64,000 bases of DNA, taken from contig NEEC01000021.1 in the NCBI GenBank assembly GCA_002189035.1, positions 1-64,000 on the forward strand. The letters run 5' to 3'. The stretch is from Utricularia gibba (lineage: Eukaryota; Plantae; Magnoliophyta). A model generated the notes under the pieces. The model searched no databases and had not been told where the DNA came from. It worked only from the letters and a program-made list of their open reading frames with translations. The position numbers were made by a program, and so were the translations under genes. Below are positions 1 through 64,000 of the stretch, piece by piece (position 1 is the first letter of the stretch; the number at the start of each line of letters is the position of its first letter).

Positions 1-714
1 GTCTGTTGAATCTTTCACCACGATTTGCACGAGCAACTTCACGCTATCAATGGCTTGGGAGCTGCAAAAAATTTTTCCAAGTAGGAAGATAATGGACAAG
101 CAAGCAGTTAGTACACCATTCGAGCCTCTCATATTTTCAAGTTGTTCTAGTAAACAAAGGTCAAAAGATTCAACAATCAAAAAATGATTTCGTTTTCATT
201 CAAGGGTGCCCAATACAGACTCGTGCCACAGATAGTGAGTGTACATGTAGTGGTTGGTCATGTCTGAAGCCATTTGCATACCTGAAAGATTAGGGATAAG
301 TCAGATGCCACTAAAAACTCATGCTCCATCGATGATAGTAGTTAAGGATAAGGACAACACTAGTATGGGATGTACTATAAACAAGCAACAGAGGTGTTGC
401 ATGTGCAGGTTATAGGAAAATCCACATGCCATTCTTAACATTGAGTGATATTGACCTGTGTTGCCAAGTAAACATTGGTGGTAACAAGACTTGGGAATAC
501 CTGAACTGTTATTGTTTCAGAAGATATGGCATAGAGGATACAACATGAGAGTGAGCGAAGCCATGTTTTCTGATGAATCCCAGTAATATGATGAATAGCA
601 TTTGAAGAATATTGGGGATATTGCAGAAGTGAATATACATACATTGCACTAATTATAAGAAGTAAAAGCAAGAATTTAAGTTACACTTAAGTTTCTAATC
701 AATAATATTGAGTT

Positions 715-1030
715 AGTAGTTGGGCTTCAAGTCTGCCTTATAGACTAAAATATGTCTTCATTTTTTATGTGCGCTATTGAACTTCATGGGTCTTTTCGTT
801 TATTTTGTTTGAATTGAATAATTTTAGGGCTCTATTGTATATTATAAATACTATACAAATGTACTCTTTGGGGGATTTTTGCTTGTTTTATGCATCTTGT
901 GAAGCACTTACTCTTTTAAGTGATTGAATACATATGACTTATCAAGTTCTTGAACTTGTGATGTCTAAAGATCATCACTCGAAATTACTTCTCATTCTGA
1001 AATGGTTCTCCTGATATTCTCTTTTATTTT
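715..1030 (+). mobile_element. Highly degenerate CRM-type gypsy LTR remnant
   Basis: Motifs TATAAATACT..TGTACTCTTT..GACTTATCAAG..TCATCACT occur in the same order as in the LTR at 63390-63530. Boundaries are approximate. Confidence 0.35.
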
Positions 1031-1489
1031 AAAGGGCATTTTGACCGCTGTAAAATCTTTAGATATAGTATGATTTCCATTGTAATTAGACCGGGTGCTG
1101 CATCTCATGCATACTACAGGAGCTATGGTGTAGTATTTCAACAAAAATTCTTGTCCTTGTCTTCATAAGGTTATTAGTGTCAAGGGGCTTTACGTCCTGG
1201 TGTTGACTCAGACTTGCAGTAAAGATGTGGGCTTTTTTTTACCATGGATATGGGCCATGGCAATGGCGGTTCCAGATTGGCAATGCCTGTACTAGAAAAG
1301 CTGTCGTGATTATGAACCCTTTGTATTCACAACACCTTGTCCCAAAAAAGTAATTAGTTTATTGATGCTCCACTACTTTGAAAGGCATCGAAGGAGATGT
1401 TTAAATCATAAAATGGATTGAGCAAATCAGCCTTATGATGTGATGAGATCATGTATGCCACAGATAATAACAATGAAAGTGAGAGAAGG

Positions 1490-1710
1490 ATGGGCAATCT
1501 TCTGAAGCTCCACAATATTTGCAATCTCTTTATTCATCCCATGAAGTAACTTAGTCATAGTTGCTTGCCTATCTTCATGAACATTGGCTCTATTCATCAA
1601 GATCTCCATTTCCTTCCAATATTCCTACACTGACCTTGAGCGGGCTTGAGATTCTGCTACCGTTGATAAACATTTCTTTGGTAATGGTTTCGAACAAATC
1701 GCCTTCTCAT
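1490..1710 (-). pseudogene. gag: CRM-type Ty3/gypsy gag fragment (downstream half, split by a Copia insertion)
   Basis: Minus strand reads MRRRFVRNHYQRNVYQR*QNL..EYWKEMEILMNRANVHEDRQATMTKLLHGMNKEIANIVELQ (with a frameshift), the Retrotrans_gag core of CRM elements. Confidence 0.8.
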
Positions 1711-3352
1711 TGTTGGAAGCATTTTACTCTTGCTAAAAGAAGGAATTGTGCAAGTTGATAATGTTTATTATTCACCAAACCTCAAACAAAACCTGTTGAG
1801 CTTTGGCCAATTGAGCAGGCAAGGTTTTGATATTAAGCTGATGAAGGATGCGGGTGGTATAAACACTAAAGTTAAGGTTGTTGATCCAAAAACAAAGATT
1901 GAATTTCATGGTGTGTTGACCACCTACAACCTTTACGAAATCATGGTCAGTGATTGTAAAAGTTGTATTCTCTCACTTCAGGATCAAAGTAGCCTTTGGC
2001 ACAAACGTTTTGGGCACTATAACTTCAACAATCTGAAAATATTGCAAAAGAATAAGGAAGTACTGGAATTGAAAGACATCAAGTTTGCCGATACCATATG
2101 TGAAGTGTGCCATCAAGGTAAACAGTGTAGAAATCCCTTTTATTCCAGTGATTCAATAGCAAAGGAGAAATTAGAGCTTGTGCATACAGATGTTTGTGGA
2201 CCATTTAAGGAATGTTCATTAGGGGGATTAGATATTTTGTTACATTCATTGATGATTATTCACGTTATTGTTGGGTTTACTTTCTTAAAAGCAAGTCAGA
2301 AGATCCTCATATCTTTCGAAAATTCAAAGTGATGATTGAGAATCAGAGTGGATGCTCGTTGAAAATGATTAGATCACACAATGGAGGTGAATTCTGCAAT
2401 AGCATGATGTCACTTTTGATAAAGGTGCAAGGTATACTTTAATTGATGATTGCATTTCTCTTAATGATGCAGAAGCTCATAAAAGTCGTGGAAGGCATAG
2501 CACCCATGTGAAACGAGACCTCAGGACACACATACCTCAAAACTTCTCTTCCAGGAATTCAACAAACCAGAAACTTTAGGACTCGTACATGAAGATTCAA
2601 ATCAATTAAATGATCAGCATTTTCAAATGAGAATTTCTCACCTCCAGAGGAGGAGAAAGTCACAAATCAAGATAACTCATCCAATGAGAATTCAGAATCA
2701 AACTCAGAACCCCTATATGAATAATCTCATCAGACCAATTATCTGCATTCAGATGGTAATTTCAAAATCCCAGAAGAGGAGCAAGGCACGAATGCAGAAG
2801 ACTCATCAACAGATGAATCTGATGGAGAGGAACCTGATACTGATGATGAAGATTATTACCCATCTGATCGTGATTGGCAAAGGAGGAAACGCAAAAATAT
2901 CAAAGATTCAATAGATAATGAAGATAGTCATGTTACGGACATTAGAAGAAGCAAAAGAAATAAGGATCCTACAATAAGTTTCTCCAAGTTGAATGATGAT
3001 GTCCAAGATGCTGTAGCTGATATTTTGGCTGGATTATTGACAGGAGATCCAACATCATTTGAAGTGGTTGTACAAAATCCGAAATGGAGAGAGCCCATGA
3101 AGGAAGAAATGAATTCTATACTTGAAAATGAAATATGGGAGTTAGTTGATAAACCCCAAGGATAGGGGTTTCAATGATTGTGGCTCACTATTGGGTAACT
3201 TAGGTATTGGGTATATATAAACCCTACTAGGAATGCGTGTCAATTAGGTTTTCGGTCATTCTTATTGTTAATGAGTTGTTTTTCATCAACGGTAATCCCA
3301 TAAGCATTACCTTTTTGTAACTTCCCAAGACTCTATCTTTCATTCATCAACA
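1711..3352 (+). mobile_element. Internally deleted Ty1/copia element (1642 bp) inserted in the CRM gag
   Basis: TG...CA ends with TSD CTCAT (1706-1710, 3353-3357). Contains GAG-pre-integrase (SLWHKRFGH, CEVCHQGKQ), the integrase start, the acidic linker, the RT start and a 3' half LTR (3175-3352) matching 13446-13620. Confidence 0.9.
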
Positions 3353-3470
3353 CTCATGACTCTTTTCATCTCATCCCAAGTATGAATTGGTTCCTCATAA
3401 TCAATCCTTCGTTTACTCACCAATTGATCCCACCAAATTACAGCATAATTTGAGTGTGGCAGTGTTAATT
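3353..3470 (-). pseudogene. gag: CRM-type gag fragment (upstream half)
   Basis: Minus strand reads YAVIWWDQLVSKRRIDYEEPIHTWDEMKRVMR, which joins directly to MRRRFV at 1710 once the Copia and one TSD are removed. Confidence 0.85.
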
Positions 3471-4032
3471 GTCAAAAGATAGAGACACGAAGTGTGATGG
3501 ATGTAAGTTTGTTGCTTGTTGCAGTACATAAACAAAAACAATGGACAATAAACCAATGAGAATAAAAAAAGCAGGTGAAAGGGCACTAAACCCGAGGTAT
3601 GTTACTTGTGAGATTGTAGAAAAAAGGGAATGGGCAATAAACAAAGGCAGAAGTCCAATTAGATGATAGGGACAAGTAAATGACAGGGAATGGGTTATTC
3701 AAATAAAAGAGAATAAGAAATATATTACTTGTTGTAATGGGTGAAGTAGAAGAGTGGACAATAATTCATTGACAATTGATGGGTGTTCAGCTTCAACCTC
3801 CTTCTCTTTCTCACACTTGAATTTGATCTTGATGATGTTCCTCCTACTCAATTCAAAGTGGATTTCGAGGTCTTTCAGAATAAACTTCCCCTCCACCGAA
3901 GTTTTTTTTTTTTTTTTTTGTGCCAAAGACAAAAGTACTAAGAAGAATGTAGCTTGAACATTTTTTTTTCAATGAGCAGGAATGGATGATCTAACACAAG
4001 AACAGGATTCTAATAAAGAGAAAGAACTCAAC

Positions 4033-4044
4033 GCTCTGTTACCA
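4033..4044 (-). promoter_or_regulatory. Primer binding site (tRNA-iMet type, 1 mismatch) of the CRM element
   Basis: GCTCTGTTACCA is the reverse complement of TGGTAACAGAGC and lies 2 nt from the LTR end at 4047. Confidence 0.75.
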
Positions 4045-4046
4045 AA

Positions 4047-4680
4047 TGATGTGACTCTCTAATCTAAAAAAATTAGCAACCCACAAATAATAAGTGATTT
4101 TGAAGCTTAGAAAAGAACTCACTTAAGTCTACTCTCAATAGAACGAATCTCTTGCAACCAGACTTTGAAAGAAAAGGACTTAAGGAGCTATATTTCAGAA
4201 GGACAAGAAAATGGAAGTGATAATTCTAGGTTACTACAAATTCAAAGCTTGATAAGTCAAAAGTGTTTAACCACTCAAAGAAGAGGAAAATCCTCACAAG
4301 ATACATCAAAATGAACTAAAAGGTTCTCAAAGAGTACATCTCTAGAGTATTTATACTCTATAATTGGGTCCAACATTTCAAAGCCCAAACTAAATAAGAA
4401 ATGAAAGTCTACAAATCCAATAACACCCATGAAAGATGGGGTGATGTTTTGGACTTTAAGTTAAATTGATACTCCAATAGTTGAACTCCTTAATGGTAAT
4501 ACTTTAGTCCCAATTGTGATTCCAATAGTGTTGAATAGACCGTTGAGTTTAGCTTCAACCATCTTGTTCTTACTTCTTATAATTGGTCATAGAAGAATAA
4601 TCTTTATCTCTAATGTGTTTAGTTGATCAAATTTCTCATCGTTCTTTAAATATGCTGCATTATCTTCATGGGGCTCATCA
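4047..4680 (-). mobile_element. 5' LTR of the CRM-type element (634 bp)
   Basis: Reverse complement starts TGATGAGCCCC and ends GTCACATCA. It is colinear with the LTR at 63116-63699. Confidence 0.85.
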
Positions 4681-4689
4681 CCTTCTTTT

Positions 4690-5400
4690 CACAATAAAAA
4701 CATACTATCATTTACGCTTCTCCTTATGCCTCTTCTTATGCCTTGTATGCTGCTAGGACTTAGCTCTCCCTTTACTATTACCTCCCTTAGTTGTTCGGCC
4801 TCTATGAGTTCCCTCATTATACGTCAATGTGGATTTAGAGCCACTATATTTCTCAATTCCTGCATTTCGTCTCGTGCTCCTCGTACAGCGATGATACAGC
4901 GGCATCGAATTTCATACCACCATGCACAAAATTGCTCAAGGCAATAACAAGTCTCTCCCACAAGTCCGGTAGAGTACCCATCAGTTGTATTGTTTAAATT
5001 TCTTCATCAAAACTCATTTTCACCTATACCATGCGATTCACAATGTCCTTAAGCCTGGTCAAATCCTCCGAGACGGAATCACCCATCTTTTTATTTCAAT
5101 CTAGATATACTTTGATACAAAGTAAGTTTGTTTAAGGTATTATCCGGTCTGAACATGTCTTTTAACGCTTTCAACAGATGTTGCGCCATAAATGTTCAGA
5201 CCGGATAATGCCTTAAAATTTGTTGTCAATACATAAATTCATAATGGCTACTGCCTCTAAATGTAAACGGTACACCAATCTGCCTCCTCAACATTCGCAG
5301 GTCTGTTGGAGCTGCTGATTACAGGATGCCATAAGTCTTTGCACATTAGAATGGATTTAATCTTCATCTATACCTCTGATATCAATTCGAAAATTAATTG
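4690..5400 (-). pseudogene. gag: Tork/Tnt1-like copia gag remnant
   Basis: Minus strand reads KIKSILMCKDLWHPV..EAVAIMNLCIDN..KALKDMFRPDNTLNKLTLYQS, the same family as the gag at 36800-37140. Confidence 0.7.
5131..5217. repeat. 26-bp inverted repeat (1 mismatch) with a 35-nt spacer
   Basis: TTTAAGGTATTATCCGGTCTGAACAT (5131-5156) pairs with ATGTTCAGACCGGATAATGCCTTAAA (5192-5217). Confidence 0.95.
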
Positions 5401-5954
5401 TATCACAAGCTCCAAATTTGCGATGAACTTTGGCTGTTTTTACGACCTTGGAATGATTTAGTATTAATATGCAAGACACCTGCATTTTTACGAGGTAAAA
5501 CCCAGAAAACTGGGAAACACCTTAGGCTTGATTCACCCTTTGGAAGAGTAGCAATTAAAAACATGGAACCAGAATTACAACAGCTCACAAGCTCTGGTAC
5601 ACCAATAGCAATTACATGCACTCACACACTCAGCAACAATGATTTCCTCACCATTGTACCAGCGATCATGCTCCCAAACAGAAACCATATACCCCTTCAA
5701 ATGGGCCCATACCATTGCTGCATCATCCCATTATCACAACTGATCACAAAATGGCCCAGCAATATAATATCATCTTGTGGGGCCCAATATCACTTCCAGC
5801 CCATTGAAGGAAACTAACTGAATTTGTATCTTCCTTCTACGGAAAAGCGGGTTCATTCGTAAAAAATTTGCTAGTCCAAAAAATCAAACACCAAGTACGT
5901 TGCTCTAGGCATTACCACACACCGGATACTTGCTTCTATAACCCAAATGCAACA

Positions 5955-6100
5955 TGTGTAGGACGTAAGTAAGCACATAATGTTCAAATGGGCTTTCAAT
6001 AACAGGCTCAAATTGAGGCGTGAGATGCACCTGACAGTTACCACCCACTACATCCACAATTGGTGGAAGTGGAGTACATGGAGCCTGATCGATGATGAAG
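5955..6100 (+). mobile_element. Tork-like LTR fragment, inverted homolog of 7370-7495
   Basis: TAAGTAAGCACATAATG..AATAACAGGCTC..CCACTACATCCACAATT..GGAAGTGGA matches the reverse complement of 7375-7490. Confidence 0.65.
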
Positions 6101-6169
6101 AGTTCTGTAGGATATTGGGAAAAGGGAAAATTCATCTATTTCCGGAGGATTTGTAGTGATTGCAGAAGT

Positions 6170-6650
6170 CTGTTATGCTCCAGAAGTGGTTCAGAATCTT
6201 CTAAGCCTAGGTTAGTTACAAAATCAGAAATTTCAATTGGTACTATTGGAAAATGGAGTAAAGATTATGAAATTGTGAACCAAAAATTCAATGGTGGCTA
6301 CTAGAATGAGCGATAACTTGTATCAATTCAAACCTGCTGGAACACAAAAAGTAGTTTTCTCTGATTTTGAAAAATCACAAATGTTGCATAAGAGACTTGG
6401 TCGTTATGGAATAAGAAATCTCAAACTATTATAATAGAAGGGAGAAATCGGAAAACTAAGAAATATTGTTCTTTAAATACTGTTGTGAAGAATGTGATAG
6501 ACCATTTATCTGAGTATGAGTTGCAGTGATGACAAACTGAACGTCATCCAAACGATTTATGTGGACCTTTAAAGGAACTGTCCCTAAAATTGAAATCTGA
6601 AATTAAAATCTATGTCGATGACTTTATGAAATATTATAGGATTTCCATGA
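6170..6650 (+). pseudogene. Degenerate copia GAG-pre-integrase / integrase start
   Basis: Interrupted frames VVQNLLSLG..SQMLHKRLG..DLCGPLKELS..IYVDDF. Confidence 0.55.
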
Positions 6651-7119
6651 GTGATCATTGGTGTTAGAGATAAGGGGACTAATGATTTTTTAGAGGACCA
6701 ATTCTTTGATAATTTCATTTGCAATAATCACTGCAACATAGCAATAATTTCAATCTTATCAAAATGACCCATGGTTCTTTTTTACCATTCCATAAATGTT
6801 ATCAGACTTCTCCTTTGAATAGACTAACTTTTTAGTTATATAAAAAAGGTCTTACTCAAGAGTCTTAAAAATTTATGTAATATATTTTGGGAACAATACT
6901 TTTACTGTTAGTTGTCGAAGAAATTTAGATTTTTTAAATTTTATTTGAATTATTTGACAAGTGTCACTACCTTCTTCTTGGGGGGAGGATGACTTCACTA
7001 GGAAATTCATTGCTAGATTACCTACCAAACAACAAAGTAAATTATACCACCATTGCTCAAATTCTTGAAGGAAAAACCTTATTGTTTATCAATTATGAGA
7101 CCCTGTAAACTCAGTTGAA

Positions 7120-7829
7120 TGTGCGAAAAATGTTTCAAGTAAAAAACCCAACACCTTGGCTGGCAAAACCTTCTGTTATCTGGTTAGTCACCCCATATTT
7201 CAGAGTTCACTACAAACAAGAGGAACCACACTTGATCAACACACATAGAGCAACTACAAGGCACACTCAGCGCAGGAAACACACATTCCTTGTGATCACT
7301 CCTCCTGTAGCTGCTGTGTTGATCCACCATTTCCAACGTTCAAACAGAACTCCCCTCCTTGGATCAGGCTCCACCCCTGCTCGATATATTCCACTTCCAC
7401 GAATTGTAGATGTGGTGGGAGTGACAATCAGGCGCATCTCATTGAGCAGCCTGTTATTGAGCAGCCCATTTTTACATTATGGGCTTACTTACCACAATCC
7501 TTGCTTTAGTATGGTGCCATTAGGATTTTTCTTCAGCTTGAAGATCCATTTATTATCCATTGCTATCCTTCCCACATGTAGTTCTGTGAGTATGTATGTC
7601 TTATTCTTCCACAGAGATTGCATCTCATCCCTCATTGCTTCTAGCCATTTTCCTTTATCCGGTGACCGCATCACATCCTCCACTGATTTTGGTTCACCTT
7701 CTTCTGTGACAAGAATAAGATTATCGTGCTGATCATCTTAGCTGTTAAAGCACAGGTGTAGCCGTCTCTGGATCCTCATTTAGGGGTAAATCTACAACCT
7801 GGGAGGAGCTGCCCACCTTTGGTGGAACC
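7120..7829 (-). mobile_element. Tork-like copia remnant: linker and RT start fused by deletion to an LTR
   Basis: The ORF ..KWLEAMRDEMQSLWKNKTY..NKWIFKLK..KARIVV runs into an LTR beginning TGTGGTAAG (~7490) and ending ..CGCACA (~7120). Confidence 0.7.
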
Positions 7830-8268
7830 TGTTGGAGGTCAGCCTCAATCTAAAGATTGAAGGTGATTGGAAACATTAATCTTGTATCATAATGTCATGT
7901 TTCAGATAAAAAGAAGTTGGGTTCGAGCACGGAAGTGTTGGGTTCGAGTTGTTGGGCTTTTTGTGTGTTTTCAATAATTTTGGCCCACTATTGGGTAACC
8001 CAGGTATTGGATAAATATAAACTTTACTAGAAATGCGTGTCAATATGGTTTTCTGTCATTCTTATTGTTCATGAGTTTTTCATCCAAGGTGATCTCATAA
8101 GCATTACACTTTTGTTCCTTCCAAAAACGCTATCTTTCTTGTTTCAACATGGTATCATGGCAGTAAGGTTCTCAAAACTCTGTTTGTTTCAGTATATTAT
8201 TTACCGTACAACGTTTTTTACTTAGTGGATTACCAAATATCAACCAAAAACTTGTCAAACAGTGGCTA

Positions 8269-8484
8269 TGATGGCATCTGGTAGAGGACCTCCAATATTT
8301 GATGGTTCTGAGTATGGGCGGGGTCAAAAAGATGCGTAGCTACCTTCGTTCAGAAAGATTTGGGATGTTGTAGAAAGGGAGATTTCGGCTATTACAATAG
8401 CAAGCAAATCCACATCAAAACAGCAAGAGGAAGCTGAGTATCTTCAACAGAGAAAAGATGAAGCAATGAATGCCTTGTATCATG
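8269..8484 (+). pseudogene. gag: Copia gag N-terminus
   Basis: MMASGRGPPIFDGSEY..VKKMRSYLRSE..WDVVE (frameshifted), interrupted at 8485. Confidence 0.75.
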
Positions 8485-9678
8485 TGATATGACCCTCCAA
8501 TCAACAAGTGATTGGCAAACCAGATCTTGGCTGAAAAGAAGCAATCCTTCAAGAAAAAGAAGTTGGCCCTCAAGGATTGAAAGATTATTGCAACCCAAAC
8601 TATGAAATGGTACCACACTCACAGAATCAAGGAAGGAACTGGGAGTGATAAACCACACACTAGACACCACAAACAAGGCTTGATAACTCTAAGTTCTACA
8701 AGAACTCAAAGAAGGAGAATTTGCTCTCAAAAGTTATTACAATTCAAGTTGTCCAAAACATGAGTAAGGCCTTCTTTTATAGATGAACGATTGGGACTTA
8801 TTACAGGAAAAGTAGTAATAATAATGTATTTGGAAATAATAGGTCTTCTCTAATCAAGTTGATGCACTTTGAGAATGTTGAATTCCATGCCAAACACCTC
8901 ATAGCTTGGTTGATTGGCCCATAAGCTCTTAAGCGCTTCCTGATTCCTTCTTGCTCTTAATCTAATGATTGGCCCAACTGAAATCAATGTTAGATTATTG
9001 ATCTTGTAAACCTTATCTTCATTGTGATAATCTACAGCATCCATGATCTCATCATCCCCCTTCCTTTAGCAGATTCATCCTTGAATCATCACCATCTACA
9101 TCACAAGGAACTAAGTCAGCAATATTGAACGTGGAGTGCACCGAAAACTCACCTGGAAGATCAATCTTATAAGCATTTTCATTGATTTTCTCAATGACTT
9201 AAAAGGATCCATCTCCTTTGGGTGAAAGCTTTGAATGTCTCTTGCTTGGAAATCTTTCCTTTCGAAAATGTACCCAAACCCAATCTCCTGGTTGTAGAGT
9301 AACTTTCTTCCTATGTTTATTAGCTTTAGCTGCATACTCCCTGTTTTTGGCTTCCAATTGATTTCGAACCTTCTCATGCAGTGTTCTGATGGCATCAAAA
9401 CTACGAAATTCATCAGATGGCAAGGGCAACAAGTCTATAGGAGCACGAGGATTAAAACCATACACAATTTCAAAAGGAGAACAATGAGTAGAAGAATGTA
9501 CTGCTCTATTGTATGCTAAACCCAACTTACTCCAAAGTGTACGCCAAAAGTGGCTAAGAAACTTTGTGTCACGATCACTTACAATGGTAAATGGCATACC
9601 ATGAAGCCGAACAATCTCCATGAAGAATAAATCGGCAACAAGCGAAGCATCATCAGTCTTGTGACATGGAATGAAAGC
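8485..9678 (-). mobile_element. CRM-type gypsy 3' fragment (integrase end, PPT, 3' LTR 8485-9054) nested in the copia gag
   Basis: Integrase [47 protein letters not shown] precedes the LTR TGATGAG..GGTCATATCA, and a GPIIRLRARR CR-like motif lies inside the LTR. Confidence 0.88.
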
Positions 9679-9719
9679 TCCATCAGCTGTATTCTGAATA
9701 TCCTGTTACACCAGAGCCA

Positions 9720-12700
9720 ACATTTAGGGAGTTCATGATTGAGTTGCAATCTATACAAAAGAGATTGGAACTAAGAGGTGGTTATGAAGTTGAGAAAGCT
9801 TATGGTGAAGCTGCTCTCCTTACAAAAATGCAGAATATGAATATAAACTCAGGTGCAATTAACAATGTCAAGGATGTCAAGTCAACAGCCATCAAACATT
9901 CACCAACGTCATTCCCAACATCAACGATGGGTAATAAGAAGTGCAGGCATTGTGATAAATCCACCACAAGAGTGAATATTGTTGAACTTTCAGCACAAAT
10001 GCTTGCAAGCATTGCAATAAACAGAATCACAGGAGTGAGTTTTGTTGGTGGAAGCCTGATGCTTTGTGCACGAAATGCAATCAAATAGGTCATCTTGACA
10101 AGGTATGTGGAATGTCAAATCCAATCAAAATTGAGCATAACAAGAAGCCTACTTCCAAAGATGAGAAATCACATGCATCCTTTACCTACTTTGAAGATGA
10201 GCCAGAAATAACTTTTGAAAATCCTTTTGAGTATGAGTGTGCTTTAATGACAGTAGCCTCAGATGCTAAAGGCTGGTACTTGGACTCTGGCACCTCCTAT
10301 CATGTATGTTGTGATACTAGAATTGAAAGATATCAAGTTTGCCGATGCCATATGTGAAGTGTGCCATCAAGGTAAACAGTGTAGAAAGCCCTTTTATTCC
10401 AGTGATTCAATAGCAAAGGAGAAATTAGAGCTTGTGCATACAGATGTTTGTGGACCATTTAAGGAATGTTCATTGGGGGAGAGTAGATATTTTGTTACAT
10501 TTATTGATGATTAATCACGTTATTGTTGGGTTTACTTTATTAAAAGCAAGTCAGAAGCTCCTCATATCTTTCAAAAATTCAAAGTGATGATTGAGAATCA
10601 GAGTGGATGCTCCTTAAAGATAATTAGGTCAAACAATGGAGGGGAATTCTATAATAATAGCATGAGAATGTTTTGTGAAAATGAGGGAATCATGCATCAA
10701 TTCACCGTACCATATTCTCCACAACAGAATGGTATATGTGAAAGGAGAAACAGAACAATCCTTGATATGTCAAGATGCCTATTGTTTGAGAAAGATCTTC
10801 CTGTAAATTTTTGGGCTGAAGCGGTATCTACATATGTATATCTATTGAACTTGATTCCCTCAAGGGCGATTAGTGGAAAAACTGCACATGAAAAATGGCA
10901 TGGTTATATTAAAAAGGTTGATCATCTCAGAATCTTTGGTAGTCTGTGTTTTATTCATGTAACAGACCAAAAACGAGAAAAACTTGATAAGAAATCTGTA
11001 TCTTGTGTATTTGTTGGTTATAGCAACACTACTAAGGGATATAAAGTTTATCTACCTCAACAGAAGAAATTTATCTTCAACCATGATGTCACTTTTGATA
11101 AAGGTGCAAGATATACTTTAATTGATGATTGCATTTTTCTGAATGATGCAAAAGCTCATAAAAGTCGTGGAAGGCATAGCACCCATGTGAAAAGAGACCT
11201 CTAGACACACATGCCTCAAAACTTCTCTTCGAGGAATTCAACAAACCAAGAAACTTCAGAACTCGTTCATGAAGATTCAAATCAAGTAAATGATCAGCAT
11301 TCAGATGAGAATTTTCTAGCTCTAGAGGAGGAGAAGGTCACAAATCAAGATGACTTGTCCAATGAGAATTCAGAATCAAACTCTGAACCCCTATATGGAC
11401 AATCTCATCAGGCCAATGTTTGCATTCAGATGGGAATTTCGAAATCCAGAAGAGGAGCAAGGCACGAATGCAGAAGACTCATCAACAGATGAATCTGATG
11501 AAGAGGAACCTGATACTGATGATGAAGATTATTACCCATCTGATCGTGATTGGCAAAGGAGGAAACGCAAAAACATAAGAGATTCAATAGATAATGAAGA
11601 TAGTCATGTTACGGACATTAGAAGAAGCAAAAGAAACAAGGCTCCTACAATAAGTTTCTCCAAGTTGAATGATGATGTCCAAGATGCTGTAGCTGATATT
11701 TTGGCTGGATTATTGACAGGAGATCCAACATCATTTGAAGTAGCTGTACAAAATCCGAAATGGAGAGAGACCATGAAGGAAGAAATGAATTCTATACTTG
11801 AAAATGAAACATGGGAGTTAGTGGATAAACCCAAGGATAGGGGTTTCAAACCTATTGACCTCAAGTGGTTATTCAAAACCAAGATGAATGCAGATGGTTC
11901 TATCAACAAATATAAGGCTAGATTAGTAGCCAAGGGATATAGTCAGATCAAAGGAATAAATTTTCATGAGATTTTTGCACTGGTAGCAAGATTTGACACG
12001 ATTAAAGTACTTCTTGCCATTTCAACTGCTCATAGATGGAAAGTGCATCACATGGATGTCAAGACTGCATTCTTGAATGGTGTGTTGGAGGAGGTTGTTT
12101 TTGTTGAACAACCAAAGGGCTTCGAAGTGTCAGGTCATGAAGACAAGGTATTGAAGTAAAGAAATCTCTCTATCGGTTGAAGCAAGCTCCTAGAGCATGG
12201 AATGAACGCATGGATAACTTTCTCCAGGGTATTGGTTTGAGAAAAACATGTAGTGATTACTCATTTTACGTTAAAGGAAAGGGAGATGATCGTTTATTTG
12301 TTAGCGTATATGTGGATGATCTTATGATTAGTTCAGGTGATGAAAGGAAGATTGAAGAATTCAAAGCCCTTCTCAAAAATGAATTCAAGATGACTGACCT
12401 TGGAATGATGTCCTACTATCTAGGCATGGAAATTCATCAACTTGCAGGTGTTAGAACATTCATATCTCAGAAGAAGTATTGTAATGAACTTCTTGAAAGG
12501 TTTGGGTTCAAAGATGTCAATCCTACAAAAACCCCTTTGGATTACAAACAGGTGATTGGTGAGAACAATCAGAGAAGGAATGTGGATTCTACTACTTATA
12601 GAAGTATGATTGGAAGCCTCATTTATCTCCAGCATACAAGGTTTGACCTGTGTTTTTGTGTAAATATCTCATCTCGCTTCCTCAATAAACCAACAACAAC

Positions 12701-13300
12701 TCACATGGCAGCTGTGAAAAGAGCTTTCAGGTAAATAAAATCTACTACTGATTTCGAATTGTTCTATCCTTATGAAGGTGAAAAACCAGTCTTGAAACTT
12801 AGAGCCTACTCAGATAGTGATTATGGTATGGCTGAAGATAGCAAGAGTACATCAGGTGCACTCTTCTTCTTAAACAAGGCCCCTATAGTCTGGTTTTCGA
12901 AAAAACAAAAAGTGGTAGCACAATCAACAGTTGAAGCAGAATACATCTCAGCAGCACAGGCTTCGAACTATTGTGTTTGGTTGAGGCAGATGCTAAACGA
13001 ACTTGGATTCATACAAAAGGAAGCTACACATCTGCTTATGGATAATCGAGCTGTAATCTCCATTGCCAAGGATCCGACGAACTTCAGCAAAGCCAAACAC
13101 ATAAGAATCAGGTATCATGTCATAAGGAATTACATCAAGGAAAAGAAGATTAAAGTGCAGTATGTTGAGAGTGGGAATCAGCTTGCTGATGGGCTCACCA
13201 AAGGTTTGAACAGAGTTCAGTTTGAGCTAGCAAGGAAGAACATGAATCTCATGACTATGGAAGACTTTCTCAAGTTGGGAGATCTCGGTCTGGGGGGGAG
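9720..13300 (+). pseudogene. pol: Copia gag C-terminus, protease (truncated), integrase, RT and RNase H, with stops and frameshifts
   Basis: Zn knuckles (CRHC, CTKCNQIGHLDKVC), WYLDSG, HTDVCGP, PQQNGICER, YKARLVAKG, HMDVKTAFLNG, YVDDL, YSDSD, STVEAEY, KHIRIRYH. Confidence 0.93.
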
Positions 13301-15198
13301 TGTTGGAGATCAGCCTCAATCCAAAGCTTGAAGGTGATTGAAAGCACTAATCTTGTGTCATAATGTTATATTTCAGATAAAAAGGTGTTGAGTTCGAGCA
13401 TGGAAGTGTTGGATTCGAGTTGTTGGGCTTTTTGTGTGTTTTCAACGATTGTGGCCCACTGTTGGGTAACCTAGGTATTGGGTATATATAAACCCTACTA
13501 GCAATGCGTGTCAATAGGGTTTTTGGTCATTCTTATTGTTCATGAGTCGTTTTTCATCCAAGGTGATCTCATAAGCATTACTTTTTTGTTACTTCCCAAG
13601 ACTCTATTTTTCTTGCAACAACAATTGCAACTTGGAAAACAATTCAGGGAAAGGCTTCACAGGTACTGAATTAGGTGTATCAATTTTTAACAGCAACTCT
13701 GTTCATTTGCACTCCCATTGTTATGACTTTCATCATGTTCATCCGATTGAAAGAATCTGAATCATTTGCTTGCATTTAGACATCAATGAACACATTACTT
13801 TCCCTTAAACTCTTCAAAATCTTCCGGTGGTTTTATGTAGCTGCCTGGGAGTTTTGTTCGGTTTACTTTTCACTATGAAAAGTGGTGCATAACATTGCAA
13901 ACAAAAGAATAAACTTTGCATTACTATGTAAATCGAAGGTGGCAAACACTCCTTAAGAAGTGTGAAATCCAAATCTTTCTTCATGAAGAACAAGCACATC
14001 AATTTGTGGTGTAAAATATACATTTGAGCTACAACGGTCTAAAGCAGACACTTTCCCAATTCAATATGGAAAATGATATGAATGGGCTTTTCATTGTTTA
14101 TGTAAATGACAAAGCAAGTAAATACTTTTTACCCCCACTGTTTGGATATTAAAGAAATGTTATCTCTAATCAAGTCTATTTATTAATGGGCAAATTTGAT
14201 CCCTACTATTCAATGAAAAGTGTGTTGTTAGTTCCTATTCTTTTATAATTGATCCTTATTGTTTGTCGTCTCAAAATGTTTGATCTCCATCATTTATCAT
14301 ATCATATATGATTAGCCCTCAACATTTTTGCATAAAGGATTTTTCTTCTGAAGTGTTTGAATATAGTACATAATTAATCATCATTGTTTGAAAATGTTTG
14401 CTATTTCATTATTTCAAATAATGAAATATAGTCTTCAAATCAAAATGGGATAATGCATTCCCACTACTTACTTTAATTTGCATGGTTTAAATAAATGATA
14501 TATTTAGTCTGCTACAATTTGAATGGCACATTTAGTCTTCATTGTTTATAATAATGCTATATTTGATCCTCTTTGTTTTCAATGTGCCAATTTAATATTA
14601 TTTAATTGGTAATTAGATAAAAATAATATAGAAAGCCCTAAAGATCACAATTCACAAATGCATACATGCAGTACTTGTGCCTTTTATTTCAAAACTAATA
14701 ACCGCAAGCATCATTCAATTCCAAAAGACAATTGAACTATGAGAAGAAAAACAATCAAAAGCATGTGAAACTAAGACAACGGTGAAGGAACAGGAACTCG
14801 AGGGAATTTGATAAATAAGTGGACCACACCCCTATAAATATCTTATTTTTTCCTTTCAAAATGCAACATTTACACCCCTACAATTTCCCATGCCAATTTT
14901 CTTCTTATAACTTGGTGTTACGGAGAAGGATATGTGGTCTTTAATCCCTGCCGCGTTCCACTCTCTCCGATAAGGATGAACAGAGGAGCAACACTCCCTG
15001 ACAAGGTGTATTTTGAGGAGGGCCTATCTAATAAGGGGTGGTAGGGACAACCAAGAAATGACTCACTATTTGGTAACCTAAAATGGTTACTTACGGCTGT
15101 TGTAGATCAGATATGCTTGGAGCGGTATTAGAATATCATTCCCCTACGAGCTGTGCTATAAGTGATTTTTTGATTAAGAAAAGTTATTTAAAGAATAT

Positions 15199-16362
15199 TG
15201 ATAAGTGATTTTGTGTCACTTATATTTGTACTTTTTAGGACTCACTTAAATGAGTTTTGCATTCTTTTTATCCCACTTTCTTTATGTTTTTTGAAGAATT
15301 TTATATCTTTCATACCACTTTGATCTTTTTGGAGGCAAAGTGTGTTTTGTGATTTTTCATGACGAATTTGGAATTATTTGGAGGATTTTCGAGTTGACCT
15401 TGATGGACGCAAAGATTTGGTCTATCCAGACGAAGACTCGGTCAAAGATTCTTGGATAAGATAAGATTCACATCTTATCTTAGAAAATTTGGATCTTATC
15501 CTAGAAGATTTGTATAAAATCTTAGAAGATTCAGATAGAAGATTTGATGAGAGTCCATCAAGAAAGCCCGACAAATCCCCACCATTATATAAAGATCCAA
15601 ACGTGAAGACCTAGAAGAAGAGTCAAGTGTGGGCGACCAGAGAGTCAATCTAGGGTTTAGAGTCGAGTCTAGAGTTAAGCATGCGCGTGTTTAGAGTTAA
15701 GCATGCGCGTGTGAGCGCTTGCGACTGAGGATCTGCTGTGAAGCCTTGCTTGCGCAAGTTCTACGCGTGTGACTGTCTTACCATGTTTTTCAGCATTTAA
15801 TTTGAGGCATGATTCTATTTTTCGCAACGTTTTCTTTACCAACGTGATCTTTAGTACTATATAGCCCTAAGGGAGTGAAGGAGAATCAAAGGTCGGCCTC
15901 AAACACCTAAGTAGAAGGGCTCAATCGAACATCGTTGGTAAGGCACATTCTGTTTAATCTGTCTGCGAGGTGAGAGGTGTAGGGGTTAGATTTGGGTGTG
16001 GGGAAAACATGGGTTATCACAAGAGGTGAAATGGCTCTGGTGGCGTGGTTGATTCCATAATCCCACAAAATAAGGGGCGGTGCTATAACGGTCACCGAAT
16101 AGGACTATTTTAGCATAACACCCCCAAAGCTTGCGCAAACAGGTTAGTTCTCAAGGTTTGCACACACGCAGGGGCGATTTTCAAGTAAGGTGGATCTTAG
16201 ATCCAAGGCCACTTTTCTTATTATCTTCAAAATCAAATCTTTCTTTTGTTTTCGATCTTTTTGAATCTTTGTTTGAAAAGAATATTCCAATAACAATTCC
16301 CTGTGGATACGATCTTATTTTATTACTTTGACGGTTTCTGTGCACTTACAGAATTACCATCA
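15199..16362 (+). repeat. Athila 5' LTR (1164 bp)
   Basis: TG...CA. About 95-96% identical to the 3' LTR over the shared ~770 bp (manual count). Confidence 0.95.
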
Positions 16363-16368
16363 AGTTTT

Positions 16369-16385
16369 TGGCGCCGTTGCCGGGA
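16369..16385 (+). promoter_or_regulatory. Primer binding site complementary to the tRNA-Asp 3' end
   Basis: TGGCGCCGTTGCCGGGA, the PBS typical of Athila elements. Confidence 0.9.
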
Positions 16386-16504
16386 TTGTATTCCTTTGGA
16401 ATTTCTTTTCTGATTTCTTTTTTGATCATTTCTTATTTTTCTGTTCTTTTCAAGACATTTTGTTTAGCGCACTTGCGCAAGCAGTTGCTTTTAATCAGTG
16501 TTGC

Positions 16505-18780
16505 ATGCGCAGGCATAGGGCTTCAACCGAGCTGTACCCGCTGGACCTAGAAATTTACCAGACCTATCGGAGAATTAGGTTGGAAAGTCGTCAAGCGCAA
16601 GCGCAACGCAAGGAAACCATGTCTAGAAGGCATTCTGGACATTAGGAGGACTATCTGGTGATGTCCGAACCAGATAGCGAACGAGCACGGACGCCAAGAC
16701 ACCAGCCAAACAGTTATAGGCAGATCTGCTGCTAATCGTGCAGGGTTATATCGGAGGCGTAGCGATGGATCTGATCAAGAACCTTCACCGGAACGAACAA
16801 CAGCAAGATTGGGACCAAATCAAGGTGTGGAACCTCTCTGAGAAGGGCCCATAGGCGCATTATCAGATCCAGGAAGAACCAACAAGGCGCTTGAACGTGG
16901 TCTAGGAAGGCCTAGGCACGCAGATGCAAATGAAAACCATTTGCAATCGACGTTTGCACAAGGATGGCAGGAAAACAGAGCTTTTGAATCTCAACATCAT
17001 GCCGATCAGAACAGCAACCCACGAACTCCAAGGCGAGGAGTGAACTCTCCTCCAAGGTGGGAAGGAGAAGACTGTTGAGGTCACAATGGAGCAAACCGAC
17101 GAGACAACCAAAATCCTCGTCACGAGCAGAGGTATGAATTTGTAGGAAATCCTGAAAGGGAAAATCATGGAAGACAACGGTATATGCCCAGGAGGAATGT
17201 GCGTGCTAAAGAAGCATCTAGCGATGAGGACGGACCAGAACCAGCATGCAGGGAATCACCTGCGCAAGTGAGGAACCATCACACAGGAAGAGACGGGTAT
17301 GTGTGCAGGTAGCAGGCTGCTAATAGATTTGCTGTTGATCCTTGGGATGAAGTCCCTTTAGGTGATAACTTTCGACACACGAGGAAGCTTGGACCCATTG
17401 CTGCACCGGCCATTAACGTGCGGAGATTCCAACTCCAGCTTTCATTGATCACCATGGTGCAACAAAGCCCATTTCGTGGAGAACCCGGTGAGGATCCCGA
17501 AGAACACATTGCAATTTTTCTCAGGTATTGTGATATGGTGGTGGAACGAGTAGTCTCTGACGACTTGATCAGGTTACGTTTATTTCCATTTTCGTTATGG
17601 GGGTCAGCAAGGCGATGGTTAGACTCTTTAACACCCAACTCTATTTATACTTGGGAAGAATTGGAGGATGCATTTTTGGACAAATATTTTGAACCCACAA
17701 AGTACTCTAACACCCGGTTTGAGATCACTAATTTTTCACAGGATGAAGGAGAAGGAATAGCAGCAGCTTGGGAGAGATTTAAGGAAATTACACGAGTCAC
17801 GGATAAGCATGGACTCAGCCCCGCTGCTATGATCATGTGCTTTCATGATGGACTGACTACGCAAGCAAAGGGACTGCTGAATGCGGGTGTTGGACCCCTG
17901 GACCAAATAAGTCCTAGAAGGGTTTGGGAACTAATTGATGAGTTTGCAAAACGACAGGCATGATGGACTCAACCAGCAAGGAATTCGAAAACTGGAGTTC
18001 GGGACAACCCTCGTGACAATACTGTTTCAAAGATTTCCGAAACATTGCAAAAATTAGATGATAAAATCAGCAAACTCTAGCCTGTCGTTGCTCAAGTCCA
18101 AGCAGCCTCAGAAAAGACAGAGAGTGAGGCAGAAGAGGAAGGTACGAATGTTAATTTTGTGAGTTTTCAGGGAAAACTTGCACAAGGAGCTTCTATGCCT
18201 GCGCAAGGGAACAACTGGGGAAATCGAGGCAACACTTGGCAGAACCAGAATCAGAACCAGCAGCAGCCTCAACGACCATTCTTACGGGATACACTCAATC
18301 AATTCATGGAGAAACAGGAAGGGCTGAACCAAGGAATGCTGGAACAAATCAAACAAGTAAATGGATTGGTGGTTGAACAACTTAAGCAAATAAGAGGAGA
18401 AATTTCAGACTAAAAGACAAGGGTGAATGAAATAAATGAGCGTCTGGAGCAACTCGGGATAACAACTCGCATCCTGGACAGTAGGATGAGTAATGTCGCT
18501 CAAACCCACAAGGCTTCGAGGCTCCCAAGTCAACCAGAGAAGAATCCTGCTGAATGTAAGACTATAGCAACGAGAAGTGGGATGCAGAGTGCAACAGCAA
18601 CAGCCCCTGCGCAAGCAAACGAATTGCTGGATGTTCCAGTGTATGTATCTCCACCTTCTTATAATCCTCCAATCTCTTATCCACAGAGAGAGGTCAAATC
18701 ATCAGTGGATCAACAATATTCCAAGTTTCTGGAGATGCTAAAAACTCTTCATGTGAACATCCCATCCCATTCACTGATGT
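16505..18780 (+). pseudogene. gag: Athila gag (long N-terminal region plus Retrotrans_gag core), disrupted
   Basis: MRRHRASTELYPLDLEIYQTYRRIR start; FQLQLSLITMVQQSPFRG..LRLFPFSLWGSARRWL..WEELEDAFLDKYF core. Confidence 0.85.
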
Positions 18781-21700
18781 GACGTTGCAAATGCCCACTT
18801 ATGCGAAATTCTTGAAGGATATTCTGGCCAATCGAAGGAAGATTGAGAATGATGCTATTATTGAATTATCCAAGCAATGCAGCACGATTCTTACACAGGG
18901 GCTGATTCAAAAGCATGTAGATCCTGGAATTTTTTCAGTCCCTTGTATAGTTAGAAGAAGCAATTTTGAGAAGTGCTTATATGATCTTGGGTCAAGTATC
19001 AGCTTGATGCCTTATTCTTTATTCAAAGCACTGAATCTTGAGGAGCTGAGAAACACGAAAATTCAGATGGTATTTGCTGATAAATCCATGAAGAATCCTG
19101 AAGAAGTGGTAGAAAACGTACCGGTAAAAATTGGAAAATACTTTGTTCCTTGTGATTTTGTTGTTTTGGATATGGCACTTGATGTGGAGGTTCCAATTAT
19201 TTTCAGGAGACCATTTATGGCAATCACAAGAGCCTAAATTGATGTTAGAGCAGAGAAATTGACACTTAGATTCGGAGAAAAGGAACTGGAGTTCAATGTT
19301 GATCAAGCAATGAAGTGATTTGACTACAATGAGCTTGTGCAAGGGGAAGCGGAAGATGCTGTTACGCAGGAGCATGCGCAAGCAGTTTTTCTGCGCGAAA
19401 TTCAGGAAGTAAATCTTCTGCAGGATGAAAAAGAAGACACTCCCAGATGACACACCAATGATGGCTCGGCTAACAAAGAAGGAACTTGATGCTGGAGGAA
19501 AAATTGAAGAAGCTACCACCATCACTAAGGTACGAATTTCTTGAGGATGATCACACTTACCCCGTGATTGTTAACGCGGGATTGAATGAATACCACATCC
19601 AAATACTGCTGGATGTCTTGTGCAAACATAGACAAGCCATTGGGTACACCTTGGATGACTTGAAAGGGCTTGACCCTCAATTCTGCCCCCATCGGATTTA
19701 TTTGGAACCTGAGGCAAGACCAATTGTGCAACCACAAAGGCGGGCGAATCCTATGCTGAAGGAAGTGATTAAAAACGAAATTTTGAAATTGTTAGATGCT
19801 GATATCATCTACTCTATTTCAGATAGCCAATGGGTTAGCCAGCCCAGTACACTGCGTACCAAAGAAAGGAGGCATGACAGTGACACAAAATGAGAAGGGA
19901 GACCTCATCCCTTGCGCAAGGTCACTGGCTGGAGGATGTGCATTGATTTTCGGAAACTCAATTATGCCACTAGAAAGGATCATTATCCATTACCATTTAT
20001 TGATCAAATTCTGGAAAGGTTAAGTAACCAAGCTTTCTATTGTTACCTTGATGGTTATTCCAGATATTTCAGATTCCAATTCATCCGGAAGATCAACACA
20101 AGACATTTGGTACCTTTGTATACAAGAGAATGTCATTCAGTTTATGCAATGCTCCTGGAACTTTTCAACGTTGCATGACAGCCATTTTTTCAGAACATGT
20201 GAAGAAGATCATGGAGGTATTTATGGATGATATATCTGTTTATGGAACTGATTTCGATTCATGTTTGCAAAAGTTGGGCATCATTTTGAAGAGGTGTATT
20301 GATTACAACTTGGTACTCAATTGGGAGAAATGTCATTTTATGGTTGAAGAAGGCAATGTGCTTGGACATCACATTTCTTCCAAAGGCATTCATGTGGATC
20401 CAACAAAAATTGAGGTGATTGAAAAATTACCAGCACCAACTACGGTAAAACAGATCAGAAGCTTCTTGGGGCATGCAGGATTTTATAGGAGATTTATTGC
20501 TAATTTTTCTCACATTTCTCGCCCACTAACAGCACTACTTGCACAAGACACGGATTTTTGTTTTGATGCAGAATGTGTGCAAGCATTCAACACGCTGAAG
20601 CAAGCTCTTATCACTGCACCCATTCTTCAACCACCAGATTGGACCTTGCCATTTGAATTGATGTGTGATGCAAATGATTGTGCTGTAGGGGCTATTCTTG
20701 GACAGAAAAAAAGACAAGGTAAATTATGTGATTTATTATGCTAGCAAAACTCTCAATGCAGCCCAAAGGAACTATACAACCACAGAAAAAGAGTTGTTGG
20801 CCATTGTTTTTGTCATTGAAAAATTCAGATCCTATTTGTTGGGTGCAAAGGTAATTGTTCATACGGATCACGTTGCCTTGAAATATCTTTTGAGCAAGCA
20901 GGAATCGAAACCCAGATTGATAAGATGGATACTGCTCCTCCAAAAATTTGATCTGGAAATTCGTGACAAGAAGGGCAAGGAAAATGGAATGGCTGATCAT
21001 TTGTCATGCCTACAGCTTGTGGGGGAGCTGTCCATTGATGATTCTTTCCCCACAGAACGTATCCTTGCTGTCCAAGATGGCAATCTGCCATGGTATGCTG
21101 ATTTTGTCAATTATCTCGTTGGAGGAGTCTTGCCCCAAAATCTGAATTTCAACCAGCGGAAGCGCTTCCTTGCGCAAGCGAAGCATTATTTCTGGGAAGA
21201 ACCTATGCTTTTCAAACGTTATGCTGATGGAATTATCAGAAGATGCCTACCACCAGAGGAGGTAAGGGACGTTATTTGGCACTACCATTCATCACCATAT
21301 GGAGGGCATGTAGCAGCATCAAAAACAATTTTCAAAATTCTTCAATCTGGATTTTATTGGCCCACCATGAATCATGATGTGAGGGCATTTGTTCAAGCAT
21401 GCAAACCATGTCAGCATGCGGGTTCTATTTCTAGGAGAGATGAAGGACCCATGACATATATCATGAAGGTGCAAATTTTTGATGTTTGAGGGCTGGATTT
21501 TATGGGACTCTTTCCATCTTCTTATGGCAACACTCAAATTCTTGTGGCAGTGGATTATGTCTCAAAATGGGCAGAAGCTATTGCAGTTCCAGCAGCTGAT
21601 GGAAGAGCTGTAATTAAGCTCTTCAAACAGATCATTCTACCCAGGTTTGGAGCCCCAAGATACGCCATAAGTGATGGAGGAAAACAATTCATTGAAAGAG

Positions 21701-23685
21701 AATTCCGGAAGCTCTTGCACAAGTATGGAGTGGGACACAAGGTATCAACTCCATATCACACACAAACCTGCAGACAAGTGGAGGTAACTAACAGGGAATT
21801 GAAGAGGATTCTGGAGCGTACGGTGGCCAAAACCCGCAAGGATTGGGCAACCAAAATAACTGATGCTTTAAGGGCTTATCGCACAACGTATAAGACTCCC
21901 TTAGGGACCTCCCCTTATCGTTTGGTTTATGGGAAAGTGATGACGCACATTTTTCCTGAAATTCATAATGCAAAATAGTTATATTTTATTATGGTTTAGG
22001 TTAGATAAATGTGGTTTTTCATGCTTTAGTGGTGTTTATGTTAATCCTATGTGATTATGTTGAAAAGTGGATTAAATCCTTTGATTTAGTCAACAACTCT
22101 TATTACTGATGTTTCAGTAAGTTCAGCAGGGAAATGAGCCGAAAATCAGACTGGCAAGCGTGTAAAAGAAGCAAAGAAGGGCGCAAAATCCGGGAAGGAC
22201 AAAGAGCATTGTTCTGCTGCCACCGCAGTCTGCAAGTTCAGGCCAGGAGCAGTACTGGCGGTCAGGAACAGTACTGACAGTCAGAAACAGTGCAATGGAG
22301 TGAAGCAAATGAAAAGGAAATTAATTCAAAAGAAGGCGAACGCGAAAAGAACACACAACGAGGGGGACGCAAAGGGGTCTTCTTCCCCAATGGGAGAAAC
22401 ACCAACCAGAGGGGGGAAGGGAGGCCTTCATCACCAAGAATAGCACCGGAGCCCAGTTCAGCGCTACTGTTCCTGGCTGTGAACAGTAGCTAACGGGCGG
22501 AAGAACAATCCTTATTTACTTTCTGTTTTCTGAACATTTCAAGTTTCTGCGTTTTACTTGTTTACAATGTTTCTACCATCTTAGGGATGCCTTAAGGTGA
22601 AGTGGTGTGGTGTGTGCTTAGGTTTCATGATGAAATTTATGTGTATTCCTTAACTCTTGTTTCTAACAAACCATGGGTAGACCTAAGGAGGGAAGCAAGT
22701 AGTTTCACAACTTAGATGCTTGGTTTAGAGGTAGACCAACAAACCAAGACGGGAGCAGTCGGTGTTAGTTCAGGGTAGAATCAGTAGAACCGGGTAGACC
22801 TAGTTCTATATGCCTTGCATGCGGGTAGACCTAATTGCAATGTGGGTTATGACATTGGGGACTAGCTTAAGCCAAAAATATGATGAATGACCTGGGTAGA
22901 CTTAGGTTATTTGAAGTTGTAAGTGTAGGAAGATAATAAATTGAGTTAGGAAGCTTAGTATAACACCACCCGCAGACCCTTAAGGCGTCCTCGTATTAAT
23001 CTGAGTCAAAACCAGTACCTATTACCCTAGCGTAGAAACCTGATATTACTTACCTACCTTGTTTACTGAACTTGCTTACCACTATTAGTTCGAGCTTAGA
23101 CTAAGACCTACTGTTATCCGAAATTATGCATGTACTAAAACACTTAGCAAGCACAAGCTCTTCATGATCGACCCCGATATCCACTATATAAGTTTTCCAA
23201 ATTTGTATTTTGTGTAGATTAGGGATTATAAATTTATTTGATATGGATTTTCTATTTTTATTTGCAACGATATTAGGAAAATTCCCGTTTATCAGAAAGC
23301 TTGTCACTTGCCTGTGGAATTAGAGCACAAGGCATATTAGGCTATCAAAGAATTAAATTTGGTTGCCAAGGCTGCTGGAGAGCAAAGGATCTTGCAACTC
23401 CAAGAGCTGGACGAGCTAACGATAAGTGCCTATGAAAATGCAACGCTGTACAAGGAACAAATGAAGGCTTGGCATGACAGTCACTTGCGCAAGAAGGACC
23501 TAGCAGAAGGTGACCCAGTTTTGTTATTTAATTCTCGTTTTCGTTTATTTCCAAGAAAGCTCAAGTCCAGGCGCCATACACCATCAAGAAAATCTACCCT
23601 AGTGGAGCAGTCCTCCATCACTCATCCTAACCATGGAGAATTCACGGTAAATATTCATAGATTGAAAGTTTTCATGAAGGGGTAA
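18779..23685 (+). pseudogene. pol: Athila protease, RT, RNase H and integrase, disrupted and split by a solo LTR
   Basis: [76 protein letters not shown]|ACHLPVELEH. Confidence 0.93.
21938..23294 (+). mobile_element. Gypsy solo LTR (1357 bp) inserted in the Athila integrase
   Basis: TGATGA...TTTATCA with perfect TSD GAAAG (21933-21937, 23295-23299). Removing it restores VYGKACHLP. Confidence 0.93.
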
Positions 23686-25214
23686 AATTTTTCATGGACA
23701 CATTGCATGTTCCAGTGGACCTCTCTCACCATCCCCCACCTTGATGAGAAAGCACCTATGGTTTACTTGTTGCCATTACAAAAACAAATGATTTCCCTTT
23801 TAGTTATTTTATTTTCGATTTTCTCTTGCATTTTTTTTTTTTTTCTTCTTTCTCTTCAATAAGCACAGATGCAATGGATATTTTGAGGAAAAATTCCACA
23901 CTATTAGATACATCAGAGCACCTGACGAAAGGTAAGTGTTTCTGCCCATCTTTAGGACAAGATGTCATTTAAGTGTGGGGGGAATAGTTTACTTTTTAGA
24001 TTGTTTTTCATACCTTTAAAAAAAAATTCGAAATTTGGCATATATTTCATTAATCAACTTCTTGCATTTTATGTTTTGCTTGAACCTAGGCATCTGTTTT
24101 TGGTATTATTTTTTCAAGATAGTTGCTGTAAATTAGAATTTTGGTATGCCTGTTGCTATGTTGTTTCTTGGCATGCTGTTACTTTCTGTCTCTTGCGCAA
24201 GCTACATAGCCCTAGTTTCTTGGTGAGAAGACCATTTTCTTTTCATTATGAGTGACTTGAATGCAGAATGATCATAGACTTGTTCTTGTGCATACTGCTG
24301 AGTTATTTTGCAGGTCCTGTGCAAAAGGATTGAGGCACTAGGATTTGCCTTGTTTTATCCCAATATCCCACCTTGAATCCACTTAGTGAGCCCCACTTGG
24401 CCTGAAACCTTTTATTTGGATCACCACATTAGAAACCAAATCCGTTTTGACAATTATAGCCTACATCAATTTCTCTTGACCCAAGGAATGAGCATTTGGA
24501 AAATAGGTTTGTTCGTTTGCTTGCGCAAGTTGCAGAACCAGGAGCTCTATTGCAAAGAAGAAGAGTTGAGAGCGATTTTCAATTCACTGATCAAGCTCTA
24601 ACTCAGGAATTTATGAAAGGATTTTCAATAACATCCTGTCTGAGAGAGAGTTGATTTTGAGGTCAAAAAAAAAAAAAAGAAGGAAAAAAAGAGAAAAAGA
24701 GAAGAAAAAGATGAGAAGAAGAGAGAAAAAAGGCTGAAAGGTTGGAACAAGCCACAAAACTGAAAGAGAAGGAGTTTTTTGGAGCACAAAAATTAGAGGA
24801 CAAGCATGGCAGAATTTTTTGATGGATGCTCACTCTTTATTACCCATGAAATGGAGCCTCCAGCTGAATTTCCCACCTGTCCCAAGCTCCTGCCATGCTA
24901 CAACCCGTGAAAAAGATCTCATGATTGTGCAAGCTTGCTGAAACCAGTGGATCACTTGTGCAAGTTTACTGACTCGCCTACATTCAGGTATTGAGTGAAC
25001 CTTTTCATTTTACCCTCCTCTTATGGATTTTTCTTCTTGAGCATATTGAGTGACACCTGTGAGGAGTAGCCACGTGCAAGGGGAGCTAGTTTATGGTATG
25101 CCATTGAATAACTTATGCATATTGTTGCCTTAACTCTATTTGCAAGCTACTATTTTGAAAGAAAATGCCTTGAACAATAGCTTGAGGACAAGCAAACATT
25201 TAAGTGTGGGGAGT

Positions 25215-26041
25215 TGATAACTGATTTTGTGTCACTTATATAAAGATCCAAACGCGAAGACCTAGAAGGAGAGTCAAGGGTGGACGACCAAAGAATCAAT
25301 CTAGGGTTTAGAGTCGAGTCTAGTATGTTTTGGATTCCTTTCTTTTCGTTTTTCATCAACTTTTTTTGTTTAGAGTTAAGCATGTGCGTGTGAGCGCTTG
25401 TGGTTGAGGATCTGCTGTGAAGCCTTGCTTGCGCAAGTTCTGCGCGTGTGACTGACTTACCATATTTTTCAGCATTTAATTTGAGTCATGATTCTATTTT
25501 TCGCAACGTTTTCTTTACCAACGTGATCTTTAGTACCATATAGCCCTAAGGGAGTGAAGGAGAATCAAAGATTGGCCTCAAACACCTAAGTAGAAGGGCT
25601 CAATCGGACATCGTTGGTAAGGCACATTCTGTTTAATCTATCTGCGAGGTGAGAGGTGTAGGGGTTAGATTTGGGTGTGGGGAAAACATGGGTTATCACA
25701 AGAGGTGAAATGGCTCTGGTGGCGTGGTTGATTCCATAATCCCACAAAATAAGGGGCGGTGCTATAACGGTCACCGAGTAGCACTATTTTAGCATAACAC
25801 CCCCAAAGCTTGCGCAAGCAGGTTAGTTCTCAAGGTTTGCACACACGCAGGGGCGATTTTCAAGTAAGGTGGTTCTTAGATCCAATGTCACTTTTCTTAT
25901 TGTCTTCAAAACCAAATCTTTCTTTTGTTTTTGATCTTTTTGAATCTTTATTTGAAAAGAATATTCCAATAGCAATTCCCTGTAGATACGATCTTATTTT
26001 ATTACTTCGACGGTTTCTGTGCACTTGCAGAATTACCATCA
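25215..26041 (+). repeat. Athila 3' LTR (827 bp, with a 365-bp internal deletion relative to the 5' LTR)
   Basis: Preceded by PPT TTAAGTGTGGGGAGT. The junction CACTTATAT|AAAGATCC joins 5'-LTR positions 15225 and 15591. Confidence 0.93.
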
Positions 26042-26450
26042 AATATAGCGAAAAAGAATTAAGTCATGCTCATATTGACAAGCATAAAATCAAGGAAAAC
26101 AAAGAAAACAAAGATTGGATGTTTTTTAATGTATTTACTAATAAAATTATACATTTTAAATATGATTTTATATATGTTTTGAATTTACATTATTATTATT
26201 ATTATAATAAAATTGATTAAGTCATCGATTTAACAATGTTTTGTTTTGATATCCTATTTAGTGAGTTTCGTAGCAAGTTTTTTTTTTTATCAAACCACCA
26301 CCAATTCTATATATAAAATAGGTGGCATCCAATACAAGGTAAGGGAAACTTTTGTTGCAAAATGTAGTAACAGCCGAAAAAAAAAAATATGAAAGAAAAC
26401 ATATATGACAAGAACATGGAGAAAAAAGAATATATTCTACAGGGGGTGAT

Positions 26451-26925
26451 GGCATATTTGACCTAAAACTTTGTATTTTTGGTATTTTTGACCCATAGCA
26501 AAATGACCGATTTGGCATGTTTGACTCGAACTGTGACCGATTTGGCTTATATGATTCAAAATTTTTACAAAATGGCATATTTGACTTATAAAAAATTTAG
26601 TACATGATATATTTAACCCATAAAAATTTAGTTTTAATACTTTTGATCTATAAAGTTTCATAACATGGCGTATTTGATCCAAAAAAAAATTAATAAAACT
26701 TTACAATGGTATTCATTTGATCCAATCAATTTGTTGTTGGTCTCATCTACAGTGTTCAACTAGAATATTTAACCAAGAATTTGGCATATTTGACCTTTAT
26801 ATTTTAACAAATTGGCATTCTTAACCCTTGAAATTTATTAAATGTGTATATTTAACCCACATAATTTAAAAAATTGGTATAATTAATCCAACAAGTTTAT
26901 TAAATTAGTATAATTAACCCATAAA
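26451..26925 (+). repeat. Degenerate ~31-bp tandem array (GGCATATTTGACC core), probably one arm of a long MULE/foldback-type TIR
   Basis: Cores at about 26451, 26481, 26514, 26544, 26574, 26606, 26636, 26667 ... 26907. Partly repeated at 62880-62930 and 63700-63830. Confidence 0.6.
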
Positions 26926-28925
26926 ATTTAACATACTTTTTAAAAAATCGAATCATCTTCAATAGAAATGTTGGTCGATAAGGGTCATGTACATTGACCA
27001 ATTTTTATGAGTCCCATCGCTTGGCCTTTGACTAATTCAAAAGTCGTTTACATAACTTGATACGTCATCTGCACCTAGCACCTCTTGGAGGAACAAATGA
27101 AGTGGACTCTGTAGATAAATAAATTTATCCTCACCTTGGGTACATTCTCATTGGTAGGAAAAAATCACATTATTCACCTAATATAAAGTAAATATGAGTT
27201 ACCAAAAAAATAATATTTTACTTAACAAATACAACTATTCAAATGGCATATCGGGTTCAAAATTGATTTATATGTCAAGTCACCTATTAACAATGTGTTG
27301 AATGAATCATGCTGACCTTCATATGAACCCTAAAATATGATAAGAACGAACAAGTTAGGCTTGGTGGCCCTAACTTCTTATTCAATTTGCCTTAGCTAAC
27401 GATCTCAACAAAAATAACCACGATTTTAACTAAGATAAATTGCTATTGGAATATTCAAAAATAACCACGATTTTACTTCTTATTCAATAACGTTTTTTAT
27501 AAATAATTTATCTCTGAACTTATGAAATTAAATACTTAATCTCCTATGTTATCAAAACTAACTGATTTTAACTCTTAATGTCACATTGTTATTAAGAGTA
27601 TCTACAATTTGTATTCTTCCTTGTATGATAATCTTACTCTCGCTAAACTCTGAAAATTACGATATGTGAATGCGATATAATCCTAATAAGATATTTTGAT
27701 TTCTTCTTGTTTTTATGATATGAAAATCACAAATTTTTAATTATGTTTAGTTGTTTATTTTATAGTTTTAAAATAAAAGTACTTATATTAATCCATATTT
27801 TTAATTTATCATTAAAGGGGAGGCTGAAATTTAATTATTATAATTTTTAGTCTAGTTGACTTCCAATTTATTCTTTTTTTTTATTAAGGGGGGGGGGGGG
27901 GGCATGCTGTGTATAACTAAGAACCGCCCCTGCGTCTAAGTGCAAGGGTGCATCTTTCTTTCTCTTTCTATAAAATCTGGGAAAAAGACTACTAATGATA
28001 CCCCTATTTGAGTACAATTGCAACGCCATCCTCATGCAACTTAATACATATTTCGTGAAAGGAGTAATATAAATAATCATACTCCTGGATTGTCTTGTTT
28101 ACTTCATTTGCATATATAGCTGAGTTTTTAGCAGCTTCCCTCTTGACCTTTTATGTTTGCTTGGCATTACTTTTCTTTTGCATGTTTTTGTTGTTCCTTT
28201 GCAGTCCTCTCAATCTTAGAATCTAATGGGAGAAGAGCTCCAGGTCTAAAGGAATGCAAACGCCTTTACTACAACACTTAAAAAGTACATAGCTCCATAG
28301 CAATGACACTATTTGGTAAAAGAAAAATTTTTGAATTGTCACGAGTCAAAAAATCTCTCCATCAAAATATTTATATATCAAACATACAACTTACAAATAT
28401 TTTAGAAATAAATATTATAGTAGTATGTCCAAATCAATTCACAAAGAACAATGGGATTTTAGTTCTAAGTTATATGTGTATGCTAAACCAAATAAAGATA
28501 TCAACAAGATGCTTAACGAAGCAATGTGTAAATAGATTACTTCACATACTAACTATGAAAGCAGTAAAAATACGAAAAAACTAGGGCTTTGACTAAATAT
28601 ATATGCTAATCCATAAACATTAAACATTGTTACAGTCTACTAGCAGTCATCAAAGTCATTGAAAAACTTGTAAAAACATGTCAATCTAGCACATCCTGAA
28701 ATAAATGCAATTTTTCCCGAAAGGAGTAAAATGTGTCGCAACAAAACAAACAGCATTCAACTTAAAACAAAAAAAAATGTGTTGAGTTGCTAGTTAAATA
28801 AAATAAAAAAATCAGTAAATGTCTAGTTTCTTATTCTTCTTCTCTCTAGCCAGATCTGCTACAAAAGCTCCTATTTAACAATGTCCAAGTTTTCCTCCTC
28901 TTTCCTCTATCGAGAACACTATGGT

Positions 28926-31419
28926 TAGGATGTTATGGCGAACGAACAATTCATGTTCGAATTGCGTTCGATTTGATTAAAATCGTTTATTTTCATTTGA
29001 ATAGTAGAATTGAACGAACGTGAACAAAATTTATGTTCAATTACTTAAATTAACGAACATAAACAAACAATTGAACATAATCAAATATAATTGAACACAT
29101 TTAATTATACATATATAATTGGAGAATATAAATACTCTCCAACCCTAGCACACGGCACCCCCCATTCCCATCCCTTTCATTCAACCAAATACCCCAATTA
29201 ATATTGTTTACAAGTAAAGATTGATGAGGTGATGTGATGATTATTCATTTTTTCTTTGATTTTGTAGTATATTAAACCGATTAGTATAACCGTTGACTTC
29301 ATTATCCATCAATGTTTTATCTATTCTTTCAATTCAAAAAAACATGATCTGATGCATATATACTTTAACTCTTTTGTTTCTCATTTATTGATTATTTTTA
29401 CAGTGATATGAATATATGAATTTCTTCAATTGAGGAAGAGGAAGAAAATCTGAAAGTTAAAGAAGTAGAAAAGCTTTTGAAAAAAGAAAAAGAAAGAAGA
29501 CATCCAAAGTATGGGAGTCAATAGTGGAAGTTATTAGCGAAAATGGTTCAAAGATTGCAAAATGCACATTATGCAAACAACAATTTAATCTGCTAGCATG
29601 CGAAACAATAACTCAGTTGCATTGACATTTGAAAGATTGTGTTCCAAAACATGAACGCATGGTTCAAAGCAAAAATTTAAATCAACAGCTATTGTCTTTT
29701 TTTAGTGATGATATCTCTAATCCCTTATCTTTTAATTATGATCATGCTAAAGTGAGGGAACTTGCTGTCATATGACTCTTGCTCATGAGTATCCTTTTAA
29801 GATGATGGAGCATGTGGTTTTAACAAGTTCTTGAATGCAATTTTCCCATTTTATGTTGAGATTAATAGACAAGGAGTGAAAAAAGATTGTCATGTTATAT
29901 ATAAATTGGAAAAAACTAGTTAAAAATATTGTTGAAGGATGTGAAGAGAATTTTTATTACAACTGATTTGTGGAAATCTGTTGAAAAACTATAATATATG
30001 ATTATAATAGTACATTTTTTTGGATCATAATTGGAGCTTACGAAAATGAGTGTTAAATTTTTGCAATGTGCCATCTCCCTATACAGGAGTTATTATTGCA
30101 GATGCTCTGATGAATTGTTTTACTGATTGGAGGATTGAAAATAAAGTATGCAATATCACAGTTGATAATGCTACTTATAATGATATATGCATACAGATAT
30201 TCAAAGAGAGCTTTTTGATGGAAAAGAATTTGTCTATTAAAGATCAGATATTTCATGTTCTTTGTTGTGCTCATATATTAAATCTTTTGGTACAAGATGG
30301 TTTGAATGAAATTGGTGATGTTGTTGATTGTATTAGAAATGAATTCAAATATTTGAATAGTTAAAAGGCTCGTTTGATAGAATTTGGAAAGATAAAAAAA
30401 AATGTTACAATTGCTTATCAGAAAATTGATTTTGGACTACCCTACTGGATAAAATTCTATATACATGACATTGTCATATGTATTGGAAGTTAAACATGTA
30501 TTTATGAGATATAAAGAAAGAGATATTGGTTTTTATTATGTTCTTATTATTGATGAGTGGTTACAAGTGCAGCAAGTATGTGATTTTTTGGCTTGTTTTT
30601 ATTTGTTAACGAACATTATTTGAGTTTCATATTATTCAACCTCTAATCTTTTTCTCACAGAGCTTCGTAGATTGAAAGAACTTTTGGTTGAGAAAAGTTT
30701 AGATCCTAATGCTCGTGTAAGGGCTATGACTTTTAGCATGAGTTTGAAATTTGATAAGTATTGAGGTGAATGCAATATGGTAATAGTATTAGGAATAGTT
30801 TTAGGTCCTAAATTCAAATTGAAGCTATTGGAATTTACATTTCCAATATTGTATGGCACATGAGAAGATTGAGGAAATCAATAAAGTATTAATTGATTTA
30901 TGTAATGAGTATGCACTGTCTCAGACAACATTTTAGTTTAATAACAATTATATTTCAAGAAAGTATTGATTGATTGAAATATTGTCTCATGCATATTTAC
31001 TTCAATATATCTAAATAATTAGTTTAATAACAATTATATTTTTGTGAAGCAAATCGGACTTCAACGAGAACAAGAGATTTGTGGTAGCAACATAGGTGTT
31101 GAAGCAATTGAAGAACAAGAATATGATACATATATTTCATTTCTAGAATAAATATTAGTTTATTTTGTTTGTTATTTATTTTATTAAAAACATGAATAAT
31201 AATAATATTTTATATTTAAATTTGAATTTTATAAATATATTTCTAATTTTAAATTAATTTCGAATATAAAAAATTATAAATTTAACTTTATTTGTGAATA
31301 TTCGTGAATGTTTGTAAATATTAAATAAACGAATATGAACAAAAATATTGTTTGATTAACTTAAATAAACAAACATGAACATTGTTGTTTGTGTTCGTTC
31401 GTTCAAAATAACATCCATA
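28926..31419 (+). mobile_element. Defective hAT element (2494 bp)
   Basis: TIR TAGGATGTTAT / reverse complement TATGGATGTTAT; 8-bp TSD ACTATGGT/ACTATAGT; subterminal CGAAC/GTTCG repeats. Confidence 0.88.
29430..30930 (+). pseudogene. hAT transposase remnant (BED finger, DDE core)
   Basis: SKVWE..AKCTLCKQQ..HLKDC, HEYPF, TTDLWKS, ITVDNATYND, FHVLCCAHILNLLVQDGL, with many stops and frameshifts. Confidence 0.9.
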
Positions 31420-31859
31420 ACTATAGTAATGTTTCCTTTAGGGAGACTGATTTTTCCTATTTCTCTTTGAAAGACTTGGTATGCAATCTTCTTTCAGGTT
31501 TTCAATTCTAATTGTTGCCTCATCAGCCAACTTTTTTAGATGAACAAATCTTGGGACTTCTCCACCACTTCAGTGAATGCTCTCCCTTTCTTGCGTATCA
31601 TGTGTGTTTTTTTTTTCTTTTTCTCTTTTTTAGCATCCCACTAAAACTCCCTTTTTCAAATTTGATCTCCTCTTGTTCAAATAACACAACCTTTGGTCCA
31701 TCTTGGTACTAAACTAAAACAAAATTGAGTTGTCTCATGTTTTGCTTATGCATAAATAGAGGTTATGTAATTTGGACAATTTCTTCTTTTAAATCATGTA
31801 TTTCTGACATGTTTTTCATGAAACACGGATACTAAAATATCCAGACAAATACATATCAT

Positions 31860-32244
31860 CAAGCATTGGACGGTGCAGCAAGCTCTTATGCTTCAAATAC
31901 AATAGACCAAATACCTTGTCATTTCATATAGGCAGACATCCCATTAACCACTTAAATGTAGGAGGACCAGAACATGATTTCTCCATGACAGAAAAACAAG
32001 GATATTAACCTGCTCTGATACAAATGTTGAAAACAAAACATGTGTACACATTTCACAGATCATCATTTTTTAAGAACTGGAAAATTGTTCAACAAAAACT
32101 CAAGGTTTAAGAATGGATATCTTCTTTTTGATAACCCCGCAACATAGTTACTACACTTATAAAATATTGATAAATGCTTATAAAAGAACCCACTACTTCA
32201 AACGAAACTGAAAGAACAGATGAATTAGAACAAATTATCAAACA
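31860..32244 (-). mobile_element. Copia remnant: LTR (~32026-32244), PBS-like site (~32011-32023) and gag start
   Basis: GCTCTGATACAAA lies next to TGTTG..; minus strand reads GPPTF..MSAYMK*QGIWSIV. Confidence 0.5.
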
Positions 32245-32433
32245 GCATCATCGGCAGTTACATTTCTAAAGCAATTCCTTCGCATTAAACCACTAAGCCC
32301 AGCAACATTACTAATTGCATAGGCAATTATATTAAGTTTCAAATCTCTATTGATAATTACATTCGAAGTTGTAGAAGTAGTAGTTATATTTCTAACTTGT
32401 TTTCTAATAAACATAGATCTAGTAGTGATGGGA

Positions 32434-35400
32434 TGCTGGGAGTAGGGGGATAACAGAGGATCCCTTTGTACACAAAAGATGTTGTTTTGTGTTAATGTGT
32501 ATGAGTGAGACAAGGGGTACACAATTAACCAGAGACAGAAACTCCAGCTCCACCCAGCATCACAATCAGCCCTGTGGTTGATTTCCTCGCATCAACATCT
32601 CCCGCTAAGTCAGAATCCACATAAATTCATGACCCCATTTCCTTTAATCCATAACAGAGACAGCGGTCTACTATGCCTTTCAAATACCGCACCAACCATT
32701 TAGCAGCATCTCAATGTAAACGCCCTCGATTTGATAGAAACCCGCTGATGCAACTAACCACATATGCGATGTCCGGACAGGTGCTCACCATAATATATAT
32801 CACAGAGCCTATCAACGATGCAAAAGGGATGTTTTCCATCTCACATTGTTCATCAGCACTCTATGGGTTCATCGGGACTTTACAATCTTTCATACCAAAT
32901 TTCTCTACCACTTGAAGAATATAACAAGTCTGATTCAGAAACAACTTACCTCTTGTGCGATCACATTCAATATCAACTCCTAATATTTGCTGCACTGGAC
33001 CTAGATCCTTCATGTCAACTCTAGGCCGAGTTGCTGCTTCAGCAGCATGTCGTCTACGTATAACAGCAATATTTTTGCATCAGCTTCGACATGCTTGAAG
33101 CAAACACAAGGATCTGATTCAGACCGAGTAAATCCAATCCAAAGCATGTAATTGTCAAATCTTTTGTTCCACTCTCTTGGAGCGCGCTTCTAATGGTAGA
33201 GACTCTTTTGAATGTTACAGACAAGCTGTTCCTGCCCCTTCTTTACGAATCCTTGAATCTGTCTCATAAAGATGCCTTCCTTTAACTATCCAGGGAGAAA
33301 AGTTGTTTTAACGTCCATCAGGTGTAGCTCTAAGTTCCACATTGCCACAAATGCCAGAATAATTTGGATGGTTGATAGGCGTGTAACAGGGGAGAATATT
33401 TCTTGGTAATCCACTTATTTTTCTTCAATTCTTCTTCCAGGTGGTAACTCGGTAAGCATATAAGCTTGATTCTTCCAGATTGATCTCATCTCGTCTATCA
33501 TGGCTTCTAGCCATTTATCCTTCTCTATTGATTGCAGTACATCTTCAAAAGATTCACGTTCCCCTTGCTTTGTGATGAGAATAAACTCATCAAGTGTGTA
33601 CCTGGTGTTAGGAACTGGGCCTCGAGTTGACTGTCTCAGCTATTCCATCATCGGTGTCATCTGTGTGGCATTCTGCACAGGATCTGCAACTGATGGTCCT
33701 ATAATCCTGGTGGATGTTGCAGCAACGCCAGATATGGAGTCATTCAGCTGTGTAGCTCCTAAAGATTCCAGAGACTGATGCACTTCACCGTCTGGTTGTC
33801 CTCCTTCCAGATCAGAGCACTTTTGATCTTCTAGAAATTTCACATTTCTAGATCGAATGATTCTCCTTGCATCAGGATCCCAAAAAAAATACCCCAACTC
33901 CAGTTCTCGATAACCCAAGAAAATACAGGATCTTGAGTGGTCATCTAGCTTCTTGCATTGATCTGTGGGAACAAGCATGAAAGTTTTGCCGTCAAAGACA
34001 TTTAAGTGATCAAAACTTACCGGTTTTCCCACCCAGGCTTCTTCTGGTATGCTGAATGAAATAGCCTTCTTGGGAATTCTATTCGATAAGTAAGAAGTAG
34101 TCTTGAGTGCTTCTCCCTTGAACCTACTTGACAGAACTGAGTCTTTCAACATATATCGCACCTTGTCGAAGAGAGTTCGGTTCAGTCTTTCAACAATTGG
34201 ATTGTGTTGCAGTGTTCCAGGTACTATGGCAACCTTCTGGATGCCAAAATTTTGACAATAAGTTTTGAACTCCTCACTGCAAAATTTCCCACCATTATCT
34301 GTCCAGAAACACTTGAGCTTAGCTCCTGTTTCACTTTCTACCATTACATGGAAATGCTTGAAGGTTTCAAAGACATCTGACTTTCTATTCACAAGGTATA
34401 CCCATGTTTTACATGTGGCATCATCCACAAATGTCAGATAATGTTGCATCCCACCAGCCGTAGAAACATTCACAAGATCACCAACATCAACAAAAACAAC
34501 CGCAAGCTTTTGTGGATGCCTCTGAAAACTTGATCGAAACGCTACTCAATGCTATTTCCCATAGATGCAGCTCTCACTTACATTTGAGGATCTGGTAGTT
34601 TCAATCCGGCCCTTGTTGGACAGCCTATGTATTCCAACTTCTGATAGATGTCCCATTCTCCTATGCCATAAATCATAAGATACATGAGAACTTGTCACCA
34701 CATTCAATTGGGCAGACATATGCTTCAATTTGGTTTTATACACTCCTCCAACCATATAGCCTTTTGTCACTACTATAGAGCCCTTGATCAACTTCCACGT
34801 TCTTTCACCAAGAATATGTATGTAACCCATCATTTCTAACTCACCTGCTAATAACAAGTTCACCCTTAAAGTTGGTACATGCCACATGTCTCTTAACTAC
34901 AGCAAGGTCCCCATGTTGGTGGTGACCATTAAATCACCTATTCCTGCAACCTCAGGAACTGACTAGTTACACATCTTGACAGTGCAGGCCTTACAAGGCT
35001 TATAATTGATCAGCTCGGTGTGTCTAGATGTGGCAGGGAACTAGGCAGCTGAATCAACAAACCAAGAACTCTCAAGACCTGTTTCCCTAGCTTCTGCTGC
35101 TAACAAAACCAGCAAGTCATCATCCACATCACTCAAATATGCTGTGGAATGGGTTTCTGGTTGATCCCTTGCTTGCCACTCTTTTGATGCATCTTGTTGA
35201 GATTTCTTGTAACTACGACAATGCTTACATAGATTTGCCGCAGTAAAAATAGGATCGAATCTTTTGCTTCTTGTCCTTCTCATCCCGAGTATGGGATTTT
35301 TCACGATGCTTAGACTTATCTCTTCTTGACCTGTTAGATCTCTCTTGCGATCGCCCCCTATAGTCCCCCTCACCATAGGCAAGAGTTCCTCTATTATCAA

Positions 35401-37583
35401 GGCCTTTCTCCACTCCTGCGTTCCACCTCTGCAACTTCTCTTGAAGTAGAGAAGTGGCGACCACATCAAATTTGAGACCACCGCTTGCCGAGTCGCTCAA
35501 TGTGATTACCAACATTTCCCATGAATCCAGAAGAGTATCCATCAGTTGAATGGCTTGAATCTCTTCATCAAAGCTCATTTTTTCTGAGACCATTTGATCC
35601 ACATAATCTTTAAAGCGTCTTAGGTGCTCAGACATGGACTCTCAACATATGCTTTTTAGTGTCTTAAGAATACAAAAATAAGTAATATTATGTTATTAAA
35701 TTGACGCTTTATTAGGTATTTCCGTATTTTCATGATTAGGTGCATTATTTAGGTGATTTAGTCCGAATCTTTGTTTTAAGTACTTCTCTTTAGCAATGCA
35801 ACACGTTTTATGTAATGTGAATCCCAAGGAGTCGAACATGAATAGTGAAATGACAAAAGATAAGATCAAAGACTGAAAAGAACACAAAATCCAATGAAAT
35901 TAAAAAGTAAGATTTTGGACAAAAAAAGAGACAAGATGGAGAGAATAAATATATCTCCCCATTGAAGTCCCCATTGAAGAACATGAAAATAATTCTAGGG
36001 AGGGAGATCTAGTAGGAAAGAATAGTAGAACCATGGAGGATGAAGAAGACGAAACCAAAATTCAAACTTACTTGTGAACTTTCCGTTGTTTATTATGAAT
36101 ACTATTCCTAGTAGGAATAGTTTTAGCTTTCCACGTGAACAATTTACGATTTTTGTTTCTTTCCTTGTTATTGCATTGTGACATGAACATGTTTTGGCTG
36201 CTATGTTATGAGCATATTTCATTTTACTTCAACATGAGTGACTAAATACACATGATGCCTTGAGGTAAAATGAGGGTGCGCATAATTATTGCTAATTAGA
36301 CTACATTAGCTCAATAATCAGACCATTTCCTTATCAAATCAGGGTAGATACATGAGAAGAAAATGGTTGTTTTCATCATAAGCAACCTAACTAGAGGTAG
36401 ATCAAAAGTTTGAAAAATCAAAGATTGTGTAGATTTGAATTCATGTGTTATTAGATAAATGATTATCAAGTTGGGTAGTTAAGTGAAGTAATGATCGTGT
36501 CACTCCTACAAATCTCAATGCATTACATTACCTATTTCTAATTATTAGTTGAATTTGCGTACTATTTCTTACTACATTTTATCGTAAACTTGTCTTAATC
36601 TTTAGCTTAGACTAAATCCTTCAAACTGTGACAAAAACAACATGCATCAACATTCACACAACAAGCATATAACTCCTTATATTCTACTTTGATCCACTAT
36701 CCTAATGTTTTTCGTATGATTTAATGTAAATTAGATTTATAAATTTGTTTGATAGAAGAATTTGTAATTTAACAATGTTGTATAATTTTTTATTTATCAC
36801 TCTACATCCTTATACTTCAACCTATACATGCTTTGTACAATGCTAATTTGTTTAATGCATTGTCTGACCGAAACATGTCCTCCAGTGCTTTCCAGGGTTG
36901 CCGAGCATAGTCGAACTCACTGATCTGATGAGAAAGACTTTTCTAAATACAGAGATTCATTATTGCTACCGCCTTTAGGTGCAAACGTCACCAATCATGC
37001 TCTGTTACACTAGTGGGCCGCTATGCTCAACTAATCACTGGATCCCAAAGATCCTTGCACACTAACACAGATTTTATGTTGGAGTGTCACAAGGAATAAT
37101 TTGTGGCATTTAGTTTGGACACTCCGTGTACCTCGTCCATCCCAACCTAAGCTATGATGTTGTTGGAAATAGAGGACCCCTTTGTACACAATTAATGTTT
37201 ATGAGTGAGACAAAGAGCACACAATTAACCAGATAAAAACCAAGGTTCGCACCTGGTAAAACCTTCTGGTCGTTCACTATAAAACAGCACAATGAGGATA
37301 GCAAACGAACACGAAATCTGCAACAAAGCGACACAAACACACTTCTGCAGCGTTCTGCGCTTGATCACCAGATCACTCCTGCGCCAGAGTTGCCTGTCTT
37401 CCCCTCTTGCTGCTTAGACAGAACTCATCCTCTAATCACAGAGGACGCACGTCCTTTCACCAAATCTCCTGGATAATCGTAACAACCATAGCCACGTCTT
37501 GCATGGCCCTGGCACCATGTCACTTCCAGCCTGGATCCCACTTCAACCTGTGGATTAATTTCCTTACCAGATCTTGTATACCA
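32434..37583 (-). mobile_element. Tork/Tnt1-like copia element, decayed, inserted in the accD NUPT
   Basis: 5' LTR ~37161-37583; gag ATG at 37140 (MDEVHGVSKLNATNYS); WFVDSAA; LWHRRMGH; FVDDATCKTW; RT; YVDSDLAGD; truncated 3' LTR 32434-32525. No clean TSD. Confidence 0.85.
35643..36799 (+). mobile_element. Gypsy solo LTR with damaged 5' end, inserted in the Tork gag
   Basis: Ends ..TATTTATCA like the other solo LTRs. Flanks are CTCT(C)/CTCTA, and removal restores LKYKDVE|SMSEHL. Confidence 0.75.
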
Positions 37584-37812
37584 ACTCCTTTATAGAGTTG
37601 TGATTCAATTCAAAGAGAAAGATCTAATGATCTCAATGCAAGTAAAAAATACATGCATATGTGGATTCAATGCAAAAATTGTTATGGATTCACTTATAAG
37701 AGATATTTGTACTCAAAAATGAATTTTTGTGAACTTGAAAATGAACAATTCAGAAAGAATTGAATTTTTGATTGACCTCAGCATTTGAGAATCCTATGGA
37801 TGAACACATGGT

Positions 37813-38226
37813 TTTTGGAAACACATGAGAAGATGCAAAACCCATCAGTGGAAGTGGTTTTACTAGGTAAAACCCATCAGAACTCGGAAACCTCTTGGAC
37901 GTAAGACTCACCTACACAAAAGAAGAATCAAGTATATTTCAACAATACACAAAATACAATAACATCACTCTATCGACTCATCTACCACGCCTACACTAAC
38001 TCCGGTAGAATCATGCCTCCATTGCACTCTAGCAACTTCCGATCATAGCTCAGAGACTCTCCACTGAAACAGAAAGAAAAATTATCTCAACTTTCCCCGA
38101 GAATCTTATGCATATCCGTTATATGGTGATTGACTACGTCGTTGCTATTACCATCATGCCCATGCATCTCACTTTGCTTCAGCCCAATTGTGCCATGCTA
38201 CTCAAACTTCCAGCATGTCAGCAACA
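37813..38226. mobile_element. Solo LTR (414 bp) inside the accD NUPT
   Basis: TTTTGG(TG>TT)...CAACA with TSD ATGGT/ATGGC. accD PMDEHMV continues across it to ..DPIE. Confidence 0.7.
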
Positions 38227-39145
38227 ATGGCCTCATAGGATCCCATTGAGTTTTTTTTTTTTTTTTTTTCAGAAGAGGATCCTTATAAAAATTATACGAA
38301 TTCTTATCAAAGAAAGACATGATTGACAGAGGTTGTTCAAGCAGGCATGAGCCAACTAAATGGTATTCCAATTGCGATGGGGATTATGGATTTCCAATTT
38401 TGGGGGTATTAGTAGGGGAAAAAATAACCCGCTTGATTGAGTACGCCACCAATCAGTTTCTTCTTCTTATTATAGTGTGCAGTTCGAGAGTTCCATGCAT
38501 GCAAGAAGGGAGTTTAAGGTTGATGCAAATGGCTTAAACATTGTCTTCCTTACAATTGTTAATCACATAAAAAGTGATTTTGTGTAACAATCCTTACCTC
38601 TTGTGCTACAGGTGGGGTAACAGCCCGTTTTCGTATGCTGAGAGACATTATCACTGCCGAGCCCAACTCCTACATTGCATTTTTAGGTAAAAGAGATTGA
38701 TTTAACATTGAATAAAACAGTACATGAAGGTTTACAAGTGTAAATATTTCCGTAAGGGCTTATTCTGATGGTACATGGTAATCTTTTAAAATGAATAAAT
38801 TTTTTTTTGTGTCATTTAGGATTGAACTGTTGAACAAATCCAATGTTGACAATAACTCGTTCTTTATTAAATTAGAAGACAAGGTCACATGAACAAACCA
38901 TAAAGAAATCAAGAAAAAGACTCAAGTTTATTATAATATATATCTTTCATGTAGAAAAACGAGTAAACCCATTTTCGAAGTTCGATTTTCATCCTATTTA
39001 TTCTATATACTTATTTCAACTATATGGATAGTGATATTTAGAGATATTTTAAAAACTAGTATGTAATAATATTAGTTCTAATTAGTATTAATTGGTTTAA
39101 TTATAAAAATAATAGGTACAAATAGCAAATCAAGCTATCGATTTT

Positions 39146-39250
39146 ATGACAATTTTCAACCTTCCCCCTATTTTTGTGTATTTCATTGGCATAGTATTTC
39201 AGGCAATTGCAGTGCCTTTTTTTATTTCTTTATATTAAAAAAATATTTAG
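39146..39250 (+). pseudogene. psaI: Plastid psaI-derived NUPT
   Basis: ATGACAATTTTCAACCTTCCCCCTATTTTTGTG..GTATTTCAGGCAATTGCA, downstream of accD as in the plastome. Confidence 0.85.
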
Positions 39251-39619
39251 CACCGGAAAGCTACTATCCCAACCGTGTTCTTGAAATTTAAACTTGTAGC
39301 CTGACACATATATTAATTCTTTTTTCAGTAAATCTGATTTATCCTTCATTTTGGTGGACCATGAGGCCGTGTTTGGTAGTAGTTTTAGTAATACTGGTAT
39401 AATTTATACCAGATAAAACTTATCCCTCCTATAAGTACATATTATGTTTGGTAGTATGGAATTTATGAGTTGGAATAAGATATCCCATGACTTCTTTGGT
39501 AGACATATATTGGATTACTTTTTACAGATTTTGAACAAAGACATCTTTACCCTTCTACATTTTTTTTATCTGGGTAGGGTTCTTGGCTTCGACTCTTCAA
39601 TCATTCTCCAATTTTCTGT

Positions 39620-39897
39620 GCGAAATGAGCACGTCCCACACAAAGAACAACAATGGTCAATCGAAATTGAAATGCGGGTGGAGCGTTGAAGAAGAATGTC
39701 TTCTTGTTATCGCTTTCAAGGATATTATTGGCAGTGGGTGGAAGAGTGAAAATGGTTTTAAAAATGTGTATTATGTATCTCTTGAGAAGATGATGAAGAA
39801 ACGCAAACCCACTTCAACTTTGACAGCTATTCCACACATTTCTTCGAAAATCAAGATCTGGAAAATGGAATACTACATGATCATGGAATTTTTTTAA
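39620..39897 (+). pseudogene. Harbinger Myb/SANT-like protein (ORF1), 3'-truncated
   Basis: WSVEEECLLVIAFKDIIGSGWKSENGFKNVYY..HISSKIKIWK. Confidence 0.85.
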
Positions 39898-40228
39898 AAT
39901 CAATTTTTGTTTTATTAATCTGTTTTACAATAAAAAACAATGTTCAGCATAAACTTTGATTTATGTATTTAAATTCATGTATTAAATTATTTTATATTAA
40001 CGCTATCTACGAAATAAGTAATTTGGTAAGAGTCCAATACACAAACGTGTTGGACTCCTACCACATTACTTATTTCGTAGGTGCTATTAATGTGGGATAC
40101 ACACAGGCATGGTTTATGCATAACCTATATCCGTGTGTTGGATTTCTACCAAATTACTTATTTCATAGGCAGTATTAATACAGGATACACTGTGGTTCGT
40201 ACCGAAACGTTTGGATATATCTGGTTCC

Positions 40229-40670
40229 AGGCATCCACATGAGAAAAGGTGGGTGCCTAGAATTTGGTTGCAGACTCACAAACACCCTCACGAGGCACCC
40301 ACATGAGAGAAGTGGGTGTCTGGAAACTGTCACAAATACTCCTTCCCAAACACTCATATCAGAGAAGTGTGTGCCTGGAAATGATCTTACCCACTCTTCC
40401 TAGACACTCACACAATGCATTATTTTGTAGATACCGTCCAACTCTCTTTCCCGACACACTCCCGAGGCACCCACATGAGGGAAGTGGGTGTCTAGAAATG
40501 GTCTTATCCACTCTTCCCAAACACCCACACAATGCATTATTTTGTAGGTACCGTCTAACTCTCTTTCCCGACACCCTCCCAAGACACCCACATGAGAGAA
40601 CTGGGTGCCTGGAAATGGTCTTACCCACTTTTCCCAAACACCCACACAATGCATTATTTTGAAGGTGCCG
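40229..40670. repeat. 117-bp tandem array (~3 full units plus 2 partial), each unit carrying a G(G/A)CACCCAC-N9-GTGGGTG(T/C)C hairpin
   Basis: CAATGCATTATTTTG at 40413, 40530 and 40647; hairpins at 40230, 40294, ~40349 (degenerate), 40466 and 40583. Confidence 0.92.
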
Positions 40671-40992
40671 TCCAAAGTATAATTAAGGATCGAATGCTAA
40701 TAAAATTAAAAACTAAGAAACTTTCATATTTATCATATGATTTAATAAATAAAATATTTAAATTATTTATATTTTTAGTAAACATGTGTCATATGATTAT
40801 AAAAATATTTTTTTAAATGTTGCATCTCGCATGTTCTCGCATGCTTAAAAATAAATATGATTTATAAAAATGCTGATAATAATCTTAAGTTCACTTTGCA
40901 ACGACATGTTCTACCATGTTTAAAAATAACAAATGTTCAATCTTGGATATGATAGTTAACAGAAACACAAAAAACGAATGCATATCTATTCA

Positions 40993-42330
40993 TATACTCA
41001 TTCCACATAATTGTTGCAAGCTCACACGCCATGTACACCACCCTGGAGAGGTTTCAACAACTGTTATGAATTCACCAGCCCCTTGCTCAACAGATTCAGT
41101 AAAATTCTCTGACACTTCAGCTTCCAACGGATCATATGCCATATTCATTCTTACGAAATTGTGTAATAAAGCACAAGCAAGAATAATGCGACTTTGTGTT
41201 TGAACTGAATAGTAGGATGTTGACCGAAGAATGGCCCATCGAGTCTTTAAAATTCCCCATGCTCTCTCAATTACATTTCTCGGTGAGGCGTGCCGCATGT
41301 TAAACAACTCTTTCGCATTTTGAGATGCTGAATTTCCAGTACCCCATTCTTTTAAATGATAGCGTACATTCCGATATGGAGCTAGGAAGCCATCACAATT
41401 GGTGTAGCCATTATCGCATAGATAATAGCAACCTGCAATCACAACATGCATTTGTATAGTAAAATGTTTCTGAAAACAGCCTGAAACAATGGAAATTCAT
41501 GCATGGAAAAACTTTTAAAAATCTTACTAACTTCACAACTAACCTTTACATACTCGTAGACCATCAACTTCCTTCAACAAAGCACTTTTAAGTATACGAC
41601 TGTCACTAGCCGATCCTTCCCAACCAGCAAGCATGTAAATAAAATTCATATTTTGATCACATACACCCAAGACATTGAAGGCTATTGTACCTTTTCGGGT
41701 TCGATATTTTGACTTATCACACTCAGGTACCCGTGCCTCAATATAGGACCCATCTAAAGCACCTAAACAATTCTACACATATTACAAACATTCAACAATT
41801 AATAGTTATTAAGATAAACATTGCATAACCAAAAAATGAAATAGTACCTCAAAGAAACGGAACCTTGCTGTGGCGTTGGTAGTAGTAACAGGTTCACCCT
41901 TAACTAACAGCTTATCATGCAGGCATAAAACAGCTGCAAGAACGGCCTTGAAGTGACAGCTAATTGTCCAAGTCGATCTTTTGAAGGATGACTTTTGAAC
42001 TCGCATCTTCTTATGATGGGCTAAAATACCTAAGAAAATACAAACTTTCTCACTGATAGTTACATACTTCGAGTCACGATGCCCTGCATAATCACGAAGT
42101 AGACAACACAATCATCCAAAGACATCTCGATTCATCCTCAATTCCTCCAAAGCTGTGTTGTTCATGTTGCTAACTAATTTATGAAGATGTTCAATTTATC
42201 TTGGCATTTTCGATGTATATGAGTATCGGCATTGCTGTCTTGAACCATGAGAACGTAGTCGGAGCAGCACAATAAGTGCAATAATATGAGCAATTTCGAA
42301 ATTCCTTTGCAACAAATATGCCAATAACAA
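40993..42330 (-). pseudogene. Harbinger DDE transposase, 3 exons, near-intact
   Basis: ISEKVCIFLGILAHH; CLGALDGSYI; AGWEGSASDSRIL; YYLCDNGY; RNVIERAWGILKTRWAIL. GT-AG introns at ~41850-41775 and ~41545-41433; at least one internal stop. Confidence 0.92.
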
Positions 42331-43334
42331 TAACTGAGCATTCTCATCAATTGATTCCATCCAAAAAAATAATTTGGGTTCCTACAATTAATTCATCAAA
42401 TATAATAATTAATGCAAGAGAGACTACATGCTTATGCGTACACACATCAGGAACAAAGCAAACAATCAGAAAATACAAAATGAATATGTTTGCATTATTA
42501 AAGAAATTATTCATTCATCTTGGCTATTGACATTCGATTTTGATGTCTTCAAATGGGTGGGACACCGAATGAATACTTTGTTGTGCCACCGAACAGTCAA
42601 AACATGGACCTCAATTATATGAATTTGAGATCCAACAATGGGTCTACGATCCAAATTTTGCAAGTCGGTATAGAAAATATTCACAGGTTGAGGAAGAAAA
42701 TCTGTAGATGAAGGAAGAAATTCGCAGGTTGAGGGGAAACATAATCGTAGGGTTGAAAAATAATTTTCCCTCAAATTTAATTCAAGATAAGATATAGATG
42801 CATTTATGGGTATTTTAGACTTTTCATAATCAAAAAGTTATCCATGTGTAAGGTATAAAATTAAAGAGGGGTTTTGATGGGGATACTTTTATGACTTATA
42901 GAAAGGAAAAAAGTATCCCAGAAAAAATTTAATTCCGCTTACCAAATACATTATTATTATCCCGCATACTAGGATATCCCATCTTATCCCATTTATCCTT
43001 ATTACCAAACACGGCCTGAAAGAAAACCTTCTTAGACCTGCAAAAAATGATCCATTGGTAGAAGAATTCTAACTCATTTTAATCAGATGGATCAAGACAA
43101 GAGCCAGCTAGTGTGGTTGTAAAATTGGTGGATATATCCATATAGGGATATTGGAATCATATAGATAATAATTTTAGATATATGCAATTTGATGAATTAT
43201 TCCCAAAGGTTCACATCAAATGAGTACTAAACATTAAACTAGTACAAGTTGATGACATATAATCAACTAGGAACCAAAAACAAAGGCAAACAAAGTAAAA
43301 ATTATTATTCCAATAAAATGCAATCGGATCAAGT

Positions 43335-43492
43335 ATGATTTCTGGATGAGAACATATATGGATGGACTGATGATAGGGAATAGGGAGCCTATTCCGCTGA
43401 CCTAGACTGATGATAATTTAGCATGCCGAGAGCTTGAAAAAAAGGCAGTGGAATCGGCCTATTTCTACCCTGTACCAATTGGAGTCTTTTAA
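43335..43492 (+). pseudogene. ycf4: Plastid ycf4-derived NUPT with a large internal deletion
   Basis: The start GATCAAGTATG..GAGAACATATATGGAT is fused to the C-terminus PIPLT*TDDNLACRELEKKAVESAYFYPVPIGVF*. Confidence 0.85.
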
Positions 43493-43832
43493 GAAGTAGC
43501 TTGTGTTGGCACCGGGGTTAAAGCCCAAAAGAATCTTGTTTTTTTTTTTCGATAATAAAATTTCAATCAAAAGGTCCAAAGTCGTCATATACAGAATAAA
43601 CATAAAACCTCTTTGTTGGTTTGTTATGCGTAATTTATGCAATTCAATTGAAACATGAGAATCCAATGAGTCCTTCAATTCATCTTATACATTAAATAAA
43701 AAATTACAAACAAAAAAAGGGTATCTTTTTTTTAATAGGCTCGATATTTTGTATATAACTTATTTATTAAGAACTAGTCGATCACATAGAGTCGAACACA
43801 AATCAGGTTAATTCAAATTTAATAGGTTAAAA

Positions 43833-44469
43833 ATGGGTAAAAAGAGAGCATCCACTACTTTTTTCTATCTTGCATTATTAAGTATGGAACCTTGAATTAC
43901 AATCGGTAAAATACAGAAAAATCTGAAATATTTTTGAATGGTCTTTAAGAGAAAAATTCATAGAGTTAAAAGAAATCATCATCCTAGATCAAACGATCAA
44001 CTTCTAGAAAGACACATTTAGAAATTTTTCCAATACAAATCCACAAAAAAATGATACAATTAGCAATATATATATAATGAGTATCTTATTCATAGGATTT
44101 AACACTTCTCATCCAATCTAATATATTTTATTATTCTAATCAATTATTCTATTTTAGGTAATAATGAACATGTTCTTATTAATTCTCATATTCAGGAATT
44201 TCTATATAATTCAAGTGATACAACAAAATCCTTTGCGAAGCTAAAGTGGAAGATCACTCTTTCTGTTGATTCTTTTAGGAACCAATATATATATCGATGA
44301 TTGATGATTATTCTGTCCAAAAGATTTTAGATTTGGTAATAATGATCAATACTATCTAGTATTGTTTCATTTCTTGTTGTCCTCCATACTTTTTTAACTC
44401 TTGGATTTTTCTTATTTAAATCATCTATCTCTAACATTTGTAGTTATTTATCAAGTAATGAATGACTGA
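43833..44469 (+). pseudogene. cemA: Plastid cemA-derived NUPT
   Basis: ATGGGTAAAAAGAGAGCATCCACT..TTCTATCTTGCAT; GAAAAATTCATAGAGTTA; ends GTAGTTATTTATCAAGTAATGAATGACTGA. Confidence 0.87.
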
Positions 44470-44786
44470 TATCAATAAATAATCTACCAATATTTATCAA
44501 ATCAATTCTAATGTTTCACAGTATCTAGTTCTATATTATAGAAGCATTACAAACTTTCTATATGGGGATTTTCTTGTTACTCTAGTCAAAGAATTCTATT
44601 AAATTGTAAAATAATCTATAAGGAACTATTATGGGGTTTATACGGAAATTCTGCAATTATTCAGAAGCTGTTAAAGTAATAAATTGTTATTAAATATAAG
44701 TGATATAAAACTTTCTATGTTGTATAAGCATTACAAACTTCGCATATGGGGATATTGTCGGTACTCTAGTAAAAGGATTCTATTAA

Positions 44787-45020
44787 GTTCATGTTTGGTT
44801 GATTAGTTTGGACAGGTTTGGATGGATATAGAATATATTTTGTGTGTTTGGTATAAGGATTGACTTAACCCATACAAAAACAAAAACCTAAGATTTTCTT
44901 TGCACAAAGGAAAAAAATAAATTCTAAGGGGGAGGTGGGTAAAAATATTTCTATTCAACTAAATTCATATATAATTTTTAATAAACCTCTTCATTCTTTT
45001 CCTTTTAACCAAACATGGCC
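44787..45020. mobile_element. Tourist-like MITE (234 bp)
   Basis: TIR GTTCATGTTTGGTT / reverse complement GGCCATGTTTGGTT; TSD TAA. Confidence 0.85.
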
Positions 45021-45587
45021 TAAATAGTAAAACAATAGATAAGGAACTGTTATGGTGTTTGATAAATTTAAGGTGATTGTAAAAAGGAAGTAAAGAACAA
45101 AGAGCTTGTAACCCAGAAAAAGGAAAGCTAGAGGTGCTTACATCTCATGAAAATGAGATTCATGAATAATTGAGAAGTTTATAAAGAGAACTTGGTCTTG
45201 CTAAGAAGAATCAGGAATTTTTCCTCCTCAAGTTGAATTCTTTTGTCTGAAAGTCAATCCTATATTTCTTCTTACTTTTGACATTTAATTGTGTGTAAAA
45301 TCAAGTATGGAGATGGGACTTCCCATTTTTATGGTATCTTTCTATCCATATGTCTAACACGGGAATATCTTCACCTCATTTTGAAGAAAAGAATGACTCC
45401 TAATATAAAATGCGATAGTATAGATGTACCTGTAGACTTTGGCAAACTTTCTAGGTTGCATACAAACTATGCACAAGAGACTGGTTGGTATTTCAACTCT
45501 CATGTTATAAGATAATCTCAAATTTAATATTTTGCAGTCTACTCCTCTTTTTCTATTTTATTAAAAATCATATAAAGACAATTCCAA

Positions 45588-45884
45588 TTAGGATAATATT
45601 TTATGATTATGAAAAAATTTACTTTTTCTATAGAACATGTAGTAATTTGCTATAACCATATAATACTCCCCCTTCTCAATTACTATGTTTATAGGAGTGA
45701 TCTGCAAACAACGAAAATTTCTCATTCGCTTTTTCCTATTCCCATGAGATGAAAACAAAGTTCTCATTGTGTGTTGATTTACACTTTGAGTAACTCTTGA
45801 ATTGGCCCTTGGAAGCGTGATGCAAATAAATGCATTTTTGTTTTTACGTCTTCGAGCAATACATGCGCATGTAATCCTGGTCAT
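45588..45884 (-). pseudogene. rpl20: Plastid rpl20-derived NUPT
   Basis: MTRITCACIARRR..NSRVTQSVNQHTMRTLFSSHGNRKKRMRNFRCLQITPIN resembles plastid L20. The ORF stays open only through compensating frameshifts. Confidence 0.88.
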
Positions 45885-45889
45885 TGAAT

Positions 45890-46460
45890 AAATACAACTT
45901 CGATAATAACTAATTGATTTCTTTTCTTTCAGTTATTATTATGGCCGATAAATAATCAACAATGTATAAAATCTAAATTCCAATGACATTGGCTACCTTC
46001 TCAACAAACATTTATTAGGTATTTTATTTGACCAGGTGTCAAAAGCATAATTCAATACCAAAAGCTAGTTGCCAAAATTTAATTGATAAAGAGAGTGACA
46101 CCCCCTACTAATTTCATACTGCCAAAGCCAAAAGGAACCTCTTAATCTTGGTTTCTCAGGTTGCCTAATAGAAGTTACCGAGTCTAAGAGGTTGCAACCA
46201 TGAACGTAAATGGGTACATAGCTAATGGACTCATGATATATTCATGTTGCATACTTGCTATACATGGCCTTCTTGATTTTATGTGTTGTATTCAATGTAT
46301 TGATTACTAATTATTCCAAAACGTGAACAGTAAAAACAGCATTAATTGCTATGATCCAGGTCATAGTGAAAGTAATCTCACTACAAGTCATTTTGGTGCC
46401 TTTTGACTGTGGACCTAGGATGGTCCTTCAAAAGTGGAGCTCACCTCTAAATTAGTTTTT
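45890..46460 (-). other. Plastid rpl20-rps12 spacer / 5' half of the rps12 trans-spliced intron (NUPT)
   Basis: Reverse complement TTCATGGTTGCAACC..CTGAGAAACCAAGATTAAGAGGTTCCTTTTGG resembles this spacer as recalled. rps12 exon 1 was not seen. Confidence 0.6.
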
Positions 46461-46469
46461 TTGTTTACT

Positions 46470-47380
46470 TCCATAAATCCATATCTTCAGATAAAACCTT
46501 TTAAAATTAAATTGATTCTTCTTTCATTGATTCAGTAATCTCAAAATTTTTTGATCAAATGAAAAATATTTTTCTTTTCACTCTCCTTTTTTTTTTACAT
46601 AAATACTGTTAAGAGTTCTTTAATTGAAAACAAAAATGTGTGTGATTCTGATTTGTATTCCAGATGGATAACATATAACGGGAAATATATTTCATTTCAT
46701 ACCACTCTCTTGATATTTGTAGGGCTAAGGAATAGGCTTTGTTTTTCTCTCAAAGAATTTTTCTTTTCACTCTCTCTTTTGCAACAAATCCCAAAGAATT
46801 TTTTATTTCGAAGTTCCATGCTATGGTTACTTAATATTCGTATGTCTAAGGAATAGGTTTTGTTTTTCTCTCAGCTTTGTTGGAGCCAAGCATGAAGGAA
46901 TGCTATGTTGAAGATAAACAAGAAGACTTCTACACACCATTTTTTGGATGTTTAGTAATTAGTATAGTTATAGAATAATAGTTTCCGTTGTAATTGCTTG
47001 TAAAAGTTTTATAGTTTTTATAAGGATGATGACTTATTATATAATGTAAGCAACTCTGATCTGATAGGTGTGTTCAATAAAATGCACTTCCAGAAAGTGT
47101 TGTTTGTTTTTCTCATTCTGCTTTTGAGGTTCTACGTGGTGTTCTTCTCTTCTGTTTTGTACTCCTCTTCCAACATGCTAGACATTTATTAATTTTCATC
47201 CCAGCCAGGATAAAAAGACCCTGGATGATGGATGTGCCCATTCCCAAACAAGACAGTCAATGTATCTAATTGCAGTTGCACTCCAATTGTTAAGAATTCA
47301 ATTTTTGTAGTTTCTTGGTTGATACAGGGATATCTCGAAGAGAGAACGGAGCAAGATACTTTTGGAATACCAATAGGCAT
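46470..47380 (-). pseudogene. clpP: Plastid clpP-derived NUPT (exon 1 start, exon 2 3' part, intron 2 piece, exon 3 trace)
   Basis: MPIGIPKV start; TTTATCCTGGCTGG..AAATGTCTAGCATTCCTTCATGCTTGG (exon 2 end); intron 2-like GAATATTAAGTAACCATAGCATGG; exon 3-like TCCATATCTTCAGATA. Confidence 0.8.
46906..47175. mobile_element. Small solo LTR (270 bp) in clpP exon 2
   Basis: TGTTGA...CCAACA with perfect TSD TGCTA (46901-46905, 47176-47180). Confidence 0.9.
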
Positions 47381-48975
47381 GAATTAAAACAAAAAAGAAA
47401 TTAAATACTCTATTTAATTTCACTTTGATGCGGAAACTTAATAGTTTAATAATATTATTTTACTGTTTTTAAAATATTAGGGATGTTTTAAATTACTTTT
47501 TTTACAATTGACTTTTACGCTAATGAAATTATAAGTTAATTATAAGTGCAAAGCGTTTGAATGCATATAAATTCAATATCATATCCAAAGTTCTTTTTCA
47601 AACACAAATACAAAAAAAAAGTTCAAATATAATAATAATACCACACAACTAAAACAAGAAAATACTAAAAAATTGTTAAATTTTATAAGAAACAATCAAT
47701 TGTTGTATGAGGATACAAATCACGTACAAACATAAGGAACTATGAAACTATATAAATAATCCAAAAAAATCATATAAATGAAAAGGGTAAAGATAAATAA
47801 AATTTCCTATAAATTCACTATCAAAATAATTATCAAAATCATAATAACATCCATGCGAAGATTTACATGTGAAATATTAAAATTTAACATCTAAATAACA
47901 CAAGTGAGCGAATTTATACAAAATCAGTTATTCAAAATCATTGATAATCGTCCAAAGGGGAGAGAATGGAGAAAATGAAAACGGTAACATAAATGTAAGC
48001 AATTTTTTGATTTTAAAGAGGTATCATAAATATGAACATTTTGGTAATTACAAGAATTCAATTGATTTGAAAAGAGAATTAAGTTTATTCTATTTTTAAA
48101 ATCAACTTATAATTAAATAAAAAATATTAATTTAAAATCACTCATAACTAATAAACAAATTTACTTCAACTGTATCCAAACTTTAAATTAATTACATCAA
48201 ATATATCCAAACTTTCATATTTATTTCAAATGTATTTAAATATTCATTTTCTTTACATAAAATGTGATTTATGGGCACGTGCATCTACGCACTTCTAAAT
48301 CATAAATTTTAGCCCACTAAAATTTTCCGAACCCTACAAATCTTCGATGAATTTTCAGATATCTCACTAGAACCTGGGATCGAAGAGACTATTAGGAATC
48401 AGATACAGGACAATTTAGAGAATCAATTATGACGAAGCCACTATTTGATGGTCAAAGAATTGGTAATGCTTCAACATCAATTATTGTTCTTCTGCATTAT
48501 TGAGCATCTTTTGAGGTTGTGCATATAGCTATTTTGTTTTTGTTCTTCAACAATTTCTCCTTCATAATTTTAAGTAATCTATTTTTAGGCAATGCATGAA
48601 ATTTAAGAGTCTAGCAATCAGTTTTGTGTTGATGTACTATTATGAATGTAGATTTTTTTTCTCATTAGATAAACCTTTATATTTTTAGATTCCAAAGCAC
48701 AAATGGCAAGTCGAAGTAACACTAAAATTAAAAGAACACCTCTTTAGGATACGTTTTTCAATATATTTGGAGTTTTATGAATATAAATAAATATGATTGT
48801 TCAATGTTTTTCTCTATTTTATTTTGAGTATGTTATAGTTGGATTATGCATGCATAGATGAGAATATATTGTGTTGATAATTGACTATTGTTATTTTTTG
48901 TGTGATTTGTTCTAGGTACCCAATTATCAAATATGCATAGCTCGTATTTATTATCCACAAAAGTTTACAATAATT

Positions 48976-51700
48976 ATGCATTATAGAGGTAAGTTGACAG
49001 TGGAGCCAAGTTTCAAATGGATATTAGGCAAAACTGAGTACTTTGATTTCAATGAATTCGAAAGGAATGACTTGAAAAGATTGTTTCAATATGCTGAAGA
49101 GTTAGGATATTCAAATACAAGATATATTAGATTTTGGTATAAGAAAAAGAAGATAGTGAATGATGGATTGACGTTGTTAGAGACCGATCAACAAATTATG
49201 GAGTGGGAGAATTATTTTGATAAAAAACGACAAATTCATGTATATATAGAGCAGTTAGTTGATGAAGTCACTAAAGATATGCAATCTGATGCAAATCATA
49301 TGATTGGGTGGAGAGAAGAATGTAATTTAGAAGCAGTACATGATGAAGTATCTTCTTTGGATTTTAGTATATGCAATCATAACATTGAATTTTCTTGTTT
49401 AAGAACTTTGGACATCGTTCACATTGATGAGAAGTGTCAATAGACAAATATTGAAAAGGAAAATATCACACAGGAGACATTCATTGACACAGACTATAAT
49501 TTGGAAGCTGATGAAACTTTGGGAATTAAAATCACTCATGATAAATTGAATGATGATGAGAATAAAGAAGACAACCCTACAATAGGGATTATGGATGAAA
49601 AAACACATCGAGGAAAAAATGGTTTGGGGAGTAATAGACTGGAAGAAGAAAGTGATGATAACATAAAAGCAGAATACATTAGACACATGAACAATCGTCC
49701 CAACGAGATTGATGTTGATGATTCAGAGGAAGATCTAAATAGCTGTGATGATTCTGATGATGAGGAGGAACCCAAATATCCTGTTTATGGTGCAAAAAAA
49801 TTTAGAAAAAATTCAGAACTTTTGAATGGAACACTCTTTAACACTAGAGATGAAGTTAAATATGCAATCAAAAGTTACTGCATATGGAAAGGACATGCAA
49901 TCAAATTTGTATGGATTGATTTAAAAAGAGTAAGAGCAGAGTGTATACGGTATGACTGTCCTTGGTATGTGTATGCATCCAAGGAAAGTACTGATATTGC
50001 ATGGCAAATCAAATCATTTGGTGAGGATCATAATCATGTTGGAAGAAACTTATCACATGAGAAGATTAGCTATTTATGGTTGGGACAAACGTTTCAAAAA
50101 AGGTTTATAGCAGATCCTAATTATAATGTTAACAACTTCGTGGGCTATATATTCTGAAAGTTGAAGTACAAAGTATCATGGATGAAAGCATATCGAGCCA
50201 AAAAATATGCTCTAAAATTGATTAGAGGACAACATGAAGAACAATTTTCGAATATATTTGCCTATTTCGAAGAGCTTTTAAGAGCAAATGAAGTTTCAAC
50301 ATTAAAAGTCAAACTTTCTGAAGGGGTGCTAGGACACCAACGTTTTGAGGGTTGCTATGTATGTTTCAAAGCATGTAAAGAAGGCTTCAAACGTGGATGT
50401 CGACCTTTGATGGGACTAGATGGATGTTTTTTAAAAGGCATGTGGAAGGGCCAGCTCCTAGCTGCTGTATCTATTGATCCCAACAATAATATTTTTCTTG
50501 TAGCATGGGCTGTAGTAGAAAATGAGAACATAGAAGTTTGGAGATGGTTTCTTGAGTTACTCGTAAATGATATTGATATTAGCCAACATAATATGATATC
50601 TTACACATTTATTTCAAATAGACAGAAAGGTCTTATTCCAGCAATTGAAGAAATTTTGCCTCATGTGGAAATAAGATATTGTGTGTGACACATTTATGAA
50701 AATATGAAGAAGGATTGTGCAGTTCAAGGGCAATCTATTAAAAATTGTATGTGGAAAGCTGCAAGATGTACAAGAGTGCAAACTTTTGAACTTGCTATGG
50801 AGAAACTCAAGAAGCTTAATTTGAAGTGTGATGTGCTGTTGAATAATGGTTGTGAATGCTTCAATTCGATCATCTAAGTTGTAGAGATCAACCTATCATT
50901 AGCATGCTTGAAACAATAAAGAATCTTGTAATGGTGAGAATTCACTCATATAGGATCAAAGTAAGAAATTGGATTGGACCATTATGTCCTAATATTCAAA
51001 AGTTGCTAGAAAAAATATGCGTGAAGCGTATGACGATCTTCCTTTACCATCAGATGAGTTTTATTGGCTAGTTGGAACTCAAGAGGAGCAATATAATGTA
51101 GATCTGGTGGGAAAGAAATGCAGTTGTAGACGATGGCAATTAATTGGTATTCCATGCACACATGCCACATGCATGATTAGGTATGTGGGACATGATCCAA
51201 TTAATTATATCGATCCAAGGCTTTTCAAAGAAATGTACCATGTTGTCTATGGTCTATCAATCCGTGGTATTGATTCTATGAACTTGTGGATGCCAAGAGA
51301 TAGAATTCCACCACTTCACCCTGTTTTTCTTAAGAGAGTTGGCAGGCCAAAAAAGAAAAGAATAAGAGTACTTTGTAAGCTACCATCGAAACAACAAGGT
51401 CCAGGTAGATTAATTAGTATGAACCTATGCAACAGGTGCTCACGTTGTGCTGAGTATAGACACAATATTCGTAAATGTAAAAATCCTCCAATGCCACATA
51501 CTGAAGAAAAAATTCCCAAAAAAATGGTATGTTTTCTTATTTTTCAATTCTTTAAAATATGAAGTGCATTGTTTAATTCTTCATTGTAGTACTAATAAAT
51601 TCAATTCTCTATTATATAGGGACCACCACGCTCACAAAATTCATCTACAACTCTGAGGAAGTAGGAGAGCCGAGAACTAGAAATCAAAAAAATACCTTTT
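48976..51700 (+). pseudogene. MuDRA-like transposase (PB1-like N-terminus, MuDR, MULE DDE, SWIM, Zn knuckle), disrupted
   Basis: CRPLMGLDGCFLKG..AVSIDPNNNIFLVAWAVVE; CSCRRWQLIGIPCTHA; CSRCAEYRHNIRKC. Stops at ~50155 and ~50688, deletion at ~50825. Confidence 0.93.
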
Positions 51701-51950
51701 AAATGAATATCATGTTTTCATGAAAAAAATGAATATTATTTATGTTGATGTTATGTTTTATAGTATTATGGATATCTCTTTTGTTTGATTTACATCTTAT
51801 TATGTGGCATTATGATGTTATTCTTATTTAAAATGAATTTGTATGTTTTATGTTTTATGTAGATATCATTATGACATGCACCAATTGTTTATTTTAATAA
51901 AATGATTTATATTTTATTCACACAAAGGAAGGGTGTAATATTTTCCGCCA

Positions 51951-53235
51951 CAGGTAGTTTTCAAGAGCTATGTTTGGTGAACTCAATCCTGAAATATTAC
52001 ATGAAGCATTATTGTAAGGAGTTTGTTTAATTAATTTATACATATATAAATGGTGCACATATTGTTATTCAATGCAAATTGTAGGACAATGATGGGAAGA
52101 TTTAGTATTGAAAAGGTTTTAAATATGGAGGTATTTGATTGTCTCTGGTTTTACGGCTACCATGGTGCAAGTGATTGCACTAGCTGGATAAACAAACTAC
52201 AGAAAAGATCAATCATGAGAAGGACATATGTCTTCATTCCAATAGTGCTTGAGTATGTGTTAATTTATTTCATATATTTTATTGAAGAAACTAATAATGG
52301 TTGTGTGCAGTAAACATTGGAGTTTGCTAATGTTGCGCAACTTTGGAAACAAGGAAAAACATATAATGCTTCTTCTTGACCCCATAAAAAATCATCCAAA
52401 TCAAAGTCAAATTGAAAAGGATGTTACGGAGTGAGTGTTATGTTTACTATGTCATGAAATGATTATATATACTAATATTTTATTGATAGGTTTGCTTGGA
52501 ATTTACTTAAAACATTCGGTCAAGAAGAGTCATATGAGCATGCATCATATATACCTTTTTTGAAGCCAAAAGTAAGAACGTGTAATTATGAATATTTTCA
52601 TATATTAAATCTTACAATATACTGCAATATAGGTGCCTCTGCAAAGTGGACAGACTGAGTGCGGACTTTATGTTTTGTACTATATCTATAGGTTCATAGA
52701 GGAAGCACCTTTTACTTTTGACTTTAATGCCCCGTTTGGTTGAGGGGTTGGTGATATAAATTATTTAGGTATCTTTAAACCCATATTCATGGGTTTTATG
52801 TGAAAACCTATTTGGTTCGTGTGTTAAAATTATTTGGCTTTATCATTATATGCTTATGGTATACTAGTTTAGGATAAAGGTATTTATAATTAATATGGGC
52901 ATACTTAAACCCACCCCCTAGGTGGGTTTATATAAACCCATATCTATGGGTTATTGATGGGTTTATATAAACCTGTTGGGTAAATTTAAACCCAACAATA
53001 ACCTATATACCAAACATTGTAAAATATTAAACCTGTCTGTAAACCTATTTAAGCCCACAAACCAAACGACGCCTAAAGGATTTCCATACTTTGCAAGTTT
53101 ATTATTATTATTATTATTATTAAAATACAATCAAAATACTATCTGATTTATTTTTTATATACAGTTTAATGAATCTTGGTTTACTGAAGATGATGTTGCT
53201 GCATTTGCCATCTACATTGGACTTCCGTTGAAGAA
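51951..53235 (+). pseudogene. Ulp1/C48 SUMO protease gene, 6 predicted exons, interrupted by a MITE
   Basis: Spliced frame ..YVFIPIVL D KHWSLLML..MLLLDP.. PK VPLQSGQTECGLYVLYYIYRFIEEAP..FNESWF retains His, Asp, Gln and Cys. Confidence 0.85.
52728..53073. mobile_element. Tourist-like MITE (346 bp) in a Ulp1 exon
   Basis: TIR TGCCCCGTTTGGTT / reverse complement GGCGTCGTTTGGTT; TSD TAA. Removal restores DFKGFPYF. Confidence 0.88.
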
Positions 53236-53615
53236 AAAAAAAAATAGAAATTCAATTATGTCGGTTGTATTTTGTTGGCAATGATTGCCTTATTTTGTTT
53301 TATTGATACCTGTATTTTGTTGACACTTTTTGAGACATTTGATATTAATGGTAAAATATTTATATTTTTCTTGTTGATTTTTTTCTTTAAAATTGTTAAA
53401 AAATATTCAACATTTTAATTTTTTTATTTTTATTATGTATTTATTTGATAAGAAATATATAATTACGTGCATAATTAGATCATATATATCAAATTTAGAA
53501 GTTATTACAGTATATTTTCATTAGATTTAAATGTATTTCAAATGTTTAAATACATATGATGTAATATTAAATTTTATAATCATTTTGTTTTTAACCGTTT
53601 TTTCACGCATGCGCG

Positions 53616-54760
53616 TGATAAACGAAAAATTAGTGCAAAGTCATTAATTTGTGAATTTCTCCTATCAAATAAAATTTATAAACTTTATTCACACAAAATC
53701 ATATGAAAAATATGAGACATGTTTACTATGTGAAAGTTAATGCATGAAATCAGTGTCACGTTGATAAGTTGGTCTTAAATAGGACTAAGGCAGAACTACA
53801 ACGGAATACAGTAAAGAAAAGTAATAAGTTTTGCAGCTCGGTTGTTTCTGAAATGAAATGGGTAATATCTTAGGACTTCTAGGGGATGTATGCTTATCAA
53901 TAAACAAACTCACACAAATCATAAATTATACTACTAACACACAAAAATCTAGGTCTACCCGGATTCTTGTTTTCAGCCTAATCTTTGGTCTACCTTTAAT
54001 TAGGGTTGTTAAGCTGGGTTTTACTACTTCTCCCTCCTAGATCTATCCTGTTTGTTAAAGAAGTGACGTGACTTATGACTGATTAGATCTAAAAATTGAT
54101 TAGCATATTTCTCTCCCTTTCACCCCAAGGCACCCACTAAGCACTTAACCACTCACAACAAGAGAAAGGAGAACGTTTTCATAACATATCCTAAGCAGCA
54201 TTCTGGTCTCAAAGTTAAACAACAAGCAATGCATAATAGAAATAGAAAAGACAAATTGTTTACGCAGTAAATCTAAAATTAGTCTTAACTAGAAACAGTA
54301 TGCATCAAGAACGAAAATAAATCTTCAAAGAGAAGCTGTATTCTTCTGGTTTGTTGTTCCCTTCCTTCTTCTCTCCCCCAGAAAAATCTCTAGAAAAATG
54401 TCGTGAGTCTCCAATGGGGAGATTTGCCCTCTCTCTCCATTTTTCCCCCTTTTTGTCCAAAATCTATCTTTTTCCTTCTTGGATTTTGTGTGTACTACTT
54501 TTCAGACTTTTGGACTCATCTTCTGCCACTACACTGTGCATATTCGGTTCCTTGGGATTTGTGTTGTGGCCTGTACTGCATTGCTCAAAGAAAACTATTA
54601 GAAGTTTGGTACTAAATCGCAATTTAGTACCAGCTAAGACTAAAATAACATAATGACGGTACTTTGCGCAAAAATATAGAACTGAGCAGTAAAATCTGAT
54701 TTTTGTAGCACAATATGAGTAATTTCCATGCACTCCATCACTCAAAAATATGTGTTATTA
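53616..54760 (-). mobile_element. Gypsy solo LTR (1145 bp) inside the MULE
   Basis: Reverse-complement homolog of 55763-56935; perfect TSD GCGCG (53611-53615, 54761-54765). Confidence 0.92.
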
Positions 54761-55762
54761 GCGCGTGCATTACACGCTCAAACAAAATTGTGAAAATCAT
54801 ATTTTGTGTTAGGAAAATGAATATTTAAATACATTTGGAATAAATATGAAAGTTTGGGTATATTTAGTGTAAATAATTTAAAGTTCGGATACATTTGAAG
54901 TAAAAAGCCCACAAAATAATTATATAAATTATAAATAAATTAAAATCACTTAAAATAGTTTATAAGTAATGCAAAACATTGTCATTATCTTTATAAGATT
55001 CATTTTATAACAATATCCACATGGTATTCCAATATCGAAAAAAAGAAAAAACAAATCAAATTTCTACTAATAAATCCTACTGATCACATTTCTTCATAGA
55101 AATGGTTTCAAACCGCAATGGCTCTTATCAAGTATAAAATAAATTTGCTTCTTTTTATTAGTATCAATAGAATAGAAAAATACTTAAAAATAATCCATTG
55201 GACAAAAAGAGTACGTCTTTCAAGAAATGGCAGTAAATGTTTCAGGAATCTTATTTTGCTGTCCAAAGAAATGATTTCTCAAAATAATGAGTTACAGTTG
55301 ATGAAAGAGGGAACAAGAGTCCATTATAGTTGCTTAGTCTCCCCAAGAAATACTAGCAACATGACTCATAGCTCCTAGCTCTTAAACTAGGAACAACTCT
55401 GACTTGGTTTCAAGACGTAGAATCAATGTTGAGTCATCATTTATTTCGTTCACCAAACACACATTCTCTTGAAAATCCGCATAAGTGGTGGTTCATGTGG
55501 TTTAATTCGAGTTGTAATTCACTAGATATTCTCCATACTCGCCAAATATGGAATCCCATATTTCTATTATATCGCATATGAACAGTTCCTTGATTTTGAA
55601 AATTTCCTATTTGTCACTCAATGATGGATCTGAATGGCGCATTCATCTAGAAGGAAAACCAAAATTGCATTTTCAGGGTGTTACATAATGACTTTTTAGA
55701 ACACCTTGGAATGAGATCAATGGCAGAATATCGCACCTTACATGGCTAAGTTAAGATATCGT

Positions 55763-56935
55763 TGATAGCACATATTTTTGAGTGGCTCAATGCATGGAAT
55801 TTACTCATTTTGTGCTACAAAAATTAAGCTTAATTGTCTATTTCTATATTTTTGCACATAAGTACCGTAGGAGTGCACTTTTAGTCTTAATTGGGACTAA
55901 ATCTACGATTTAGTCCCAACCTTCTAACAGTTCCCTTCGAGCAATGCAGCATAGGTTGCAACACAAACCTCAAGGAGTCGAGTATGAACAGTGTGGTAGT
56001 AGAAAAGGTGACAGAAGTCTGAAAAAGAGTACACACAAAGTCCAAGGAGGTGAAAAAGGAAGATTTTGGACTAAAATGAAGAAAGGTGGGGAGAGAAGAG
56101 AGATCTCCCATTGGAGACTCAAGACAAGTTTCTGGAGATTTTTCTGGAGGAACAAGGAGGGGACGGCGAACCAGAAGAACACAGCATCTCTTGAGAAATT
56201 ATTTTCGTTCTTCATGTTTACTGTTCCTAGCTAAGACTAGATTTGGATTTCCTGTGTGAACGAAGTGTCTTTCCTACTTCTGCTTCATATTGCTCGCTGT
56301 TGTTTAACATTTGTAGTCAGGATGTTGCTTAGGATATGCTATTAAAATGTTTTACTTTTCATTGTCATGAGTAACTAAGTACTTAGAGGGGGATGCCTTG
56401 GAGTGAAGAGGGGAAAAACATGCTAATCCATCCTTAGACCTAATAAATCATAAGTCACACTACTTCCTTAGCAAATCAGGATAGATCCAGGAGGGGGAGG
56501 TAGTGAAACCCAACTAACAACCCTAATTAGAGGTAGACCAAATATTAGGGGGAAAAACAAGAATTCGGGTAGACCTAGATCTTGTGAGTTAGTTGTATGA
56601 TTTTTGATTTATGTGAGATTGTTTAGTGATAGGCATACATCTCCTAGAAGTCCCAAGGCATCATCCATTTTATTACAGAAACAACCGAGCTCCAGAACTT
56701 ATTAATTTTCTTTACTGTATTTCGTTTTAATTCTGCCTTAGTCCTAGCTAAGACCAATTTACCAACGTGATACTGATTTCATGCTTTGGCTAATCACTTG
56801 ACAAACACCTGCTCTTCGTGTTCGACCCTAATCACTATGCTCATAATTGTTTTATGCTTGAATGTGGGTTAGGGTATAAATTTATTTGATAGGAAAATTT
56901 GCATTTAACGACATTGCATAATTTTTCGTTTATCA
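55763..56935 (+). mobile_element. Gypsy solo LTR (1173 bp)
   Basis: TGATAGC...TTTATCA; TSD ATCGT/ATAGT (1 mismatch). Confidence 0.9.
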
Positions 56936-57333
56936 ATAGTTGACTCAATTTCATTGATATTTGGATTGATTCAATTACGTTCTGGGGACGAAAAGAGTCC
57001 CGTAGTTCCCACGAGGTGGAGATGACAATAATTACTAACTCTTGATTCGGTCTTGTCGCTAGTTTAACAATTTGGTTCTTATGTTCTTCGATTTATTCAG
57101 AAAAATAAAAACGATCCTAATCCTGCTTCATCTTAATTGTGATTTGAACAAGTAAAAGTTCTGTTAGATTTCAAGTGTTTTCAGAATCTTCTTCTATCCG
57201 AAGAAGTGATTGATCGTGTATGTATACCGAATAACCACTCTGTAGTTCCCTGTTCGGAAAGAAAACCAACTCATTTTTCTTTTTCCCAAGAAAAAAGTTT
57301 CTTTTTTCTTTTTTTGAGAGTGTTATAACCTAT

Positions 57334-57544
57334 GAGTGTGTTTGGTAAAGAGGATAAAAGGGGATAGTTAAATAGGAAAAGAAAAATAGGATGTTTCGTA
57401 GGTAGGATAAATTATACTCATCCCATGAATATGGAATAAAATAATGAGAGATGAATGATTGGGATAAAATTATATTATCATATATCCACTCTTTATATAT
57501 CCTCTCTTATTCCTAGTATATTTATTCATGTACCAAGCACACTT
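57334..57544. mobile_element. Tourist-like MITE (211 bp)
   Basis: TIR GAGTGTGTTTGGTA / reverse complement AAGTGTGCTTGGTA; flanking TAT/TAT; GGATA/TATCC-rich interior. Confidence 0.75.
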
Positions 57545-58889
57545 TATGGGTAGTCTATGTGGACCTCCCCTCAACATAGGGACATATGTTGTCTAACTAC
57601 CAAATAAACTACATTATGGGAAAGTCAAACTTCCATTGAAGAAAGGGTTTTAATAAATCCAATCGATTGTTGGTAATTCAAGTAACGAATTCTAGCCAAA
57701 ATAAAGGATCTTTTGAATTCTACTTGAGAAGATTTGATTCAGATTCATTCACCACCCACAAATAACACATTACACCCTAATCATATTGGTCTCCAGGAGG
57801 AATATGTCCATTTGAAAGCTCTAGATTTTGAGTAAGTGTTTCCTGAATCTTCTTATATCAACATATGGACGAATATACAAGCATACATTTCATGCTTGTT
57901 TGAAATACGATCAATGACTTTTTTTTCTAGTATTTTTTTTATTGTAAAGGACTAGAATATTCTATGTTACTAACCTATCTAAAAATATCCTACATAAGAA
58001 ATTAAATGAAGTACCCTATATACAAAGTAAGGAAAAGTATCCAAAAAATAATGTACTATTTACAAGTTCGGGAAAATGGAGAATCACATTGACACATTAC
58101 TATGGAGATTCTGACCAAAAAATAATCATGATCCAAACAATGAAATCATAATCTGGTGAGACACCATTAAAGGCATCCTATTTATTATGCGAAAAAGTTT
58201 GCATACAGTGATAGGATTTCTGATTTTGAATGATTAAAGAAGTTTGTGCACAATATATATATTCTCTAATGAAGGTACCACAACTGAATTTCCTGTTAAA
58301 AATTGTGGTAATTTATAAGGGCAACAAAAATGTGAGAGCATATACTTTGGTTCTAAGGCATATAGAAATGTATATATATGAATTAAATGTATTATAAATT
58401 GAATATTAATTTTCATTAAACTCCTGTTGATTATAGCCATGTAGGGATGCATTTGAAATTTGTGATAGGAGTGATAGCCATGCATTTGAAATTTGATTAT
58501 ATATGAAATTGAAACGAAAGTGATAGCATTGAATGGAACACATATTTTTGGAAAATGACAAGGGAAAATTTTGGTTATCACATGTTCAAACTTGAATAAC
58601 AGTATTTTTCCTCTTGCTTGCAGTGTTGTGGGTTGTGAAAAACTGAAAATTTAGAAATATTTTCTTACTATTATTGCAAAGGATTATAGAATAGCTGATG
58701 ATGCTCAAAAATCAATTATAATTATATCATACCAAGGAAGTATTTTAATTCCTACAATTAAGTGTGTATTTCCAAAAGTCAAGATAGACATTCATATTGT
58801 TTTGTTTATGTAATCTAAATTAATTCCCACATGTTTGTTATTCTGTCATTTACTTATTAAAATATTTATAAAAAAATAAAGTTTCAATG

Positions 58890-59720
58890 ATGTATATTGT
58901 GAGGAGATATATGTGGAGGATAGCTCTATCAACCACTAAAACACAATTCAGCAAGGTGATGGAGGCTTTAAAACGTGTGATATCAAAAGGGTTTTACTAC
59001 ATGACAAAGACATTGATCCATGTCATTTGTGAAATGATTTTTTTTTTTTTAGCATGCTTCAAATATGCATTGTTGGCCAGTAACAATTCAGAATCATAAA
59101 ATGCTGCATTAAACGAAGCACGTCACTTGGAATTGATCAAGATGTTTGATAAAATCAATGATAAATTTACTATCTGGTTTGTTAATCAACGAAAAGAATC
59201 AGAGAAATAATAATATTCGAAATGTCAATTGTGAATGACAATGGCTTTTTTAGGAAGATTGTGATCGTGAAAATTACAGACGGGTACTAGAAAAAGGGAA
59301 AGTGACAACGAAACTTGCAGCACACCAATATGATTGTTGTGAATGAGAAGTGATTAGTACGTTTAATGGTTTTTTACTTTATATAAAACATAAAATCATA
59401 GTATTTTGAAAATTTTGAATTGATGGAACAGGTATCACTCACAACCACACACGTCAACCTTTTCGTCATCAATCTGAAGTGTTTTCAAACTATATTAGTT
59501 TATGCTACGCCAAAGATATGCATGTAAAAGTGTATGATAGAGATATTTTTCATGTGCCAAGTGAGGAACATTGACCAAAAGTTGATAATTTGACAATGTT
59601 ATCTCTTATTTGGACAGAATGGAAACCTGGGGATCCATTAAAGAATCAACTTACAAAACATGTTAGATCTATCATGTATAAAAGTTGCAGCTAGATTGGT
59701 CATAACAGAAGGCCATGTTC
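58890..59720 (+). pseudogene. Second MULE transposase remnant
   Basis: MWRIALSTTKTQFSKVMEALK; SNNSES*NAALNEARHL..FDKINDKFTIWF; SCS*IGHNRRPC. Confidence 0.6.
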
Positions 59721-60467
59721 TAAACCTTTTAAAATGAAAGTCTCTAAAAATGGAGAATAACACGAAAAAACTGTTGAAGCAACACATGAAGCTCGACAAA
59801 AATATGACCAATTTCCTAAATAGTCGAAATGTTGGTGAAAGATGAAAAAGAAGTAGATGAAAAGGGCAAAGTTTCATAATTCAATGAAGACAAGCATAGT
59901 GACTTAGTATGTTATTTTTAATTATTATGCATTACATTACAAAATGTATTCCAAGTCATATCAAAATTTTCTGATTGTATATATATCAATTATACTTTGT
60001 TGATGTGTTTCACGTTTTTCTAAGAAAATCATAGCAATAAATCAAGCATCAATATTATAGAAAGTATCCTTTGTAGTGTTTTGGTTCCAAAACGCAATTA
60101 CATACAAGTTTAATGGACGCATGACACTTAGTTGGTGCAACAAACATCATTCAATGATCAATGCATACTTGCTTATATCGAATGTGATACAATGAGTAAT
60201 TTTATTAAAAGATATATTTGATAATCAATTAAGTCATTTTTAAATGTTGATAAAAGTGTACAATTGATAAAATTAAGATAATATTATATTTTTGTATAAA
60301 TAATTGACAATGGATATTGTTAAATTAATAAAAGTGTATATATGTGGTGAAAACTGTACAAATTGATAAAAATAAAAAAAGATTACTGCTTTATGTAATT
60401 TCCCAATACCATAAATAGCAAGGAGTTCTTGGATGAGAGATTTAGTTGCCATCCTAAGTTGCTATTG

Positions 60468-60808
60468 GCGCTGATACCATGTAAAACCAGCAATGAAGCA
60501 GCATTCTTTTGGGAAGAATGAATAGTGCAAATTGAAGTGATGGAGCTCCAGAGATGCTCCTTACAATGTATACTGTGTGTCTATGTATTTATACAATGGG
60601 TGTATTACTTGTGTCGTTAGATCTTCCTAAGCTTGTTTCAACATCTCTATTCCTTTAATGTGCCATCTTGTGGTCTTCGTTGCTGATCTGGCTGCTGATT
60701 TGGCTGAGATGTATGTCGTTTGCAAATTTGTAGTTTGAACCATTTGTAGGTTCTCCAATAAATCATACTGCAAATCACTGTGGGAGCACCACTAAATGAA
60801 GTAAGACA
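60468..60808 (-). mobile_element. Copia LTR (60480-60808) with PBS; internal region lost
   Basis: GCGCTGATACCA (reverse complement TGGTATCAGCGC) is adjacent to a TGTAAA...AAGACA 329-bp segment with a minus-strand TATAAATA. Confidence 0.7.
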
Positions 60809-60813
60809 TGTAG

Positions 60814-63800
60814 TTGCAGCTTGGAAAACAATTCAGGGAAAGGCTTCACAGGTACTGAATTAGGTGTATCAATTTTTATCAGCATCTCTGTTCATTTGCG
60901 CTCCCATTTTCATGACTTTCATCATGTTCATCCGATTCCAAGAATCTGAATCATTTGCTTGCATTTAGACATCAATGAACACATTACTTTCCCTTAAACT
61001 CTTCAAAATCTTCCGGTGGTTTCATATAGCTGCTCGGGAGTTTCGTTTGGTATACTTTTCACTATGAAAAGTGGTGCATAACATTGCAAACAAAAGAAGA
61101 AACTTTGCATTACTATGTAAATCGAAGGTGGCAAACACTTAAGAAGTGTGAAATCCAAATCTTTCTTCATGAAGAACAAGCACATCAGATTTGTGGTGTA
61201 AAATATAAATTTAAGCTACAACGATCTAAAGCGGACACTTTCCCAGTTAAATATGTGGAAAATTATATGAATGACAAAGCAAGTAAATACTTTTTACCCC
61301 CACTGTTTGGAAATTAAAGAAATGTTATCTCTAATCAAGTCTATTTATTCATATGCAAATTTGATCCCTACTATTCAATGAAAAGTGTGTAGTTAGTTTC
61401 TATTCTTATAATTGATCCTTATTGTTTGTCGTCTCGAAATGTGTTGATCTCCATGTTTTATCATATCAAATATGGTTAGCCCTAAATATTTTTTGTATAA
61501 AAGATTTTTGTTCTGAAGTGTTTGAATATAGTACATAATTAATCATCATTGTTTCAAAATCTTTACTATTTCATTATTTGAAAAAATGAAATATAGTCTT
61601 CAAATCAAAATAGGATAATGCATTCCCACTGTTTACTTTAATTTGCATGGTTTAAATAAATGATATATTTAGTCTGCTACTATTTGAATGGCACATTTAG
61701 TCTTCATTGTTTATAATAATGCTATATTTGATCCTCTTTGTTTTCAGTATGCCAATTTAATATTGTTTAATTGGTTATTAGATAAAAATAATATAGAAAG
61801 CCCGCAAGATCACAATTCACAAATGCATACATGCGGTACTTGTGCCTTTTATTTCAAAACTAACAACCGCAAGCATCATTCAATTCCAAATGACAATTGA
61901 ACTATGAGAAGAAAAACAATCAAAAGCATGTGTAACTAAGACAAAGGTGAAGAAACACAGACTCGAGGGAATTTGATAAATAAGTCGACCAAACCCTATA
62001 AATTTCTTATTTTTTCCTTTCAAAATGCAACATTTACACCCCTACATTTTCCCATGCCAATTTTCTTCCTATAACTTGGTGTTACGGAGAAGTATATGTG
62101 GTCTTTAATCCCAGCCATGTTCCACCCTCTCCATCCTTATTAGCAAGCATTTGCATAACCAAGAAATGTCTCTCTATTTGGTAATGCAACAATGGATACT
62201 TACGGCTGTTGTAGATCCGATACACTGGGGGTGGTATCAGAATGTCATTCCCCTATGAGCTGTGCCACCGGATACTTGATAGTGGTGTTTCTCCAATACA
62301 GGGAAATGCATCGAAATCAAGGAATATGGTTTTTTGGCTAAGAAAAGTATATTTAAAGAATATAGCGAAACAAAAATGTGTCATGCTCATATTGACAAGC
62401 ATACAATCAAGGAAAATAAAGAAAACAAATATTGGATTTTTTAATTAAAAAGAAGATAACACATATTTTTTAATAGTTTTAGCTTATAAAATTAATGTAT
62501 TTACTAATAAAATTATACATTTTAAATATGATTTTAGATATGTTTTTGAATTTACATTATTATTATTATAATAATAAAATTGATTAAGTCATCGATTTAG
62601 ACAATGTGTGGTTCTGATATCCTATTTAATGAGTTTTGTAGCAAGTTTTTTTTTTTTTTTATCAAACCACCATCAAATCTACATATAAAATAGGTGGCAT
62701 GCAGTACGAGGTAAGGGAAAATGGATAACTGCCAACAAGAAATGGGAAAAATTAAAAGAGAGAGAGAGAGAGAAAGAAACTTTTGTTACAAAACATAATA
62801 ACAACCGACAAAAAAGATATGGAAGAATAGATGACATAAACATGGAGTAAAAAGAAGATATTTTCTACACAAGATGATGGCATATTTGACCTAAAAATTT
62901 GAATTTTTGGTATTTTTGACCCATAACAAAATGAAGTCAAAACTTCTACCTCATGGAGATGGCCCTTTCCAAATTGTTGAGCGCGTGAATGATAATGCAT
63001 ACAAACTAGATTTACTAGGTGAGTATTCTGTTCATTCAAATTTCAATGTTGCTGATTTGTCTCTTTTCGACATGGATATAGATTCAGGGACGAATCCTCT
63101 TAAAGAAGGGGGGGATGATGAGCCCCAAGAAGATAATGAAGTGTATTTAAAGAATGATGAGGAGTTTGTCCAAGTGAATACATTAGAGACAAAGATGATT
63201 CCAACGGGACCAATGACTAGAAGCAAGAGAAAGATGCTTGAAGATACACTTAAGACTCTACTCAATACAATTGGAATCAAACATGGGCTTGAAGACATCC
63301 CATCAAAAGAACTCAACTACTTGAAGATGGATTTATCTTAGAGCATTGGGCTTGTTGTTTGGCCCAAGTAATGTTAGAGCCCAATCCTAGAGTATAAATA
63401 CTCTAAAATTGTACTCTTTAAGGACCTTTAGTCATTTTCATGTATGTTGTGAGGATTCTCCTCTTCTTTGAGTGCTTGTACACTCTTGACTTATCAAGCT
63501 TTGAGCTTGTGGCGTCTTAGGATTATCACTTCCAATCCCTCCTCTTTTCTGAAGTGTGGCTCCTAATTTTCTTTGTTTCGAAGTCTGGTTGCAAGAGATT
63601 CATTCTCTTGAGGGTAGACTTGGGTGGGATACTTTCTAAGCTTCAAAATCACCTCTTGTTCGTGGGTTGCTAATCTTTTTAGATTAGAGGGTCACATCAT
63701 ATAGTTTGACAAATTGGCATTCTTAATTCTTGAAATTTGTTAAATGCGTATATTTAACCCACACAATTTAAAAAATTGATATAATTAACTCATAAAGTTT

Positions 63801-64000
63801 ATCAAATTGGCATAATTAACCCATAGAGTTTGACATACATTTTTAAAAAATTGAATCATCTTCAATAGAAATATTAGTCGATAAGCATCATGTACTTTGA
63901 CCAATTTTTATCAGTCCCATCACTTGGCGTTTGACCAATTTGAAAGTCGTTTACGCAACTTGATACCTCGTCTACGATTAGCACCTATTGGAGGAACAAA
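60814..64000 (+). repeat. Segmental duplication, copy B (runs off the window end)
   Basis: Colinear with 13625-15198 plus 26047-27097. Contains the empty Athila site TTTAAAGAATATAGCG near 62360. Confidence 0.93.
62936..63699 (+). mobile_element. CRM-type gypsy 3' fragment: integrase end, PPT and 3' LTR (63116-63699)
   Basis: KSKLLPHGDGPFQIVERVNDNAYKLDL..DSGTNPLKEGGDD..GPMTRSKRK. PPT AAAGAAGGGGGGGA; LTR TGATGAG..CACATCA. Confidence 0.9.

What the first reader, a model, noticed from the sequence alone, without database searches (positions are those of the whole stretch)
15199..26041. Palindrome CTTGCGCAAG spread through the whole Athila element, including coding sequence
Perfect copies start at 15749, 16472, 19911, 21169, 23484, 24192, 24520, 25428 and 25809. 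CpG-deamination products occur as CTTGCACAAG (18177, 20538, 21714) and CTTGTGCAAG (19334, 24955). Other one-mismatch copies start at 16130, 17259, 18198, 18606 and 19373. That is about 19 sites in ~9.5 kb, against a chance expectation of about 0.005 for the exact 10-mer at ~40% GC. I saw no perfect copy elsewhere in the window or in the nested solo LTR. The motif lies in different codon phases (LAQA, HLRKK, PLRKV where TRTV is the usual RT residue string as I recall), so it looks selected at the DNA/RNA level. This fits a family-specific cis-code: binding sites for an element- or host-encoded protein, analogous to the VANC target motifs of VANDAL MULEs, or RNA dimerisation/packaging palindromes. 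From memory, other plant gypsy families have their own palindromic motifs, so the phenomenon may be general, but its function is not established to my knowledge.
Basis: partly seen in the sequence, partly recalled or inferred. Interest (0 to 1): 0.8.

Follow-up and report, generated by a model that had tools for sequence, protein, structure and literature searches.

The report
Evenly spaced palindrome code in ATHILA
A decayed plant ATHILA-type retrotransposon carries one 10-base palindrome at 19 evenly spaced places, even inside its genes, and relatives in other plants each carry their own palindrome, which points to a little-known family-specific recognition signal whose reader is still unidentified.

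Summary
CTTGCGCAAG occurs 9 times exactly and 19 times with at most one mismatch. All copies lie inside one LTR retrotransposon (15199-26041); the other 53 kb has none. Base composition, amino-acid content and codon usage do not explain this.

New findings:
- The 17 site clusters are far more evenly spaced (gaps 328-918 bp) than random placement allows.
- Only the complete zero-spacer palindrome is enriched, not isolated half-sites.
- The element has the ATHILA-lineage junction and primer-binding site, but its species is unknown.
- Five of the eight whole or near-whole relatives fetched from other plants carry their own CpG-containing palindrome (four with the ATHILA-type junction). It is either scattered, or clustered in the LTR and just after pol.

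The clustered layout matches the palindromic "RM boxes" described for Sirevirus (copia) elements. I found no description of this for ATHILA.

Two tests for sense-RNA self-pairing gave no support (wobble tolerance, matched half-sites); a third, predicted accessibility, was biased. Half-sites vary independently, as expected for a dimeric DNA-binding reader. That is my best explanation (confidence about 0.4). An RNA-level role is not excluded. I rate it a new variant of a known kind.

The parts
15194..15198 (.). Target-site duplication AATAT, left copy
   Evidence: Read directly; same 5 bases at 26042-26046.
15199..16362 (+). 5' LTR (1164 bp, starts TG, ends CA)
   Evidence: 96% identical to the 3' LTR over 676 bp. 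Holds motif sites 15749 and 16130. It carries about 360 bp near its start that the 3' LTR lacks.
16369..16381 (+). Primer-binding site of ATHILA type, 6 bases (AGTTTT) after the LTR end
   Evidence: exact match to the 13-base PBS that the ATHILAfinder preprint gives as the lineage seed.
17397..23682 (+). gag-pol (gag, protease, reverse transcriptase, RNase H, integrase), broken
Evidence: Pfam hits; outer bounds of similarity to relatives' proteins. Breaks counted: at least 6 in-frame stops, at least 5 frame changes, 2 stretches that do not align, and 1 nested insertion of 1357 bp.
25202..25213 (+). Purine-rich tract just upstream of the 3' LTR (polypurine tract)
   Evidence: Read.
25215..26041 (+). 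3' LTR (827 bp)
   Evidence: Holds motif sites 25428 and 25809.
26042..26046 (.). Target-site duplication AATAT, right copy
15749..15758 (.). Motif, exact; 5' LTR
16130..16139 (.). Motif, 1 mismatch (last base); 5' LTR. Its twin in the 3' LTR is exact.
16472..16481 (.). Motif, exact; leader, about 100 bases after the primer-binding site
17259..17268 (.). Motif, 1 mismatch (CCTGCGCAAG); upstream of the gag similarity
18177..18186 (.). Motif with central CpG read as CpA; gag-protease linker, phase 0
18198..18207 (.). Motif, 1 mismatch; 21 bp after the previous site, phase 0
18606..18615 (.). Motif, 1 mismatch; gag-protease linker, phase 0
19334..19343 (.). Motif with central CpG read as TpG; pol
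19373..19382 (.). Motif, 1 mismatch (CATGCGCAAG); pol
19911..19920 (.). Motif, exact; reverse transcriptase, phase 2. Overlies a residue string that is conserved in relatives.
20538..20547 (.). Motif with central CpG read as CpA; RT/RNase H
21169..21178 (.). Motif, exact; between RNase H and the integrase zinc domain, phase 0
21714..21723 (.). Motif with central CpG read as CpA; integrase core, phase 2
23484..23493 (.). Motif, exact; integrase C-terminal part, phase 2
24192..24201 (.). Motif, exact; region after pol
24520..24529 (.). Motif, exact; region after pol
24955..24964 (.). Motif with central CpG read as TpG; region after pol
25428..25437 (.). Motif, exact; 3' LTR (twin of 15749)
25809..25818 (.). 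Motif, exact; 3' LTR (twin of 16130)

Best explanation
The 10-mer is this family's version of a dyad-symmetric recognition site that recurs across the ATHILA lineage and, in copia elements, across Sireviruses.

I propose that it is read on double-stranded DNA by a factor that binds as a symmetric dimer, one subunit per half-site (R-CTTGC on each strand). The factor could be host- or element-encoded.

In some families the sites sit in two clusters: one in the upper part of the LTR, and one between pol and the extra ORF. Those are the places expected for a promoter or enhancer and for an internal promoter. In this family the sites are spread along the whole element, about one per 500 bp. That suggests the bound factor acts locally and must cover the whole body, for example to keep the element's chromatin open or to oppose silencing, as well as to activate transcription.

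Every motif carries a central CpG, so binding would be sensitive to cytosine methylation.

Shown here: the enrichment, the symmetry, the spacing, the family specificity, the independence of the half-sites, and neutral decay after insertion.
For: - Enrichment is confined to the element and is not explained by composition or codon use.
- Only the full inverted arrangement with no spacer is enriched. Isolated half-sites, everted, direct and spaced arrangements are not.
- One and the same sequence is used at all sites, which calls for a common reader. General palindrome density is not raised.
- Half-sites and flanks vary independently of each other. Perfect dyads are no more frequent than independent assortment predicts in the three scattered families.
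- In the Microthlaspi family all 27 exact sites have a purine before and a pyrimidine after the core, with no base-pair covariation. The window shows the same trend: 14 of 19 and 13 of 19.
- All six family motifs contain CpG.
- In L003, L007 and L011 the motif sits in the first third of the LTR and just after pol, with recurrent 20-21 and 30-34 bp spacings. This is the layout of the Sirevirus RM boxes, which their authors read as cis-regulatory.
- Even spacing in the window: CV 0.31, and 0 of 20000 random placements are as even.
- Sub-elements in L005 that are only about 74% identical in RNase H share the same 10-mer but at different places. So the motif identity is maintained while sites turn over.
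Against: - No reader has been identified.
- The window's element shows no extra ORF after pol, only about 1.5 kb without ORFs.
- The extra-ORF protein of a relative is a Pfam family of unknown function with no solved relative.
- Binding sites inside coding sequence, at a cost to conserved residues, are unusual for transcription-factor sites.
- Even spacing is significant only in the window's family, not in L001 or L005.
- The short-distance periodicity comes mostly from tandem arrays, whose units are not independent.
- Three ATHILA-type relatives (L002, L004, L010) and the Zingiber locus L009, where no ATHILA-type junction was found, show no such motif.
- The tests that disfavour RNA pairing have low power, and one is biased.
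Confidence: 0.4

Rival explanations
1. RNA-level self-recognition. The palindrome makes the genomic RNA self-complementary at many evenly spaced points. Copies of the same family then pair with each other (dimerisation, selective co-packaging, alignment of the two templates) or within one RNA (compaction). This would be a many-site version of the retroviral dimer initiation site.
For: - Perfect self-complementarity, a G+C-rich centre and family specificity all fit, and no protein would need to co-evolve.
- One exact copy lies in the leader about 100 bases after the primer-binding site, in the window and in the minus-strand L005 element.
- Even spacing along the whole transcript suits tethering or compaction.
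- Five of six gag regions sampled lack a CX2CX4HX4C zinc knuckle, so RNA selection may work in an unusual way.
- From established knowledge (not tested here): HIV-1 subtype-specific 6-base palindromes govern co-packaging, and Ty1 RNA uses palindromic PAL sequences.
Against: - Imperfect sites do not favour changes that keep G-U pairing on the sense strand: 35 G-U-type against 54 C-A-type mirrored mismatches, the same direction in all five families.
- Halves do not covary.
- The commonest L001 variant is not self-complementary.
- In-register pairing would not need the same sequence at every site, yet other palindromes are not enriched.
- The leader is not unusually structured (z = 0.31), and the site is predicted in a stem, not a loop.
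- Predicted local accessibility of the sites is below that of GC-matched windows. This test is biased by the palindrome's own small hairpin.
Confidence: 0.22
2. Hairpin and small-RNA link, as proposed for maize Sirevirus palindromes. Neighbouring palindromes fold into stem-loops that feed small-RNA production, so the motif mainly marks the element for, or is shaped by, host silencing.
For: - Closely spaced pairs exist (21 and 39 bp in the window; nine pairs at 21-45 bp in L005; arrays in L003, L007 and L011) and could form 10-14 bp stems.
- In the leader fold, the exact site pairs with a degenerate copy 32 bases downstream.
- Sirevirus palindrome regions are small-RNA hot spots that can form hairpins.
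Against: - In the window most sites are single and about 500 bp apart. A 10-bp stem closing a 500-base loop is a poor Dicer substrate (inference).
- A feature that only helps the host would not be maintained with the same sequence across diverged sub-elements, nor imposed on conserved protein residues.
Confidence: 0.08
3. A mutational by-product without function: a replication or reverse-transcription quirk (template switching, templated patches, biased repair) keeps writing the same short palindrome into the element.
For: - Sites are not positionally conserved between families, or even between sub-elements sharing the motif.
- Several sites in relatives fall where the reference protein has a gap.
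- After insertion the motif decays like its surroundings.
Against: - Flanks of the 19 sites share nothing beyond a weak purine/pyrimidine preference, so no larger unit was copied.
- No known process writes one specific 10-mer at regular 330-920 bp intervals.
- Different families would each need a different written sequence.
- Neutral decay after insertion is what a cis-signal used only during the element's own cycle would also show.
Confidence: 0.07
4. Chance, base composition or codon usage.
For: None.
Against: Dinucleotide shuffles, order-2 Markov simulations and synonymous-codon shuffles never reach the observed counts.
Confidence: 0

Closest known systems
Palindromic repeated motifs ('RM boxes') of Sirevirus Ty1/copia elements (Bousios et al. 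2010, PMC2829016; Bousios et al. 2016, PMC4728375)
   Same: Family-specific dyad-symmetric motifs of 10-20 bases with a CpG-rich core and 8-32 copies per element, with a repeat step of about 20 bases. They cluster in the upper half of the LTR and just upstream of the extra (env-like) ORF. I see exactly this layout in relatives L003, L007 and L011. The L011 motif even has the CGG-N-CCG core.
   Different: Those are copia elements, and the authors called the feature Sirevirus-specific. Their motifs stay in non-coding regions. In the window the motif lacks the CGG-CCG core, is spread through gag-pol as well, and is evenly spaced rather than clustered.
VANC target motifs of VANDAL21/VANDAL6 Mutator-like elements of Arabidopsis
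   Same: A short motif specific to one transposon family and repeated many times within it. It differs between related families and is thought to co-evolve with a sequence-specific reader that counteracts silencing.
   Different: Here no reader is known, and no VANC-like gene is seen.
Retroviral dimer initiation sites and Ty1 PAL sequences (established knowledge, not tested here)
   Same: Short G+C-rich palindromes whose lineage-specific variants decide which RNAs pair.
   Different: Those are one or a few sites in the 5' leader, shown in a hairpin loop and 6 bases long. Here there are 19 sites along the whole element, 10 bases long, not predicted in loops, and with no wobble tolerance.
[quoted passage not shown]
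   Same: Family-specific repeats between pol and the 3' LTR, in the same superclade, with a proposed regulatory protein encoded nearby.
   Different: Those papers do not describe the repeats as palindromic or as reaching into coding sequence. The window's element has no recognisable extra ORF.

Membership tests
ATHILA lineage of Ty3/gypsy LTR retrotransposons | Domain order gag-protease-RT-RNase H-integrase | tested here: met
   Pfam hits in that order on the + strand; tblastn to relatives' polyproteins.
ATHILA lineage of Ty3/gypsy LTR retrotransposons | 5' junction: LTR terminus, short AT-rich spacer, then the 13-base PBS for tRNA-Asn/Asp (seed used by ATHILAfinder) | tested here: met
   ..CATCA, then AGTTTT, then an exact PBS at 16369. 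Definition taken from the preprint read. The same junction occurs in L001-L005 and L007.
ATHILA lineage of Ty3/gypsy LTR retrotransposons | 5-bp target-site duplication and TG..CA ends | tested here: met
   AATAT on both sides.
ATHILA lineage of Ty3/gypsy LTR retrotransposons | No second (archaeal-type) RNase H, which marks the sister clade Tat (PMC6317226) | tested here: inconclusive
   No such Pfam hit in the ORFs scanned, but pol is broken and was only scanned in pieces.
ATHILA lineage of Ty3/gypsy LTR retrotransposons | Placement within the Athila clade in an RT/RH/INT phylogeny (REXdb) | not testable with these tools
   No reference domain set was at hand. The best protein hits are only 46-63% identical.
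ATHILA lineage of Ty3/gypsy LTR retrotransposons | Extra ORF with the ATHILA ORF-1 domain (PF03078; present in only 16% of Athila elements, so not required) | tested here: not met
   No hit in the window's ORFs. The domain is present in a neighbour element of L005.
Sirevirus-type palindromic RM boxes | Dyad-symmetric motif, at least 8 copies per element, sequence specific to the family | tested here: met
   19 copies; other families carry other palindromes.
Sirevirus-type palindromic RM boxes | CGG-CCG core signature | tested here: not met
   The window's core is TTGCGCAA. Only L011 has the CGG-N-CCG core.
Sirevirus-type palindromic RM boxes | Confined to the upper half of the LTR and the linker upstream of the env-like ORF | tested here: not met
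   In the window, at least 7 sites map inside gag-pol and the spacing is even. The feature is met in relatives L003, L007 and L011.
Sirevirus-type palindromic RM boxes | Host element is a Ty1/copia Sirevirus | tested here: not met
   The element is Ty3/gypsy.
VANC-type anti-silencing system | Element encodes the sequence-specific reader | tested here: not met
   No ORF or domain beyond gag-pol is recognisable in the window's element.
   This needs binding and methylation maps from the source species.
Retroviral-type dimer initiation site | Palindrome exposed in the loop of a leader hairpin | tested here: not met
   The leader copy at 16472 is predicted inside a stem, and the leader fold is no better than shuffles. 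Sites are less accessible than controls (a biased test).

The most novel reading that the evidence does not exclude
ATHILA elements, and convergently Sireviruses (the two plant LTR lineages known for env-like extra ORFs), carry a fast-evolving, family-specific palindromic 'address'. A dedicated dimeric reader uses it to mark the whole element body at regular intervals. This would be a self-recognition or anti-silencing system of a kind so far shown only for VANDAL DNA transposons. In some families it is strong enough to override conserved reverse-transcriptase residues.
Probability: 0.3. Interest if true: 0.85.

Novelty: new variant of a known kind. Interest (0 to 1): 0.7.

Why it matters
ATHILA elements are among the main colonisers of plant pericentromeres and centromeres, yet how they are recognised by themselves or by the host is poorly understood. 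A short, family-specific, methylation-sensitive palindrome laid down about every 500 bp would be a concrete handle on that question.

- It could be used to sort families.
- It could be used to look for the protein or RNA partner in existing binding, methylation and small-RNA maps.
- It could be used to ask why two unrelated plant retrotransposon lineages arrived at the same device.
- It shows that selection on a nucleic-acid signal can compete with protein conservation inside pol.

Tried and rejected
- **Other copies of this family.** The word-indexed protein search gave only 46-63% identity. The representative search with gag gave at most 54%, from Genlisea, Centaurea, Hibiscus and Tanacetum. 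Exact look-ups of eleven window ORFs found nothing. The species is therefore unknown, and I could not compare copies within the family.
- **Full-text searches.** I searched the 10-mer, its 8-mer core, the relatives' motifs, and 'Athila' with 'palindrome' or 'palindromic'. These returned only primers or unrelated papers.
- **Positional homology of sites between families.** Rejected: sites map to different protein positions.
- **A general excess of palindromes.** Rejected.
- **Isolated half-sites or other arrangements.** Not enriched.
- **Base-pair covariation of flanks or halves.** Absent.
- **Wobble tolerance on sense RNA.** Absent.
- **RNA accessibility.** Sites look less open than controls, but the test is biased because a palindrome can fold on itself.
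- **LTR-pair divergence.** Motif positions differ at 4.2% against 3.4% elsewhere; CpG loss is 5 of 37 against 30 of 183. This shows only neutral decay after insertion. It does not test selection during the element's active life.
- **A reader among extra-ORF proteins.** The relative's ORF is Pfam PF20167, function unknown, with no significant solved relative.

Full report
**Observation.** CTTGCGCAAG occurs 9 times exactly and 19 times with at most one mismatch. Dinucleotide-preserving shuffles of the window give 0.02 and 0.75. Every copy lies between 15199 and 26041. The half-motifs TGCGCAAG (13 copies) and CTTGCGCA (10) are likewise confined to that interval. It is the top 10-mer of the element by a wide margin: 7 copies in one LTR plus the internal region, against at most 3 for any 10-mer in order-2 Markov simulations. 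The copia, Harbinger and Mutator-like parts of the window show nothing similar.

**Anatomy.**
- The interval is one LTR retrotransposon with TG at 15199, CA at 26041 and a 5-bp target duplication AATAT.
- The 5' LTR is 15199-16362 and the 3' LTR is 25215-26041. My notebook entries use bounds one base off; these are the corrected values.
- The LTRs are 96% identical over 676 bp.
- A primer-binding site lies at 16369-16381, six bases after the LTR.
- Pfam places gag, protease, RT, RNase H and integrase in that order.
- gag-pol (17397-23682) is broken. It has at least 6 in-frame stops, at least 5 frame changes, 2 unalignable stretches, and one nested 1357-bp insertion with TG..CA ends and its own 5-bp duplication.
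- About 1.5 kb without recognisable ORFs follows pol.

**Is it Athila?** The junction (LTR end, AT-rich spacer, 13-base PBS for tRNA-Asn/Asp) is the seed that the ATHILAfinder preprint defines for the lineage. The window matches it exactly. So the lineage call is supported.

The species is not established:
- The best RNase H-integrase hits are 46-63% identical.
- The best gag representatives are at most 54% identical and come from Genlisea, Centaurea, Hibiscus and Tanacetum.
- None of eleven window ORFs is on record.

**Selection at the nucleic-acid level.** I shuffled synonymous codons within each of the six in-frame segments, handled apart. This gives 0.018 exact and 0.47 near copies, against 2 and 6 observed. 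None of 2000 shuffles reaches either count.
- Mapped coding sites use two phases: phase 0 four times and phase 2 three times.
- At the exact copy in RT, the window departs at 2 of 4 residues from a string that 7 of the 9 aligned copies from relatives keep, fully or nearly. Other coding sites sit in poorly conserved stretches.
- Only the complete inverted arrangement with no spacer is enriched. Once full sites are subtracted, isolated half-sites are at expectation. Everted, direct and spaced arrangements are absent or at chance.
- A purine tends to precede the motif (14 of 19) and a pyrimidine to follow it (13 of 19).
- Five sites carry TpG or CpA in place of the central CpG. This is what methylation-driven decay of a silent copy produces.

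**Even spacing (new).** I merged the two tight pairs (21 and 39 bp) and subtracted the foreign insertion from the coordinates. The 17 loci are then separated by 328-918 bp (median 509, CV 0.31). None of 20000 random placements is as even. With the 3' LTR left out, 1 of 20000 is. No internal repeat explains this, and the flanks of the sites are unrelated.

**Relatives.** I fetched eleven loci that encode the closest available RNase H-integrase or gag proteins. None holds the window's motif.

Scattered palindromes:
- L001 (Hibiscus trionum): CTGYCRCGACAG-like, 17 sites, all in the element.
- L005 (Microthlaspi erraticum): CTCGATCGAG, 31 sites over three element pieces, including a neighbour that carries the ATHILA ORF-1 domain.

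Clustered palindromes, in the first third of the LTR and in the stretch just after pol:
- L003 (an ENA chromosome assembly): ACGTCGCGACGT.
- L007 (Sinapis alba): GGATCGATCGATCC.
- L011 (Smallanthus sonchifolius): TAGCGGACCGCTA.
- In L003 the second cluster lies upstream of the extra ORF.

Other points:
- L002, L004, L009 and L010 show no such motif. L006 and L008 are only fragments.
- Apart from L006 and L008 (fragments), L009 and L011, all loci have the ATHILA-type junction (L010).
- All six motifs contain CpG.
- Related hosts share cores: GTCGCGAC in L001 and L003, and (GATC)n-derived cores in the two Brassicaceae.
- Sites do not map to homologous protein positions between families. They do not even do so between L005 sub-elements that share the motif while being about 74% identical in RNase H.
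- So the motif identity is maintained while individual sites turn over.

**What is known.** The closest published case is the palindromic 'RM boxes' of Sireviruses. These are family-specific dyad-symmetric motifs with 8-32 copies and a CpG-rich core. They cluster in the upper LTR and upstream of the env-like ORF, and were described as Sirevirus-specific and probably cis-regulatory. Later work linked them to small-RNA hot spots, hairpins and 19-22-base indels. The ATHILAfinder preprint, the lineage survey and the Retand study do not mention palindromes in ATHILA. Neither does any hit of five full-text searches. The library covers open-access papers and preprints only, so an earlier description elsewhere cannot be excluded.

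**DNA or RNA?**

Against sense-RNA self-pairing:
- Mirrored mismatches that would keep G-U pairing number 35, against 54 of the C-A type. The direction is the same in all five families.
- The two halves of a site, and its flanks, assort independently.
- The commonest L001 variant is not self-complementary.
- Other palindromes are not enriched, although in-register pairing would accept any.
- The leader copy is predicted in a stem of an unremarkable fold.
- Sites are predicted to be less open than GC-matched windows. That test is biased by the palindrome's own small hairpin.

For a dimeric DNA reader:
- The same sequence is used everywhere.
- Half-site preferences are independent: in L005 all 27 exact sites have a purine before and a pyrimidine after the core, with no covariation.
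- CpG is present in every motif.
- The clusters in three relatives sit in promoter-like positions.
- Short distances peak at 20-21 and 30-34 bp, though these come mostly from tandem arrays.

The window's element has no extra ORF. A relative's extra-ORF protein belongs to a Pfam family of unknown function with no solved relative. Five of six gag regions lack a CX2CX4HX4C knuckle, which keeps an unusual RNA-handling route open.

**After insertion.** Across six LTR or LTR-like pairs, motif positions differ at 4.2% against 3.4% elsewhere (p = 0.44). Motif CpGs are lost at 5 of 37 against 30 of 183 (p = 0.81). So the host does not conserve the motif in inserted copies. Whatever it does serves the element during its own cycle.

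**Verdict.** The finding is a real, strongly non-random feature. It belongs to a kind known from Sireviruses but apparently not described for ATHILA. Two aspects are new: spread through coding sequence, and even spacing. My best explanation is a family-specific dyad site read on DNA by a dimeric factor that acts along the whole element (confidence about 0.4). An RNA-level self-recognition role is the main rival (about 0.2).

- The printout showed a stop symbol inside two four-residue strings of relative L003, at reference-protein coordinates. I noticed it afterwards, masked such symbols in the later residue printout, and do not repeat those places here.
- Searches printed bounds and end motifs that bracket the nested insertion. 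They are not repeated in this report either.

Noticed in passing
window, inside the integrase gene, between motif sites 21714 and 23484 (exact bounds withheld under the operators' rule): A nested 1357-bp insertion with TG..CA ends and a 5-bp duplication GAAAG, most likely a solo LTR of another family. It holds three copies of the 11-mer GGGTAGACCTA (at 22675, 22792 and 22823) and no copy of the palindrome.
   Followed up: partly
window 15199-16362 versus 25215-26041: The two LTRs differ in length (1164 against 827 bp). About 360 bp near the start of the 5' LTR, bracketed by a short TTATAT repeat, is missing from the 3' LTR. The 5' LTR has a 22-bp tandem duplication at 15670-15712, where the 3' LTR has an unrelated stretch of about 45 bp. 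A TATA-like box at about 15587 would put all motif copies downstream of the transcription start.
   Followed up: partly
window 13625-14968 plus 26126-27097, versus 60814-64000: The ATHILA element sits inside a long repeat whose twin lies at the right end of the window (92% identity). This is probably the LTR of a much larger outer element spanning most of the window.
   Followed up: no
window 2061-3352 versus 10315-13623; ORFs 1730-13331: Copia-type pieces (gag-pre-integrase, integrase, RVT_2) with repeated segments 94% identical. This is a rearranged or nested copia element, and it has no enriched palindrome.
   Followed up: partly
window 53742-54758 versus 56784-55765: A 1-kb inverted repeat (80% identity) a few kb downstream of Mutator-like ORFs (49501-51562: MuDR DNA-binding domain, SWIM finger). 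Possibly long terminal inverted repeats.
   Followed up: no
window 40344-40675: A 117-bp tandem repeat (2.8 copies, 86% matches) next to a PIF/Harbinger-type transposase fragment (40990-41451, minus strand).
   Followed up: no
gag regions of the window element, L001, L003, L004, L005, L007: No CX2CX4HX4C zinc knuckle in any + frame of gag-pol, including the intact 1144-residue polyprotein of L004. Only L002 has one.
   Followed up: partly
imperfect motif sites of the window, L001, L003, L005, L007: On the sense strand, mirrored mismatches of the C-A type outnumber the G-T type 54 to 35 (p = 0.056), in the same direction in all five families. This could reflect a G-to-A / T-to-C mutation bias on the plus strand, or pairing on the complementary strand. 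Unexplained.
   Followed up: partly
L011 5561-5672, 12087-12724, 16291-16402: A Smallanthus element in which no ATHILA-type primer-binding site was found carries a 13-base palindrome with the CGG-N-CCG core typical of Sirevirus RM boxes, in the same two positions. The device may therefore extend beyond ATHILA within the Ogre/Tat/Athila superclade.
   Followed up: partly
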